Origin: a virus
Virus record (IMG/VR): IMGVR_UViG_3300033489_000025
Location: 1-40,940 of that record
DNA length: 40,940 nucleotides
Reading direction: 5' to 3' (one strand)
Positions within the stretch are counted from its first letter, which is position 1. Every line of letters starts with the position of its first letter. The notes under the pieces are model-generated. The model had not been told where the DNA came from and did not search any database. It saw only the letters and a list, made by a program, of their open reading frames with translations. Made by a program: the position numbers and the translations under genes. Of the stretch, positions 1 through 40,940 are shown piece after piece.

Positions 1-127
1 AATGGCAAGTATGCAATTGTAAGATATTATTTTACATATTAGGCCACTCCCCATGCGGTTTGGAATAAGACTTATTTGGAGTCAATAGAAATAAGTTTAT
101 CTTATAAAGCTACAATAAAAATTACAG
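1..127. repeat. Terminal exact duplicate (copy 1) of nt 40814-40940; circular-contig overlap
   Basis: Nt 1-127 read identical to nt 40814-40940. Nt 1-42 repeat the last 42 nt, including the stop, of the protease ORF that ends at 40855. Confidence 0.9.
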
Positions 128-240
128 CTTGACAGGAAATGAGTGTATACAAAAAATAGGCTTCAAACCAGCATAAATGCTACATTTAAGAAGTCAGTAT
201 TTATGCGGGTTTGCGGTACTTCGATAAAAGGAGTGAGAAA

Positions 241-462
241 ATGAAAAAAATTAAACTAGATTGGCCTAAAATTGAAGCTATGATACTAAAAAATCCAACG
301 ATCATTAATAACTGGACTGATAGAGTAAAATCGTATTGTGATGACGATGGATACGTTGAAGTATCAAGTGAAGAGGATTATTGGTATACAGTACAAGGTT
401 ATACGATTTTAAAGATATGGGTGGTGGATGAGCGTGATAACAGTTTTGCTCAGAGTATTTAA
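241..462 (+). CDS. Hypothetical early protein
   Basis: ATG at 241 follows 'aaaggag' RBS, in frame with track ORF 211..462; AT-rich. Confidence 0.6.
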   Translation: MKKIKLDWPKIEAMILKNPTIINNWTDRVKSYCDDDGYVEVSSEEDYWYTVQGYTILKIWVVDERDNSFAQSI

Positions 463-625
463 TAATAACGAATATACGGATTTAGAACTGGTGCAGATGG
501 ACGTTGTGCCGCATACCGATGAGTATATTCGGTATAATGGAGAGCTTTATATTATTTCGTCGGTGATATATGACTTAAGCACTAAAAATATTATTTTAAC
601 GCTTTATGAAGCTTGTGAGGATTGA
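428..625 (+). CDS. Hypothetical early protein
   Basis: Track ORF; overlaps the upstream ORF by 35 nt; start uncertain. Confidence 0.45.
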   Translation: MSVITVLLRVFNNNEYTDLELVQMDVVPHTDEYIRYNGELYIISSVIYDLSTKNIILTLYEACED

Positions 626-630
626 TAAAA

Positions 631-885
631 ATGGGGAAATCGATACTATATCCGAGTAATCGGAATTGCGACAAGTGCGGAGACGAAGGGTCCATGTCCG
701 TATGGGAAGTAACGGGTCTTGGTGGTAGAGAACAATTTGTGTGTAGCAACTGCTATAACAAAGTAGAAAGGCGAAATATGGAATTAAAAGCTGAAAAGGA
801 AAAGGCTGAAAAGGCTAAAAAGGAAAAGGCCAGACTTGATGCCGAAAGGGCTAAAAGTGGGCGGCCAAAAGCGAGGTGGGAATGA
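631..885 (+). CDS. Small zinc-ribbon protein with Lys/Glu-rich tail
   Basis: ATG 631 after 'gagga' RBS; 'CDKCG...CSNC' pair, then 'KAEKEKAEKAKKEKARLDAERAK'. Confidence 0.6.
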   Translation: MGKSILYPSNRNCDKCGDEGSMSVWEVTGLGGREQFVCSNCYNKVERRNMELKAEKEKAEKAKKEKARLDAERAKSGRPKARWE

Positions 886-907
886 TTAAAAAAGGAAGGT
901 GTGTAAC

Positions 908-1321
908 ATGAAAAATGCTGGAGAAATAGCTCAAAAATATTTGAATGCTAATATAAACAATATAGATAAATTTACGTTGGATGCTCATAATATCACTATA
1001 TCATTTAAAAATGGTGGTAGTATATCAGTATGCGCAGATGAGTTTGAATTATTTTTTATAAATATGTGTATTAAAAGCGAGGTGGGAATGATGCTTAAAG
1101 AATTAAAAGAAGCGCAGAAAGAGATTGAGCGCCAGATGGATAATGCGAAATACGATTATAGACATGACAAAATTAGTAAATGCGAATACGATAGAATTTA
1201 TCTGCCTCTGGTGCAGAAGTTTAGAAGTTTAGCTGATTCAATCGAAAAAGAAAAGAGGCGATTGGATCAGGTGAAAGAGAGTAAGAAAAAAGCGAAAGGT
1301 GGCGGTAATGGATGGTGGTAA
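908..1321 (+). CDS. Hypothetical protein (coiled-coil C-terminus)
   Basis: ATG 908 after 'aaggaagg' RBS, in frame with track ORF 899..1321. Confidence 0.6.
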   Translation: MKNAGEIAQKYLNANINNIDKFTLDAHNITISFKNGGSISVCADEFELFFINMCIKSEVGMMLKELKEAQKEIERQMDNAKYDYRHDKISKCEYDRIYLPLVQKFRSLADSIEKEKRRLDQVKESKKKAKGGGNGWW

Positions 1322-1323
1322 AA

Positions 1324-1452
1324 ATGCCATTGGTATGTCCGATATGTCGGGCACAAGTCGAAAAGCTGATACAGGTTAACACCGATAAGGGTATGGCCTA
1401 TGTATGCAGTAGCTGCTATGATAAAGTGCAAAAGAAGGAGGAGCGGAAATGA
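1324..1452 (+). CDS. 42-aa zinc-ribbon protein (not in the ORF track)
   Basis: My translation: MPLVCPICRAQVEKLIQVNTDKGMAYVCSSCYDKVQKKEERK; CxxC...CxxC; ATGA stop/start overlap with the next ORF. Confidence 0.55.
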   Translation: MPLVCPICRAQVEKLIQVNTDKGMAYVCSSCYDKVQKKEERK

Positions 1453-1625
1453 ATGTTAGTGAGAATGGGCCGTGCCCTCGATGCAATAATGGCACAATGA
1501 AATTGCAGAAGATAAAAGTTGGCGAGAACACCGTCAAAGGCGTAAAGGTCATAAAATACGCATTATATTTAGCTTGTAACAATTGCGATAATAGCATAAG
1601 CTTAAATAAATATCGATTTGAATAG
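1449..1625 (+). CDS. 58-aa zinc-ribbon protein (not in the ORF track)
   Basis: My translation: MNVSENGPCPRCNNGTMKLQ...LACNNCDNSISLNKYRFE; 'aggagga' RBS upstream; CxxC...CxxC. Confidence 0.55.
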   Translation: MNVSENGPCPRCNNGTMKLQKIKVGENTVKGVKVIKYALYLACNNCDNSISLNKYRFE

Positions 1626-1636
1626 GAGGCTAAAAA

Positions 1637-1864
1637 ATGGCTTGGCAATTTGTAATGTATGTAAAACAAACAGCGACCTGGGGCGAGGTGGTAGCAGTAA
1701 CAAACGGATTACAAAACGCGTATAACGCAGATGTCGCAATCGATAGTGGGTTAATAAAAATCAAAAAGATTAACGACATAAATGTAACCGAGTTCGTGAC
1801 AAACATAGACGACGATGCGATTAACCGAATTGAGTTTGTGACAAAAGAGGACCCCAAAGATTAG
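1637..1864 (+). CDS. Hypothetical protein
   Basis: Track ORF, 'aggagg' RBS at 1623-1628. Confidence 0.6.
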   Translation: MAWQFVMYVKQTATWGEVVAVTNGLQNAYNADVAIDSGLIKIKKINDINVTEFVTNIDDDAINRIEFVTKEDPKD

Positions 1865-1868
1865 ATAG

Positions 1869-1892
1869 GGACAGAGACCTAAATCTCTGTCC
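1869..1892 (+). terminator. Hairpin after the early gene block (weak T tract)
   Basis: ggacagaga / tctctgtcc stem with a 6-nt loop, followed by 'ttaacttt'. Confidence 0.35.
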
Positions 1893-1947
1893 TTAACTTT
1901 GCCCCGGACAGGCTTTGAGGCTTAACGCTTGTCCCGGACAAAGGCGT

Positions 1948-1981
1948 CTAATTGAACAAAATAAACATTTTGTTCAATTAG
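1948..1981. promoter_or_regulatory. 34-bp perfect palindrome next to a -35 box (operator or activator site, or a hairpin)
   Basis: ctaattgaacaaaat-aaac-attttgttcaattag; 15-bp perfect arms; ends 8 nt before TTGACA at 1990. Confidence 0.5.
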
Positions 1982-1989
1982 ATAAGAGA

Positions 1990-2018
1990 TTGACAAAAGT
2001 ATAAATACTTGATATAAT
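1990..2018 (+). promoter_or_regulatory. Sigma-70/SigA-type promoter, conserved copy 1
   Basis: TTGACA-17 nt-TATAAT with TG extension; spacer 'aaagtataaatacttga' is shared with the 5109 promoter. Confidence 0.7.
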
Positions 2019-2040
2019 AACGGTAAAAGGAGATGATATT

Positions 2041-2427
2041 ATGATTTTTAAAATGATTTGTCACTTAGGTGATAAACGGGAATTAGAATCTTTACTGTTA
2101 AATTCTTCGCTTGACGATATATTCTACATTGACCGTGAAAGATATAGGGTCACGCCCCATATTGAAGGCGATATGTGTACAATATATGTGCATGGCTACC
2201 ATGCCGATACGCCTATTGAGATTTTAGAAAATGAATTTATGCTACAATTCAAGAACGTTGAGCAATACTGCATTGAGACTAAAGGCAAGCACAGAAAACT
2301 ACTTAAATGGAATGGTACAGAGTATCGATACTTAAAGTTTATAACAGAAAACGAGATGCTAAATTACAGGCTAAAAGGCGAAAAACGTTTAATAAAATTG
2401 GTGTTTACCGGGGATGTGATATTATGA
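2041..2427 (+). CDS. Hypothetical protein
   Basis: Track ORF; 'aaaggag' RBS. Confidence 0.65.
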   Translation: MIFKMICHLGDKRELESLLLNSSLDDIFYIDRERYRVTPHIEGDMCTIYVHGYHADTPIEILENEFMLQFKNVEQYCIETKGKHRKLLKWNGTEYRYLKFITENEMLNYRLKGEKRLIKLVFTGDVIL

Positions 2428-2561
2428 GTAGTTTAATCATTAAATGCCCGGCTTGTAAAAGCCGGAAATGGCTAAAAAAGCGTACGACCAGGCCGATAAA
2501 GGGCATGCGGAAATATCAGTTGTGCGAATGCTTAGATTGTGGAAAGGAATTTGTGATATGA
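2424..2561 (+). CDS. 45-aa zinc-ribbon protein
   Basis: Internal ATG of track ORF 2307..2561, making an ATGA overlap with the upstream stop; 'CPACK...CLDCG'. Confidence 0.55.
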   Translation: MSSLIIKCPACKSRKWLKKRTTRPIKGMRKYQLCECLDCGKEFVI

Positions 2562-2905
2562 ATGAGAAAAGACTAACTATGTTAAATAAATTTAGCAAAG
2601 ATTATGATTTTAAGTTAATAAAAAAGGTTAATGGCGCAGTAGACTTAAAAGTCACCGCGCATAATGGCCAAACATTAAGACGTTATGCGCATAAGGACAG
2701 GCCCAGAGATTATCGAAGAATCTGCTTCTATGATAAAGAGACTCAAAAAACCTGGGATTATGGGTTAGAAGAACTTATGGCATATGAGCTTGGGATCGAT
2801 ATGTTAGGGAGAAAAGCGACAAAGGATTTTAAGCATGATATACTAATCCCAGCACTAAAGGAGTATTTCAATGGACCTCCACGAATATCAGAAACAGGCC
2901 GTTAA
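2558..2905 (+). CDS. Hypothetical protein
   Basis: ATG 2558 makes an ATGA overlap with the upstream stop; in frame with track ORF 2468..2905. Confidence 0.55.
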   Translation: MNEKRLTMLNKFSKDYDFKLIKKVNGAVDLKVTAHNGQTLRRYAHKDRPRDYRRICFYDKETQKTWDYGLEELMAYELGIDMLGRKATKDFKHDILIPALKEYFNGPPRISETGR

Positions 2906-4154
2906 TTACATACTGGATAATAAATACTGCGCCTTATTTTTGGATATGGGTATGGGTAAAACGTTAAGTGTCTTAATGGCGTTTAACGTTTTAAAGCAGA
3001 TGGGTGAACTCGAAAAGACCTTAATCATTGCGCCTTTGCGTGTGGCACAGATGACCTGGTCGAATGAGATAGATAAATGGGGGTTCGACATGACCTACAC
3101 TAAGATTATAGGTACACCAAAGCAGAGGCTAGCGGCCCTTAGCGCTGATACGGATATCTATATAACCAATATCGATAATGTTGTGTGGTTAAGTCAGTAT
3201 TGGGATTTTAAATTTGTGATAATTGATGAATCATCAATGTTTAAAAACCATCAAGCCATACGCTTTAAGGCTCTTAAGAAATTGACTTATAAGCGTATGG
3301 TCTTACTGTCAGGCACGCCAGCGCCAAATAACCTTACCGAGATATGGCCGCAAATGTACCTTTTGGATCACGGCCTCCGGTTGGGGTGTAATATCACGAA
3401 ATTTCGTGAGCGACATTGCTATTCGCTTTTAGGCGATGGACATATAACCTATAAATGGGGTATCAGGGATGAGCAAAAAATCTATAGGCTTATTGGTGAT
3501 ATCACTATGAGCATGGAGAATATCGTTAAGCCTAAAATAATTTATAATGATATCCCAGTTTATTTTAATACTTTAGAATCTAAAGCTTATGACGACTTCG
3601 AGAATGACTGTTATGCGAGTATCGATGAGGGCGATATCGATGTAGCTAATGCTGCTGTGCTAGTTGGTAAATTGTCGCAATGGACAGGCGGCCATGTATA
3701 TGACGCACAGGGTAATACGCGTGTGACTAATACGCGTAAGCTTGAGGCCTTAGAGGACACTATCCAGGCGGCTAATGGTGAAAACGTTTTAATCTTTGCT
3801 AATTACAAACATGAGATTGAAAGCATTCGCTTAATGGGTGCAGTCCATTTGACGAAAGAAATACATTTCCAGCAGTGGGATAGGGGGGAAATAAATATCG
3901 CTGTGGCCCATCCTAAAAGCTGTGGGCACGGGTTAAATATGCAAGGCGGTGGTCGCATAATCATTTGGTACAGTCTCACATACAGTTTAGAGTTGTACCT
4001 ACAGGCAAATGCACGTTTAGCTCGTCAGGGTCAGGCTAAAACAGTAATCATTAATCATCTGGTAGCTAAAGATACGATTGATGAGAGTATTGTAAAGGCG
4101 CTTAGTAAAAAGGAAATAAATTTAAAAGCTTTATTGAAAGGGGTTAGACGATGA
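2871..4154 (+). CDS. SNF2-family (superfamily 2) DNA helicase/translocase
   Basis: Motifs 'DMGMGKT' (I), 'IIDESS' (II), 'LLSGTPAPNN' (III), 'GHGLNMQ', 'QANARLARQGQ' (VI). Confidence 0.85.
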   Translation: MDLHEYQKQAVNYILDNKYCALFLDMGMGKTLSVLMAFNVLKQMGELEKTLIIAPLRVAQMTWSNEIDKWGFDMTYTKIIGTPKQRLAALSADTDIYITNIDNVVWLSQYWDFKFVIIDESSMFKNHQAIRFKALKKLTYKRMVLLSGTPAPNNLTEIWPQMYLLDHGLRLGCNITKFRERHCYSLLGDGHITYKWGIRDEQKIYRLIGDITMSMENIVKPKIIYNDIPVYFNTLESKAYDDFENDCYASIDEGDIDVANAAVLVGKLSQWTGGHVYDAQGNTRVTNTRKLEALEDTIQAANGENVLIFANYKHEIESIRLMGAVHLTKEIHFQQWDRGEINIAVAHPKSCGHGLNMQGGGRIIIWYSLTYSLELYLQANARLARQGQAKTVIINHLVAKDTIDESIVKALSKKEINLKALLKGVRR

Positions 4155-4330
4155 TTGAGCATTTAAGAAAGTTATTTTTTAAAAAAGGCTTCAGTATAGT
4201 AATTGATGGGACTGAAGGACCTAACATTTTTAGGGTATACCAAATAGGTAATCAGGTGTGCGGACCTGAGATTGTACATTTTAGCAATATTGATAAGATG
4301 TTACCTTGGCTAGATAAACAACATGATTAA
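4151..4330 (+). CDS. 59-aa hypothetical protein (not in the ORF track)
   Basis: ATGA overlap with the SNF2 stop; my translation MIEHLRKLFFKKGFSIVIDG...LDKQHD. Confidence 0.45.
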   Translation: MIEHLRKLFFKKGFSIVIDGTEGPNIFRVYQIGNQVCGPEIVHFSNIDKMLPWLDKQHD

Positions 4331-4541
4331 GAGGTATCAAAAGTCTGATCCGGAGATGCTGACACCGCGAGAAGAGGAAATCTGCGAGTTGGTAGCTCAG
4401 GGTTATAGGAGTAGGGTTATAGCTGATAAGCTTTTTATTTCTGAGCATACCGTTAAAAAGCATATCAGCCGAATTCTAGAAAAAACAAAGGCCCAGAATA
4501 GGACGCATTTAGCGTATATGTGGATGAAAAAAGACCCCTAA
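4323..4541 (+). CDS. LuxR/GerE-type helix-turn-helix (HTH) transcriptional regulator, stand-alone
   Basis: 'LTPREEEICELVAQGYRSRVIADKLFISEHTVKKHISRILEK' matches the LuxR C-terminal HTH pattern. Confidence 0.8.
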   Translation: MIKRYQKSDPEMLTPREEEICELVAQGYRSRVIADKLFISEHTVKKHISRILEKTKAQNRTHLAYMWMKKDP

Positions 4542-4553
4542 GGGGTCTTTTTT
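4527..4553. terminator. Bidirectional intrinsic terminator between convergent genes
   Basis: aaaaaagacccc-taa-ggggtctttttt; contains the stop codons of both flanking ORFs. Confidence 0.8.
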
Positions 4554-5064
4554 ATGTGCGTCTAAAGGTTATGTAACCTGTTAAAGTCTCATTCGCGATT
4601 GGCGTATAAATATTTGCCAACACCGGAATTATGTATACGCTTGTGGATGAGCCTAATTTCATGCTGACCTTTGTATTGGAAGCTAATTGCCCACGCGCGT
4701 TAAGCGCTGAGGCCTTCCAGGTATCGAAAGTTAACATCCCAATGGCTGTGTTCATTTCGGCATCGGTAAGCGTGAAAGCTGCGTTATCGACTGGCGATGC
4801 CGGCGGCGTGTTGAATACCCACACGTTAAATTGTGGTAATGTCGCCTGTGCGGCACTAGATGTTAAATAGCCGCCGATAACGTCAACATGTTGGCCATTA
4901 TATTCCGCTACACCATCAACGGCCACGGCATATGCTGTTGCTGTACTGGACGCCCATACGTCAGATACAGTATATGCGGTTGTGTTTGATGGCCTTACGA
5001 CGCTAAAGCTTAAAGTCACGCGATCTTCTTTCTCTTCGACCCTTTTTGGTCTTATAAAGTCCAT
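4552..5064 (-). CDS. Hypothetical Ser/Thr/Ala-rich 170-aa protein (reverse-strand moron)
   Basis: Track ORF; 'gaggtg' RBS 6 nt before the ATG; no motif recognised. Confidence 0.65.
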   Translation of the reverse strand: MDFIRPKRVEEKEDRVTLSFSVVRPSNTTAYTVSDVWASSTATAYAVAVDGVAEYNGQHVDVIGGYLTSSAAQATLPQFNVWVFNTPPASPVDNAAFTLTDAEMNTAIGMLTFDTWKASALNARGQLASNTKVSMKLGSSTSVYIIPVLANIYTPIANETLTGYITFRRT

Positions 5065-5082
5065 AATATCACCTCACGAATA

Positions 5083-5091
5083 ATTATATCA
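5083..5091 (-). promoter_or_regulatory. Extended -10 element (TGaTATAAT) for the reverse-strand gene
   Basis: + strand 'attatatca' is the reverse complement of TGATATAAT, about 20 nt upstream of the minus-strand ATG; no good -35. Confidence 0.4.
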
Positions 5092-5108
5092 CGTTTTTAA
5101 ATTAGTTA

Positions 5109-5137
5109 TTGACACAAGTATAAATACTTGATATAAT
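5109..5137 (+). promoter_or_regulatory. Sigma-70/SigA-type promoter, conserved copy 2
   Basis: TTGACA-17 nt-TATAAT; the spacer holds the dyad caagtat-aa-atacttg. Confidence 0.7.
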
Positions 5138-5193
5138 TATTTTATAAGGCAGATGCCATAAGGGCGAATTTTAATGGTTAGGGGGATTAAGTT

Positions 5194-5499
5194 ATGGATA
5201 ATTGGACTAAACAAAGACTTAAAAGTGCTTATAAAGATATAGAATTTGAAAGTGTAACACAAAAGGAATTTGATAATATAAAAGATATGCAAATACTAAA
5301 TGAATGGGGCAATTCCTCATACGAAGAATGGTACACCGTTATAAAAGAAAGTACTAAAAATTATAAGATTACAGTTGAGGGGCATAATGAAGAAATTGGT
5401 CTTACTTTTGGGGATAAGTCAAGTTATTGTTTTAAAGAATATAAATGCTATATAAATAAGGAGGCGATTGCGAATGTGCGACAATTGCGGATATTGTAA
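5194..5499 (+). CDS. Hypothetical protein
   Basis: Track ORF; 'aggggga' RBS. Confidence 0.6.
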   Translation: MDNWTKQRLKSAYKDIEFESVTQKEFDNIKDMQILNEWGNSSYEEWYTVIKESTKNYKITVEGHNEEIGLTFGDKSSYCFKEYKCYINKEAIANVRQLRIL

Positions 5500-5626
5500 T
5501 AGGCATGACGGATGCATTTGGGAGGTATTACAGGAAGAGCCAAGTAAGTGTTTGGCTCTGGAGGTGGAAGATGCTGATAGTGGTGATAGTGATATGTGTA
5601 ATCTATTTAATTTATGTACTTTATAA
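5474..5626 (+). CDS. 50-aa Cys-rich protein (not in the ORF track)
   Basis: My translation MCDNCGYCNRHDGCIWEVLQEEPSKCLALEVEDADSGDSDMCNLFNLCTL; 'aaggagg' RBS at 5458-5464. Confidence 0.45.
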   Translation: MCDNCGYCNRHDGCIWEVLQEEPSKCLALEVEDADSGDSDMCNLFNLCTL

Positions 5627-5642
5627 GGAAGGGGAATGTTAA

Positions 5643-5810
5643 ATGAAAAAGGTTAGAATAATAGTACCATATAGTAGTTATGTAGGTTATACTTATGCGA
5701 AGGGCGATAAACCTCGTCCTGTTGCCCAGCAGGGTTATAGTGCTTGGGTGACGCAAATATTATTTACGGATTATGCAAAATTAATGGGGTGGCGATATGG
5801 AAAAACGTAA
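5643..5810 (+). CDS. 55-aa hypothetical protein (not in the ORF track)
   Basis: My translation MKKVRIIVPYSSYVGYTYAKGDKPRPVAQQGYSAWVTQILFTDYAKLMGWRYGKT; 'aaggaagggg' RBS. Confidence 0.45.
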   Translation: MKKVRIIVPYSSYVGYTYAKGDKPRPVAQQGYSAWVTQILFTDYAKLMGWRYGKT

Positions 5811-5949
5811 AACCGAAAAGGTGGACTACACTAAAGAGGATATCAGCGGAGGGGACAAAGACTTTAAGGACTCAGAATACTTAAAAAATGAAGAAAACGA
5901 AAACGATTTCTTCCGATCAAAAAAAGTTAAAGAGGCATTTAAGAGATAG
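5797..5949 (+). CDS. 50-aa acidic/basic hypothetical protein (not in the ORF track)
   Basis: My translation MEKRKTEKVDYTKEDISGGDKDFKDSEYLKNEENENDFFRSKKVKEAFKR; ends inside the terminator. Confidence 0.4.
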   Translation: MEKRKTEKVDYTKEDISGGDKDFKDSEYLKNEENENDFFRSKKVKEAFKR

Positions 5950-5972
5950 AGCGCGATAAGCGCTCTATTTTT
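5948..5972 (+). terminator. Intrinsic terminator
   Basis: agagcgc-gataa-gcgctct followed by 'attttt'. Confidence 0.75.
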
Positions 5973-6005
5973 GTGCTATAATCTAATTAGGAAGGGGCGA
6001 CGGGT

Positions 6006-6455
6006 ATGATTTGGGAAACGTATGTGCGACCACGGGTATGCGAGATACTCGAGTGGAAGCGCGAGTATTTCACCAATAATGAAATAGCACAAAAGTTAGG
6101 TATCACAATTAGACAGTTCAATAAGGTTTTAGCTGAAAACAAAACGCTTAAAGACCTGATGGATGAGGGCGATAAATACATTGTCAAACAGGTGGAAGGC
6201 GCTATATTCAGGCGCGCTATGGGCTATACATATGACGAAGAAACTTTGGAGACTTACCGATCGGGGGGTAAGCCGGTAACGAAAAAAAAGATTGTGAAAA
6301 AGCATGTTGAAGGTTCTGTCGCAGCCCAGCAATTTTTGCTTACTAACCTAAAGCCTGAGAAATATCAAAAATTGGATAAGGTTGATATACATGTCGTAGA
6401 ACCGATAACGATAATCGACGACCTGGGAGGCCAAGATGGAAATAAAGTTAAGTGA
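6006..6455 (+). CDS. terS: Terminase small subunit (HTH-containing)
   Basis: Lies just upstream of the large terminase and overlaps it; 'NNEIAQKLGITIRQFNKVL' HTH. Confidence 0.7.
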   Translation: MIWETYVRPRVCEILEWKREYFTNNEIAQKLGITIRQFNKVLAENKTLKDLMDEGDKYIVKQVEGAIFRRAMGYTYDEETLETYRSGGKPVTKKKIVKKHVEGSVAAQQFLLTNLKPEKYQKLDKVDIHVVEPITIIDDLGGQDGNKVK

Positions 6456-7668
6456 AATAATAAGTCCTAATTTTATCGAGTCCTGGAGAGCCGATTACAC
6501 GCATACCTATTGCATTGAAAAGGGCGGCCGTGATTCGGGTAAATCCAGTAAGCACGCCTTGCGCATGGTGTATAATCGTATGTCGACTATGACAAGCGGC
6601 GCTTGTATTAGACGTTTCGGTAACACACTACATGGTAGTGTGTATCAGGATATTATCTGGGCCACTAAAAAATTTGGCGTTCAGCACTTATGGGATTTCA
6701 AAAAGTCGCCATTAGCCGCAATATATAAGCCAACAGGTACTAAGATATTATTTAAAGGCACAGAGGGCCCCGAGGACCGAATTAAGGGGCTTAAGGACGA
6801 ATTCCCCATTAAGGATTGCCTATTTGATGAGGTCGCCGATTATCGACAAGAGGATGACCTCGACGTAGTTATAGATACTATACTCAGGTCCGAAATGGGG
6901 GAACGGTATTTATTTTTATTGGGCTATAACCCCCCAAAGCGTAAGACACACTGGCTCAATAAACGGTATAATACGCATAGCGATATACCAGATACGTTTA
7001 TACACCATTCGACAGTGTACGATAATCCATACGCGGCTAAGCAGATGATCGAGAGGGCTGATGAACTAAAGATAAGTAATAATGTTAAATGGCGCTGGCG
7101 CTATATGGGTGAAGCCATAGGTTATGGGGTTGTGCCTTTTAGTAATTTAGAGTTTAGACGTATTACGGATGAGGAGATATCCACATTTGACAATATTTGG
7201 TGTGGCGCGGATTGGGGCTATGCGAATAACCCATTTGCTTATGTTAGATGCCATTATGATAAGGTAAATAGGATTTTATATTTTATAGATGAGTTGGTAG
7301 GTGTTAAATTGCACAATGATTATATAATAGAATGGCTACTCGAAAAAGGGTATAATGAAAGAACAACAGCGGATAGTGCCAGTCCTAAAGATGTCCAATA
7401 TTTTAAGGACAGGGGCATTAATATGGTTGGCGCTAGAAAAGGCCCGGGCTCTATCGAATCTGGCGAAAGATGGCTGGACTCGTTAAAGGCTATCGTTATT
7501 GACGATAGACGTACGCCCAGGACGTCTAAGCAATTTGAGGACATTGACTATGCGGTAGACGCACAAGGGAATATGTTAGCGCGTCTGGAGGACAAAGAAA
7601 ACGATGTTATCGACGCAACGCGCTATGCATGTGAGCTATTGATATTGGATAGAAAGACTATATACTAA
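6436..7668 (+). CDS. terL: Terminase large subunit, PBSX/XtmB-like family
   Basis: Walker A 'GGRDSGKS', 'LFDEVAD' Walker B-like motif, C-terminal nuclease region 'GADWGY...DAT'. Confidence 0.85.
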   Translation: MEIKLSEIISPNFIESWRADYTHTYCIEKGGRDSGKSSKHALRMVYNRMSTMTSGACIRRFGNTLHGSVYQDIIWATKKFGVQHLWDFKKSPLAAIYKPTGTKILFKGTEGPEDRIKGLKDEFPIKDCLFDEVADYRQEDDLDVVIDTILRSEMGERYLFLLGYNPPKRKTHWLNKRYNTHSDIPDTFIHHSTVYDNPYAAKQMIERADELKISNNVKWRWRYMGEAIGYGVVPFSNLEFRRITDEEISTFDNIWCGADWGYANNPFAYVRCHYDKVNRILYFIDELVGVKLHNDYIIEWLLEKGYNERTTADSASPKDVQYFKDRGINMVGARKGPGSIESGERWLDSLKAIVIDDRRTPRTSKQFEDIDYAVDAQGNMLARLEDKENDVIDATRYACELLILDRKTIY

Positions 7669-7765
7669 TGCAATTATCGACGCTAGGGGGTATGCTTATG
7701 ATAATTACTTTATAAAGTAATTGCTGTATAATTACATTATTAAATTTGAAAGGTCGTGTAATTAT

Positions 7766-8509
7766 ATGAATAATTTACTAACAATTAAGAAAGATACAAT
7801 TTATATTGCTACTGATATTTTAGCAAAAGAATTAGAAAGACAGCATAAAATAATTTATAATTTGGTAAATGTATACAAGAAAGAGATTGAAACGTTGGGG
7901 GCTCTTCACTTTGAAAATGTTCCAAATTCTGGGGAAAAGGGCGGGGGTACAAAAAAGATTTATTACTTAAACAAAAAACAATACATTTTTCTAATTACAA
8001 ATATGAGAACTAAAGCGAATGAAAAAACTACAGTAATGAAAGCAAAACTTGCAATAGCTGATAGATTTGTTGAAATGGAAAAATGGATACTGGAACAGAA
8101 AACACAAAAGCAAAATGAGCAGTATATCGAAACTAGAAATCAAAGCAAAATAGGCAGAAGACAGGAAACAGATGTTATAAAAATATTTATAGAATACGCT
8201 AAAAGCCAGGGCTCTAAAAGTGCCGATAAATATTATATGAATTTTAGTAAAATGGAAAACGCGGCTTTCTTTATTATCCAGGAGCGTTTTAAAAACACCA
8301 GGGAAATTTTAGATATGGAGCAAGTGCAAAAAATTGCATTTGCAGATATCGTAATACGGAATGCCTTATTAGAAGGAATGGAAAAAGAAATGTTTTATAA
8401 AGATATTTTTCAATTAGCTAAAAAGAGAGTTTTAGAAGCGGCTAATTCATTGGGCGTTAAGGAAATTATACCAAATTATAATGGGGGTGTGAAATGTTTG
8501 ACCGATTAA
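7766..8509 (+). CDS. Rha-family phage regulatory protein with conserved C-terminal domain (paralog 1)
   Basis: N-terminus 'ILAKELERQHKIIYNLV...FENV...KKIYYLNKKQYIFLITNM' is Rha-like; the C-terminal half is a close paralog of 26136..26861; AT-rich. Confidence 0.65.
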   Translation: MNNLLTIKKDTIYIATDILAKELERQHKIIYNLVNVYKKEIETLGALHFENVPNSGEKGGGTKKIYYLNKKQYIFLITNMRTKANEKTTVMKAKLAIADRFVEMEKWILEQKTQKQNEQYIETRNQSKIGRRQETDVIKIFIEYAKSQGSKSADKYYMNFSKMENAAFFIIQERFKNTREILDMEQVQKIAFADIVIRNALLEGMEKEMFYKDIFQLAKKRVLEAANSLGVKEIIPNYNGGVKCLTD

Positions 8510-9735
8510 AATTTTGGCGAAATTTCGCCAAAAAATCCTATTACACAGATGACTATAGGGCGGGTGCGCCTATATGGTCCATACAAGACGATACGGCATA
8601 TGTAGAAGAGGCTTTTGAGAAAATCGTCTGGTGTTATAGCTGTATAATCGCTATAGCCAGTGCCGTTGGTTCGATACCGTGGCGTTTGTACAAGCGCACA
8701 GGCGCAGACCTTAAAGAGGTTAAGAGCCATTATTTACTCGACATGTTTAATGGCCAGGTAAATCCGGACTTCACTTCGGCCGAGTTTTTCGAACTCTGGG
8801 CGGTATTCCTGGCGACACAGGGTAAATTCTTTGCGCTTAAAGACAATCCCGTACTGCCAAGTGAACTAAGGCCTATGTATGGGCATCAAGTTAAACCGAT
8901 ACCAGGGCCGGGGCCTCAGACGCTAAGCGGCTTTGAGTATGAGCTTAATAATACCAGGTACAGCCCAAATTTAGTATTGTGGGATAGGTTTATAGACCCT
9001 TTAGATTTTTACCAGGGACTTAGCCCTATACGCGCGGGCGCGCGTACGATGGCCACAGAGAACCAGGCTGTTGACTGGAACAAAAACGTATTTGACAATA
9101 TCGGCATACCGCCGGGCGCCTTAGCCCTATACAATGTATCCCCAACCCAAATCGATGAAGCTAAAAAGCGTTGGTTATCAGACTATAGCGGGCCAAAAAA
9201 GGCGCGAATGCCGTTTATTTTTGATTCTGAAAAGATTAACTATATCAATTTTGGTATGAGCCAGGTTGATATGGATTTCATCATGCAGAAAAAAGTTAAC
9301 CGTATTGAAATTTGTAGCACATTCGGTGTACCTGGCCAGGTGGTCGGTGACCCTGAGGGCCAGACTTACGCGAATTATGGCGAAGCGCTAAAGGCCTTTT
9401 GGTCTCAGACGGTAATACCTAGATACTTAAACCGTATAGGCGCGAAACTTAATAAAGACGTTGTGCGCCTATACGATAAAGCTTTTGTAATTAAGCCCGA
9501 CTTATCGGATATAGCTGTGTTACAAGAAGACGAGACATCTAAAACTGATAGAATCAGAGGCCTATTTATGGATAACGTAATGACTCAAAATGAGGCGCGT
9601 GAGGCTGTGGGCTTAACGGCTATACCGACGGGCGATGTGTTTAATTATCAATTGGCCGCGGCTTTAGCGGATACGGTACTTGACGAAGACGCGCCAGCCG
9701 ATGAAGAGGATGAGGATGAGGCCGATGACAATTGA
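8494..9735 (+). CDS. Portal protein (HK97-type family)
   Basis: Position and size; acidic C-terminal tail 'DEDAPADEEDEDEADDN'. Confidence 0.8.
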   Translation: MFDRLKFWRNFAKKSYYTDDYRAGAPIWSIQDDTAYVEEAFEKIVWCYSCIIAIASAVGSIPWRLYKRTGADLKEVKSHYLLDMFNGQVNPDFTSAEFFELWAVFLATQGKFFALKDNPVLPSELRPMYGHQVKPIPGPGPQTLSGFEYELNNTRYSPNLVLWDRFIDPLDFYQGLSPIRAGARTMATENQAVDWNKNVFDNIGIPPGALALYNVSPTQIDEAKKRWLSDYSGPKKARMPFIFDSEKINYINFGMSQVDMDFIMQKKVNRIEICSTFGVPGQVVGDPEGQTYANYGEALKAFWSQTVIPRYLNRIGAKLNKDVVRLYDKAFVIKPDLSDIAVLQEDETSKTDRIRGLFMDNVMTQNEAREAVGLTAIPTGDVFNYQLAAALADTVLDEDAPADEEDEDEADDN

Positions 9736-10465
9736 TGAGATTGAAGTCAAAAGGGCTTATTGGGATAGGAAATTTGAGAAAGAGCTTAAAAAATTCTTTA
9801 CAGCCCAGGGGGATGCGATTTATAAACTAAGGCGTATAACCGATATTAAACAATTTGAGCGCCAAGCGCTTAAACAGGTCGAGCAAGACGCCCCAAAGTT
9901 AAATCGCTTGTTTGTTGGGATGTATACTGGGATTGTAACGGCTTTTGGCACAACTGTTTACAATGAGCTCGTGGGTAAAAAGATATTTTCGCTATTTGCG
10001 CTTGGGATTTATAGCTGGATCGCCTCTATGGCTAAGAGTCAGACAGGCAGACTAAATTTTTATACGCTTTTGACTATTAAAAATGTCGTGAAGAAGGGTA
10101 TCGAAGAAGGCAAAAGCGTAAGCGATATAGCTAAAACAATAAGGACTGTATACCTAGAACGCTTTAGCGCTAAGCGCTCTAAGCGTATAGCGCGTACTGA
10201 GGTCAACAGCGCGTCGAATTATGGTTCGTGGGCGGGGGCTACGCAAACGGGACTTACACTTAAGAAAATATGGATAAGCACAAAAGATAGTCGAACGCGA
10301 AAAACGCATAAGCGAGCAGGTCAAAAGTATCAAGCCCAGCCCATCGGGCTAGACGAGTATTTCCAGGTGGGTAAAGGAAAATTAAAATATCCGGGTGACC
10401 ATAGCGGGCCGCCCGAAGAGGTCATAAATTGCCGCTGCGCGGTAGGGTATAGGAGGGTTAAATAA
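9725..10465 (+). CDS. Minor head morphogenesis protein (Mu F / SPP1 gp7 family)
   Basis: 'RIARTEVNSASNYG', '...INCRCA' C-terminal pattern; ATG 9725 chosen to limit overlap with the portal gene. Confidence 0.75.
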   Translation: MTIDEIEVKRAYWDRKFEKELKKFFTAQGDAIYKLRRITDIKQFERQALKQVEQDAPKLNRLFVGMYTGIVTAFGTTVYNELVGKKIFSLFALGIYSWIASMAKSQTGRLNFYTLLTIKNVVKKGIEEGKSVSDIAKTIRTVYLERFSAKRSKRIARTEVNSASNYGSWAGATQTGLTLKKIWISTKDSRTRKTHKRAGQKYQAQPIGLDEYFQVGKGKLKYPGDHSGPPEEVINCRCAVGYRRVK

Positions 10466-11068
10466 ATGGATTATAAATTTGTAAAAACTGAGGTTAAGGC
10501 AAAGAGCGATTTTGAGTTTGAAGGATACGCGTCAATATTTGGTAATGTCGATGATGGTGGTGATATCATGCAGGCGGGGGCTTTTGCCAAAACTATAAAC
10601 GAAAATCTAAAAAGAGTTAAAGTTTTATACATGCATAATGTTATGAGCACTATTGGCTTACCGAGTAATTTATTCGAAGATTCGAAAGGCTTATATTTTG
10701 ATGCTAAGGTATCTAAAACAACACTGGGTAAGGACGTTATGACACTTATCCATGATAAAGTCATAACCGACATGTCGATCGGTTATAATCCGGTTAAGTG
10801 GGCATGGGATGAAGAAATGGAAGTCCGAACCCTGCAAGAGGTCAGGCTCTGGGAAATTTCGCCGGTCACATGGGGTATGAATTCCTTAGCCAGTATAAAA
10901 ATGTTTGCTTCAGGCTCTGAGTATGATACAATAAAATCAGAACTTAAAAGGCTGGAGGCACTTATTAAAGGAGCCGGATTATCATCCACTCCGGGCAATG
11001 AGCCGCCAAAGGTACACGAATTAAACCCGGACGTAATTGCCAGTTTAATTGATAGAATTAAACTATAA
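10466..11068 (+). CDS. Prohead serine protease (HK97 family)
   Basis: 'FEGYASIFGNVDDGGDIMQAGAF', 'MHN', 'MSIGY'; directly upstream of the capsid gene. Confidence 0.85.
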   Translation: MDYKFVKTEVKAKSDFEFEGYASIFGNVDDGGDIMQAGAFAKTINENLKRVKVLYMHNVMSTIGLPSNLFEDSKGLYFDAKVSKTTLGKDVMTLIHDKVITDMSIGYNPVKWAWDEEMEVRTLQEVRLWEISPVTWGMNSLASIKMFASGSEYDTIKSELKRLEALIKGAGLSSTPGNEPPKVHELNPDVIASLIDRIKL

Positions 11069-11081
11069 AGGGGGGCAATAT

Positions 11082-12335
11082 ATGCCAACTATTGAAGAAT
11101 TAGTACAGAAAATAGATACGCTATCCAATCAACGCGTAAGCTCAGACGTCTTTAAGACATCACTCGACGAGCTTAAAGCGATGGTCGAAAAGCGTAATGA
11201 CGATGTTAAGGTTGAGCTAAAATCACACTACGAAACAGCGATGAAAGCCGCGTCCGAAGAGTTTGCAGAAAAATTAAGACTTTCCATGGTGGAAATGGGT
11301 AAGACCTTTACTACAAGTGGAGAAACTGGGGAAGATCTACCAGACGAAAAAACATATGGAAAATCCTTTGGCGAGTTTTTGACAAAGGTTAAATATACAC
11401 CTGAAAGCCTAAAAGTTTTAGGCGAGAATACCGGATCCGCTGGCGGATATTTAGTACCGACAACATGGTCAAAACGTATTTTAAAAAGAGCAATTGAAAA
11501 AGGGCTTGTCAGGACTTTCGGACCTAGCTTAATCGATATGCCCACGCCAAAATTTGAAGTACCGACTATTACTTCTACAAGTAACAGCAGTAATTTCTAT
11601 GGCGGAATTATGACTTACTGGGGATCCGAAACAACAGATTTAGAAGCCGGAATTACACAACCCACATTTGGACAGGTTAATTTGGACGCTGGAAAACTTT
11701 ATGGATATGCCGAAAGCTCTGAAGATTTGGCGCAGGACGCAATTATCGCTATAGGCCCATTGCTTCAACAGCTATTTGGTGACGCGATTGCGTTTGAGGA
11801 AGACTACGCGTTTATTAATGGTAATGGCGTTGGTAAGCCTCTGGGTGTTGTAAATGCGCCTTGTAGGGTTACGGTATCTAGAGCCACAGCAACACAGATA
11901 AACACTATTGATATAGTTAATATGTTATCTCGTTTTAGTGGCTCAATGGATAACGCTGTATGGCTTGCTAATCAGACAGTATTGCCATATTTGTATACAT
12001 TACAAGACGCTGGCGGAAATTATATTTTATTTCCGGGTATGTCTGGCAATATCGCTGGAAGGTCTCCGGGCTCAATTTTTGGAATTCCATTGGTTATTAG
12101 TGAAAAGGCACAGGCACTTGGTACCTCAGGTGATTTGATTTTAGGTGACTGGTCTAACTATTTGATCGGTGACCTTAGAGGCTTAAGAATTGAAGAGTCA
12201 AAAGACTTTAAGTTTGGAACAGATAAACGATGCTGGAAAATCGTTAAAAGGGTTGACGGCAAACCGTGGTTAAACTCAGCAATCACACCGCGAAATGGCG
12301 GATCAACATTATCCCCATTCGTGCTAATATCTTAA
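11082..12335 (+). CDS. Major capsid protein, HK97 fold, with N-terminal delta/scaffold domain
   Basis: Coiled-coil N-terminus, then 'GGYLVP', 'EEDYAFINGNGVGKPLGV'; RBS 'aaggggggc'. Confidence 0.85.
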   Translation: MPTIEELVQKIDTLSNQRVSSDVFKTSLDELKAMVEKRNDDVKVELKSHYETAMKAASEEFAEKLRLSMVEMGKTFTTSGETGEDLPDEKTYGKSFGEFLTKVKYTPESLKVLGENTGSAGGYLVPTTWSKRILKRAIEKGLVRTFGPSLIDMPTPKFEVPTITSTSNSSNFYGGIMTYWGSETTDLEAGITQPTFGQVNLDAGKLYGYAESSEDLAQDAIIAIGPLLQQLFGDAIAFEEDYAFINGNGVGKPLGVVNAPCRVTVSRATATQINTIDIVNMLSRFSGSMDNAVWLANQTVLPYLYTLQDAGGNYILFPGMSGNIAGRSPGSIFGIPLVISEKAQALGTSGDLILGDWSNYLIGDLRGLRIEESKDFKFGTDKRCWKIVKRVDGKPWLNSAITPRNGGSTLSPFVLIS

Positions 12336-12349
12336 GGAGGTGCTAGAGG

Positions 12350-12763
12350 ATGAATAAATTTACAGAAATGATTACAGCCAGTTTGCAGATAGCGAAAACA
12401 GTAACAACCGGAATATCTAGCACTGCATTGTTAGATATGATGCCCTACAAAAAAAGTATGGTTTTAGTTACAGCGAATAAGCCGCTCGACGCAACAGGCT
12501 CAAGCGGTGTTATTACTGCTACAGTATATGAGTCCAGCGCGGCTACATGGAATGGCGCAGTCGCAACAGCTATGACATCATTTGTGTCGACGGTTAGTTG
12601 TAACAGCACAACAGAAGGCTTTATAAAATTAGAAGTTAATGATTATGACATGTCAATTAATGCAACAAAACGCTATTTAGGCGTTAGGGTTGCTGCCCAT
12701 ACAGCCACTGATATCGTATGTATAGTGCAAAGATACAGAGGCGATAACGAACCCCTAGAATAA
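12350..12763 (+). CDS. Ser/Thr/Ala-rich 137-aa protein, possible head decoration protein
   Basis: Directly follows the capsid gene; RBS 'aaggagg'; no motif recognised. Confidence 0.5.
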   Translation: MNKFTEMITASLQIAKTVTTGISSTALLDMMPYKKSMVLVTANKPLDATGSSGVITATVYESSAATWNGAVATAMTSFVSTVSCNSTTEGFIKLEVNDYDMSINATKRYLGVRVAAHTATDIVCIVQRYRGDNEPLE

Positions 12764-12771
12764 CCCAGGAT

Positions 12772-12800
12772 AAAAAAAGGCTCTCATTTGAGAGCCTTTT
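12772..12800 (+). terminator. Intrinsic terminator after the capsid block
   Basis: ggctctc-attt-gagagcc followed by 'tttt', preceded by an A run. Confidence 0.75.
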
Positions 12801-12813
12801 ACTTTGTCAAGTA

Positions 12814-12842
12814 TTGTGCAAAGTATTTTTACATGATATAAT
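12814..12842 (+). promoter_or_regulatory. Promoter, conserved copy 3, driving the modification operon
   Basis: TTGTGC-17 nt-TATAAT; spacer 'aaagtatttttacatga' resembles those at 1990 and 5109. Confidence 0.55.
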
Positions 12843-12864
12843 AATACAAAAAGGGGGGTATACA

Positions 12865-13578
12865 ATGGAAACGTTAACACCAAAGACGTTAAGGCCTGAT
12901 AAGAAAACAATTATAATCGCGCTGCCAAATACAGGGCATTTTTATTTTGAGACTGTGGCGCGCTTATTATCTTTCCAAATACCTGAAGGGTATCAGCTCA
13001 TGTTTAACCTAATTTCTAATTGCTTGATTTACGATGCTCGTGAAAAGCTTGTGGAATTTGCGTTAGAACAGCCCAATGCAACGCACATTTTCTTTTTGGA
13101 CTCTGACATGGTGCCAGAGCCGCAAACGCTAACTCAATTAATAGGTTGGGATGTACCAATCGTCACAGCTAAAATCTATCAGCGCAAATTCCCATTCCAA
13201 CCATGCTTTTATACAAAAGTTAGAATAAATCGCGACTTTACAACAGAGTTAGAGGGACCAATGGAGCCTGAGAAATGGCCGTCTGAGGGTATATACGATA
13301 TAGAAGGTTGCGGTATGGCTTGTTGTCTGATTAACTTAAAAGTGTTTGAGGGACTTAAGAAACCATGGTTTTTCCCAATGCCCGGCGTGGGAGAAGACCT
13401 GGCTTTTTGCGTTAAAGCGAGAAGCGCAGGGCATAAGCTTTATGCGGATTTTGGTTTAGACTGTGCGCACATGGGTTATTTTCCAGTGGTTACGGCGTCT
13501 TTTCAAAACGCTTATACTGCGTGGATGAATAACCCCGAAAACAAAGGGAAATTAATATATGGCGGTGATGGGTTATGA
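12865..13578 (+). CDS. GT-A-fold glycosyltransferase
   Basis: 'IFFLDSDMVP' (DxD), 'GCGMACCLI', 'GVGEDLAFCVKARSAGHKLY'; no TM segment seen. Confidence 0.7.
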   Translation: METLTPKTLRPDKKTIIIALPNTGHFYFETVARLLSFQIPEGYQLMFNLISNCLIYDAREKLVEFALEQPNATHIFFLDSDMVPEPQTLTQLIGWDVPIVTAKIYQRKFPFQPCFYTKVRINRDFTTELEGPMEPEKWPSEGIYDIEGCGMACCLINLKVFEGLKKPWFFPMPGVGEDLAFCVKARSAGHKLYADFGLDCAHMGYFPVVTASFQNAYTAWMNNPENKGKLIYGGDGL

Positions 13579-14576
13579 GAATATGGGGCGGTGCGCTTGT
13601 GCGTAATGAGCAAGGGCGATATTTACAAAGATTTTGTGAGCAAATGCGGGCGATATGTGACCATGTTATCGTAATAGATGATGCCTCAACAGATAATACC
13701 GCAGATTTTTGTCGACAATATGATTTTAGTGTATTGTCTTCTAAGAAAAGATTATGGGATACCGACGAGGTAAGGCAAAGGAAAAGACTTTTTAATACCT
13801 TGACTTCACACGCGACACCGGGTGACTGGATATTGATACTTGACGCTGACGAGTTATTTCACGCGCCTCATAAGGTTGTACGTAGAGAATTAGAATATGC
13901 TAAAATACACACTTCTTTTATGGCTTATAGGTTATACGACATATGGCAAATACATAATGTGGGCTTTATTAATTCTAAAGTTAAGACGCCGCACTGCGAT
14001 GGCTTAGGCGTAGTAAACGCTGATGAATCAGGTAACGTGTATTTTTATAGAAATGACGAGTATTGGAATGCGCATGATAGTTATTGGCCTATGGCTTATA
14101 GGTATGAGGGTATTCAAGAATGGAAATGGAACGAACAAAGCCTTCATTGTGGAAGATTTCCCTATAATATTTATAAGAATATTAGCCCTTCGAATTATAA
14201 ATTACTGCATTTAGGCTGGGCGACCTTAGCGGATAGGCAACAGAAATACGCTAGATATATGAAGGCTGATCCTGACGGCAAATTTGGGATTATGGGCCAA
14301 TATCAATCAATATTGGACCCAAATCCGACTCTGGAGGTGGCGATTATGAATATTAAAGATATGACTGATAGTTTTATAATTTCGATGGTACACGACATCG
14401 AAGAATTATCAGAGCTACAAAAAGAACTGTGTAAATATTTAAGGGGTAACGAAAATAGGAATAAAATTATTGAAGAGGTAGCGGATGTTGAAATCGCTTT
14501 GAATGATATTAAAGCAAAATTCGACATCAAAGAAGTGAATATTAAAAGAGCGAAATTAAAGAAGGGGGTTTTATAA
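13575..14576 (+). CDS. Family-2 glycosyltransferase with a C-terminal MazG-like helical extension
   Basis: 'VIVIDDASTDNT', 'ILILDADE'; C-terminal 76 aa 'IEELSELQKEL...IIEEVADVEIALNDI' begins at an in-frame ATG (14346) with its own GGAGGTG RBS. Confidence 0.7.
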   Translation: MRIWGGALVRNEQGRYLQRFCEQMRAICDHVIVIDDASTDNTADFCRQYDFSVLSSKKRLWDTDEVRQRKRLFNTLTSHATPGDWILILDADELFHAPHKVVRRELEYAKIHTSFMAYRLYDIWQIHNVGFINSKVKTPHCDGLGVVNADESGNVYFYRNDEYWNAHDSYWPMAYRYEGIQEWKWNEQSLHCGRFPYNIYKNISPSNYKLLHLGWATLADRQQKYARYMKADPDGKFGIMGQYQSILDPNPTLEVAIMNIKDMTDSFIISMVHDIEELSELQKELCKYLRGNENRNKIIEEVADVEIALNDIKAKFDIKEVNIKRAKLKKGVL

Positions 14577-15125
14577 ATGGGCCCAGTAATGAATTATTCA
14601 GACCGTAGAGAGGTACTATTCTTCGCTGAACATTATAATTTTTTAGATGGTAAAATTTTAGATATCGGCTGTGGCACAGGCAATGCCGCAGATTTCTATA
14701 AAGACTATACCGGCATAACTTTAAACCGCCAGGAACTAGATACAGGTGTAACTCGTGGACGAAATATTAAATATATGGATGCTGAAAATTTAAGCCTTGA
14801 CACAGCGACTTTTGATGGCTTCATAATGTGGGATTCACTGGAGCACTTTTTGAGTCCGTATAGGGCTCTTTGTGAAGCTCGACGTGTGCTAAAGCCTGAT
14901 GGTAAGGGCCTAATATTTATGCCTGGTCAAAACTGGGTAAATTGCCATGAGCACTTACATGTTATGACTGTGCCTCAGATGGAACAGATTTTAAAAAGAA
15001 CTTTTTTTAAAGTTATAAATATTTATGAGAAAAAGTATCCTGGTAAACCAGATAAATATTGCGAGGGTATGGCGGTATACGAAATAATAAATGATATTGA
15101 ATATATACCGATGTTTGAAACGTGA
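14577..15125 (+). CDS. Class I SAM-dependent methyltransferase
   Basis: 'ILDIGCGTGN', 'FDGFIMWDSLEH', 'LKPDGKGLIF'. Confidence 0.8.
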   Translation: MGPVMNYSDRREVLFFAEHYNFLDGKILDIGCGTGNAADFYKDYTGITLNRQELDTGVTRGRNIKYMDAENLSLDTATFDGFIMWDSLEHFLSPYRALCEARRVLKPDGKGLIFMPGQNWVNCHEHLHVMTVPQMEQILKRTFFKVINIYEKKYPGKPDKYCEGMAVYEIINDIEYIPMFET

Positions 15126-15209
15126 TATAATAGGGTTATGGGCAAACCGGACGCGGTTATGGGGACAACGCCCAACCCCGCCCTATTTGATAGGGCTATT
15201 TTTTATTTT
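15122..15209 (+). promoter_or_regulatory. Intergenic extended -10 element plus GC-rich structured leader ending in a terminator-like hairpin
   Basis: 'gtgatataat' at 15122-15131; 'ccctat-ttg-ataggg' (15181-15195) then 'ctattttttatttt'; competing 'ataggg' at 15130-15135. Confidence 0.35.
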
Positions 15210-15223
15210 AAAGGAGCAAATTT

Positions 15224-17200
15224 ATGAAATTAATACTTTGTTATCCACCGCATATTGCGCCAGATGCGCAACACGGTCAAGGGCGTGAGTGGTACCCCAT
15301 AGGTATCGCGTCTTTAGCGGCTTATATAGATTCTAAATATAGAGATATCGATATAGCGTGTTTAGACCTATTCGATTTATCGTATGATGAATCTTTAAAT
15401 AAGATAACTAATGAAATGACCGAAAATGATATAAATTTAGTCGGTTTTACGCTTATGACTGAGCAAAGGGCTACAGTGTTTAATCTTTGTGCCGATTTGA
15501 AACAGCGCGTCGACGATTATAATTCAATCGCTAATACTACAACCCAATTAAGGACGATTGTTGGAGGTCCGCACGCGTCAATAATGTATCAGCAGATATG
15601 GGATAATTATAGCCAGATTGATTTTATCGTTGTGGGTGAGGGCGAAAAAGGTTTACTCCGGGTTATTTACAACCCGGATGTTCGAGGTATAGTCAAAGAA
15701 GATCAAATCGAAGATTTAGACACTTTGCCTTTAGCGATTGAGGGCTTAAAGTTTTTTAAACCCGGGCTTAAATTTAAAGAATACCCTATAGTATCGTCCC
15801 GCGGGTGCACAGACCGATGTACATTTTGTACAACGTATATAACCTGGAAGGGTTATCGCGTAAGAAGTGCGTATGATATATTTTTGGAAATAAATAAGGC
15901 TAAGGCTCTGGGCTATCAGTATTTTAAATTTCACGACGACAGCGCAACAGCTGATATGCAAAACTTTTTAGCCTTATGCCATATGTTAAAAGACTCGAAA
16001 ATTAATTTCGAGATAACGGCCAGGGCTGATCAACTAAATGAAGAATTAGTTAAGGCGTTAAAAATTGCCGGATGTGTCAAAGTCGCTTTAGGCCTGGAAT
16101 CAGGAAGCGAAAAGCTTAGAAAGTCAATGGGCAAAAAGTTAGACATAGCCCTGGCGTATCAAAACGTAAGATTACTACAGACTTATGGCGTACACGTCCA
16201 CGGTCTATTTATTGTAGGCTGGCCGGGTGAGACCGAAGAGACTATCGAAGAGACCCGCGATATGATTAAAGAGTTAAGATTAGACACTTTCTCAAATCTT
16301 CCGGGCTTAATGGCATTACCAGGAAATCCAATATATAATAAGTTTAAAAAAGATGGCTGGATAGATGATAGCTTTTGGTTAACACCTCATGCGCCTCCAT
16401 ATTACACAGGCGAGCATAATTTTGAGACACTAAATTATTTTAGTTCAAGACTTAGAGCGAGAGACGCGCGTGTGCTTATTGCGGCTGTGGTTAATCAGGA
16501 AGAACGCGTTTTCGCTGAATACTTAGAGCATTTAGATAATATGGCTGTGCCTAAAGACGTTGAGGTCTCTAGATGCTTTATATTACACAATAGCCCGGAT
16601 TTGAAAAAGTATCTTAAACCTGACGAGTATATCGAAGTAGATAATAATTTGGTCCATGATATGAGCCATACGTGGAATATTGAAAAGTTTACGTTTTTAG
16701 CCGATTGTAAGAATAAAATAGTCGAAATAGCCAATGGCGCACACGCGACTCACATTTTGTGGATTGATAGTGACTTATTGGTACAACCTGAAACGCTAAA
16801 ACATTTATTAAGCCTAAATGTTGATATTGTAGGCGAAATGTTTTTGACACAGTGGCCCGGCGCTGATAGGCCGATGCCTAACGCGTGGCACGTGGACCAA
16901 TATAGTTTTTACGCTGACCCAAAAATGTTTGATACTCGAGGCTTATATATGGTTGGAGGTACCGGGGCATTGATATTAGTGAATATACGTGTGTATGGCG
17001 ACTATATTAATTATAAAGCCGTCCCAAATGTGTCATTTAGCATCTGGGAAGATAGAGCCTTTTGTATAAGGGCTGCATGTGGGGGGTATAATATATATTT
17101 CGATACCAGGTACCCGGCCAGGCATTTATACACTAAAGAAATAACAGATAGCTATTTTAATGGTATAATAGAAGCGGGAGGTGTTAAAAATGGAGAATAA
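15224..17200 (+). CDS. B12-binding-domain radical SAM enzyme fused to a C-terminal GT-A-like domain
   Basis: N-terminal 'LVGFTLMT...IVGGPHAS'; 'SSRGCTDRCTFCT' (CxxxCxxC); 'GLESGSEKLRKSMGK'; C-terminal 'ILWIDSDLLV' and 'WEDRAFCIRAACGGYNIY'. Confidence 0.75.
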   Translation: MKLILCYPPHIAPDAQHGQGREWYPIGIASLAAYIDSKYRDIDIACLDLFDLSYDESLNKITNEMTENDINLVGFTLMTEQRATVFNLCADLKQRVDDYNSIANTTTQLRTIVGGPHASIMYQQIWDNYSQIDFIVVGEGEKGLLRVIYNPDVRGIVKEDQIEDLDTLPLAIEGLKFFKPGLKFKEYPIVSSRGCTDRCTFCTTYITWKGYRVRSAYDIFLEINKAKALGYQYFKFHDDSATADMQNFLALCHMLKDSKINFEITARADQLNEELVKALKIAGCVKVALGLESGSEKLRKSMGKKLDIALAYQNVRLLQTYGVHVHGLFIVGWPGETEETIEETRDMIKELRLDTFSNLPGLMALPGNPIYNKFKKDGWIDDSFWLTPHAPPYYTGEHNFETLNYFSSRLRARDARVLIAAVVNQEERVFAEYLEHLDNMAVPKDVEVSRCFILHNSPDLKKYLKPDEYIEVDNNLVHDMSHTWNIEKFTFLADCKNKIVEIANGAHATHILWIDSDLLVQPETLKHLLSLNVDIVGEMFLTQWPGADRPMPNAWHVDQYSFYADPKMFDTRGLYMVGGTGALILVNIRVYGDYINYKAVPNVSFSIWEDRAFCIRAACGGYNIYFDTRYPARHLYTKEITDSYFNGIIEAGGVKNGE

Positions 17201-17783
17201 ATTTTTGGCGTATAATGATGAAAAAATGGATACGGTTGAGGGCTTTAAAATACCGGCTTCATGGTGGTCAAGGCCTTTAGAATATGCGTTCGCCGCTAAA
17301 TATGTAAATAAAAAACATGTTGTAATTGACGCCGGATGCGGCATTGAGCATCCGTTTAAGTACTACTTAGCCAGTAATTCAAAGCACGTAACCTGTATAG
17401 ACACAGACGAGAGACTTGAGACTTTGCTCAGGCCTGATAACATGAATTTTATATTACGCGATATGTCAAATGATTGTGATACCGACGAAATAATAGCCGA
17501 TACAATCTTTTGCCTAAGTGTTTTAGAGCATATGAATCCTGCGCAACAGGCAAAGACTATAGAAAATTTCGTTAAATGGTTAAAGCCAAATGGCAAATTA
17601 ATTTTAACTGTTGACTATCCGACTATAAAACCAGAGGTTTTATGCGCTATGCTAGAGCCGCATTTTACGATAGGGAAATGCGATTATGATCCTGACAATA
17701 AGGCTAATATCGTTATGCCTTACTATAACTTAAAGGTATTTACTCTAGTTGGCACTAAAAAGAAGGTGGTCAAATGCGATTAA
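17190..17783 (+). CDS. Class I SAM-dependent methyltransferase (second)
   Basis: 'VIDAGCGIEHPF', 'IFCLSVLEHM', 'LKPNGKLILTVD'; ATG 17190 after a GGAGG RBS. Confidence 0.75.
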   Translation: MENKFLAYNDEKMDTVEGFKIPASWWSRPLEYAFAAKYVNKKHVVIDAGCGIEHPFKYYLASNSKHVTCIDTDERLETLLRPDNMNFILRDMSNDCDTDEIIADTIFCLSVLEHMNPAQQAKTIENFVKWLKPNGKLILTVDYPTIKPEVLCAMLEPHFTIGKCDYDPDNKANIVMPYYNLKVFTLVGTKKKVVKCD

Positions 17784-18364
17784 CCTTATTAACGGCATCG
17801 ACTCAGAGTATTCTGGGTATAACCGCTACTAAAAACTATTTAAAAGTCGAGCATACGACAGACGATACACTTATAAATACACTAATGACCGCGGCTGTGT
17901 CAATAGTCGAAAATTACACAGGTCTTGTCACGCATGAGCAAACATGGCGACAGGACGAAGAAGGCGACAGCGACTACTTAGAATTAATGAAAGCGCCGGT
18001 CAAAAGTATTCTTGAAGTCAAGTACTATGAAGATTTTGACAGTACAGGAAGTTTACTAACTGAGTCGACGGATTTCCGTGTTGCCGGTCAGTACCTTGTG
18101 CATGACGACGATTATTGGGATAAGCAAAGGGGTTTGGACGGATATCAAATTAAGTATTCAGTTGGGATGTATACGACTGATCCGCGTATGTCAAGTATGG
18201 AAATAGCCGCTTTAGCACTAACGGGATTTCTCTATGAGAATAGAGAGGCTTATGTCGTACAAGTCAATGAAACCTTTAGCGTAGTGTACGACTTTTCAAA
18301 AACACCAGCGCATATAATGCAATTGCTAAGACCCATTTGCGAAGGCCGGGGGGTGGGCTTCTAA
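17774..18364 (+). CDS. Head-tail connector protein (gp6-like)
   Basis: 'LKVEHTTDDTLINTLMTAAVSIVENYTG' is the typical N-terminal pattern; position. Confidence 0.7.
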   Translation: MRLTLLTASTQSILGITATKNYLKVEHTTDDTLINTLMTAAVSIVENYTGLVTHEQTWRQDEEGDSDYLELMKAPVKSILEVKYYEDFDSTGSLLTESTDFRVAGQYLVHDDDYWDKQRGLDGYQIKYSVGMYTTDPRMSSMEIAALALTGFLYENREAYVVQVNETFSVVYDFSKTPAHIMQLLRPICEGRGVGF

Positions 18365-18684
18365 TGTTAAACTATAAACATAGAATTACATTACAGTCGA
18401 ACAGCCCAACGGAGTTTAGGGCCGGGTGTTATACTGAAAGTTGGGTGACGGTTACTACCCTCTGGGCTAATATAGCCACGGTGGCCGTGGCTGAGGATTA
18501 TAATTTTAAAAAAGGCCAGCAAACCAGTAATTTATTAATCGCTATGCGATATACAAATACTATTGATAAGGCCACATGTAGATTTTTATACGAGGGCCAA
18601 AAAGTACACATAATGAATGTCCGAGATAAGGGCGGCCGTAAAAAGGAAATCGTTATAGAAGGGCGTGTGGAGGATGGAACTTAG
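18364..18684 (+). CDS. Head closure / head-tail adaptor protein (SPP1 gp16-like)
   Basis: 'YKHRITLQ' N-terminal pattern; TAATG overlap with the upstream gene. Confidence 0.65.
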   Translation: MLNYKHRITLQSNSPTEFRAGCYTESWVTVTTLWANIATVAVAEDYNFKKGQQTSNLLIAMRYTNTIDKATCRFLYEGQKVHIMNVRDKGGRKKEIVIEGRVEDGT

Positions 18685-19063
18685 CGCGGGAATGTATAAC
18701 ATGAATGCTTTTAGGCGAAGGCTCAATAATTATCCTGAAGCCCTAAAAAGAGAGCTAAAAGAGATCGGTTTAGAAACCGCCCTGGTCGACATTGAGACTG
18801 AGGCTAAGCTTAAACTAACCAGGGATAAGCATATTGATACCGGACATTTAAGGGCTAGTATACATACAGAATACGAGGGCTCGCCAATGCAAATACTGGG
18901 TGGTGTATCTGGGCCATTAGATTTTGTTGTTGGTACAAAGGTTGTGTACGCCTGGAAGATTGAGAAACTTGATTCTTATGTTATTTGGGCCTTTAGGCGA
19001 GCTAAACCAAAGTATATGACGAGATGTAACCAGGCTATAAGGAGGGCGTTAAATGGATTATAG
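18665..19063 (+). CDS. HK97 gp10-family tail-component protein
   Basis: 'DTGHLRASIH' pattern; start uncertain (GTG 18665, ATG 18674 or ATG 18692). Confidence 0.6.
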   Translation: MWRMELSAGMYNMNAFRRRLNNYPEALKRELKEIGLETALVDIETEAKLKLTRDKHIDTGHLRASIHTEYEGSPMQILGGVSGPLDFVVGTKVVYAWKIEKLDSYVIWAFRRAKPKYMTRCNQAIRRALNGL

Positions 19064-20207
19064 ATTTGAAGCCAAAACCGCAATAGTTGATGCGTTAAAG
19101 GCTAACACGTATTTAATGTCTATAGCTAATATATACGACACGCCTTCAGACAATAAAAGTTATCCGTATGTGGCCATAGAAGCTTCTAATGCAGTACCTG
19201 ATAACCGTCACGGCAAAAAGGGCTATCGTATATATTTAACCTTTGGCATATATACAAAACCGGGTTTGTTAGGTAGTTATCAACGTGATACAATAGTATC
19301 ATTAATAGATTCTATATTAAATTTAAAAAAATTCGATATCACATCAGGTAATTATTACATGGGCGGCTGTGCCCAAACGTCTATAAACGATTGGGCACAG
19401 GGCGAAACGATAGGGACGAATGTGACTTATACGGTTTATATGTATGGTGATTCAGTTAATGCTTTAGATTTATCCGGTTGTGCGATGGCGCTTAGTTTGT
19501 ATAAAGTTAATGAGGATTACACAGGTGCAGTTTTAAGATTAAGGCGTAGCGTGGATAATGACGAAATGGAGATACCATTTTCGGGGAACTTTATGCATAC
19601 GAGTTTAGCTGAAGCCTTTTGCGGTAATTCGGATGGGTATGTTAGCGTATTATACAATCAGATAAGCGGTGGCGAGAATGCAACCCAGGTCGCTGTAGCA
19701 AGTCAGCCTAAATTAATAAGCGCCGGCGTTTTAAATACAGATGGGATGTATTTTAACGGCACAAGCAGTTGTATGAGTGTCACAGTGCATACGGCTATAA
19801 ATATAACCGCAAGGCCTCTATCGATATACACATCAGCCAAAGCCTTTACGGGAGCCTCAACGGGTTTTGTATATGCGCTTAACAGTTCGGGTTCAGCGGA
19901 TACCCAATACGCGCTGAGAATATCTGATGCTTACGTGTATGCCTATTTGCAAAATACAATACGCATACAGGGTAGCCTTGTTACAGGTGTAAGGCAAATG
20001 TATATCTGGAAGGCCGATGGAACGATAAAACTTATAACTGATGCTGAAACAAAAACTGGCAGTTACGTTGGGTCTTTAACATCTAGAAATTATTTTGTAC
20101 TTGGCAATTGGACGGGTACGGCCAATTACTTTAAGGGACATTTAAAAAGTATTTTAATATTTAACACTGATGAAGAAGCAAATTACAATGTTTTAAGCAG
20201 TTATTAA
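19053..20207 (+). CDS. Tail completion/terminator protein (DUF3168-like N-terminus) fused to a LamG/concanavalin-like domain
   Basis: N-terminal ~130 aa 'AIVDALKAN...YPYVAIE...'; C-terminal ~250 aa 'ALSLYKVNEDYTGAVLRLRRSVDNDEMEI...LYNQISGGENATQ...NYFKGHLKSILIFN'. Confidence 0.55.
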   Translation: MDYRFEAKTAIVDALKANTYLMSIANIYDTPSDNKSYPYVAIEASNAVPDNRHGKKGYRIYLTFGIYTKPGLLGSYQRDTIVSLIDSILNLKKFDITSGNYYMGGCAQTSINDWAQGETIGTNVTYTVYMYGDSVNALDLSGCAMALSLYKVNEDYTGAVLRLRRSVDNDEMEIPFSGNFMHTSLAEAFCGNSDGYVSVLYNQISGGENATQVAVASQPKLISAGVLNTDGMYFNGTSSCMSVTVHTAINITARPLSIYTSAKAFTGASTGFVYALNSSGSADTQYALRISDAYVYAYLQNTIRIQGSLVTGVRQMYIWKADGTIKLITDAETKTGSYVGSLTSRNYFVLGNWTGTANYFKGHLKSILIFNTDEEANYNVLSSY

Positions 20208-20222
20208 AAGGGAGGGAATTAA

Positions 20223-20624
20223 ATGGCGAGTTTAGGAGCAGGGGCAACATTAAAATTTGGGACAACTAATACAATTTCAGAAATCACAAATGTAGCCGGT
20301 CCAGGTTATGAAGCGGATGAGCTAGATACAACGGTGCATAGTAACACATCAAGATTTAGAGAATATGTTAAAGGCCTGATAGACGCTGGTGTATTTGACA
20401 TAGAGGGCTATGTTAATAGTACAGACCTTGGAGCGTTAGAGACAATTGCAGCAACAACCACATTATATAGCGTGACAGTTACAATGCCAACATTACCGAG
20501 TTCAAGTCAGTTTGCTTGTAATGGGTTTGTCAAAAGTTATAAACTTGAAGATCCGGTTGACGATTTAATCGCATACGCATTAAGCATTAAGATATCAGGC
20601 AAGCCAACATTTAGTAAAATATAG
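20223..20624 (+). CDS. Major tail (tube) protein
   Basis: 133 aa, position before the chaperone and tape-measure genes; 'GATLKFGT...ITNVAGPGYEADELDTT'. Confidence 0.75.
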   Translation: MASLGAGATLKFGTTNTISEITNVAGPGYEADELDTTVHSNTSRFREYVKGLIDAGVFDIEGYVNSTDLGALETIAATTTLYSVTVTMPTLPSSSQFACNGFVKSYKLEDPVDDLIAYALSIKISGKPTFSKI

Positions 20625-20633
20625 GGGTGTATT

Positions 20634-20981
20634 ATGTTAATAAAATTGGGCGAAAAGCAATTTCAAATAGAATTTACCTTTAACTCCCTATGCTTGATCG
20701 AAGAGTTAATCGGCATGGGGATATCGGAAATGATTTTAAGACAAGAGCGTTTAGCGTCTCTGACTACTATAAGGACTTTTTTATACGCTGGATTAAACGA
20801 ACATAATCCCGAAATAACCGAGCGTGAGGTCGGAGATCTAATAAGCGCATACATCAAAAAGGGTGGGCGCATAGACTCCTTAGCTAATCGCTTAATGCAG
20901 GCTATGCAAGAATCGGGACTAACCACTACCCAAGAAACAGGACATCAAAGTTTAGAAAAAAAAACTGGACCGAAGAAATAA
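20634..20981 (+). CDS. Tail assembly chaperone (gpG-like)
   Basis: Position; ends 15 nt after an A9 slippery run. Confidence 0.75.
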   Translation: MLIKLGEKQFQIEFTFNSLCLIEELIGMGISEMILRQERLASLTTIRTFLYAGLNEHNPEITEREVGDLISAYIKKGGRIDSLANRLMQAMQESGLTTTQETGHQSLEKKTGPKK

Positions 20982-21274
20982 AAGAGCTCTATAAAATAGC
21001 GGCCCGGTGGTTAACCTGGAGAGAATTTATCCGGTTCACGCCGGGCGCTTTTAATATATTCCTTGATACAAAAATCGAAATGGAAAATTATGAAACTGAG
21101 AAAATGAATAATTATTATGGCACAGTATGTGCGGTAATTGCGTCTGTTTTTAGCAAAAAGAAGTTTAAGGCCAAGGATTTTTTTGGCAAAGCAAAAAAAG
21201 AACAAACCATTGATGAAATGGCCGCGTTCTTTGAGGCGATGACGCGAGCTTTAGGAGGTGAAATTATTGGCTGA
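20634..21274 (+). CDS. Frameshift-extended tail assembly chaperone (gpGT-like)
   Basis: Track ORF 21080..21274 is in the -1 frame relative to 20634..20981 and is open back to the slip site. Confidence 0.65.
20956..20964 (+). promoter_or_regulatory. Programmed -1 ribosomal frameshift slippery site (A9)
   Basis: 'gaaaaaaaaact'; the -1 frame stays open from here to 21274 (my translation KKNWTEEIKELYKIAARWLTWREFIRF...). Confidence 0.7.
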
Positions 21275-23540
21275 TGAAGAATTAAAAGTAAGGATATCAA
21301 CAGATACGGAAGATAGTAAAGCCGCAATATCGGATATGGATGGGCTGTTTAGCGGTCTTGGGGATACTGTTAAAGGCTTTGCGCTAGGCGCGGCCGCGTC
21401 TTTAGCGGCGTTCACTATCGCGATGGGTGTTAAAGGCGTCAATGCGGCGTCCGAGTTGGAGAAAGCCGTTAATGATGTTACAACCCAGACGGGCGCGGGA
21501 AAGAAGGAAATGGGCGGTTTCCGTGATATTTTAACCGATTTGTACGCGCAGAATTTTGGTGAATCCTTTGAGGATTTAGGCAAAAGCTTAGCCGAAGTTA
21601 AAAAGCAGACCAAACTAAGTGGTACGGAACTTGAAAACTTTACCAAAAACGCGTTAATATTACGTGACACTTTCGAATTCGAGGTTACGGAATCCACTAG
21701 AGCGGCTAAGCAAATGATGGACCAGTTCGGTATTTCTGGGGACGACGCTTTTAACCTGATTGCGCAAGGCGCGCAAAAAGGTTTGAATAAAAATGATGAC
21801 CTATTGGATTCAATTAATGAGTATAGTGTGCAGTTTAAAAGCATTGGGCTTGACGCTGATGATATGTTCGAGATGTTCGGTGCTGGCGCTGAGTCTGGCG
21901 CATTTTCGATTGACAAAATAGGCGATGCGATTAAGGAATTTAATATAAGATCCAAGGACATGTCTAAGGGAAGTGCCGAAGGTTTTAAGGCCCTGGGGCT
22001 TAACGCTGATAATATGTTCAAAAAGTTTGCTGGCGGCGGGGCCAAGGCGCAAGAAGCTTTTTTCCAGGTCATCCAAAAGCTAGGCGCGATTAAGGATAAG
22101 ACTAAGCAAAATGCGGTAGGCGTCGCGTTATTTGGCGCACAGTTTGAGGACCTGGAGGCTCAGGGAATTTTAGCACTGGGGAATCTAGGTAATGAATTTG
22201 ATCAGACTAAAAAAACCATGGATTCGATCAACCAGATACGCTATAACACATTCGGCGAGGCCATGGCCGGAATAGGCCGACAAATAGAGGTGGGTTTATT
22301 AATACCATTTGGGCAGTTATTATTGCCTATGCTTAATAAATTCAGTAGCTGGATAGCTACAGCCCTGCCAGGTGCTATCGCAATATTTAAACAAATAGCA
22401 GCATTTATCAGTTCGGTATTTGGTCCAGTTTTCGCGGAGTCTTTCGCTAATATAAAATTGGCACTTGGTAATTTCGTTACTGGTGTTCAGGGCTCAGGGG
22501 CCAGCGCGACACCGATATTTACGGCACTTAAAGACCTTTTCAGGACTCTGGCTAATACCTGGAAGATTTATAGTGATATAGTCACAAAGCAAGTGCTACC
22601 TGCGTTTTTGACTGTGGTTGGTCAATTATTGCCCGTGTTAGGGGCTATATTCTTTGGTATTATTAAAGCGCTTCAGGGTGTTTATGTAGTTTGGGGTGTA
22701 ATATGGGGTGCGGTTGGTGGTTTAGTGGGCCAAATATTTAAGCAGATAGCCACTGTCGTCACTGCAAATATGAATATTATAAAGGCTATTATTAGTATTG
22801 TAAGTGGCCTGATCAAAGGCGACTGGTCTATGGTATGGAATGGTATTAAAACGATAATCAAAAATGCGTTTTCCATAATTAAAGGCGTAATTAAGACTGG
22901 GCTTACAATGTGGAAATCAATTTTCTCATTAATGCTGGGTTTAATTAAAATCGCTGTGCAAAATGGCTTTATCGTTCTAAAGAATTTAATTAAGCTTCAG
23001 ATCCAATTATCTGTAAGCATAATCAAAAATGCCTTAACACTTATGGTTAATACTTTTAAGAGTAAAGGCGCAAATATCAAAAGCGCTATGAGTTCAGTAT
23101 TAAATTATATTAAAAATGCTTTAGCCAATTTAGGCAAACAGGCATATAGCTGGGGGTCTAATTTCCTAAAAGCTTTTACAAATGGCATAAAATCCCGAAT
23201 AGCGGCCCTAAAGAATATGGTTAAGAGCGCGGCCCAACAGCTCAAAAATATGTTAGGCTTTAGTTCTCCGACAAAAGAAGGTCCTGGACGCACAGCCCAT
23301 AAGTGGGGTCCGAATTTTGTGAAGATGTTTGCGGCTGGTATAGCTAAAAATATAAATCTGGTTAAACGTGCCAGTAACACCACCGCGTTAGCCCTTGCGC
23401 CAGCGCGAATTCCGACCAGCGTTGGAGGCTCTAATTTCTCAAATGTAATTAATATTACCGGTAATAGTATCGTTAATGAAGCTTTAGTAGAGGCCATAAT
23501 GAATAAAGCCATCCGCTTAATGGCGAATAGGGGGCGTTAG
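21267..23540 (+). CDS. Tape measure protein
   Basis: ~757 aa, helical N-terminus, hydrophobic central block; TTG 21267 lies 9 nt after AGGAGG (the track start GTG 21258 abuts the RBS). Confidence 0.85.
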   Translation: MADEELKVRISTDTEDSKAAISDMDGLFSGLGDTVKGFALGAAASLAAFTIAMGVKGVNAASELEKAVNDVTTQTGAGKKEMGGFRDILTDLYAQNFGESFEDLGKSLAEVKKQTKLSGTELENFTKNALILRDTFEFEVTESTRAAKQMMDQFGISGDDAFNLIAQGAQKGLNKNDDLLDSINEYSVQFKSIGLDADDMFEMFGAGAESGAFSIDKIGDAIKEFNIRSKDMSKGSAEGFKALGLNADNMFKKFAGGGAKAQEAFFQVIQKLGAIKDKTKQNAVGVALFGAQFEDLEAQGILALGNLGNEFDQTKKTMDSINQIRYNTFGEAMAGIGRQIEVGLLIPFGQLLLPMLNKFSSWIATALPGAIAIFKQIAAFISSVFGPVFAESFANIKLALGNFVTGVQGSGASATPIFTALKDLFRTLANTWKIYSDIVTKQVLPAFLTVVGQLLPVLGAIFFGIIKALQGVYVVWGVIWGAVGGLVGQIFKQIATVVTANMNIIKAIISIVSGLIKGDWSMVWNGIKTIIKNAFSIIKGVIKTGLTMWKSIFSLMLGLIKIAVQNGFIVLKNLIKLQIQLSVSIIKNALTLMVNTFKSKGANIKSAMSSVLNYIKNALANLGKQAYSWGSNFLKAFTNGIKSRIAALKNMVKSAAQQLKNMLGFSSPTKEGPGRTAHKWGPNFVKMFAAGIAKNINLVKRASNTTALALAPARIPTSVGGSNFSNVINITGNSIVNEALVEAIMNKAIRLMANRGR

Positions 23541-23541
23541 A

Positions 23542-24840
23542 ATGCCAGATAATAGATATACGGCCTCAATTGAGGTATTATTATTTAATAGCGTCAGGGT
23601 ACTGGAGACAGGATCTAATAGCACAGTGGTTGTTATGTCAGGGCATGGCTGCCAGGACACAGACTTTTTTTACAATTTTACCAGAGCTACCAATCCGCCT
23701 AACTATTTAAGCGGTGAGACCGGACGCCGTAAGGTCATAAATGCTACAACAACCCAATTTGAAATTTCGACATCCATAACAGGACAGACGGCTGGCGACA
23801 TTGGTATATTGTATAAGTTTACTGACGTTACCCAATATTTATTAGATGGTACTCTGGCCTTAAGCTTACAGGCTCAGGGTGAGAGTAACGCGTCCTTTAC
23901 CTTAAAAGCCGTACACACGCCAGGTAATGCGTTTTACGTAACGCATGGGCGTAATGCGACAAGCGTTTATAATGCTTTGGAACGCCTGGATATGCCTGGC
24001 CAAACATGGGTACTCAATGCCGCAGATGGATACTTCCGTTATAGGCATAACGTTGAGGGCGATAAGGCTCAGGGTAAATTATGGGCCTTTTTAGGCCAGT
24101 CCGTAGGCGGTACAACGACTATGATGACCGCAACTAGCGAATACGCTAGAAGCTCAGACGCCTGGTCGAATAAAGCACTTTTCCCAGACACACCAAGGAC
24201 CGCGGCGCATAGCGCTTTTATAGATGGCGATATCTATGTAAATGGCGGCGTTATGTCTACAGCTACTACATATTTTGCGTCGACGTATAAATTTGACCCC
24301 GATGCAGATACCTGGACAAGCTTAGCCGCGTCTACGGATTCGGGCTCTTCGGGGGAGGGCTTAAACCTTTGCGGATGTCTCGTAGTGGCGTATTACAAAA
24401 GGGACGACGGGGGCGGAGGCACAGAGTTTGCGCCTGACGACTGTTTTTATATGCCGCTCTGTGATGCCTGGGCCACAATACCGGTAACGCATAGCGCGCC
24501 TGACAGGTGCTTTGGGCGTTCGGGCTTTACGATAGATAACTTCAAAGGGTCAATAATTGGAGGCACAACGGACATAACAGGATCCGACATTTCGGCTATC
24601 GATTATCATACACAGTTAAACCTACCAGCTAAAAGCTATAGCGAGGCCAACGCAACACCTTTAGCGGGTATGGAGTACGCGGGCGGGCAGTACGAGAACT
24701 ATGCAATTATCGCAGGCGGCCATTACAATAGTACGGTTTACGATACAGCGTTTCTGTGGAACAGTGCGCGCGACAACTGGGCTGTAATAGCCGATACATT
24801 GGCGTCTACGCGTTACGCCTTTCAGGGGGTGGGCTTATGA
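23542..24840 (+). CDS. Distal-tail-position protein with Kelch-like beta-propeller repeats
   Basis: Directly after the tape-measure gene; 'RTAAHSAFIDGDIYVNGGV...YKFDPDADTWTSLA', 'AGGHYNS...WNSARDNWAV'. Confidence 0.55.
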   Translation: MPDNRYTASIEVLLFNSVRVLETGSNSTVVVMSGHGCQDTDFFYNFTRATNPPNYLSGETGRRKVINATTTQFEISTSITGQTAGDIGILYKFTDVTQYLLDGTLALSLQAQGESNASFTLKAVHTPGNAFYVTHGRNATSVYNALERLDMPGQTWVLNAADGYFRYRHNVEGDKAQGKLWAFLGQSVGGTTTMMTATSEYARSSDAWSNKALFPDTPRTAAHSAFIDGDIYVNGGVMSTATTYFASTYKFDPDADTWTSLAASTDSGSSGEGLNLCGCLVVAYYKRDDGGGGTEFAPDDCFYMPLCDAWATIPVTHSAPDRCFGRSGFTIDNFKGSIIGGTTDITGSDISAIDYHTQLNLPAKSYSEANATPLAGMEYAGGQYENYAIIAGGHYNSTVYDTAFLWNSARDNWAVIADTLASTRYAFQGVGL

Positions 24841-26042
24841 TAGATTTTCGGATTAAATCTGGACAATTAGTGCGCATAAAAATTGGTGGTACTACCTATA
24901 TGACAGGTGTGTGCGTTGGGAATACCCGAAAAAAGGACGTCCCAGAAGCCGTCTTTTACAAATACGATATAGCAGATGCGAAAAGCCTTTTGACTAAAAG
25001 GCACATTAATAAAACTTTTGCGCCTTCCGTAAGTTATTCGAGTATCGTCGCGGATACGCTCGTTAGGCTACCCGATTTGGGATTAACCGCTGGTTACACA
25101 CAGTCAGACGGATACACCCAGGAGGCTATTGTCTGTGAGGGCCAGACGTTATCCAATTTGTTAGATAATATTGCGGCAATTGACGGTAATCAATGGATCA
25201 TAAATAATAATTTAGAACTCGAGTTTTCGGAAAACCCGGATGACTATAGCGATTCAGCGAAAATTATAAAGGCGCCCTGGTGTCTGGATAATGAAAATGT
25301 ATATAATGATGTAGACCTAACGCCGCTCGAGGATTTCCGAAATGTAGAAGTCGAAGAGGATTACACCAATTATGCCAATCAAATTCAGGTCATTGGCGCT
25401 GAGTATGCCGGAAAGACCATTAAGTGCCAGCACTATAACCGCGAAGACCTGGACGAATTTGTAAATGTGTGCGGGTATGGCGCGGGGTCTGTGTATGTCG
25501 TATCTGACACAAATATTGTGCTAAATCCGGATGTGCGTTTAACGGATGCCGGGACAACCACAAGCTATATTTACGACTGGTGGGCCGCTGGGACAACAGC
25601 AACAGTTGTGCGCGCTGGCGATATGATTTATAATAAAACCCGTGCGCAATATAGTTTTATAACCACAGTGTCTGTGCTAAGTAGCACTAACACAGCCTAT
25701 TATATACATCCGCCTATTACAGCCCAGACGTCAGGCGATACTTTGCATTACAATTATCCGCTTAACGACTTAGCGAGAAAGATGTTAAAAGTTAAAAGCG
25801 AGTATCCCCCGCTTATGATCGCTTTTGACACCTACACAGCGGGATTCCTACCAAGGCAAAGACTTTTTGTAAATCTGCCTGACCTCGACTGCCTGGCATA
25901 CTTTAACATTAATAGCGTAACGGTTAAGGATAACACAGCGGGTAAATTCCAATTTAGTATCGTTGGTGAGAAAAAGGATTACTCAGATAGGTTTACGACC
26001 ATAACGCATCGAAGTATGACGAAATGGTTTAAAAACTTTTAG
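24837..26042 (+). CDS. Tail-tip/baseplate protein (Tal position)
   Basis: ATGA overlap with the upstream gene; position only. Confidence 0.5.
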   Translation: MIDFRIKSGQLVRIKIGGTTYMTGVCVGNTRKKDVPEAVFYKYDIADAKSLLTKRHINKTFAPSVSYSSIVADTLVRLPDLGLTAGYTQSDGYTQEAIVCEGQTLSNLLDNIAAIDGNQWIINNNLELEFSENPDDYSDSAKIIKAPWCLDNENVYNDVDLTPLEDFRNVEVEEDYTNYANQIQVIGAEYAGKTIKCQHYNREDLDEFVNVCGYGAGSVYVVSDTNIVLNPDVRLTDAGTTTSYIYDWWAAGTTATVVRAGDMIYNKTRAQYSFITTVSVLSSTNTAYYIHPPITAQTSGDTLHYNYPLNDLARKMLKVKSEYPPLMIAFDTYTAGFLPRQRLFVNLPDLDCLAYFNINSVTVKDNTAGKFQFSIVGEKKDYSDRFTTITHRSMTKWFKNF

Positions 26043-26073
26043 AATCTAAGGTATAACGATGTTTGGCCTGTTC

Positions 26074-26102
26074 TTTACAATGTAAGTAATTACTGGTAGA
26101 AT
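26074..26102 (+). promoter_or_regulatory. Promoter for Rha paralog 2
   Basis: TTTACA-17 nt-TAGAAT; spacer motif 'agtaattactg' resembles 'agtaattgctg' upstream of paralog 1 (7716-7726). Confidence 0.5.
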
Positions 26103-26135
26103 TATAATCACTAATTTAAAAAAGGAGCGGTTATA

Positions 26136-26861
26136 ATGGAAATGATAGAATTAAAAAACAATGTACCATTAACAAGTACAAAAGTAATTGAATATTATAC
26201 AGGAGTAAAGCATCAGAATATTTTGCAATTATTTAGAAATCATGAAAAAAGTATAGAAAAATTCGGGGTTATCATGTTTGAAACATGGAAACCAAAAAAA
26301 GGAAGTAAAGGCGGCCGACCAGAAGCGTTTTATTATTTAAATGAAGAACAGTTTACATTTTTTATAATGTTAATGGCCAATAGCGAAAAAGTCGTTAAAT
26401 TTAAGATCGAACTAAATAAACAATTCCATCAATATCGTAAATACATACTGGAGCAAAAAACACAAAAGCAGAACCAACAATATATTGAGACAAGGAAGCA
26501 AAGCAAAATAGGCCGAAAACAGGAGACCGACATTATTAAATTATTTGTAGAATACGCAACGAATCAAGGTTCTAAGTCGGCGGAAAAATATTATATGAAT
26601 TTTAGCAAAATGGAGAATTCTGCTTTCTTTATGCTCCAAGAAAAGTTTAAAAATGTTAGGGAGATATTAAATATGGGACAGCTTAATAAAATTATTTTTG
26701 CTGACCTGATTATTAGACAGGCGATAACTGAAGGGATGGAAAAAGAAATGTTTTACAAAGATATTTATAAATTAGCTAAAGAGCGAATTATTGGGGCTTC
26801 AAATAGTGTCGGAATTAAAGAGATTTTACCAGGCATAGAGTTTAAAAGACTGGAGGTGTGA
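26136..26861 (+). CDS. Rha-family phage regulatory protein with conserved C-terminal domain (paralog 2)
   Basis: 'TSTKVIEYYTGVKHQNILQLFRN...FYYLNEEQFTFFIMLM' is Rha-like; C-terminus 'ILEQKTQKQNQQYIETRKQSKIGR...' matches 7766..8509. Confidence 0.7.
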   Translation: MEMIELKNNVPLTSTKVIEYYTGVKHQNILQLFRNHEKSIEKFGVIMFETWKPKKGSKGGRPEAFYYLNEEQFTFFIMLMANSEKVVKFKIELNKQFHQYRKYILEQKTQKQNQQYIETRKQSKIGRKQETDIIKLFVEYATNQGSKSAEKYYMNFSKMENSAFFMLQEKFKNVREILNMGQLNKIIFADLIIRQAITEGMEKEMFYKDIYKLAKERIIGASNSVGIKEILPGIEFKRLEV

Positions 26862-26863
26862 AT

Positions 26864-27421
26864 ATGATTAATTGGAATTGGCGACATAGTAGGTACCAAA
26901 TAGAAAACTTTATAATTAAATTAAATGGCGTAACACCCTGGGGGTGTTTCAAGCAGTGCATGCGGGAAATGCGTGCCCGGGTTCCCCAGTTAGACGACCC
27001 AGATATAAAAAGGGAATTCGATTTATTATACTCATTAGCCGTAAAATGCTTTAATACCCTGGGTTGTATAGACCCAAAGCGTATTGAAGAGTTGGAGGCC
27101 GATTTCTGGGTTCAAAAATTTAAACTCAGGATAGCCCTGGACTTCGTAACAATGAACCGAATTTCCGCCAATACCTGGGAGACTATTATATCAATGCCGG
27201 AGCGGGCCGGCCTTTTTGATTTTGCACTTGAAATGACAATGCAAAAAGCCGCTAATTATTTAGCGAAAACACCAAATGATTGGTTAAACTTAAAAGAAGA
27301 CGAAATTATACATTTAGAGGAGGGCGCGTCATGGCAAAAAATGATTTCGGACGTTTTCGGAATCGCGGCGCTAATAACGGGCGATTCACAATTGGAAACA
27401 CTCAACCCGAAGACCCAGTAA
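26864..27421 (+). CDS. Hypothetical protein coupled to Rha paralog 2
   Basis: ATG 26864 lies 8 nt after GGAGG; in frame with track ORF 26858..27421. Confidence 0.55.
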   Translation: MINWNWRHSRYQIENFIIKLNGVTPWGCFKQCMREMRARVPQLDDPDIKREFDLLYSLAVKCFNTLGCIDPKRIEELEADFWVQKFKLRIALDFVTMNRISANTWETIISMPERAGLFDFALEMTMQKAANYLAKTPNDWLNLKEDEIIHLEEGASWQKMISDVFGIAALITGDSQLETLNPKTQ

Positions 27422-27942
27422 TTAATGACATATGGGTTAACCCGGATATAGTAACTCAATATATCCAAAAGACTACAAGCCAGGGATTTGTCACAACCAC
27501 AATAGCGAATGTAGTCGGCTTAGGCGCAGTGCTTGGCGCTGGAGGCACGTATAAGGTAGACGTGTGCCTCTTTGTGCAGGGGCCAACAGCCACTGACATA
27601 AAGGTTGATTGGGATTATGTTTGTGACGCTACGTCTAGTTATAGAGGCGTGCAGGGGCCGGCCGTAGGCGTAACTGATGTAACGGATACTAATGTTACAA
27701 TCTCAGGGCATAACCTTGGTACTGATAAGTCATATGGCATAGAGGCAAGCGCTAATGGGGTCATACGTGAGACCTTTATTGTTACTACCGCTGCGGCAAC
27801 AGGCTCAGTGCAGTGTCGAGCGGCACAGGTTAACACAACAGCCACACGCGTGACAATATCGTCAAATAGTTATATAATAGTTGCGCCACTGGTTAGTAAT
27901 ATAAAATATTATAATGGTATTGCCTGGACGGCGTTATTGTAG
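27331..27942 (+). CDS. Putative tail fibre / receptor-binding protein
   Basis: ATG 27331 after AGGAGG; N-terminal 'FTIGNTQPEDPVINDIWVNPD' resembles a fibre N-terminal pattern; beta-rich C-terminus. Confidence 0.45.
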   Translation: MAKNDFGRFRNRGANNGRFTIGNTQPEDPVINDIWVNPDIVTQYIQKTTSQGFVTTTIANVVGLGAVLGAGGTYKVDVCLFVQGPTATDIKVDWDYVCDATSSYRGVQGPAVGVTDVTDTNVTISGHNLGTDKSYGIEASANGVIRETFIVTTAAATGSVQCRAAQVNTTATRVTISSNSYIIVAPLVSNIKYYNGIAWTALL

Positions 27943-27950
27943 GAGGATTT

Positions 27951-28196
27951 ATGGAAGAGAAGTTGATCGACGTACTAATAAATACAGTTAATCGCATTGA
28001 AGGCAAAATTGACAGGATGAGCGAAAATGTGATGACTAAAGAAGACTGCCAGGCACGACAAGAGCACTGCCCATTGAAAATTGAGGACTCAAAATTGAGG
28101 ACCTGGGTCGACATAATAAAAGAATCTAAACTTATGATCATAGGGGTAATCGGTGGGATCGGAGCACTAATAAAAATATTTTACGATGTGACGTAA
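27951..28196 (+). CDS. XhlA-like lysis-associated membrane protein (coiled coil plus C-terminal TM)
   Basis: 'VNRIEGKIDRMSENV' coiled coil, single C-terminal TM 'LMIIGVIGGIGALIKIF'; architecture like PBSX XhlA. Confidence 0.5.
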   Translation: MEEKLIDVLINTVNRIEGKIDRMSENVMTKEDCQARQEHCPLKIEDSKLRTWVDIIKESKLMIIGVIGGIGALIKIFYDVT

Positions 28197-28222
28197 GAAA
28201 AGAGGCCTTTGGGCCTCTTTTC
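28196..28222. terminator. Bidirectional intrinsic terminator between convergent units
   Basis: gaaaagaggcc-ttt-ggcctcttttc. Confidence 0.8.
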
Positions 28223-28366
28223 TTAGCCGCCAGTTTTAAAATCGCAGAACAATCCAGTGCATTTAGCGCCTGTATGGTTTTCATATTTCCCGGTCTGTTT
28301 ATTATACCACTTATAAGTGTATTTCTTTAGTGGCTTACCGCATTTAGGACAATTCCCATAGCTCAT
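28223..28366 (-). CDS. 47-aa zinc-ribbon protein (not in the ORF track)
   Basis: My translation MSYGNCPKCGKPLKKYTYKWYNKQTGKYENHTGAKCTGLFCDFKTGG; starts 1 nt after the amidase stop. Confidence 0.45.
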   Translation of the reverse strand: MSYGNCPKCGKPLKKYTYKWYNKQTGKYENHTGAKCTGLFCDFKTGG

Positions 28367-28367
28367 A

Positions 28368-28988
28368 TCACGACCACCTTTCAGCTAAGGCCTTTATGTC
28401 GGCCAATACTTTTACTTGTTTGTCTAAAAGTTTATAGTACATAGTTTTGTAGTCTGGGCTGTTAATACCAAAGTAGTCGTATAGCCCTTTAACTAAAAGA
28501 CTTGCTATTTTTGCGGCTTGCGTATGTATTATTTCAGCGTCACTTTTCAAATCGTGAAAACCTATTTCTAAAATAATCGCAGGGGCTTTTGTGCTGTTTA
28601 ATTCCTCTAAGGCTTTATTTTCATAGGTTAGAGGATTTCGGGCCTTAAACAGCCCAACTAAAGGCGCGATTATCGCTTTTGCGGCTTTTGCCCCTTCGGC
28701 ACTATAGTAAATAGCCTCAACGCCTTGACCGCCTCCAGCGTTGGTGTGAATGCCAATATGCAGATCGGCACTGTGCTTATTGCTTTGTGCGATTGCCCAT
28801 TTGCGCCTTAGGGTCTCTGTGTTTGCGCTATCAGGCGCCGTGCTTATAAGCACAGGGCTTATAAGTTTGTCTTTTAAAAGATTATCGCATACTATTGCGG
28901 CGATAATGGCGCAGTGCTGGGCCTCTGTATCGCCCAAAACGCATTTATTTTGTATCTGATGGCTTGGACACAATACTACTGTTTTCAT
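28368..28988 (-). CDS. N-acetylmuramoyl-L-alanine amidase (Amidase_3 family) endolysin, catalytic domain only
   Basis: 'CPSHQ...TEAQH', 'ADLHIGIHTNAGGG', 'GVEAIYY', 'PAIILEIGFHD'; ATG 28988 after GGAGGTG. Confidence 0.8.
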   Translation of the reverse strand: MKTVVLCPSHQIQNKCVLGDTEAQHCAIIAAIVCDNLLKDKLISPVLISTAPDSANTETLRRKWAIAQSNKHSADLHIGIHTNAGGGQGVEAIYYSAEGAKAAKAIIAPLVGLFKARNPLTYENKALEELNSTKAPAIILEIGFHDLKSDAEIIHTQAAKIASLLVKGLYDYFGINSPDYKTMYYKLLDKQVKVLADIKALAERWS

Positions 28989-29130
28989 GTCTAACACCTC
29001 CCAGGTAGTAACGCACAAGAGCGTCATACTTTTCTAATTCTGTTAATAATACTGCGCGTTCTCTCGAGCTATCAAGATCAAGCAATTGCGCCCGTAAAAC
29101 TTCAATTGTTATTATAATTTTTTTCATCAT
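28945..29130 (-). CDS. Hypothetical small protein
   Basis: Track ORF; 'aggaggg' RBS; overlaps the amidase start by 44 nt. Confidence 0.45.
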   Translation of the reverse strand: MMKKIIITIEVLRAQLLDLDSSRERAVLLTELEKYDALVRYYLGGVRHENSSIVSKPSDTK

Positions 29131-29275
29131 TATCCCTCCTATAAAGAATCGTTACTAGTTCAAATCGCGGGTATCTCTCATATACCCAAATATATTCGCC
29201 ATAACGCTTATGGACTCTGAGCGTTTTAAAATTTCTGTTTACCTTAAGGCCATTGCGCCAGGCCTTAAGAGCCAT
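29102..29275 (-). CDS. Hypothetical small protein; minimal ATG-initiated version
   Basis: My translation MALKAWRNGLKVNRNFKTLRVHKRYGEYIWVYERYPRFELVTILYRRDNDEKNYNNN. The frame is open upstream to ~29330 (IKPHALQRARERLGRKITKVELNH) but has no canonical start there. Confidence 0.3.
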   Translation of the reverse strand: MALKAWRNGLKVNRNFKTLRVHKRYGEYIWVYERYPRFELVTILYRRDNDEKNYNNN

Positions 29276-29342
29276 ATGGTTTAATTCGACCTTAGTTATT
29301 TTACGCCCCAGTCTTTCGCGTGCCCGCTGGAGCGCATGAGGT

Positions 29343-29783
29343 TTAATCAGGCAAATATATCATCCCTCCGCCTTGGTTATTAATCATCTCGTTACTAAGG
29401 TCAAAATTGCTAAAATTGCCATACTGCCATTGGGTCTGCGCCAATTCACCCAAAATCTTATTGTGTTTAGGCTGGGCTGTATCAGAGCGCGATATTATGT
29501 CGTCTCTATCATAGATTTTGACAGTATCATCGATATCTTGTTTTAAAGTTTTCAATTTAACTGTGTCCATGTATTCATTTTTATATTTGTCTAAATCAAT
29601 CCTTCTAATTAAATGGACAGCCGAATTAATTTTTAACACCATTTCCCTGGCGTCATTTGCTTCTATGGTCAGAGCTTTGACCATATTTTGCAATTCGATA
29701 AAATCCTTTTTCGCTTTTAATATAAAGTTTGTAGCCGCATAGCCTAATACGGCTATGACTAATAATAATATTATATATTCCAT
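29343..29783 (-). CDS. N-terminally membrane-anchored 146-aa protein
   Basis: ATG 29783 after a GGAGG RBS; 'MEYIILLLVIAVLGYAATNFIL' TM, then a coiled-coil/soluble part. The longer track version (to 29957) overlaps the upstream gene. Confidence 0.6.
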   Translation of the reverse strand: MEYIILLLVIAVLGYAATNFILKAKKDFIELQNMVKALTIEANDAREMVLKINSAVHLIRRIDLDKYKNEYMDTVKLKTLKQDIDDTVKIYDRDDIISRSDTAQPKHNKILGELAQTQWQYGNFSNFDLSNEMINNQGGGMIYLPD

Positions 29784-29856
29784 AATTGAACCTCCTATAA
29801 GTATTATAAATAGTATGAACACTATACTTATAAGCATAGTGTCAAAAGGTCTGTGG

Positions 29857-30054
29857 TTACTCATTATTCTCCACATTATCCACCATATTATAAATAGTAT
29901 AAACAAGTTGCCCCCCATCATATGTAAGATCAAATCGCGCATTGCCAATGTCGCCATGCTCTTTTACTATGTGATCAAGTATCGGTTTGGGTATAGACAA
30001 AACCGTACTTGGCCCACTAGGATATGCCTTTCGGCCCTTAAACGTTATTATCAT
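29857..30054 (-). CDS. AbrB/SpoVT/MazE-like looped-hinge-helix DNA-binding protein
   Basis: 'STVLSIPKPILDHIVKEHGDIGNARFDLTYDGGQLVYTI' fits the AbrB-type pattern; first gene of the leftward unit at the divergent promoters. Confidence 0.5.
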   Translation of the reverse strand: MIITFKGRKAYPSGPSTVLSIPKPILDHIVKEHGDIGNARFDLTYDGGQLVYTIYNMVDNVENNE

Positions 30055-30072
30055 TTTAACACCTCCATTTAT

Positions 30073-30101
30073 AGTATAGTATAGATTATTTGAAAAGTCA
30101 A
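30073..30101 (-). promoter_or_regulatory. Leftward promoter of the divergent pair
   Basis: Minus strand TTGACT-17 nt-TATACT, about 20 nt upstream of the GGAGGT RBS. Confidence 0.6.
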
Positions 30102-30111
30102 TAAAAAATAC

Positions 30112-30140
30112 TTGACTTTATAACTGATATTTGATAATAT
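30112..30140 (+). promoter_or_regulatory. Rightward promoter of the divergent pair
   Basis: TTGACT-17 nt-TAATAT with TG extension; the two -35 boxes are 10 bp apart and form agtcaa/ttgact. Confidence 0.65.
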
Positions 30141-30162
30141 AGTTTTTGCAGGGGGTGATAAC

Positions 30163-30423
30163 GTGAATGATGTTGAGCTAAAAAGTATAGCCGAAAGTCT
30201 CCAGAGTATAGCCGAAAGTCTTATGTTACTAAGGCCACAGGCTGTACAGCCACAACCACAGACGACGATAGCGCCAGACATAAGGACTGACATAAAAAAA
30301 CTTTGTACCGAATTGGTCATGGCGGGTAAAGACATTTCGTTTTTAAAGACAAGGTATAAAAAAATTAGCGAGATCCCGGAGCCAGATTTGGGATCAGTAT
30401 GGGAAGAACTATCAAAATTATAA
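30163..30423 (+). CDS. Hypothetical protein with internal 21-nt tandem duplication
   Basis: GTG start after 'aggggg' RBS; 'SIAESLQSIAESL'. Confidence 0.55.
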   Translation: MNDVELKSIAESLQSIAESLMLLRPQAVQPQPQTTIAPDIRTDIKKLCTELVMAGKDISFLKTRYKKISEIPEPDLGSVWEELSKL

Positions 30424-30436
30424 GGAGGGCACAAAG

Positions 30437-30961
30437 ATGCCAAAAAATTTAAAACTAAAAAATGTAAGATCAAGTTATTGCCACGTTTTCACACCCCATT
30501 CGTTTGACAACCAGGACGCAAAATACTCAATGGCAATACTTATTGACAAAAAGGATACTGAGTTAATAGCACAGATAAAAAGCGCTATCGAAGAAGTCAA
30601 AACGGAATTAAAGGTGAAATGCGGTGGCAAAATGCCGCCAAACGTAAAATTACCATTAAGAGATGGCGATGTCGAAAAACCCGACCAAAAGGCTTATATT
30701 GGCCATTATTGGTTAAATGCGAATTCAAAGAATGCGCCTCAGGTAGTGGATAGAAAATTGACTATTTTAAATAGTGAAGACGATTTTTACAGTGGCTGCT
30801 ATTGCAATGTGACTATTAGCCTATATGCTTATAGCACGTCGGGTAATAGGGGAATAGCAATAGGCCTTAACAATATACAAAAAGTGCGTGACGGCGAGAG
30901 GTTAGATGGCAAAAGTTCAGCGCTGGACGACTTTGAAGCAGAGGAAGATTTTATGGATTAG
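30437..30961 (+). CDS. Phage ssDNA-binding protein, DUF2815 / T7 gp2.5-like
   Basis: 'LKNVRSSYCHVFTP', 'GNRGIAIGLNNIQKVRDGE', acidic C-terminal tail 'DDFEAEEDFMD'. Confidence 0.75.
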   Translation: MPKNLKLKNVRSSYCHVFTPHSFDNQDAKYSMAILIDKKDTELIAQIKSAIEEVKTELKVKCGGKMPPNVKLPLRDGDVEKPDQKAYIGHYWLNANSKNAPQVVDRKLTILNSEDDFYSGCYCNVTISLYAYSTSGNRGIAIGLNNIQKVRDGERLDGKSSALDDFEAEEDFMD

Positions 30962-30985
30962 GCCCAAAGGGCCTTTTCCCCTTTT
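30960..30985 (+). terminator. Intrinsic terminator (copy A)
   Basis: aggccc-aaa-gggcct followed by 'tttcccctttt'. Confidence 0.7.
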
Positions 30986-31090
30986 CTGTAAACGAAGAGA
31001 ATTTGGCCGTAGATAAACAGGAAGTTTATGACTTTTTTGATTTACCAACACCAGATGAAGTTCAAAAAGTTAAGGAAGGAGAATTCCCAG

Positions 31091-31291
31091 ATGAACGTTT
31101 ATAAAAGAATTAGATTTTATTGTGATGATTGCCAGAATACAGTTGAAAATATAGAAGTTAAACAATCAGAACATTATGAAAACTTAACAGAGTTTTACTG
31201 CAAAGATTGTGGAAGATTATTAATGATCATAGATGATACAGAATTATTTATAGAAGGTTGCTATAAGAAAGGAGATATAAAAATTGGATAG
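31091..31291 (+). CDS. 66-aa zinc-ribbon protein in the AT-rich cassette
   Basis: ATG 31091 after 'aaggaaggag'; 'CDDCQ...CKDCG'. Confidence 0.55.
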   Translation: MNVYKRIRFYCDDCQNTVENIEVKQSEHYENLTEFYCKDCGRLLMIIDDTELFIEGCYKKGDIKIG

Positions 31292-31460
31292 AGACGATAA
31301 AAAATTATTAGCAAAATTAAAAGAGTTAATAGAACTAACAGAAAAAATAATAGAAGGCCCAGAAGATCGTTGGAACGCAGAATACAAGCAAACAGTAATA
31401 GACGTGGAAGAAGATTTATCAAAGGCTAAGAGAAAATTAATTAGATGGGAGGTAAAATAA
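31284..31460 (+). CDS. 58-aa coiled-coil protein in the AT-rich cassette (not in the ORF track)
   Basis: TTG start 9 nt after GGAG; my translation (M)DRDDKKLLAKLKELIELTEKIIEGPEDRWNAEYKQTVIDVEEDLSKAKRKLIRWEVK. Confidence 0.4.
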   Translation: MDRDDKKLLAKLKELIELTEKIIEGPEDRWNAEYKQTVIDVEEDLSKAKRKLIRWEVK

Positions 31461-31546
31461 ATGTTTGAGGGAGTTTTTCGAAACTATGCACTTATCCCCC
31501 CTTCCCTCATTTTAAAATGGCTGTTATATGAATGCGACGGTTAGCT

Positions 31547-31637
31547 TTAGGCAATATACAAAAAGTACGTGACGGCGAAAGGCTTGACGGCAAAAGTTCA
31601 GCACTGGGCGACTTTGAAGGAGGATTTTATGGATTAG
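31547..31637 (+). pseudogene. Degenerate duplicate of the SSB gene 3' end
   Basis: Aligns by eye to 30866-30961 (LGNIQKVRDGERLDGKSSALGDFE...), with substitutions and a 5-nt deletion that breaks the frame; no 5' part. Confidence 0.75.
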
Positions 31638-31660
31638 GCCCAAAGGGCCTTTTCCCTTTT
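31635..31660 (+). terminator. Intrinsic terminator (copy B, duplicate of 30960-30985)
   Basis: aggccc-aaa-gggcct followed by 'tttccctttt'. Confidence 0.65.
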
Positions 31661-31674
31661 ATAAGGAGGAAAAA

Positions 31675-33522
31675 ATGTTAAATATAGATATAGAAACTTA
31701 TTCTGAACTGGATTTAAAAAAGGTTGGGGTGTATAAATACGCTGAGAACTGTGAAATTATGCTATCGGCTTATGCCTTTGACGATGAGCCTGTAGAGGTT
31801 ATAGACCTTAGCTTAGGCGTATTGCCCTTACGCGTTATCGACGCGCTACTAAATGACAAAGAGATTAAAAGCGCCTGGAATGCCACATTTGAACGTGTAA
31901 TATTGAGTAAATACTTAAAATATGACATTAAGAATTGGGATTGCACGCAATTGCGGGCAGCTTATAAGGGTCTTAGTTTAAAGCTTGGAGATACAGCGGA
32001 AATATTAGGCTGTGATATCCAAAAATATAAGACAAATCTAGTTACTTTCTTTTGTAAACCCAACGCTAAAGGCGAGAGACACAGGGGCGCAGATTATATC
32101 GACAAATGGGAAGAATTTAAGCGGTATAACCGTATAGACGTTGAGACCGAAAGAGCTGTTAAAAAGCTTTTAATGGCTGTTAATATTGAAGGGCCTCTGT
32201 ACCTTAAGGATATAGAAGTTAACGATAGAGGCGTGCTGGTCGATACGTCTTTAATCAAAGAGGCTATACGCTTTGATCAAGAGCGTATAAGTGACGCCAT
32301 TAATGAGATTAAAGCCTTAACGAATATCGCAAATCCTAATAGCCATGTGCAAGTTAAGAAGTGGCTATCCGATCAAGGTTTAACGGTTGATAGTATAGAC
32401 AAAGAACATGTTACAGAGTTACTAGATACTAATTTACAGCCCAATGTTAGGCGAGTGCTGGAACTGCGCGCTAAGACTTCAAAAAGCAGTAGCAAAAAGT
32501 ATCTGGCGGTAGAGCGTGCTACGTGTGAGGATGGGCGCGTAAGGGGATTAACTCAAATGTGCGGAGCTACACGCACAGGGCGATGGGCTGGTAGGGTTAT
32601 ACAGGTTCAAAATCTTTACAAAAATAGAGAACCTTTACTACATGAGGCCCGTGAACTCGTGCGTGGGGGGCACCATCCATTCTTCATCTTTGATGATGAC
32701 ATTTTGAGTCAATTAATTCGCACAGTATTTATAAGCCAGGACGTATTAACGATAGTCGATTTTAGCGCTATCGAAGCGCGAGTATTGGCCTGGATGGCTG
32801 GCGAAAGGTGGGTAATGGATGTTTTCGCAGGGGATGGCAAAATATACGAAGCCACAGCCGCAAAGATGTATGGCGTTAGAATAGAAGATGTGACAAAAGA
32901 GCTAAGGGCAAAGGGCAAAGTCGCGACTCTAGCTTTAGGCTATCAAGGTGCTCTGGGTGCACTTAAGAAAATGGGCGCTGAAGGCACTGAGGAAGAGCTA
33001 AGAGTAATAGTTAACGATTGGCGTAAAGCCTGTCCGCAAATAGTTAACTACTGGGACGAAGTTAACACCGCCGCGTATAACGTTGTGCATTTTGGCGATA
33101 GTGTAGAGGTACCACTTTATGGCGGGAGTGGCGAAAGTATGGGCTTTTCGCGAGATGACAAATGGTTTTATATCACTTTGCCCAGTGGCCGAAAGCTTTG
33201 TTACTTTAACCCCCAGTGGGCTGTGATTAATGAGGAATATGGCATAACCTATGACGGTTTATATGAGGGGAAATGGTTAAAAGGCCTTAACACCTATGGC
33301 GGGAAGCTCGTTGAAAATGGATGTCAAGCCATAGCGCGGGATTGCCTGGCCGAAACGCTATTAAAGTTAGACCATAACGTGGTTATGCATATCCATGATG
33401 AGGTTGTAATTGAAGGTGATTGCCTCGACGAAGCGGTTAAGGTTATGGAAGAAGGAATTAAGTGGGCGAGCGGCTTAATATTAAAAGCTGAAGGATTTAC
33501 GAATAAATATTATAGGAAGTGA
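31675..33522 (+). CDS. Family A DNA polymerase with N-terminal 3'-5' exonuclease
   Basis: 'NIDIETYS' (ExoI), 'DFSAIEARVLAW' (motif A), 'RAKGKVATLALGYQG' (motif B), 'HIHDEVVIE' (motif C). Confidence 0.9.
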   Translation: MLNIDIETYSELDLKKVGVYKYAENCEIMLSAYAFDDEPVEVIDLSLGVLPLRVIDALLNDKEIKSAWNATFERVILSKYLKYDIKNWDCTQLRAAYKGLSLKLGDTAEILGCDIQKYKTNLVTFFCKPNAKGERHRGADYIDKWEEFKRYNRIDVETERAVKKLLMAVNIEGPLYLKDIEVNDRGVLVDTSLIKEAIRFDQERISDAINEIKALTNIANPNSHVQVKKWLSDQGLTVDSIDKEHVTELLDTNLQPNVRRVLELRAKTSKSSSKKYLAVERATCEDGRVRGLTQMCGATRTGRWAGRVIQVQNLYKNREPLLHEARELVRGGHHPFFIFDDDILSQLIRTVFISQDVLTIVDFSAIEARVLAWMAGERWVMDVFAGDGKIYEATAAKMYGVRIEDVTKELRAKGKVATLALGYQGALGALKKMGAEGTEEELRVIVNDWRKACPQIVNYWDEVNTAAYNVVHFGDSVEVPLYGGSGESMGFSRDDKWFYITLPSGRKLCYFNPQWAVINEEYGITYDGLYEGKWLKGLNTYGGKLVENGCQAIARDCLAETLLKLDHNVVMHIHDEVVIEGDCLDEAVKVMEEGIKWASGLILKAEGFTNKYYRK

Positions 33523-33526
33523 TTAT

Positions 33527-33931
33527 ATGAATAAATACAATGCGCAGTTATACGAATATCTTATATACAAAGTGTTTGACGCGTATATCGAACAGGCAAA
33601 GGACCTTAAAGACGATATGCGGACAAAGTATGAGCCTTATGCCTGGTACGCCAGGCATCTAATAGATAATCTTGATACTATATACATTAAGATTTTAGAA
33701 ACATGGTTGCCATTTAAGGGACTTAAAGAATTAGACTGTTGGAATGAGTTAGCTAAAAAAAGAGAAATGTTAATACATTATCAGAAACACTGTTTTGAAT
33801 ATCGTGGGCGCCCTGGAGTATATAGATTTTTAAGTTTAGCCGAGCAAAATGAAAAGGCGAAAAAGTATGTGCATTATGACTTTAGCGCAAAAAAGCCCAA
33901 AAGTTTTGGGGAGGTGCGCAATGAACGCTGA
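33527..33931 (+). CDS. Hypothetical protein
   Basis: Track ORF. Confidence 0.6.
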   Translation: MNKYNAQLYEYLIYKVFDAYIEQAKDLKDDMRTKYEPYAWYARHLIDNLDTIYIKILETWLPFKGLKELDCWNELAKKREMLIHYQKHCFEYRGRPGVYRFLSLAEQNEKAKKYVHYDFSAKKPKSFGEVRNER

Positions 33932-34295
33932 GCGGTTTGACAGGCTACTCGAAATAGCCAAAAAGTATAAACTATATATTAGTAACGATGAAGTCATCGT
34001 TGAAGGAAAAAAAGGACCGAAGATCCCCAGGGTAAACAGCAATGGCGTAAAACAATATTCTTTATACTACAAAGGATACACCAGATACTATGGGGTGCAT
34101 GAGCTCAGAGCATTTTTGGAAAATAAACCTCTGCTTAATGTACGTGTGCCTGTTAACAATAAAGTTATTAACAATAAAGTTATTAAGGGCATGGTATGCG
34201 GCATTTGCGGATTAACCTATCCGCGTAACGAAATGCGCGTTGGGGGCATTTGCTATTTATGTAAGAGTGTGTCGAAAAAAAGCGATTGCTATTAA
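33921..34295 (+). CDS. Hypothetical protein with C-terminal CxxC...CxxC
   Basis: ATG 33921 after GGAGGTG; 'CGICG...CYLCK'; 15-nt tandem duplication at 34155-34184 (NNKVINNKVI). Confidence 0.55.
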   Translation: MNAERFDRLLEIAKKYKLYISNDEVIVEGKKGPKIPRVNSNGVKQYSLYYKGYTRYYGVHELRAFLENKPLLNVRVPVNNKVINNKVIKGMVCGICGLTYPRNEMRVGGICYLCKSVSKKSDCY

Positions 34296-34308
34296 AGGGG
34301 TGAGTGAT

Positions 34309-35163
34309 GTGTTAAAATGGTTTGATAGATGGTGGTTTTTCCATAATGGCTACCACAATTATGATTTTTTCGGTGATCATTTTGGGCCTAGTGGTTATAC
34401 GGTAGACGTGTGTGACCATTGCGGGGAAATGAAGGAAATACCACAAAATTTATATAAGGAGGGAATAGTCCATGTTGGGCTATGTAAAGGTATGAATAAT
34501 TATTGGGAAATAGAACACAAAGAAAATTGGCATAAAGGTATTGACGGTAGTATTCAAACCGCAATGATTTGTGGGGCTGTGCTTAGTAACCTGAGCATTA
34601 GACAATTTGAAAAACTTATGGCGTCGGATTCGCTCATCGACATTGGATGTGGCACAGGCGAAGCCGCAGGTATATTTGATGGGCTCTTAGACCACGACGT
34701 ATTTGCTGTTGACTATTGCGAAAAAGCCACTAGACAAGCGCCTAGTAGGGTAACCGCATTATGCGAAGATTTTAGAAATCTTAAAGCCAGGTACGATATA
34801 GGCTATTGTTCTCAGCTATTGGCATTTTATAAAGATAATTTGCTATCTGAGCTGATAAAATTGGTTAATGAAATGCTTATAGTTGTTGTACCATACGATC
34901 AGAACATGGATGGTCGTGTGACTGAGCCCGCAGAGGGTAATGAGCCTGGAGGTCACAAAAGGGCTTTTAGCAGAAAGGATTTCCCAAAATTCCTGGGCGA
35001 TTTTGAACGCACCACCTTTAAGCCTATGCCAGTTACTAATCCGAGAGTGTTGGGTCAACAGTTATTAGTTGTCTATGAAATAATCGACGACAGGACTAAA
35101 AAAGATATCGAATTTGACCAGAAACAATTGGAAGATTATTATGAGTATTTAGGAAATAGGTAG
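34309..35163 (+). CDS. Class I SAM-dependent methyltransferase (substrate unknown)
   Basis: 'LIDIGCGTGEAAG'; GTG 34309 lies 8 nt after 'aaagggg' (GTG 34300 is an alternative start). Confidence 0.65.
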   Translation: MLKWFDRWWFFHNGYHNYDFFGDHFGPSGYTVDVCDHCGEMKEIPQNLYKEGIVHVGLCKGMNNYWEIEHKENWHKGIDGSIQTAMICGAVLSNLSIRQFEKLMASDSLIDIGCGTGEAAGIFDGLLDHDVFAVDYCEKATRQAPSRVTALCEDFRNLKARYDIGYCSQLLAFYKDNLLSELIKLVNEMLIVVVPYDQNMDGRVTEPAEGNEPGGHKRAFSRKDFPKFLGDFERTTFKPMPVTNPRVLGQQLLVVYEIIDDRTKKDIEFDQKQLEDYYEYLGNR

Positions 35164-35174
35164 TATATAAGTAC

Positions 35175-35227
35175 AGAGACCCTATAAATTCGAGTCGGGA
35201 AATTTGGATTTATAGGGTCTCTTTTTA
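35175..35227 (+). terminator. Strong intrinsic terminator
   Basis: agagaccctataaat ... atttatagggtctct (15-bp arms) followed by 'ttttt'. Confidence 0.8.
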
Positions 35228-35288
35228 TATGTTATTAGAAATGATAGGCGTAAAAGTATATGCGGAAGGATTGATTTTTATATTAAGT

Positions 35289-35308
35289 TGTGATACACTA
35301 ACTTATGT
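35289..35308. repeat. 20-bp element, left copy, flanking the CRISPR array
   Basis: tgtgatacactaacttatgt versus tgtgatacactaacatatgt at 35672-35691 (19/20). Confidence 0.8.
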
Positions 35309-35323
35309 CAATTTATAAAGCTA

Positions 35324-35659
35324 CTTGAACCTTAACAAGAGTTGTATTGAAACTCTATTGCTATAAATATCCCGCCCGAAAGTAGCGGCCTTGAACCTTA
35401 ACAAGAGTTGTATTGAAACTATGCTACATAAAGACAATCGCATAAGTTTAATCCGCTTGAACCTTAACAAGAGTTGTATTGAAACACCTATGACGGGCCA
35501 GACCATAAGGAATATATAAAGCTTGAACCTTAACAAGAGTTGTATTGAAACAAAAGCGTAATAAGGATTTAGATAAAGTCTTGAACCTTAACTTGTATTG
35601 AAACAGCGGCTAATTTGGATTAATACAAGTTATACTTGAACCTTAACTTGTATTGACAC
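35324..35659 (+). CRISPR. Cas-less mini-CRISPR array: 4 intact 30-bp repeats, 2 degenerate 25-bp repeats, 5 spacers
   Basis: Repeat CTTGAACCTTAACAAGAGTTGTATTGAAAC at 35324, 35390, 35456 and 35522. Variants with a 5-bp deletion at 35580 and 35635. Spacers of 36, 36, 36, 28 and 30 bp. Degeneration at the right end implies the leader is on the left. Confidence 0.9.
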
Positions 35660-35671
35660 GGATTATTAAAA

Positions 35672-35691
35672 TGTGATACACTAACATATGT
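35672..35691. repeat. 20-bp element, right copy, flanking the CRISPR array; contains a 14-bp palindrome
   Basis: tgtgatacactaacatatgt; 'ctaacatatgttag' is a perfect palindrome; lies ~30 nt upstream of the RHH gene. Confidence 0.8.
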
Positions 35692-35720
35692 TAGTATTTT
35701 TTATATGGGAGGTTAATCGT

Positions 35721-35882
35721 ATGATAAAGGTGGAGTCGAATGTTAAATATCCTAAGCCTAAAAATAAAGCAACAATTATATATTTGAGTCCTGAAAACCG
35801 CTTAAAGGCTGAAGCCTTAAGCAAACGCGAAAAAGTTAGTATCACACGAGTAATAAACGTACTATTAGAAAGGGCGAGGTAG
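35721..35882 (+). CDS. Ribbon-helix-helix (CopG/Arc-like) DNA-binding protein
   Basis: ATG 35721 after GGGAGG; 'ATIIYLSPENRLKAEALSKREKVSITRVINVLLERA' fits a beta-alpha-alpha pattern. Confidence 0.6.
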   Translation: MIKVESNVKYPKPKNKATIIYLSPENRLKAEALSKREKVSITRVINVLLERAR

Positions 35883-35885
35883 CGT

Positions 35886-37940
35886 ATGAAAAACATCCCA
35901 AAGGGTTTACGAGATGCCAGAGGCTGGATTCCCTGGAAGAGGGTTTCGCGAGATGGGAAAGACCTAAAATTACCCATCAGGCTCGACGGCACAAGCGATG
36001 GATGGAATACCACAAATTATACTTACGATGAGGTCAAAGATTTTGCGCTGATCGGGTTACAACCTAAGGGGCGACTTATATGTATAGACTTAGATAATTG
36101 TTTTGATGATGAGGGCAGGCCAAATGCGGCGGCCCTCGATGCTTTGTCCTTAAAAAGTTATACCGAATATTCGCCAAGCGGTAAGGGATTACACGTCTGG
36201 CTATATACCACGATAGATTATAATTCCATGTCGCGAAAGGGCATAGAATTATTCGCTAATTCTAAATATTGTACCGTAACGGGTCGGCAGTATGGTGGGA
36301 TTGATGAAATCAAGGAAGAAGATATTTCCTGGCTGATAAATAAATACTTTAATGTTAGTAGCGCCCATACGGCTGATCCATTACTTAAAAAAGGGCCTAT
36401 CGGCTCTTTCTGTAGGGCTATTAGCATAGATGAGGCTCTCGAAATGACAGGCCTGTATACGCATATAGAAGGTAATCGCTGGCACTATAACCCTTCGCAC
36501 AGCGCGCCAGGCGTTCTAACATACGAAGATAAATACGTCCTGAGTAACCATGCTACAGACCTGATATGTGATGGCCATCAGCACAACGCTTTTGACCTTG
36601 TGCGAATACATAAGGGTATTGGCGTTAACGAAATGTGCACTTTCGCATACAGTATACCCAAAGTGCAAGAACAGATAAAGAAAGACGCTTTTGGAGATAT
36701 GCCAAAAGGATTAACACATACGAAAAGTGGGGCCCTGGCTAAAACATATGAGAATTTAGAACTTTGTTTCAATATGGATTTTGCCTTTAGGTATAACGAA
36801 TTTACTAAAGAATACGAAATAACAAAAGCGCCCTGGGTGCAAGGCCCGAGGTTATTAGAAGATGCCGATTTCTCGCTGATCGACGTCTGGGTAGGCAAAA
36901 AATACATTTTGTATGGGGCTTCGCACATGATTAAAAATATCATCGTCCAAATGTCACACAATAATGCGTATCATCCCATAAAACAATATTTTGAGGGCCT
37001 GACGCCATGGGATGGCGTTAAAAGGGCCGAAACCCTTCTTATTGACTGTTTTGGCGCTCAAGATAACGCATATACAAGAGCTGTGACATTTAAAGCCTTA
37101 TGCGCGGCCGTCCAAAGGATATATCACCCAGGACGTAAATTCGACTATTGTTTAACACTAATAGGGGAAACGGGCTTACGTAAATCTAGTATTTTTAGAG
37201 CTTTAGCAGGGGATGATTATTTTTCTGATGATTTTAATTTAAGCGACACGAGGGATAAAACAGCTAGCGAAAAAACCTTACGCAATTGGCTTATCGAGAT
37301 CGGTGAACTGGCCGGGATGCGTAAGGCCGACACGGATTGTGTTAAAAGCTTTATGACTCGTCAACAGGATAAATTCAGAGCCGCCTTTGGCCGTGTGGTA
37401 GAAACATATCCCAGACATTGTATATTTGTTGCGACAAGTAATGAACGTAATGGAGTGCTAAAAGACACTACAGGCGGTCGTCGTTGGTGGTTGGTAAATT
37501 GTTTTAAGCGATGGGATGGGATAATCGATCGCGACCAAATATGGGCTGAAATTATGGCAACGGGCCTTAGTGAGCAATTATATCTAGATGACGAACTAGA
37601 GGCCCAGGCTAATCGAATTCAAGCCGAAAACCTGGAGACTGAAGAATCTATAGGTATGATAGAGGATTATTTAAAATGTAAAATACCACAAGACTATTAT
37701 CAAATACCTTTTAGAAGCAGAGACTATTTGAATCTGGGGGAGCCCAAAGACGATTGGCTTAACAGATCATATGTAATAGTAAAGGAGATATGGGTGGACC
37801 TTTTTAAGAAAAACCCCTATGACCTTACGCGACATGAGTCGAATAAGATAGTCGCGGCGCTATTAAAATTAGGCCTTAAACGCAGTGGAAAAAAACGATT
37901 CGGTGTATACGGAGAATGTTTATACTTTACCCTCACTTGA
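35886..37940 (+). CDS. Bifunctional primase-polymerase / VirE-like P-loop replication protein
   Basis: 'ICIDLDNCFDDEG', 'SPSGKGLHVW' (prim-pol); central/C-terminal 'LIGETGLRKSSIF', 'WLIEIGEL' (VirE/D5-like NTPase). Confidence 0.8.
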   Translation: MKNIPKGLRDARGWIPWKRVSRDGKDLKLPIRLDGTSDGWNTTNYTYDEVKDFALIGLQPKGRLICIDLDNCFDDEGRPNAAALDALSLKSYTEYSPSGKGLHVWLYTTIDYNSMSRKGIELFANSKYCTVTGRQYGGIDEIKEEDISWLINKYFNVSSAHTADPLLKKGPIGSFCRAISIDEALEMTGLYTHIEGNRWHYNPSHSAPGVLTYEDKYVLSNHATDLICDGHQHNAFDLVRIHKGIGVNEMCTFAYSIPKVQEQIKKDAFGDMPKGLTHTKSGALAKTYENLELCFNMDFAFRYNEFTKEYEITKAPWVQGPRLLEDADFSLIDVWVGKKYILYGASHMIKNIIVQMSHNNAYHPIKQYFEGLTPWDGVKRAETLLIDCFGAQDNAYTRAVTFKALCAAVQRIYHPGRKFDYCLTLIGETGLRKSSIFRALAGDDYFSDDFNLSDTRDKTASEKTLRNWLIEIGELAGMRKADTDCVKSFMTRQQDKFRAAFGRVVETYPRHCIFVATSNERNGVLKDTTGGRRWWLVNCFKRWDGIIDRDQIWAEIMATGLSEQLYLDDELEAQANRIQAENLETEESIGMIEDYLKCKIPQDYYQIPFRSRDYLNLGEPKDDWLNRSYVIVKEIWVDLFKKNPYDLTRHESNKIVAALLKLGLKRSGKKRFGVYGECLYFTLT

Positions 37941-37952
37941 GGGTCTTTTTTT
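37929..37952 (+). terminator. Intrinsic terminator overlapping the primase stop codon
   Basis: accctc-actt-gagggt followed by 'cttttttt'. Confidence 0.65.
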
Positions 37953-38037
37953 ATGACAAAAAAGGCTTATGTGATAGTATAAATGCCTAAGTGTTTGTCG
38001 CACTGACACCAATTGTTAAAACATCCCAGGGGGGCGG

Positions 38038-38288
38038 TTAATCGCAGAACCCATGTTCTTAATCGCATAACTATTCTCTCCTATAATGCCCTTATATACT
38101 TATTATAATAATAGAGAATAATATATATATATATATACATATAATAAGAGGAGAAAAAAATGCGCGCGTACATATAGGAAATGTGTTATTCTCAGTCTCA
38201 AATCGTACTTTCGCCATATTACTGCGTTTCAAGGTGGTTTAACCTGCGATTAATATTTTTATGCGATTAACTTTAAGGGATAATCGCA
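38038..38288. promoter_or_regulatory. Iteron cluster flanking an AT-rich (TA)n core: candidate replication origin or operator array
   Basis: TTAATCGCA at 38038 and 38059 (+); TGCGATTAA at 38245 and 38262 (inverted); TAATCGCA at 38281 (+); 'atatatatatatatatacatataat' around 38119-38145. Confidence 0.5.
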
Positions 38289-38301
38289 TAAAAATAAAAA
38301 C

Positions 38302-38331
38302 TTGACATCGTACTTGATTGGGGTGTAAAAT
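38302..38331 (+). promoter_or_regulatory. Promoter
   Basis: TTGACA-18 nt-TAAAAT with upstream TG. Confidence 0.6.
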
Positions 38332-38337
38332 AAGAAA

Positions 38338-38450
38338 GTATTCGTTTTGGTTTGATTGATGGCCAGACTAAAGCGAATAAAACACATTCGCATGTGCGTC
38401 TGTGATAATCCGAGCCATCAAAATTGGATTATCCCGGGCGTTTTTTATTT
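38338..38450 (+). ncRNA. Structured ~110-nt leader or small RNA ending in an intrinsic terminator
   Basis: Stem 38397-38411 / 38426-38440 (15 bp, one mismatch, two G-U pairs) followed by TTTTTTATTT. 'ttgatggc' (38356) can pair with 'gccatcaa' (38414) in the terminator loop. Confidence 0.35.
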
Positions 38451-38465
38451 AAAGGGGTGATTAGT

Positions 38466-38654
38466 ATGAACTGTTGCAGTTGTTGTGACTGTCATGAAAA
38501 TAAGGGTAAGAATTGTTCTGATTGTAACGATTGGACTTGTGAGGATTGCCTGGTAACCTGTGAGGGTTGTGGCGATAGTATTTGTGCGGATTGCACAGAA
38601 GGCAATTTATGCAGTCGATGTGCCACAGTTAATAGAAAGGATGATAACGAATGA
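38466..38654 (+). CDS. 62-aa Cys-rich (16 Cys) putative multi-zinc protein
   Basis: ATG 38466 after 'aaagggg'; MNCCSCCDCHENKGKNCSDCNDWTCEDCLVTCEGCGDSICADCTEGNLCSRCATV... Confidence 0.6.
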   Translation: MNCCSCCDCHENKGKNCSDCNDWTCEDCLVTCEGCGDSICADCTEGNLCSRCATVNRKDDNE

Positions 38655-38917
38655 TTATATGTTTAAAAAGCAAAAAGCTTAATAGTATTTTGGACTCAAA
38701 TGAAATCGTGATAACTGATGATACGATTCATATTTTACTGGGTGGGCATACGTTTGAGATTAAACATTCTATGTCTAAGGACGATTTAATGGGCCAGATG
38801 CTAAATGATACATTTATATTGGACGTGGATGACACGTCCGGCGACTGGGTCCTTATGGGAGTGATGAAATGTGTTGGAATTAGTCCTGGAGAAACAGATA
38901 AGGCAGAAGGTAATTGA
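38651..38917 (+). CDS. Hypothetical protein
   Basis: Track ORF; ATGA overlap with the upstream stop. Confidence 0.55.
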   Translation: MIICLKSKKLNSILDSNEIVITDDTIHILLGGHTFEIKHSMSKDDLMGQMLNDTFILDVDDTSGDWVLMGVMKCVGISPGETDKAEGN

Positions 38918-39140
38918 GCTAGGCGGTATGTTCGTAAAGTTTGTTAGCCCAAACTTTGCGGGTGTGCCAGATCGGATCCTGCTGCTTAACGGCAAAATAT
39001 TTTTCGTAGAGCTCAAAACGCCAAAAGGCAAACTTTCAAAGCGACAGCAGCGTGTACATCAAATGTTTAAGGGCCAGGGCTTTGAGCCCCTGGTCGTACA
39101 TAGCGAAGAGGAATTTATTAAAATACTTGATATATTATGA
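38871..39140 (+). CDS. VRR-NUC domain nuclease
   Basis: 'FAGVPDRILLLNGKIFFVELKTPKGKLSKRQ' is a PD-(D/E)xK pattern typical of VRR-NUC; GTG start. Confidence 0.75.
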   Translation: MLELVLEKQIRQKVIELGGMFVKFVSPNFAGVPDRILLLNGKIFFVELKTPKGKLSKRQQRVHQMFKGQGFEPLVVHSEEEFIKILDIL

Positions 39141-39165
39141 ATATTAAAAAAGGGTGGGAAGTAAA

Positions 39166-39375
39166 ATGAATTTAGAACAACTATTAAAGAGCATGACAAA
39201 TGTAACTCCAAATGAAGAGCAAATTATAAGGATAGAAAAAGTTAGAGAATCTTACAAAGAGGTTGCAAGGACTCTTTATGAAAACTGTAAATCCAATAGA
39301 AATTTATCAATAGCAATTACTGAGTTGGAAAATTCTTTGATGAGAGCAGTAAAAAGTATTTGTTTAGAAGATTAA
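39166..39375 (+). CDS. Hypothetical small helical protein
   Basis: ATG 39166 after 'gggtggg'; AT-rich. Confidence 0.55.
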   Translation: MNLEQLLKSMTNVTPNEEQIIRIEKVRESYKEVARTLYENCKSNRNLSIAITELENSLMRAVKSICLED

Positions 39376-39409
39376 AATAACAAAAAAAATAAAAAAGGGG
39401 ATAAAAAAA

Positions 39410-40855
39410 ATGAAAAAAACAGTGAGTTTATATTTGAGTTTTGTAATTATATTTTTAAATTGTTTAGGTGTTTTTGCTGAAACAAGCAAGCCCAAATGTG
39501 GGTTAATATATGAAAAGACTAATTTTAAAAAGTTGGAAGCAACAAAAAAATTATTGAGCACATCTGAAATCCCAGCTAGTTTTGATTTAACTGATAAAAT
39601 GCCAGCAATAGGATTGCAACAAGGTTCAGATTGCACGGCTTGGGCGGCCGGTTATGCTTTAAATAGTCATCTACAGAATGATGATTGGAATTGGGGATTA
39701 ACAACATCTAATCATCAATTTTCTCCAAATTACTTGTATAATCAGGCTTGTGGTTACGCAGGCGGAGGAACTTCATTTTATGATATTTGCAATTTGTTAG
39801 TTAATCAAGGCTGTTGTACGCTTAATAAATGGGCATATACAGCAAATTATACAGTTCATCCAACTGCTTCTCAAATAGCCAATGCGGGTAATTTTAAAAG
39901 TAGTGGATGGTTGCAAACTGAGGGATATGGAAATGATGAAACAATCAATTCCATTAAAGAATATATGGCAACATATTCAGACCCAGTCTTGATGGGAATT
40001 CCTGTTTCTGATGATTTTGATAATTTAAATAGCACAAATCAGATATATGATGTCTATAATCCAGCTACATGCAGGGGCGGGCACGCCATTACATTGATAG
40101 GATATGACGACACAAGACAAGCTTTTAAATTGCAGAACTCCTGGGGTACTGACTGGGGAATTGATGGTTATGGTTGGTTGGCATATGATCTGATTAAGAA
40201 CGCACAGTTTAATGATTGGATTAATTTCAATGGATTTCCGACTTATGGATATGTTGTAAATGATATTAGAACCGCAGATCAAAACAATGTATATTTTGAT
40301 AATATTAAATTTCTTAAAAATGTTGTTGGCACACAGCTTTCATTTACTTTAAAAATAGATGGTGTTGTAGCGCCAGAAGGTGGAAATATAAAAACAATAG
40401 GAAGAAATTATAGAATTGATATCAAAGAAGATGACTCAACAACTGATGATTTTGCAGCAAAATTGGGAACTTTAGTTGATGGAGTAAATGCAATTAAGCT
40501 AAAATTATACGAAAGTCCTTATAATGGCAAGTATTCTGAATTTCAATTCAATATAAATGTTAATCAAAAACCTGTTGAAAGAAATGTTAAGTTAACTGAT
40601 ATCAAAATCATAAAAAATACGGGAATAGGTACTAACTGGAAGCATTCTTGTAAACTTGGAAATTCAACATTAGCAAAAGGACAAACAATAAAAACGAGCG
40701 CAAGAACACTTTATTTAAAGAGTGTTGAAGATGACTCAGTGTATGATGATGTTGCAATAAGAGCCACATCAATAGGTGCTTATAGAGATTTGACAGTTTG
40801 GGAAAATAAATACAATGGCAAGTATGCAATTGTAAGATATTATTTTACATATTAG
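39410..40855 (+). CDS. Secreted papain-like (C1 family) cysteine protease with duplicated C-terminal domain
   Basis: Signal peptide 'MKKTVSLYLSFVIIFLNCLGVFAE'; 'QQGSDCTAWAAGY' (Cys), 'GGHAITLIGYDD' (His), 'LQNSWGTDWGIDGYGWL' (Asn-Ser-Trp). Two C-terminal repeats each end in 'YNGKY'. Confidence 0.8.
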   Translation: MKKTVSLYLSFVIIFLNCLGVFAETSKPKCGLIYEKTNFKKLEATKKLLSTSEIPASFDLTDKMPAIGLQQGSDCTAWAAGYALNSHLQNDDWNWGLTTSNHQFSPNYLYNQACGYAGGGTSFYDICNLLVNQGCCTLNKWAYTANYTVHPTASQIANAGNFKSSGWLQTEGYGNDETINSIKEYMATYSDPVLMGIPVSDDFDNLNSTNQIYDVYNPATCRGGHAITLIGYDDTRQAFKLQNSWGTDWGIDGYGWLAYDLIKNAQFNDWINFNGFPTYGYVVNDIRTADQNNVYFDNIKFLKNVVGTQLSFTLKIDGVVAPEGGNIKTIGRNYRIDIKEDDSTTDDFAAKLGTLVDGVNAIKLKLYESPYNGKYSEFQFNINVNQKPVERNVKLTDIKIIKNTGIGTNWKHSCKLGNSTLAKGQTIKTSARTLYLKSVEDDSVYDDVAIRATSIGAYRDLTVWENKYNGKYAIVRYYFTY

Positions 40856-40940
40856 GCCACTCCCCATGCGGTTTGGAATAAGACTTATTTGGAGTCAATA
40901 GAAATAAGTTTATCTTATAAAGCTACAATAAAAATTACAG
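40814..40940. repeat. Terminal exact duplicate (copy 2) of nt 1-127
   Basis: Identical to nt 1-127 by direct reading. Confidence 0.9.

Follow-up and report, generated by a model that had tools for sequence, protein, structure and literature searches.

A conserved cassette between the capsid and connector genes of phages carries a radical-SAM enzyme fused to a glycosyltransferase and may glycosylate a virion protein

In a 40,940-nucleotide stretch of viral DNA (the whole of which we call the window), we found a cassette of glycosyltransferase and methyltransferase genes between the major capsid and head-tail connector genes. The cassette, shared by a group of uncultured tailed phages, resembles known mycobacteriophage cassettes; its undescribed part is a radical-SAM enzyme fused to a glycosyltransferase. 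Its best reading, which we favour with somewhat more confidence than doubt, is glycosylation of a virion protein. The five ORFs (ORF1, 12814/12865–13578; ORF2, 13575–14576; ORF3, 14577–15125; ORF4, 15224–17200; ORF5, 17181/17190–17783) lie within the late structural operon, whose orientation they share, and occupy the same position in every relative. Their surroundings comprise the following features:

11049–12335, + strand: major capsid protein, HK97-type (Pfam Phage_capsid 148.5 bits, phrog_10)
12350–12763, + strand: p137, Ser/Thr/Ala-rich jelly-roll protein, 137 aa (homologues, AF2 model, Foldseek)
12775–12809, + strand: intrinsic terminator closing the capsid block (hairpin AAAAGGCTCTC/GAGAGCCTTTT, then TTTTACTTT)
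12814–12842, + strand: promoter-like site with extended -10 (TTGTGC-N14-TGATATAAT)
12865–13578, + strand: GT1, GT-A-like glycosyltransferase (phrog_1574 and phrog_12406, glycosyltransferase)
13575–14345, + strand: GT2, family-2 glycosyltransferase, N-terminal 257 aa of ORF2 (Glyco_tranf_2_4)
14346–14576, + strand: MazG-like mini-ORF, 76 aa (phrog_2245, 8.7e-12; ATG at 14346, own SD GGAGGTG)
14577–15125, + strand: MT1, class I SAM methyltransferase, ORF3 (Methyltransf_11, 53.8 bits, 3e-14)
15123–15131, + strand: extended -10 TGATATAAT, directly 5' of the RNA leader
15140–15196, + strand: structured RNA leader, int-alpA-like (18-sequence alignment; Rfam RF02996 in sibling loci)
15180–15209, + strand: terminator-like hairpin GCCCTAT-TTG-ATAGGGC with T-run (from sequence)
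15224–17200, + strand: ORF4 fusion protein (B12-binding ~aa 1–150, radical-SAM ~186–400, GT-A ~415–650)
17161–17169, + strand: extended -10 TGGTATAAT, 5' of MT2 and the connector gene
17190–17783, + strand: MT2, class I SAM methyltransferase, ORF5 (Methyltransf_11, 34.3 bits; _23; _25)
17774–18364, + strand: head-tail connector/adaptor, the downstream anchor of the cassette (Phage_connect_1, phrog_442)

The initial annotation had described five tightly packed ORFs behind a clean terminator and a promoter, the last ORF running into the connector gene. We found the five ORFs, the terminator, the promoter and every quoted motif where it had placed them, with an overlap of 10 nt between ORF5 and the connector; the packing, however, is broken by a structured RNA leader in the 98 nt between ORF3 and ORF4. 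The terminator consists of the hairpin GGCTCTC-ATTT-GAGAGCC and a T-run, and terminators occupy the same place in five relatives (L001, L018, L019, L111 and L004).

Searching related genomes for the same block, we recovered the order capsid, p137, cassette, connector in at least 13 distinct genomes bearing the fusion (ORF4 identity 41–84%), and in every related locus the capsid gene, the upstream anchor, stands ahead of the cassette. These findings support reading the cassette as a real and conserved component of the morphogenesis region. At this site, always after capsid and p137 and always before the connector, the loci form a modular series: GT1 with a free-standing homologue of the ORF4 glycosyltransferase domain (GT_C) and nothing more in over 15 phage contigs and a Paenibacillus oryzisoli prophage, then loci that gain GT2, others that gain MT2, and finally the window family, which gains MT1 and the radical-SAM domain fused to GT_C. 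The architecture itself does have a precedent: Cluster J mycobacteriophages carry a glycosyltransferase/methyltransferase insertion at the same capsid–connector position (2013; PMC3706429). Specifically, gp12 of mycobacteriophage Optimus, to which GT1 is 26% identical (phmmer 1e-11), stands at the head of a GT/kinase/MT/GT insertion located between the major head and head-tail connector genes. The window cassette is homologous and syntenic to the Cluster J insertion, to which it adds the radical-SAM–glycosyltransferase fusion.

The glycosyltransferase motifs quoted initially are present and kept in relatives: DSD and GEDL of GT1 (whose Pfam Anp1 match fell under the cut-off) are invariant in the alignment, and DDxSxDxT and DADE of GT2 (Glyco_tranf_2_4, 53.7 bits, 3e-14; quoted as DDASTDNT and LDADE) are conserved. 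The nearest solved relatives of GT2 in a PDB profile search were GmaR, a flagellin O-GlcNAc transferase (1.9e-8), and SunS (6.9e-7), both protein/peptide glycosyltransferases, although these matches span only the ~110-residue nucleotide-sugar-binding part; a chain of entry 7msk, grouped with them as glycosylating proteins or peptides, followed (5.3e-6), and NCBIfam gave a weak match to the SunS family. Given these relatives and the homology to Optimus and Cluster J, we therefore consider virion-protein glycosylation the best reading. For Cluster O actinophages, a statement in PMC11600133 citing Freeman 2023 reports that glycosyltransferase and O-methyltransferase genes modify capsid and tail-tube proteins.

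Under virion glycosylation, the cassette would be expressed together with the late morphogenesis genes. GT1, GT2 and the GT-A domain at the C-terminus of ORF4, all three of GT-A type and soluble, would assemble a short glycan in the cytoplasm. MT1 and MT2 would methylate this glycan, which would be attached to the capsid protein or to the adjacent p137, both candidate acceptors. To our knowledge, the sequence of a GT-A family member does not reveal its acceptor, which counts against this assignment. That the operon builds and attaches a methylated glycan to a virion protein, as first proposed, is in keeping with its conserved place in the morphogenesis region and its actinophage homology, but the part that assigned methylation to the radical-SAM enzyme is not supported.

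ORF4 matched the Pfam B12-binding (43.1 bits) and Radical_SAM (86.5 bits) families, with an Anp1-like match below the cut-off (25.2 bits). Its radical-SAM cysteine motif CxxxCxxC (C195/C199/C202), noted before, and the DSD (515–517) of its GT-A-like domain are invariant together with GGPH, GEGE and EDR among 21 full-length homologues. The radical-SAM domain is class-B-like. In Foldseek searches with the AF2 model (pLDDT 87.2), the N-terminal part was closest to AprD4 (TM 0.69), followed by MgmA, TsrM and OxsB; by sequence AprD4 again came first, then MgmA and OxsB, with TsrM, CysS and TokK far weaker. AprD4, the best solved relative, is a sugar 1,2-diol dehydratase acting on an aminoglycoside sugar, and MgmA, the second best, is a protein C-methylase (MCR glutamine, 9ccb). 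Because the diol dehydratase is closest, with MgmA next, the step from "B12 radical SAM" to methylation is not supported and methylation is not established for ORF4.

The fusion to a glycosyltransferase, the relationship to AprD4 and the neighbours of a stand-alone orthologue in locus L025 (38% identical to the ORF4 domain, beside genes for an NTP-transferase, an SDR, an epimerase-like protein, glycosyltransferases, MT1 and MT2) suggest a role on sugars. The enzyme might thus carry out a radical sugar modification, either C-methylation or an AprD4-like dehydration/deoxygenation, on the sugar donor or the nascent glycan, beside transfer by the fused glycosyltransferase. Alternatively, the radical-SAM domain could modify a side chain of the capsid protein or p137 (e.g., by C-methylation, as in MCR or RiPPs), with the glycosyltransferases and methyltransferases acting separately. 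The similarity to MgmA (8.5e-17 in both the profile and Foldseek searches), a top NCBIfam match to the RiPP enzyme ApyD (127.6 bits, far under the cut-off) and the highly conserved p137 next door fit this idea; we nonetheless judge it quite unlikely, given the glycosyltransferase fusion in 21/21 homologues, the nucleotide-sugar genes around the stand-alone orthologue, the sugar substrate of AprD4 and our failure to identify a RiPP-like leader or recognition element. In agreement with the initial remark that no described phage capsid-modification pathway includes a radical-SAM component, we found no paper with a radical-SAM enzyme, or this glycosyltransferase fusion, in such a phage pathway.

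GT1 and the ORF4 C-terminal domain are paralogues; for the latter, Foldseek returned COLGALT1, LH3 and SpsA. Its fold is closest to the collagen galactosyltransferase COLGALT1, which would favour virion glycosylation; clostridial GT_C+GT2 fusions adjoin a collagen-repeat protein and GT2-TPR proteins. Surface-polysaccharide roles also exist in the GT_C family, as a bacterial homologue (L012) lies in a cluster with Wzy_C, a polysialyltransferase-like gene and a GT2. The cassette might accordingly act from the cytoplasm to change a polymer or protein of the host (wall teichoic acid, a capsule or S-layer glycan, flagellin or pilin), blocking superinfection or adsorption of progeny to debris, and the resemblance of GT2 to the flagellin enzyme GmaR fits this as well. 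All the cassette enzymes are soluble, no TM helix being present in any of the five proteins (maximum Kyte-Doolittle 19-residue mean ≤1.25), as first stated, and we found no flippase in the window, but the conclusion once drawn from this, that the cell surface is not the target, is weak: TarP, a cytoplasmic phage-encoded glycosyltransferase without TM segments, modifies wall polymers. Host modification nevertheless seems unlikely to us, since the phage, a siphovirus probably of a Bacillota host, seems to be lytic (we detected no integrase gene in the window, and the phage encodes its own PolA, primase-helicase and SSB), the co-oriented cassette at its fixed site in the late operon is unlike lysogenic-conversion modules, and the statement cited above (PMC11600133) ties the cassette's actinophage homologues to modification of the virion.

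ORF2 had been read as a single GT2, which is right for its first part; the remainder is a MazG-like mini-gene joined in frame, in the window only, by a 1-nt deletion relative to L001, an 84%-identical relative in which the two genes are separate and overlapping. Phage glycosyltransferases and radical-SAM enzymes occur in DNA hypermodification pathways, and a MazG-like NTP pyrophosphatase fused to GT2 could point the same way, to phage bases glycosylated or methylated to evade restriction. Such use of these enzymes is attributed to Pyle 2024 where PMC12619734 cites it. We consider this highly improbable, in line with its initial ranking as less likely: the cassette belongs to the structural module rather than to that for replication, only the window and L001 have the MazG-like gene, and the window holds no dNMP hydroxymethylase, thymidylate-synthase homologue, nucleotide kinase or DpdA/QueC-type gene.

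As to the acceptor within the virion, p137 probably serves the head as an accessory or decoration protein. Its 24 homologues (45–93% identity) are better conserved than the cassette enzymes, and its AF2 model (pLDDT 75) is a beta-sandwich; it had no match in Pfam, PHROG or NCBIfam, and Foldseek returned only generic jelly-roll, lectin and small uncharacterised Caudovirales proteins, with no recognisable decoration-protein fold. Naming p137 as acceptor was an overstatement based on adjacency and co-occurrence: GT1 follows p137 in every locus with a detected p137, but common descent confounds this association, since every p137 homologue detected belongs to one phage lineage.

The methyltransferases differ in constancy. 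MT2, overlapping ORF4 upstream and the connector downstream, is found in all radical-SAM-bearing cassettes and has generic PDB matches only, whereas MT1 is missing from L004 and L005 and relocated in L024, its weak PDB matches including the sugar O-methyltransferases 3bus and 6uv6.

The cassette probably contains three extended -10 promoters. The first does belong to a type of the phage's own, matching sites 1990–2018 and 5109–5137 at 22/29 positions (spacer and -10 in common), and the true start of ORF1 is the ATG at 12865, 3' of AAAGGGGGG, not 12814. This promoter is kept in L001, with -10 equivalents in L019, L004 and L111, and the terminator–extended -10 pair recurs in relatives at the capsid/cassette junction. 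In general, TGNTATAAT is enriched (10 occurrences vs. 4.45 expected), all six + strand copies sitting 20–100 nt 5' of a gene start.

The second extended -10 marks the 5' edge of the ORF3/ORF4 gap (15126–15223), which holds the structured RNA and the terminator-like hairpin. The leader folds into P1 (15140–43/15180–83), P2 (15146–49/15154–57, GACG loop) and P3 (15161–64/15176–79), with a pseudoknot between 15170–73 and 15193–96. Although no covariance model detected the window copy, Rfam RF02996 (gathering score 35.8) scored 37.9–41.7 bits in L118, L121, L128 and L138 and 35.5 bits in L109. In a hand-made alignment of 18 sequences, 99.2% of cells were paired, 23/27 pairs showed compensatory changes, and covariation was 0.683 vs. 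0.164 after shuffling. The terminator-like hairpin at 15180–15209 competes with both P1 and the pseudoknot.

The initial annotation had described five co-oriented ORFs with a promoter of their own between the capsid and head-tail connector genes, and our ORF map bears this out for the whole block from the promoter at 12814 to position 17783, except that the start of the first ORF had to be moved to the ATG at 12865. The domain calls also agreed with Pfam and PHROGs, which recovered the capsid, the GT2 domain of ORF2 (Glyco_tranf_2_4 at 53.7 bits), the two class I methyltransferases (ORF3 and ORF5) and the B12-binding radical-SAM protein (ORF4). The main features are as follows:

11049-12335, + strand, capsid gene (ORF map; Pfam Phage_capsid)
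12350-12763, + strand, p137 gene (ORF map; 137 aa)
12865-13578, + strand, ORF1, glycosyltransferase GT1
13575-14345, + strand, ORF2, glycosyltransferase GT2
14577-15125, + strand, ORF3, methyltransferase MT1
15224-17200, + strand, ORF4, B12-binding and radical-SAM domains with a C-terminal glycosyltransferase domain (GT_C)
17190-17783, + strand, ORF5, methyltransferase MT2
17774-18364, + strand, head-tail connector gene (ORF map; 10-nt overlap with the last cassette ORF)

Three glycosyltransferase (GT) domains are thus encoded on one strand between capsid and connector, with MT2 running into the connector start, so that GT genes are embedded in the virion structural genes as they are in virion-glycosylation cassettes of the actinobacteriophage type. 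The sequence motifs singled out earlier were kept across relatives in alignments of GT1, GT2 and ORF4 homologues, and none of the five cassette proteins has a predicted transmembrane helix (Kyte-Doolittle means of 19-residue stretches stay at or below 1.25). The ORFs had also been called tightly packed, which does not hold between ORF3 and ORF4, where a 98-nt gap contains a structured leader RNA.

Both proposed transcription signals upstream of GT1 are present, namely a terminator (hairpin at 12775-12800 followed by a T-run) and a promoter of the phage's own type at 12814-12842 (TTGTGC-N14-TGATATAAT), whose spacer and extended -10 are common to the sites at 1990 and 5109. In relatives, a terminator and an extended -10 were again found between p137 and GT1. 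We counted TGNTATAAT 10 times in the window against 4.45 expected (10 was reached in 1 of 100 shuffles), and all six + strand copies lie 20-100 nt 5' of gene starts. These promoter-like sites, from a motif scan, are:

1990-2018, + strand
5109-5137, + strand
5974, + strand
12814-12842, + strand
15123, + strand, before ORF4
17161, + strand, before ORF5

A 29-nt promoter module (TTGACA.AAGTATAAATACTTGATATAAT) occurs as two near-identical copies in the early/packaging region (1990-2018 and 5109-5137) and as a diverged third copy before GT1.

To place the glycosyltransferases, we compared them with families, solved structures and described phage proteins. GT1 and the C-terminus of ORF4 match one PHROG, phrog_1574. 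In the homologue alignments, GT1 and GT_C have an invariant DSD and GT2 has an invariant DAD, as expected of the DxD motif of GT-A enzymes; the GT-A fold is likewise indicated by the match of the GT_C model to COLGALT1, LH3 and SpsA and by GT2 scoring above the Pfam GT2 thresholds. GT1 and ORF4 resemble the GT62/Anp1 mannosyltransferase family (PF03452) in sequence without being members of it (20.5 and 25.2 bits, respectively, both below the 28.8 cut-off). More broadly, GT1 and GT_C resemble Mnn9, COLGALT1, LH3 and STIV A197, and in the AF2 model of ORF4 (pLDDT 87.2) the C-terminal domain is nearest to the collagen galactosyltransferase COLGALT1. The best solved relatives of GT2 in a profile search were GmaR, SunS and a chain in entry 7msk. 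GT2s of the GmaR/SunS/ThuS type, its nearest solved kin, are soluble, cytoplasmic enzymes that glycosylate polypeptides (a protein in the case of GmaR, a peptide in that of SunS); the match is, however, limited to the N-terminal ~110 residues of GT2, the two have no TPR or acceptor-binding domain in common, and GT2 scores far below the family cut-offs (28.9 vs 350 bits for the SunS NCBIfam model).

Bacterial homologues of GT_C were found in two kinds of setting: those of Clostridium and Sarcina form fusions with a GT2 and adjoin a collagen-repeat protein and GT2-TPR proteins, and the one from a Synergistetes MAG is part of a Wzy_C/polysialyltransferase cluster. The acceptor can therefore not be read off from membership of this family. 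The bacterial fusions of an Anp1-like GT with a GT2 are ~645 aa long (L008, L009, L011 and L013); in L009 (7272-12934, a Clostridium sp. MAG), the one locus whose neighbours were scanned, the fusion adjoins two GT2-TPR proteins and a protein with collagen triple-helix repeats, which points to a BclA-like surface protein as what is glycosylated.

Within ORF2, GT2 continues in frame into a MazG-like ORF of 76 aa (phrog_2245 at 8.7e-12). In the 84%-identical relative L001, the two are separate, overlapping genes, and the window differs from it by a 1-nt deletion at 14335-14350, just 5' of an internal Shine-Dalgarno sequence (GGAGGTG) and an ATG at 14346. The MazG-like part was missing from the GT2 homologues compared in relatives other than L001. 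The in-frame join may be genuine or may stem from a mistake in the assembly.

The most unusual member of the cassette is ORF4, in which a B12-binding domain (PF02310, 43.1 bits, cut-off 32.1) and a Radical_SAM domain (86.5 bits, cut-off 29.5) are followed by a sub-threshold Anp1-like region. We found 20 full-length homologues of this fusion at 41-84% identity, all on contigs of 35-40 kb, and in all of them CxxxCxxC (C195/C199/C202, unchanged in an alignment of 21 homologues), GGPH and GEGE of the B12-like domain, and DSD and EDR of the GT domain are invariant. With CxxxCxxC in its radical-SAM core and an N-terminal B12-binding Rossmann domain, ORF4 has the features of class B enzymes, and its AF2 model superposes on AprD4, TsrM and OxsB. 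By sequence, the best solved relative of the radical-SAM domain is AprD4 (1.5e-18 alone, 1.1e-24 by profile), followed by MgmA (9ccb) and OxsB and, remotely, by TsrM (1e-5), CysS and TokK (0.05-0.09); by fold, Foldseek ranked AprD4 (TM 0.69), MgmA, TsrM, MiaB, OxsB and CysS, in that order. NCBIfam matches of ORF4 (ApyD, HpnJ, PhpK, BchE and others) were all far below their cut-offs, and no equivalog threshold was approached.

Two kinds of chemistry compete as models for this domain. AprD4 (PDB 6fd2), which works with the reductase AprD3 as the radical-SAM 1,2-diol dehydratase of apramycin biosynthesis, is the best match in both sequence and fold (Foldseek 9e-19), shares with ORF4 the N-terminal Rossmann domain and radical-SAM core, and acts on a sugar. 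On the other hand, identity is only ~22%, no SDR corresponding to AprD3 is encoded in the window cassette, and AprD4 is not fused to a GT. AprD4 is also not known to use cobalamin, whereas ORF4 scores above the Pfam threshold for B12 binding. The class B methylases (MgmA, TsrM, CysS, TokK and GenK) have the same order of B12-binding and radical-SAM domains and the same CxxxCxxC, and MgmA and TsrM are structurally similar to ORF4 (Foldseek 1e-16), but TsrM, CysS and TokK are only weakly similar to it in sequence (1e-5 to 0.09). The reading of ORF4 as a B12 radical-SAM enzyme stands as regards its domains; methylation, which had been proposed with it, is not established, given that the closest relative is a dehydratase while MgmA and TsrM are methylases. 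We conclude that the radical-SAM domain is class-B-like and probably sugar-directed, with methylation, dehydration or other chemistry as putative activities.

Radical-SAM genes were also seen in other viral settings. The viral contig L025 (1-9603) encodes the radical-SAM half as a separate protein, an orthologue at 38% identity, with a GT2+GT1-family fusion on its 5' side and, on its 3' side, an SDR gene (directly adjacent), DUF2284, an NTP-transferase (sugar-phosphate nucleotidyltransferase), an epimerase-like gene, MT1 and MT2. This is a nucleotide-sugar context, and the pair of radical-SAM and SDR genes recalls AprD4/AprD3. A different viral gene set, which is widespread, is seen in L049 (519-15162): a homologue of GT1 (an Anp1-like GT), a 740-aa B12-binding radical-SAM protein and two more radical-SAM proteins, one with SPASM, lie directly 3' of a tail-fibre gene that encodes collagen repeats and a Peptidase_S74 chaperone domain. 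About 55 IMG/VR loci (L035-L094) are similar to L049 by the ~740-aa radical-SAM protein, with gene content checked in L049 itself; a GT1-like gene is also present in L051. Radical-SAM enzymes beside virion genes may be common in uncultured phages.

No near-identical DNA to the window was found among GenBank phages; the phage is undescribed, and the members of the ORF4 cluster came solely from JGI, ENA and Logan metagenomes. Its genes include PolA, a primase-helicase, a gp2.5-like SSB and an endolysin; PolA is 46% identical to that of Bacillus phage SPO2 and is also similar to Clostridium and Brevibacillus phage polymerases. The PHROGs and Pfam scan detected no integrase among the window ORFs, and the window contains no tRNAs as clues to the host. 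The phage appears to be a siphovirus with a lytic life cycle and a host among the Bacillota.

The order capsid-p137-GT1-GT2-(MT1)-rSAM::GT-MT2-connector recurs in at least 13 distinct genomes (IMG/VR and JGI metagenomes), with MT1 missing or moved in some. Searches with the GT_C half led to a wider lineage (capsid E about 1e-98), in which a minimal cassette, capsid-p137-GT1-GT_C-connector, is found in more than 15 contigs and in a Paenibacillus oryzisoli prophage. Others carry intermediate cassettes (GT1-GT2-GT_C, or GT_C-MT2). The minimal and graded cassettes, all at the same capsid-p137/connector site, are:

L007 (Paenibacillus oryzisoli 1ZS3-15, NZ_LYPB01000049, 4162-11500)
L117, L119, L121, L122, L124, L128, L129, L134, L139
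L126, L142-L144, L147

The steps seen at this one site run from GT1 and GT_C, through the addition of GT2 and then MT2, to that of radical SAM and MT1. Because graded cassettes without radical SAM sit at the same site, the radical-SAM module is the latest addition to a cassette growing at one fixed position. The minimal cassette in the prophage of a cultured Paenibacillus provides an experimental handle. Two relatives additionally have ~104-aa Ser/Thr-rich ORFs (L002 6252-6569 and L004 13299-13610) at differing places inside or beside the cassette; these are alike over their first 60 residues (by eye, unscored) and might be further structural or acceptor proteins.

Virion glycosylation has, to our knowledge, been shown so far in actinobacteriophages only, where it shields particles from antibodies. 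Cluster J mycobacteriophages carry an insertion of 8-10 genes (glycosyltransferases, SAM methyltransferases and a kinase) between major capsid and head-tail connector, e.g., Optimus gp12-gp21 (Pope et al. 2013, PMC3706429). Optimus gp12 lies directly 3' of the major head protein and is followed by a kinase, a methyltransferase and four more GTs up to the connector. The window cassette shares with this insertion its capsid-connector position, its orientation, and several GT-A glycosyltransferases with a SAM methyltransferase. GT1 matches Cluster J glycosyltransferases, with 26% identity to Optimus gp12 over 68% of its length (tblastn 3e-6, phmmer 1e-11), making it homologous to a GT of a described cassette; the match of GT2 to Optimus gp21 is marginal (1e-3), and detectable homology is confined to one cassette protein. 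In contrast to the window, the Cluster J insertion lacks a radical-SAM enzyme, a p137-like gene and an int-alpA-like RNA, and its phages infect Actinomycetota with genomes of ~110 kb, as opposed to another host phylum and 41 kb.

Mycobacteriophage GTs (Che8, Cluster O) were shown experimentally to glycosylate capsid and tail-tube subunits, with glycans reported at the C-termini of both proteins (Freeman et al. 2023, as summarised in PMC11256854, PMC11600133 and PMC12619734), and Cluster O phages encode three GTs together with an O-methyltransferase, whose reported targets are capsid and tail tube (PMC11600133, citing Freeman 2023). These summaries report no radical-SAM component. The same function is proposed for the window cassette, experimental there and inferred here; no C-terminal extension comparable to the mycobacteriophage sites is evident in the window.

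The initial annotation had named the Ser/Thr/Ala-rich p137 as one possible acceptor. This protein has no family match, is better kept than the enzymes (24 homologues at 45-93% identity, in which a TWNGA core is invariant), and its predicted model is a jelly-roll sandwich (pLDDT 75). Foldseek against PDB and BFVD gave generic jelly-roll/lectin/CBM matches only (TM <=0.67) and thus no known fold, tblastn against phages found nothing, and no decoration-protein family could be assigned from fold and sequence searches. The best capsid match among isolates, Streptomyces phage Dagobah, was uninformative on p137. We always found p137 alongside GT1; we also looked for p137 without GTs, and all detectable homologues belonged to the same cassette-bearing lineage, for which reason their co-occurrence is not independent evidence. 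As an acceptor candidate p137 is reasonable, and no more than that.

Taken together, virion-protein glycosylation is the best-supported function of the cassette because of its position, modular evolution, homology to actinophage cassettes, affinities to protein-modifying GTs, soluble enzymes, and lack of DNA-modification or membrane partners; the glycan, the acceptor and the radical chemistry are putative. The cassette does not match O-antigen glucosylation by lysogenic conversion of the GtrABC type (flippase GtrA, bactoprenol GT GtrB and membrane protein GtrC, encoded beside int/att), since the five proteins lack transmembrane helices and the window scans revealed no integrase or flippase. 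DNA hypermodification, the earlier alternative, was rejected: PHROGs and Pfam detected no dNMP hydroxymethylase, TS homologue, DpdA or kinase among the window ORFs. A separate PADLOC scan for defence or anti-defence systems gave generic methyltransferase and radical-SAM domain matches only.

The 98-nt gap between ORF3 and ORF4 is alignable across relatives despite ~50% protein identity, and we located similar RNAs in other cassettes:

Window 15140-15196, + strand, leader RNA (promoter at 15123-31 before, terminator-like element at 15180-15209 after)
L118 40-101, int-alpA-like RNA
L121 767-829, int-alpA-like RNA
L128 1763-1825, int-alpA-like RNA
L138 3-66, int-alpA-like RNA
L109 2054-2125, int-alpA-like RNA
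L007 about 9270-9340, int-alpA-like RNA

Four of these scored above the gathering threshold of 35.8 bits for Rfam RF02996 (L118 41.7, L121 39.9, L128 39.3 and L138 37.9 bits; L109 scored 35.5), and in these four minimal-cassette loci the RNA lies directly 5' of GT1, whereas in the window family it precedes the radical-SAM::GT gene. The int-alpA RNA is reportedly one of 224 candidates presented by Weinberg and co-workers in 2017; it is an orphan motif without known function, typed as an sRNA by Rfam. It shares with our leader a P1 enclosing P2 (GACG-type loop) and P3, UA and GAAA junctions, and a conserved 3' G-rich tail, but the leader is steadily found 5' of structural-operon glycosyltransferase genes and not near int or alpA.

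A hand alignment of 18 leaders, including the window, supports this architecture of P1 around P2 (GACG loop) and P3 with covariation, and a fourth helix, a covarying pseudoknot that we infer between the P3 loop and the 3' G-rich tail. In this alignment, whose fitting by hand inflates the values, 99.2% of cells were paired vs 60.8% when shuffled, 23 of 27 pairs had double-sided changes, and covariation was 0.683 vs 0.164 shuffled and <=0.093 slid. The window copy has diverged too far for RF02996 to recover it, giving no match at E<=10 and hence falling short of the gathering score. It was also missed by the ad-hoc covariance models R1 (N-padded) and R2 (trimmed seed), but these models missed positive controls too (most of them in the case of R2), which makes their negative result uninformative. 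Rfam at gathering threshold gave no matches in the whole window and, at E<=10, only noise in the ORF3/ORF4 gap; cobalamin, SAM and guanidine riboswitches were considered there and rejected. In the window, the terminator-like hairpin and T-run (15180-15209) compete with P1 and the pseudoknot. With a promoter on one side and a terminator on the other, this copy might therefore act as an sRNA, as an attenuator or as a leader resembling a riboswitch.

The cassette type itself is already known (2013, 2023); what is new is the B12-like radical-SAM::GT fusion, of which we found no description in the literature, the non-actinobacterial phage lineage, and the int-alpA-type leader. Our results indicate that a large lineage of uncultured ~40-kb siphoviruses, probably with Bacillota hosts, carries a homologous cassette of modular build, with anything from two glycosyltransferases to five enzymes. 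As an enzyme architecture the fusion is new; it predicts an unusual C-methyl or deoxy sugar on the virus particle and offers a tractable, soluble two-domain system for class-B-like radical-SAM enzymes acting on glycans. Tentatively, and with the odds against it, one could go further and propose it as the first radical-SAM enzyme for virus-particle decoration, installing a C-methyl/deoxy sugar or a C-methylated residue on capsid or p137, with the int-alpA-class RNA as a cis-regulator (riboswitch, attenuator or antiterminator) of virion-glycosylation genes. We know of no virion with such chemistry. The leader makes an orphan RNA motif open to experiment, and if the cis-regulator reading is true, this would be its first functional context. 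If confirmed, such cassettes would matter for the immunogenicity of phages used in therapy, for the evasion of receptors and defences, and for annotating the many virome genes now classed as 'auxiliary' GT2 and radical-SAM genes.

Elsewhere in the window, we observed two paralogous Rha/anti-repressor-like genes (phrog_2657; 7721-8509 and 26136-26861), one of them wedged between large terminase and portal, an odd location for a regulator. A third class-I-like methyltransferase ORF (34240-35163, 307 aa, weak Methyltransf_25/11 matches) adjoins the DNA polymerase in the replication module.

Follow-up and report, generated by a model that had tools for sequence, protein, structure and literature searches.

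We conclude that a single gene in an uncultivated phage encodes a real and conserved polypeptide in which a B12-binding domain and a radical SAM core are joined to a GT-A glycosyltransferase (GT) domain. To date, no enzyme of this architecture has been characterised. The gene lies in a ~41 kb siphovirus-like tailed phage (the window, a stretch of 40,940 nucleotides), within a cassette of GT and methyltransferase (MT) genes. We give about even credence to a bifunctional enzyme, probably serving phage-encoded virion glycosylation, in which sugar transfer falls to one half and the tailoring of a sugar, probably by C-methylation, to the other. The gene and its domains are as follows.

15224–17200, + strand: fusion gene, B12-binding radical SAM plus GT-A glycosyltransferase (open reading frame, Pfam, homologues, AF2)
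15287–15655, + strand: B12-binding-type Rossmann domain, residues 22-144 (PF02310)
15788–16267, + strand: radical SAM core, residues 189-348 (PF04055, cluster motif, AprD4 match)
16460–17173, + strand: GT-A glycosyltransferase domain, residues ~413-650 (Foldseek, PDB profile, motifs)

The fusion protein

The open reading frame runs without interruption from an ATG start for 658 aa, and a ribosome-binding site, AAAGGAG, lies 8 nt 5' of the ATG. An exact-sequence database look-up of the 658-aa protein returned no matching record; 20 full-length homologues (646-737 aa, 41-84% identity) keep both halves. Pfam recognises both N-terminal domains, with PF02310 (B12-binding) scoring 43.1 bits against a cut-off of 32.1 and PF04055 (Radical_SAM) scoring 86.5 bits against 29.5. 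The AF2 model of the whole protein reached a pLDDT of 87.2 and a pTM of 0.79. Together with Foldseek matches for each half, these results bear out the single polypeptide that the initial annotation had described.

The catalytic motifs are conserved across 21 aligned sequences, the fusion and its 20 homologues. Invariant in this alignment are the three cysteines of the cluster motif CTDRCTFC (15806-15829; C195-x3-C199-x2-C202) and, in the GT half, the DxD motif (D515-S-D517, 16766-16774) inside ILWIDSDLL, the ED of WEDRAF (E609-D610, 17048-17053) and H634 (17123-17125). In the B12-binding-type domain, GGxH (114-117) and GEGE (138-141) are invariant, the former within IVGGPHAS (15557-15580, residues 112-119); GLESGS lies at 16091-16108. 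All five motifs on which the initial annotation had relied (IVGGPHAS, CxxxCxxC, GLESGS, ILWIDSDLL and ED) were found in the protein.

The junction between the halves was re-read for a missed stop or frameshift, a concern that the initial annotation had raised, and this is excluded because the two halves and their junction are kept in all 20 homologues. The idea that an error of assembly or sequencing fused two neighbouring genes has nothing in its favour except the prior that such artefacts occur, and its probability is negligible: the homologues are independent (JGI, ENA, Logan and one NCBI MAG) and share the same architecture, their junction is gap-free and conserved (WIDDxYWL...PYYT...LIAAVVNQ), the frame of the fusion is the sole open frame across 16380-16620, and AF2 confidence stays high over residues 390-430 (pLDDT 86-93).

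The radical SAM half

The nearest PDB match of the radical SAM core is AprD4 (6fd2), the radical SAM 1,2-diol dehydratase from the biosynthesis of apramycin, both by sequence (1e-24) and by fold (Foldseek 9e-19, TM 0.69 on target). Next after it by structure comes MgmA (8.5e-17), which C-methylates glutamine in a protein; Foldseek probability was 1.0 for AprD4, TsrM and MiaB. A profile of the N-terminal domain matched the cobalamin domain of OxsB (5.5e-6) and also 4Q37, reached TokK only weakly (E 0.011, against a usual threshold of 0.001) with GGPH and GEGE shared, and did not match AprD4. The order of domains, first a B12-binding Rossmann domain and then a radical SAM barrel, is that of the cobalamin-dependent class B enzymes TokK, TsrM, OxsB, MgmA/QCMT and CysS, which are matched by Foldseek at 1e-13 to 1e-17 with 13-18% identity; unlike the fusion, these enzymes have no GT domain, and none is phage-encoded in a structural module.

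These similarities do not amount to membership in a known family. No curated NCBIfam cut-off (ApyD, HpnJ, PhpK, BchE, ladderane, MgmA) was reached by the fusion, and the best match, the peptide-modifying enzyme ApyD, scored 127.6 bits against a cut-off of 750; homology thus does not define the substrate class. The AprD4 family model, NF033070, scored 78.2 bits against 500 and covered residues 189-383 only. Assignment to AprD4 or to any named B12-radical SAM subfamily was rejected on these scores, which fall far below the NCBIfam cut-offs. AprD4, the closest characterised relative of the radical SAM half, acts on a sugar, paromamine. HpnJ and OxsB, which are also among the similar characterised enzymes, have sugar rings as their substrates.

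The prominence of AprD4 raises an alternative within the same pathway: a cobalamin-independent enzyme that would dehydrate or deoxygenate the sugar (or epimerise or contract it), with the Rossmann domain retained as a structural remnant. Besides being the top match by sequence and fold, with its match extending over core and C-terminal extension, AprD4 has an N-terminal Rossmann-type domain and a single CxxxCxxC. On viral contig L026, the gene for the nearest stand-alone radical SAM relative of the fusion (38% identity) shows translational coupling with a short-chain dehydrogenase gene, reminiscent of the pairing of AprD4 with the reductase AprD3. AprD4 sits inside the B12-radical SAM similarity network and yet binds no cobalamin (PMC12931638), so similarity in the core gives methylation no preference. 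However, AprD4 is only 22% identical, its family model reaches no further than the core, its N-terminal domain is unmatched and it carries no fused GT. The N-terminal domain of the fusion, in contrast, exceeds the Pfam B12-binding threshold and its profile and GGPH/GEGE motifs point towards OxsB and TokK, and family searches of the window found no reductase gene in the cassette. We regard this alternative as unlikely, and cobalamin-dependent C-methylation as the preferred reading.

A probable glycosylation cassette in the structural gene block

The fusion gene is surrounded by the following genes.

11049–12335, + strand: major capsid protein, HK97 type, the upstream cassette boundary (PF05065 3.3e-43, phrog_10)
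12350–12763, + strand: p137, a 137-aa Thr/Ser/Ala-rich all-β protein (conserved position, AF2 fold)
12814–13578, + strand: stand-alone GT-A glycosyltransferase (phrog_1574, phrog_12406, weak Anp1)
13575–14576, + strand: GT2-family glycosyltransferase that carries a further, MazG-like segment at its C-terminus (PF13704, PF00535, phrog_13126, phrog_2245)
14577–15125, + strand: class I SAM-dependent methyltransferase directly upstream of the fusion (Methyltransf_11/23/25; position conserved in relatives)
17181–17783, + strand: another class I SAM-dependent methyltransferase, its start overlapping the 3' end of the fusion (Methyltransf_11/23/25; position conserved)
17774–18364, + strand: head-tail connector (gp6-like), the downstream cassette boundary (PF05135; position conserved)

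This arrangement recurs at all examined loci, where the order is capsid, p137, GT, GT2, (MT), fusion, MT and head-tail connector. Both GT and methyltransferase genes thus stand inside the structural block by the capsid gene. The GT2 protein also has a weak match to the SunS family of peptide S-glycosyltransferases (NCBIfam). That the fusion is placed among phage structural genes, with the capsid gene before it and the head-tail connector gene after it, had gone unmentioned in the initial annotation.

The p137 gene always follows the capsid gene in relatives. It has no Pfam, PHROG or NCBIfam match; its AF2 model (pLDDT 75) is a β-sandwich with weak and mixed Foldseek matches (lectins, CBMs, viral jelly rolls, XepA), and it is a candidate capsid decoration protein or glycan acceptor. 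Among cultured phages, relatives of the capsid protein do not exceed 38% identity, and their hosts are scattered. Judged by relatives, the phages with this cassette probably infect Firmicutes or other anaerobes.

A scan of most open reading frames of at least 70 aa in the window detected neither an integrase nor a lysogeny module; a lysogenic-conversion moron was rejected on this result and on the position of the cassette inside the late operon. The window also lacks genes for nucleotide-sugar biosynthesis and an SDR partner, so that a modified donor sugar would have to be supplied by the host.

Phage GTs often change host surface glycans (PMC12619734), and the cassette might accordingly remodel host envelope glycopolymers (teichoic acid, S-layer or capsule), perhaps so as to prevent superinfection or help release, rather than decorate the virion. 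Such a role would fit the radical SAM/MT/GT clusters on two viral contigs (L029 and L030), which have no visible adjacency to capsid genes, and giant cellular-looking uncharacterised proteins in which the same domain types occur alongside TPR repeats, a combination like that in the assembly of envelope glycans. But in every relative the cassette is tightly packed on a single strand, bounded by the capsid gene on one side and the head-tail connector gene on the other. The structural setting is repeated in a siphovirus lineage that is not related (L027/L028), where scaffold and capsid genes are followed by three GT genes, MT, a stand-alone B12-radical SAM gene (32% identity), MT and GT. With no lysogeny module found in the window, and with cassette proteins that match no polyprenol-phosphate priming transferase, flippase or transporter family in family searches, we consider an envelope target rather improbable and favour the virion.

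The glycosyltransferase half and its possible acceptor

In the AF2 model, residues 415-650 form a single Rossmann-like α/β/α domain with the DxD motif after β4, and the downstream acidic residue and histidine complete the features of a GT-A fold. The initial annotation had been right in separating two halves; the start that it gave for the second, ~440, moves to ~413. Foldseek relates this half to COLGALT1 (9evj/9u7i, 1e-11) and also to the GT domain of LH3, mimivirus R699 and SpsA, in support of the GT-A fold, and a PDB sequence profile finds COLGALT1 (7e-5) and Mnn9 (0.017). The resemblance to the stand-alone GT of the cassette that had been noticed earlier reflects paralogy: residues 483-647 of the fusion align with that protein at 27% identity (E 7e-16). 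Anp1/GT62 (PF03452) matched 47 residues (490-536) with 25.2 bits against a cut-off of 28.8; this assignment was rejected as below the Pfam threshold, and we keep the term GT-A fold. Some homologues pass PF03452 (P0219, for example, with 52.6 bits), and the GT62 relationship is thus a distant one.

The nearest folds, COLGALT1 and LH3, are protein O-glycosyltransferases, and we take this likeness as suggestive of virion glycosylation. As a guide to the type of acceptor, GT-A fold neighbours are weak. The collagen hydroxylysine glycosyltransferases COLGALT1 and LH3 (PLOD3), as well as R699, share a DxD-type metal site with the GT half, but they are eukaryotic or giant-virus enzymes and only 15-17% identical to it.

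LH3 resembles the fusion in a further respect, since it, too, unites in one polypeptide a GT and an enzyme that modifies a residue or a substrate; its partner domain is an Fe/2-oxoglutarate oxygenase, whereas that of the fusion is a radical SAM enzyme. This suggests that the radical SAM half might act on a residue of the acceptor protein, either by C-methylation as in MgmA/Mmp10 or by creating or marking a glycosylation site as LH3 does as a lysyl hydroxylase, before the GT half glycosylates the protein. MgmA as second-best fold match, ApyD as best NCBIfam match and the TPR protein-interaction domains present in related radical SAM proteins agree with such a role. These similarities, however, all lie far below family thresholds. 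Moreover, the surroundings of relatives are those of a typical sugar pathway: on viral contigs L026 and L029-L039 a radical SAM relative is flanked by MT and GT genes, and these contigs also carry SDR, nucleotidyltransferase or sulfotransferase genes. We know of no case in which the acceptor for O-glycosylation is made by a radical SAM enzyme. Modification of a protein residue is accordingly doubtful, and its most specific form is a long shot: the fusion as an anaerobic radical-SAM counterpart of lysyl hydroxylase 3, with a capsid or decoration-protein residue modified or marked first and then glycosylated by the GT-A half. If so, the virus particle would carry a kind of protein modification not known before.

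A proposed pathway and its precedents

Our preferred reading remains that the radical SAM half tailors a sugar. The pathway would be expressed with the late structural genes, and its targets would most likely be virion proteins, the capsid protein and/or p137. In the GT-A domain, a nucleotide sugar and a divalent metal are predicted to be held by D515/D517 and H634, with E609/D610 as the likely source of the catalytic base, and the domain may add one sugar to a growing glycan to which the two other GTs of the cassette would add more. In the N-terminal half, C195, C199 and C202 would hold a [4Fe-4S] cluster at which SAM is cleaved to yield a 5'-deoxyadenosyl radical. This half, probably with cobalamin in its Rossmann domain, would then alter an unactivated sugar carbon in the same glycan. 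It may do so on the donor sugar ahead of transfer, as the initial annotation suggested with its idea of substrate channelling, or on the glycan once transferred or the acceptor. The likeliest reaction is C-methylation, with AprD4-like deoxygenation or ring rearrangement as alternatives, and both flanking class I methyltransferases may contribute O- or N-methyl groups. The fusion might hold tailoring and transfer on the same acceptor, as could be compared with the methyltransferase-rhamnosyltransferase WsaE.

To our knowledge, phage-encoded virion glycosylation has been proven experimentally in mycobacteriophages only, where it blunts antibody recognition, and we are not aware of any radical SAM enzyme whose substrate is a protein-linked glycan, so that such an activity would be new. 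Mycobacteriophage glycosylation genes, too, sit in the structural gene block. According to PMC11600133 and PMC12619734, which cite Freeman et al. 2023, GT and O-methyltransferase genes of these phages modify capsid and tail-tube proteins. The cassettes described there (Che8, Corndog/cluster O, Myrna), which belong to actinobacteriophages, have phage GT genes in tandem; in cluster O an O-methyltransferase gene lies upstream of them. The two citing papers mention no radical SAM component, and the search of cultured phages showed no sequence similarity that would link these cassettes to the one in the window.

WsaE of Geobacillus stearothermophilus offers an architectural parallel from a cell. 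It joins a methyltransferase and two GT domains in one protein that serves an S-layer protein glycan, and, as proposed for the fusion, the N-terminal domain tailors sugar and GT domains follow, here for a protein-linked glycan of a Firmicute (PMC2943079). In WsaE the tailoring domain modifies the sugar installed by the GT (PMC2943079). It differs from the fusion in being cellular, in using a classical SAM O-methyltransferase and in building a lipid-linked glycan, and the comparison is one of architecture alone. The phage cassette suggests that uncultivated phages may build more elaborate and heavily tailored glycans, radical SAM chemistry included; such glycans might bear on how stable the phage is, which hosts it infects and how it evades immunity.

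Recurrence of the architecture

The fusion clade is compact and, in a set of 1.84 billion representative proteins, comprises two clusters at the 50% identity level. A search of cultured phages found none with the fusion or the GT half, a BFVD fold search found no viral structure that spans both fusion halves, and a search of the literature on such an architecture or on radical SAM enzymes in phage glycosylation returned nothing relevant.

Among cultured phages, the radical SAM half has a single relative, in Streptomyces phage SF3, whose gene adjoins thymidylate kinase and NUDIX genes, a context of nucleotide metabolism rather than of GTs. That the cassette enzymes hypermodify phage DNA with tailored sugars is very improbable and was rejected: virus-encoded GTs are able to glycosylate DNA, according to PMC12619734, which cites Pyle et al. 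2024, but no pyrimidine hydroxymethylase or nucleotide-modification genes were found among the scanned open reading frames (most of those of at least 70 aa), the genes sit in a structural operon, and the SF3 protein is just 28% identical over 29% of the protein.

The unfamiliarity of the architecture noted in the initial annotation holds for characterised enzymes but not beyond them, since three uncharacterised proteins (P0130, P0167 and P0238) have B12-radical SAM, GT2 and methyltransferase domains. Elsewhere the same domain types are fused otherwise, as Chalf+GT2, GT2+Chalf, MT+rSAM, rSAM+GT2 and rSAM+MT+GT+MT+GT+rSAM. The coupling of radical SAM to sugar chemistry, already proposed in the initial annotation, is strengthened by the GT/MT cassette and by the stand-alone radical SAM genes in other phage GT/MT clusters. 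Fusion and gene neighbourhood tie B12-type radical SAM enzymes to GTs and methyltransferases in a wider guild; for radical SAM proteins whose function is unknown, this offers a hypothesis on the substrate that can be tested. A simpler version occupies the same position in a prophage of Paenibacillus oryzisoli 1ZS3-15 (contig NZ_LYPB01000049.1), where the capsid gene is followed by p137, a GT and a stand-alone GT corresponding to the C-terminal half of the fusion.

A radical SAM enzyme and a glycosyltransferase in one open frame

The fusion protein (15224-17200, + strand; 658 aa) is encoded without interruption from an ATG start with AAAGGAG upstream. The initial annotation had read it as a single polypeptide joining a B12-binding radical SAM enzyme to a GT-A glycosyltransferase (GT), and Pfam domains, an AlphaFold2 model, Foldseek matches and 20 homologues all bear this out. 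The motifs it had named, IVGGPHAS, CTDRCTFC, GLESGS, ILWIDSDLL and WEDRAFCIRAACGG, are located where they had been placed. Pfam assigns residues 22-144 to B12-binding (43.1 bits, cut-off 32.1) and residues 189-348 to Radical_SAM (86.5 bits, cut-off 29.5).

Upon searching 5.8 billion proteins, we recovered an identical protein and 20 full-length homologues (646-737 aa, 41-84% identity). JGI, ENA and Logan data and a single NCBI MAG were the sources, with most of the contigs 35-40 kb long. In the alignment of these proteins, the three cluster cysteines of the radical SAM core never vary, and neither do the Rossmann-domain motifs GGxH and GEGE or, within the GT half, D515-S-D517, W608-E-D-R611 and H634. 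A missed stop or frameshift between the halves, which had been raised initially, is ruled out by these fused homologues, by a junction kept without a linker gap (WIDDxYWL, PYYT, LIAAVVNQ), by the fusion frame being the sole open frame across 16380-16620, and by the confidence of the model built on the homologue alignment (mean pLDDT 87.2, pTM 0.79), which is high at the junction. The fusion as an assembly artefact is likewise refuted.

Predicted activities of the two halves

In a sequence-profile search of the PDB, AprD4 is the closest match to the radical SAM core (1e-24); this radical SAM 1,2-diol dehydratase acts on the paromamine sugar, which it deoxygenates. MgmA (9ccb), OxsB and RimO rank next, with TsrM, CysS and TokK far weaker. 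The Foldseek ranking agrees: AprD4 is best (9e-19, TM 0.69 on the target), and MgmA, TsrM, MiaB, OxsB and CysS follow. A profile of the N-terminal domain alone matched the cobalamin domain of OxsB (5.5e-6) and, weakly, TokK (E 0.011, with GGPH and GEGE aligned) and 4Q37 (E 0.1), and left AprD4 unmatched. A 2026 review (PMC12931638) states that AprD4 binds no cobalamin. The core thus most resembles a sugar-modifying enzyme, and the N-terminal domain resembles a true cobalamin domain.

No curated NCBIfam subfamily was reached by the radical SAM half: ApyD scored 128 bits (cut-off 750), HpnJ 113 bits (cut-off 578) and the AprD4 family 78 bits (cut-off 500). Membership in the AprD4 family or any named B12-radical SAM subfamily was rejected on these scores; by its domain matches, the fusion is placed in the radical SAM superfamily and the B12-binding-domain architecture class.

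Of the stand-alone relatives of the N-half, the closest (441 aa, 38% identity) occurs in locus L026 (3270-7529), where it is translationally coupled to a short-chain dehydrogenase; genes for DUF2284, a nucleotidyltransferase and an epimerase-like protein come next, and a GT2+GT1 protein and two methyltransferases are also encoded there. This coupling recalls the AprD4/AprD3 dehydratase-reductase pair and, together with the likeness of the core to AprD4, favors an alternative in which the radical SAM half performs AprD4-like, B12-independent chemistry, a deoxygenation or rearrangement. However, the N-terminal domain is of the cobalamin type and the window carries no reductase. The reaction is probably a cobalamin-dependent C-methylation.

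Residues ~413-650 match GT-A domains in Foldseek, including COLGALT1 (about 1e-11), LH3, mimivirus R699 and SpsA; COLGALT1 and LH3, the nearest folds, are protein O-glycosyltransferases. The predicted β/α/β layout, in which DSD follows strand four, is consistent with a metal-dependent GT-A enzyme, and the C-terminal half is accordingly classed as a GT-A glycosyltransferase. Its likeness to the stand-alone GT at 12814-13578, already remarked upon in the initial annotation, amounts to 27% identity (E 7e-16). An assignment to GT62 was rejected, since the Anp1 match at residues 490-536 is below the Pfam threshold. No predicted viral structure in BFVD spans both halves.

A cassette between capsid and connector genes

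The window is a tailed-phage genome of ~41 kb, in which six same-strand, closely packed genes, the fusion gene among them, separate the capsid gene from the head-tail connector.

Features of the phage genome
2871-4154, SNF2 helicase
6006-6455, small terminase
6436-7668, large terminase
8494-9735, portal
9680-10465, MuF
10466-11068, prohead protease
11049-12335, HK97-type capsid protein
12350-12763, p137 (137 aa, Thr/Ser/Ala-rich)
12814-13578, GT-A glycosyltransferase
13575-14576, GT2 glycosyltransferase
14577-15125, class I methyltransferase
17181-17783, second class I methyltransferase
17774-18364, head-tail connector
21258-23540, tape measure
28368-29027, - strand, amidase endolysin
30437-30961, Enc34-type ssDNA-binding protein
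31675-33522, family A DNA polymerase
35886-37940, VapE-type primase

A scan of most ORFs of at least 70 aa found neither an integrase nor a pyrimidine hydroxymethylase in the window. The capsid protein is at most 38% identical to its nearest cultured relatives, whose hosts are scattered. Mycobacteriophage glycosylation genes are also located in the structural block, a parallel to the position of this cassette beside the capsid gene.

The protein p137 has no family match. Its AF2 model is a β-sandwich with weak, mixed structural matches (lectins, CBMs, viral jelly rolls, PBSX XepA), and in relatives its homologue invariably lies directly after the capsid gene; we would guess that it could decorate the capsid and/or accept the glycan.

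The tail of the GT2 gene (14322-14576, ~84 aa) is an extra segment matching phrog_2245 (MazG-like NTP pyrophosphohydrolase). The corresponding segment of L016, a relative with 84% identity, is encoded apart from GT2 as a 77-aa ORF in a different frame (2450-2680), and the GT2 proteins of other relatives are just ~236-245 aa. The GT2 of the window thus reflects a recent gene fusion, or else a lost stop or a frameshift.

Recurrence of the cassette and its parts

Cassette gene order is kept in every examined fusion-bearing locus. In Paenibacillus oryzisoli, a prophage carries a minimal cassette in this position: capsid, p137 homologue, first GT and a stand-alone C-half GT, without radical SAM enzyme or methyltransferases. 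In an unrelated siphovirus lineage (L027/L028), scaffold and capsid genes are followed by three GTs, a methyltransferase (MT), a B12-radical SAM enzyme (379 aa, 32% identity), an MT and a GT. On viral contigs L029-L039, the radical SAM relative likewise has MT and GT genes on its flanks, with a sulfotransferase in one.

The exact fusion represents a narrow clade: across 1.84 billion representative proteins, an exhaustive search with HMMs identified just two clusters at 50% identity that cover both halves. Other joinings are varied. The C-half GT is joined to a GT2 domain (620-660 aa) in L008, L009, L011, L013 and L014 (Sarcina, Clostridium and Ideonella prophages or genomes); P0173 has these two domains in the opposite order.

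Other fusions of these domains from the HMM search
P0256, methyltransferase + B12-radical SAM
P0238, B12-radical SAM + GT2
P0130 (1879 aa; L097, 2649-8288), B12-radical SAM + MT + GT + MT + GT + B12-radical SAM
P0167, B12-radical SAM + MT + GT + hexapeptide transferase + GT2 + TPR
P0239 (1686 aa), C-half GT + GT1 + MT + GT2 + TPR

Linked by neighborhood and by repeated independent fusion, radical SAM enzymes, class I MTs and GTs recur together and thus form a functional guild. P0130, P0167, P0122, P0123 and P0127 are uncharacterized giants of 1.8-2.3 kaa, some with two B12-radical SAM modules plus methyltransferase and GT2 domains, others with three or four tandem B12-radical SAM modules; P0130 is flanked by a methyltransferase and a GT1 gene.

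A proposed glycosylation pathway

We propose that the cassette encodes a phage glycosylation pathway expressed alongside the structural genes. Three GT domains would assemble a short glycan, O- or N-methyl groups would come from the pair of class I methyltransferases, and the radical SAM half would carry out a radical modification at a sugar carbon, with its fusion to a GT bringing tailoring and transfer steps to one acceptor. WsaE, in which an N-terminal methyltransferase domain methylates the rhamnose that the enzyme's GT domains install on the glycan of an S-layer protein (PMC2943079), is a precedent for a tailoring enzyme and GT in one polypeptide. A virion protein is the likely target because of the capsid-adjacent position and the protein O-glycosyltransferases nearest in fold to the GT half. 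Mycobacteriophages offer a parallel: their own GT and O-methyltransferase genes are responsible for glycosylating capsid and tail-tube subunits (Freeman et al. 2023, relayed in PMC11600133 and PMC12619734). Architecture, conserved motifs, synteny and the recurrent guild are shown by the data, and cobalamin use, the type of reaction, the sugar substrate and the virion target are inferred.

The similarities to MgmA and ApyD and the LH3 analogy would also suit a rival reading, in which the radical SAM half acts on a protein residue, although its sugar-pathway neighbors argue against this. Remodelling of host-envelope glycans is possible in principle, but in two unrelated lineages the cassette is strictly confined to the head-gene block, and it has no priming-transferase, flippase or transporter family matches. 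DNA hypermodification is unlikely because the scan of most ORFs of at least 70 aa detected no hydroxymethylase.

The literature yielded no characterized enzyme or paper on a radical SAM-glycosyltransferase fusion, in line with the initial impression of an unfamiliar architecture, and no radical SAM component in any phage glycosylation cassette. Both phage glycosylation cassettes and fusions of a tailoring enzyme to a GT are known, and the fusion is best described as falling within these two kinds, with the B12-type radical SAM domain as the new element.

Other radical SAM genes and features of the genome

None of the cultured phages carries the fusion. The sole cultured-phage match is a B12-binding radical SAM gene in Streptomyces phage SF3 (L096; NC_028952.1, 26181-27680), which adjoins thymidylate kinase and NUDIX hydrolase genes, suggesting a nucleotide-related role unrelated to the cassette. 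Viral contigs very commonly carry a different B12-radical SAM ORF family (IMG/VR, L036-L095; ~650-780 aa stop-to-stop, with 26-30% identity to the N-half), often as two copies a few kb apart and with no detectable GT or MT neighbors.

Two Rha-family regulator genes are present in the window (7721-8509 and 26136-26861), one of them in an unusual place between the large terminase and portal genes, where the relatives L004 and L019-L021 lack any gene. Portal and MuF-like proteins, separate in the window, form one fused protein of ~700 aa in the more distant relatives L001 (3923-6028) and L025 (3145-5223). The replication module contains a third class I methyltransferase-like gene (34240-35163), and at the genome end lies a gene (39410-40855) whose 481-aa product has a papain-family cysteine protease domain.

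Follow-up and report, generated by a model that had tools for sequence, protein, structure and literature searches.

The locus and its phage

The window analysed here, the whole 40,940-nt stretch of IMG/VR virus record IMGVR_UViG_3300033489_000025, carries four exact copies of the 30-nt repeat CTTGAACCTTAACAAGAGTTGTATTGAAAC, beginning at positions 35324, 35390, 35456 and 35522. Allowing up to three mismatches, no copies beyond these four were found in the window, and the number of matches expected by chance is zero (100 shuffles). The repeats alternate with three unique spacers of 36 nt each, S1 (35354–35389), S2 (35420–35455) and S3 (35486–35521), giving a canonical array R1-S1-R2-S2-R3-S3-R4 that occupies 35324..35551 on the plus strand with a repeat–spacer period of 66 nt. 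Directly downstream on the same strand lie the pseudo-units psiS4-psiR5-psiS5-psiR6 (35552..35659), whose parts measure 28, 25, 30 and 25 nt: psiS4 spans 35552–35579 and psiS5 35605–35634; R5 (35580–35604) and R6 (35635–35659) both lack the bases AAGAG, and R6 carries an A to C substitution in addition. This recount agrees with the original prediction, which had described four exact 30-bp repeats with three 36-bp spacers, followed by two shorter repeats sharing a 5-bp deletion, the last with an extra substitution, beside spacers of 28 and 30 bp. The 3′ end of the repeat, ATTGAAAC, had likewise been read correctly.

A CRISPR array is recognised by at least three near-identical direct repeats of 23–50 nt with regular, unique spacers of similar length, and this is the arrangement found here. 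The Rfam model CRISPR-DR3 (RF01316) matches R1–R4 at 38 bits (E 0.003), just under its gathering score of 41 and on the strand opposite to the rightward orientation of the array; R5 and R6 are unmatched by it. That the feature is a cas-less CRISPR array of a type I-B repeat family, carried by a phage, is secure.

The window has a terminal redundancy of 127 nt and hence a unique length of 40,813 bp. It is a rotation of the ENA contig ERZ27256988:k141_5351957, the ends of which overlap by 141 nt; the overlap is of the sort that MEGAHIT produces for circular assemblies, and the genome is complete. Virion genes include those for terminase, portal, protease, HK97-type capsid, connector, tail and tape-measure proteins. 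These are accompanied by genes for an Amidase_3 endolysin, a Gp2.5-like single-strand DNA-binding protein, a family A DNA polymerase (PolA), a primase/VapE helicase and an SNF2 helicase, and an Acb2/Tad1-like anti-defence gene is found 3.5 kb downstream of the array. No cas gene was detected among the open reading frames examined (PHROGs/Pfam) or in the precomputed Pfam records of called genes, which cover two thirds of the genome, in keeping with the earlier claim that the genome has none; the array is an orphan on a virus replicon. No integrase was seen among the examined reading frames or the precomputed Pfam records either, and so the phage is probably not a prophage.

The phages in GenBank are distant relatives, with 45% identity in the polymerase and 33–39% in the primase; all are phages of Firmicutes, and a megablast search of 34000–37000 against GenBank phages returned no match. 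Closer relatives come from primase comparisons: the primase of L123 is 79% identical and those of L124 and L125 are 72% identical over their N-terminal part. In L123 and L124 a single promoter segment precedes a 53-aa ORF and the primase gene, with no array, and none of the relatives found through the primase has one. Searches with the methyltransferase and capsid proteins yielded three short contigs and one 38-kb phage, again without an array, which has thus been seen in one known genome. L123 shares the methyltransferase 3′ end and terminator of the window, but the interval from terminator to promoter differs in content from relative to relative, comprising three other genes including antA in L123, Bro-N in L124 and pRha in L126. 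The array therefore occupies a variable cargo slot, and the presence of one promoter copy and no array in the relatives marks it as a recent acquisition of this lineage. Together with the flanking regulatory duplication described below, the array-less relatives offer a before-and-after view of the insertion.

Repeat family and orientation

A scan with a degenerate form of the repeat, covering one genome per GTDB species, identified at least 120 loci, nearly all of them, among the matches listed, in Clostridium or other Clostridia. The family has the consensus GTTGAACCTTAAC-N6-TGTATT-N-AAA-N and corresponds to Rfam CRISPR-DR3 (RF01316). Its commonest variant among the matches listed is GTTGAACCTTAACATGAGATGTATTTAAAT of Clostridium (326 copies at 26 loci), the very repeat that the original prediction had named as a close likeness; it differs from the phage repeat at five positions (25/30 identical). 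No paper matched GTTGAACCTTAACATGAGATGTATTTAAAT in a full-text literature search. The closest variant among the matches listed, GTTGAACCTTAACAAGAGTTGTATTGAAAT, comes from three Vallitalea genomes, where it forms arrays with a period of 65–67 nt. It is identical to the phage repeat at 28 of 30 positions, only the first and last bases differing. Base 30, one of these two, supplies position −1 of the 5′ handle in the crRNA. The combination of C1 and C30 seen in the phage is absent from the scanned genomes among the matches listed, and the exact phage repeat (29 nt) was not found in IMG/VR, the GTDB representative genomes or the JGI metagenomes.

In V. maricola, a 12.6-kb contig has the order array-cas6-573-aa ORF-cas7-cas5b-cas3-cas4-cas1b-cas2-array, with all cas genes and the repeats as written on one strand. 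The cas5b and cas1b products match TIGR02592 (1.8e-45) and TIGR03641 (6.7e-117) respectively, and Cas3 is an 862-aa helicase with the Cas3 C-terminal domain; Cas6, Cas7/Csh2, Cas4 and Cas2 also adjoin the GTTGAACCTTAACAAGAGTTGTATTGAAAT arrays. No model matched the 573-aa ORF, which stands at the position of Cas8b. The family of the phage repeat thus adjoins a type I-B cas operon, a link whose absence the original prediction had named as counting against it, here with a repeat that is 28/30 identical. At L009, L094 and L057, the 8-kb blocks around the arrays contained only housekeeping genes and no cas genes. Type I-B repeats are associated with a Cas8b/Cas7/Cas5b/Cas3 effector and with Cas6 and Cas1b, and handles of 8 nt and of the ATTGAAA(C/T) type are typical of these systems. 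The practical value of the finding is modest; the repeat links this phage group to hosts with the Vallitalea/Clostridium type I-B repeat family.

In Vallitalea arrays a conserved leader carrying a promoter lies on the 5′ side, and the last repeat, on the 3′ side, is degenerate. The strand of the Vallitalea cas genes, together with these leader and trailer sides, shows that the phage array is oriented rightward, and the direction of transcription proposed earlier gains support from the same comparison. The conserved repeat-proximal part of the Vallitalea leader is absent from the phage and, lacking a leader of host type, the phage array probably cannot gain new spacers.

Flanking signals

Upstream of the array, at 35175..35222 on the plus strand, is a strong intrinsic terminator consisting of a 20-bp stem and a T-run after it. 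A homologous terminator follows the methyltransferase gene in L123. The one in the window is predicted to close the methyltransferase unit and to insulate the array. Between this terminator and R1 lies a putative promoter, P1 (35271..35299, plus strand), comprising a −35 box TTGATT (35271–35276), a 17-nt spacer and the TG-extended −10 element TGaTACACT (35291–35299), which lies 25 nt before R1. P1 scores 8/12 plus the TG, just below the scan cut-off of 9/12, and its predicted start is at about 35306, some 17 nt ahead of R1.

P1 has the same extended −10 element as a second predicted promoter, P2 (35653..35682, plus strand), which scores 10/12 plus the TG and has a −35 box TTGACA (35653–35658), an 18-nt spacer and a TG-extended −10 box TACACT (35677–35682), with a predicted start at about 35689. 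P2 is the predicted promoter of the conserved 53-aa ORF (orf53, 35721–35882, plus strand), which lies directly downstream of the array setting, and of the primase/VapE-type helicase gene that follows it (35886–37940, plus strand). The array is co-oriented with all of the neighbouring genes. The −35 box of P2 sits inside psiR6 and is created by the A to C substitution of R6 (the C at 35657). This coincidence qualifies the original prediction, which had counted the substitution among the signs of decay. The corresponding sequence of L123, ATGACA-18-TGaTATACT, aligns base for base with TTGACA-18-TGaTACACT of P2, suggesting that the last repeat occupies, or has fused with, an ancestral −35 box. 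The overlap provides a small, testable case in which a CRISPR repeat has been put to new use within a promoter.

The two extended −10 elements belong to a longer duplication. A direct repeat of 28 nt, or of about 35 nt if 80% identity is allowed, brackets the array, with its upstream copy, TATTAAGTTGTGATACACTAACTTATGT, at 35281..35308 and its downstream copy, TATTAAAATGTGATACACTAACATATGT, at 35664..35691, both on the plus strand. The core, TGTGATACACTAAC, occurs at only two sites in the window, both flanking the array, and each copy contains TGaTACACT. On the downstream side, a perfect 16-bp palindrome, ACTAACATATGTTAGT, is followed by ATTTTTTA (35680..35703, plus strand), the T-run lying downstream of the P2 −10 box; the relatives have a different palindrome at this site, ATATACTGA-TTAAG-TCAGTATAT, followed by T7. 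The palindrome of the window would be either a weak terminator for P1 transcripts or an operator overlapping P2. Transcripts from P2 would begin inside it and so would escape termination there. In the upstream copy the palindrome and T-run have degenerated, for which reason transcription from P1 should enter the array.

The truncated units

The middle of the repeat reads ACAT-NNN-ATGT in 22 of 26 variants and ACAA-NNN-TTGT in the other four, and in none of the 26 is a pair broken (variants among the matches listed). This compensatory change supports a hairpin with a 4-bp stem and a 3-nt loop, and the Rfam DR3 model carries an identical structure. The phage and Vallitalea repeats belong to the ACAA/TTGT class, and all four 30-nt repeats of the phage retain the 4-bp hairpin. 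The AAGAG deletion in R5 and R6, by contrast, takes out half of the stem together with the loop; the 25-nt repeat that results has a predicted fold of 0 kcal/mol. Lacking the hairpin, R5 and R6 should bind Cas6 poorly. No deletion of this kind was found in the trailers of the sampled host arrays.

The two truncated units resemble one another. The alignment score of S4 with S5 was reached by only 27 of 5000 shuffles, and a 55-nt period across the units was detected by Tandem Repeats Finder, suggesting that S4-R5 and S5-R6 derive from one damaged unit that was later duplicated. We read the damage to R5 and R6 as one common deletion in a tandem duplicate and not as two separate decays. The earlier reading of this end as a decayed trailer thus holds insofar as the 3′ units are damaged, but not in treating them as having decayed separately. 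As part of the duplicated unit, S5 would not be an independently acquired spacer.

At the RNA level, psiS5 can pair with the 3′ part of psiR6 and its 6-nt flank to form a long imperfect hairpin (35611..35665, plus strand), in which 35611–35632 pairs with 35644–35665 at 20 of 22 positions, three of them G-U; the opposite strand allows only 18 of 22 pairs. The segment 35552–35700 has a predicted fold of −33.4 kcal/mol (z −3.7), and only one of 200 shuffles was equally stable.

Search for spacer targets

Elsewhere in the window none of the five spacers has a counterpart, exact matches reaching 11 nt at most, as had been concluded earlier by eye. A sensitive blastn search of the whole array against GenBank phages and PLSDB plasmids revealed no protospacer; it returned only weak matches between repeats (arrays on Sulfurospirillum and C. 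perfringens plasmids) and matches at chance level. Exact 26–28-nt cores of S1–S3 were absent from IMG/VR, and S1 was absent from the JGI metagenomes when every sixth base was left free. Against about 0.9 Mb of host and relative loci, with the relatives represented by genome fragments, no spacer had a match longer than 17 nt. The best of these, a 17-nt match of S5 to a small ORF of Clostridium faecium (L064), was judged to be due to chance. A 19-nt likeness of S5 to the loop of the upstream terminator was also dismissed, about three such pairs being expected by chance on a rough estimate. In the reverse direction, none of the spacers of the sampled host arrays matches the phage. The original prediction had named a failure of every spacer to match a mobile element as something that would tell against it, and this was the outcome in the databases searched. 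S2 holds the core of the phage’s own origin-iteron motif.

Function of the array

In our assessment, the chances are about even that the array is a working crRNA unit served by the type I-B Cas proteins of the host, probably against competing elements. This reading is favoured by the undecayed repeats with their hairpin and handle, the canonical spacers, the promoter copy, the insulation afforded by the upstream terminator and the lack of self-targeting; that the targets would be competing mobile elements is suggested by analogy with the mini-arrays of other viruses (PMC11656645). With no spacer target found, use against such elements is something we infer. Weighing against the reading are the lack of a protospacer, of an exact host repeat and of a host leader, and the occurrence of the array in a single genome.

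How might such a unit work? The array would have entered the lineage recently, inserting after the methyltransferase terminator and ahead of the orf53/primase operon, with a local duplication of the promoter segment. P1 would transcribe it rightward, giving either an RNA of about 400 nt or a leader that runs on into the replication operon. If the host has a type I-B system that fits, its Cas6 would cleave each of the four intact repeats at a point 8 nt short of its 3′ end, and three crRNAs (S1–S3) with the 5′ handle ATTGAAAC would load into host Cascade. Cascade and Cas3 would then be aimed, most probably, at competing phages or mobile elements of the same host. The truncated units would not be Cas6 substrates but would form a structured 3′ end to the transcript, and the last of them would have been turned into the −35 box of the replication-operon promoter. 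We infer the transcription, processing and loading steps, and the nature of the targets, from what the locus contains. Type I-B systems dominate in Clostridia, and if the array works, it would represent another phage that borrows the CRISPR machinery of its host, in this case an uncultured and apparently integrase-less siphovirus of Clostridia.

The same transcript might instead protect the phage from host type I-B immunity, either as a decoy whose repeats soak up Cas6 and Cascade subunits or as a regulator whose short pseudo-spacers, S4 and S5, bring Cascade to the promoters of host cas or toxin genes and thereby repress them. Phage repeat mimics are known to inhibit CRISPR-Cas (PMC10651486), and in the viral arrays termed Cracr the repeats are degenerate, the spacers are shortened and the last units are processed poorly (bioRxiv 10.1101/2024.10.29.618823), features that recall the damaged repeats and 28- and 30-nt spacers of the last two units here. 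Clostridium phage CWou-2020a and the IMG/VR locus L130 each have a solitary repeat of the same family, flanked by a promoter and a terminator, no mobile-element target could be identified for any spacer, and the Acb2/Tad1-like anti-defence gene downstream also counts in favour of this reading. We nevertheless think an anti-CRISPR RNA unlikely. The first three units are full-length and canonical rather than solitary, and R5 and R6, being without a hairpin, would make poor Cas6 decoys; S4 and S5 look like duplicates of one another and not like two designed guides. In the cas locus of V. maricola, which served as the closest available stand-in for the host, neither of them matches over 12 nt or more, and no degenerate repeat of the CreA/CreR kind was seen. 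An improbable hybrid, to which we give rather little credence, would make the locus a dual RNA and DNA module built into the replication control of the phage, in which three guides, an RNA stem of 20 bp and a repeat co-opted as a −35 box together act as a weapon and as a sink for Cas6 and Cascade; under it, the iteron core in S2 hints at the origins of related phages as targets.

It is also doubtful, in our view, that the array is a neutral passenger, a piece of some host array picked up through illegitimate recombination in the course of an infection, not yet decayed and having no effect other than to supply part of the downstream promoter. Its presence in a single genome and its absence from the closest relatives, where the slot holds AntA, Bro-N or pRha cargo, are what this would lead one to expect, as are the missing host-type leader, the damaged 3′ units and the want of a spacer target. 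The four repeats, however, are still 100% identical, and 380 bp of useless DNA is rarely retained by a phage genome. Moreover, the array has a dedicated promoter copy and lies in the functional orientation, with the terminator hairpin lost upstream and kept downstream; because this arrangement admits transcription to the array, it looks selected and not accidental. We regard as very improbable the suggestion that the repeats serve as a recombination handle, giving homology to host arrays through which phage or transduced DNA could recombine into the CRISPR locus. Such a role would suit a phage in which no integrase was found, and integration into arrays is among the roles proposed for viral repeat units, according to a work cited in PMC10651486. 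A homology of 30 bp is very short for RecA-dependent recombination, though, the unique 36-nt spacers and dedicated promoter would be purposeless, and no phage sequence was seen beside the arrays in the sampled host loci. Finally, the position of the array in the replication module, just upstream of the primase gene, raises the question of whether the repeats are iterons or binding sites for a phage regulator rather than CRISPR; in L138, a distant relative, iteron-like GTAACAA motifs and an AT tract precede the orf53 and primase genes. We consider this scarcely credible and have rejected it, given that the repeat agrees at 28 of 30 positions with repeats found beside cas genes, that it matches Rfam CRISPR-DR3, and that a 66-nt period with unique 36-nt spacers is the geometry of a CRISPR array. 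The window also has a separate and better candidate origin at 38036–38296.

Comparison with known systems

The phage array resembles the type I-B arrays of Vallitalea and Clostridium in its 4-bp hairpin and 3-nt loop, its ATTGAAA(C/T) 3′ end, the length of its spacers (35–37 nt in this group) and its orientation. It differs from them in having no adjacent cas genes, no leader of host type and only three canonical spacers, and also in the manner of its decay: the terminal units of the phage have an internal 5-nt deletion, whereas in the host arrays it is the 3′ end of the final repeat that degenerates.

Type I-B arrays are also carried on Clostridioides difficile prophages. Mini-arrays that serve in conflicts between viruses have been described in the Saccharolobus portogloboviruses SPV1 and SPV2 and in many prophages; they work through the Cas proteins of the host, and their spacers are for the most part directed at related viruses (PMC11656645). 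Like these, the array described here is short and cas-less, has repeats of a host family, does not target its own genome and is presumed to rely on host Cas proteins. The viral mini-arrays described, however, comprise one spacer or two, with repeats that match the host's exactly, whereas the phage has three spacers and two pseudo-units, and the nearest host repeat among the matches listed is 28/30 identical; and whilst their spacers mostly match related viruses, those of the phage match no available relative.

As in the Racr and Cracr systems, the repeats lie just downstream of a promoter, and the last units are degenerate and short-spacered in the manner of psiR and psiS. Racr units are defined as solitary, with no other repeat within about 100 bp, whereas the phage has six tandem units. 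A Cracr array is recognised by a pseudo-spacer with nine or more PAM-proximal matches to a host cas or toxin promoter or to a host CreA/CreR element; in the V. maricola locus, again as the nearest available host proxy, the phage spacers showed no match of this kind and no complementarity to a cas promoter or a CreT-like target. Cas-less phage arrays, solitary repeats and multi-unit viral crRNA-like arrays are, then, already documented (PMC11656645, PMC10651486). What is mildly novel here is that the promoter segment is duplicated on both sides of the array, that the last repeat also serves as a −35 box and that duplicated pseudo-units, lacking the repeat hairpin, pair into an RNA stem.

A similar array is carried by L129 (IMGVR_UViG_3300011896_000021), likewise a phage contig, with four repeats of the same family and three spacers of 35–36 nt. 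Its repeats are mutually divergent and of the ACAT/ATGT class, and its spacers and genome are unrelated to those of the window. Its array, too, is bracketed by a direct duplication, in this case of a terminator hairpin of about 38 nt.

Candidate origin downstream of the primase gene

Just 3′ of the primase/VapE-type helicase gene lies a gene-free gap (37941–38423) in which the motif TTAATCGCA(T/G)AA occurs five times, three times directly and twice inverted, at 38036–38296 around an (AT)n tract. On the basis of this arrangement, we regard 38036–38296 as a candidate replication origin. The core of the motif is also present in S2, the second spacer of the array, at spacer nucleotides 17–26 (AATCGCATAA). 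The probability that a random 36-mer and the origin motif set have a 10-mer in common is ~7e-4, a figure to be read with the fact that the S2 match was noticed post hoc. A related phage's origin could have been the source of S2.

The promoter of orf53 (the conserved 53-amino acid ORF) and the primase gene is followed by a palindrome and T-run in the window phage (35680–35703) and in its closest relatives, which lack the array, L123 (~1832–1860) and L124 (~1042–1070), alike. The palindrome varies in sequence among the phages whilst retaining its symmetry (ACTAACATATGTTAGT versus ATATACTGA-TTAAG-TCAGTATAT), and the element looks like either an operator or a conserved overlap of terminator and promoter.

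Related repeats and duplicated elements in other phages

A solitary repeat, GTTGAACCTTAACACGTGGTGTATTTAAAT, is found in the IMG/VR contig L130 (~4126–4153) and in Clostridium phage CWou-2020a (L134 1508–1537; CP063964.1, ~8855–8900), a plasmid-like phage of C. botulinum that carries a ParM gene and in whose record the repeat is not annotated. Flanked by a promoter-like site and by a hairpin with a T-run, the repeat looks like a Racr-type unit (a phage-borne RNA anti-CRISPR) of the same repeat family as the window array.

Four repeats of this family, all differing from one another, with three spacers of 35–36 nt, are present at 5429–5655 of L129 (IMGVR_UViG_3300011896_000021), a phage contig unrelated to the window phage. 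Two near-identical copies of a ~38-nt terminator hairpin (AAAAAGGATTATTAG..CCTAATAATCCTTTT) stand one either side of the L129 array, which, like that of the window, sits between duplicated regulatory elements. A duplicated element is seen again, at the equivalent position upstream of orf53 and the primase gene, in L138 (ENA ERZ23498365 scaffold_751), a 37.9-kb relative of the window phage. Here, a 2.2-kb stretch without called genes, 5′ of orf53 and a DUF927 primase, includes a 43-nt palindromic element occurring twice, 259 nt apart (6134–6435). The stretch, which also has (AT)n runs and in which the motif GTAACAA recurs many times, is probably an origin.

Other features of the window

A 69-amino acid gene (~39166–39375, equivalent to L121 4109–4318), located 3.5 kb 3′ of the array, has a precomputed Pfam match to Acb2_Tad1_hairpin, a family of anti-CBASS/anti-Thoeris nucleotide sponges, and is likely to be an anti-defence gene. 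A cysteine protease domain of the papain family (Peptidase_C1, 1.4e-9) is carried by a 481-amino acid protein that is encoded in the early region (39410–40855) and is found in L124 too.

Glycosyltransferase-like and methyltransferase-like genes, plus one for a 658-amino acid protein of unknown function, are clustered at 12814–17783 within the structural module, with capsid genes on one side and head-tail connector genes on the other, an unusual location for such genes; the cluster is arranged likewise in L138.

Positions 1–127 are identical to 40814–40940. This 127-nt identity is an overlap left by the assembly of a genome that is circular or has terminal redundancy, and features near the window ends are therefore counted twice.
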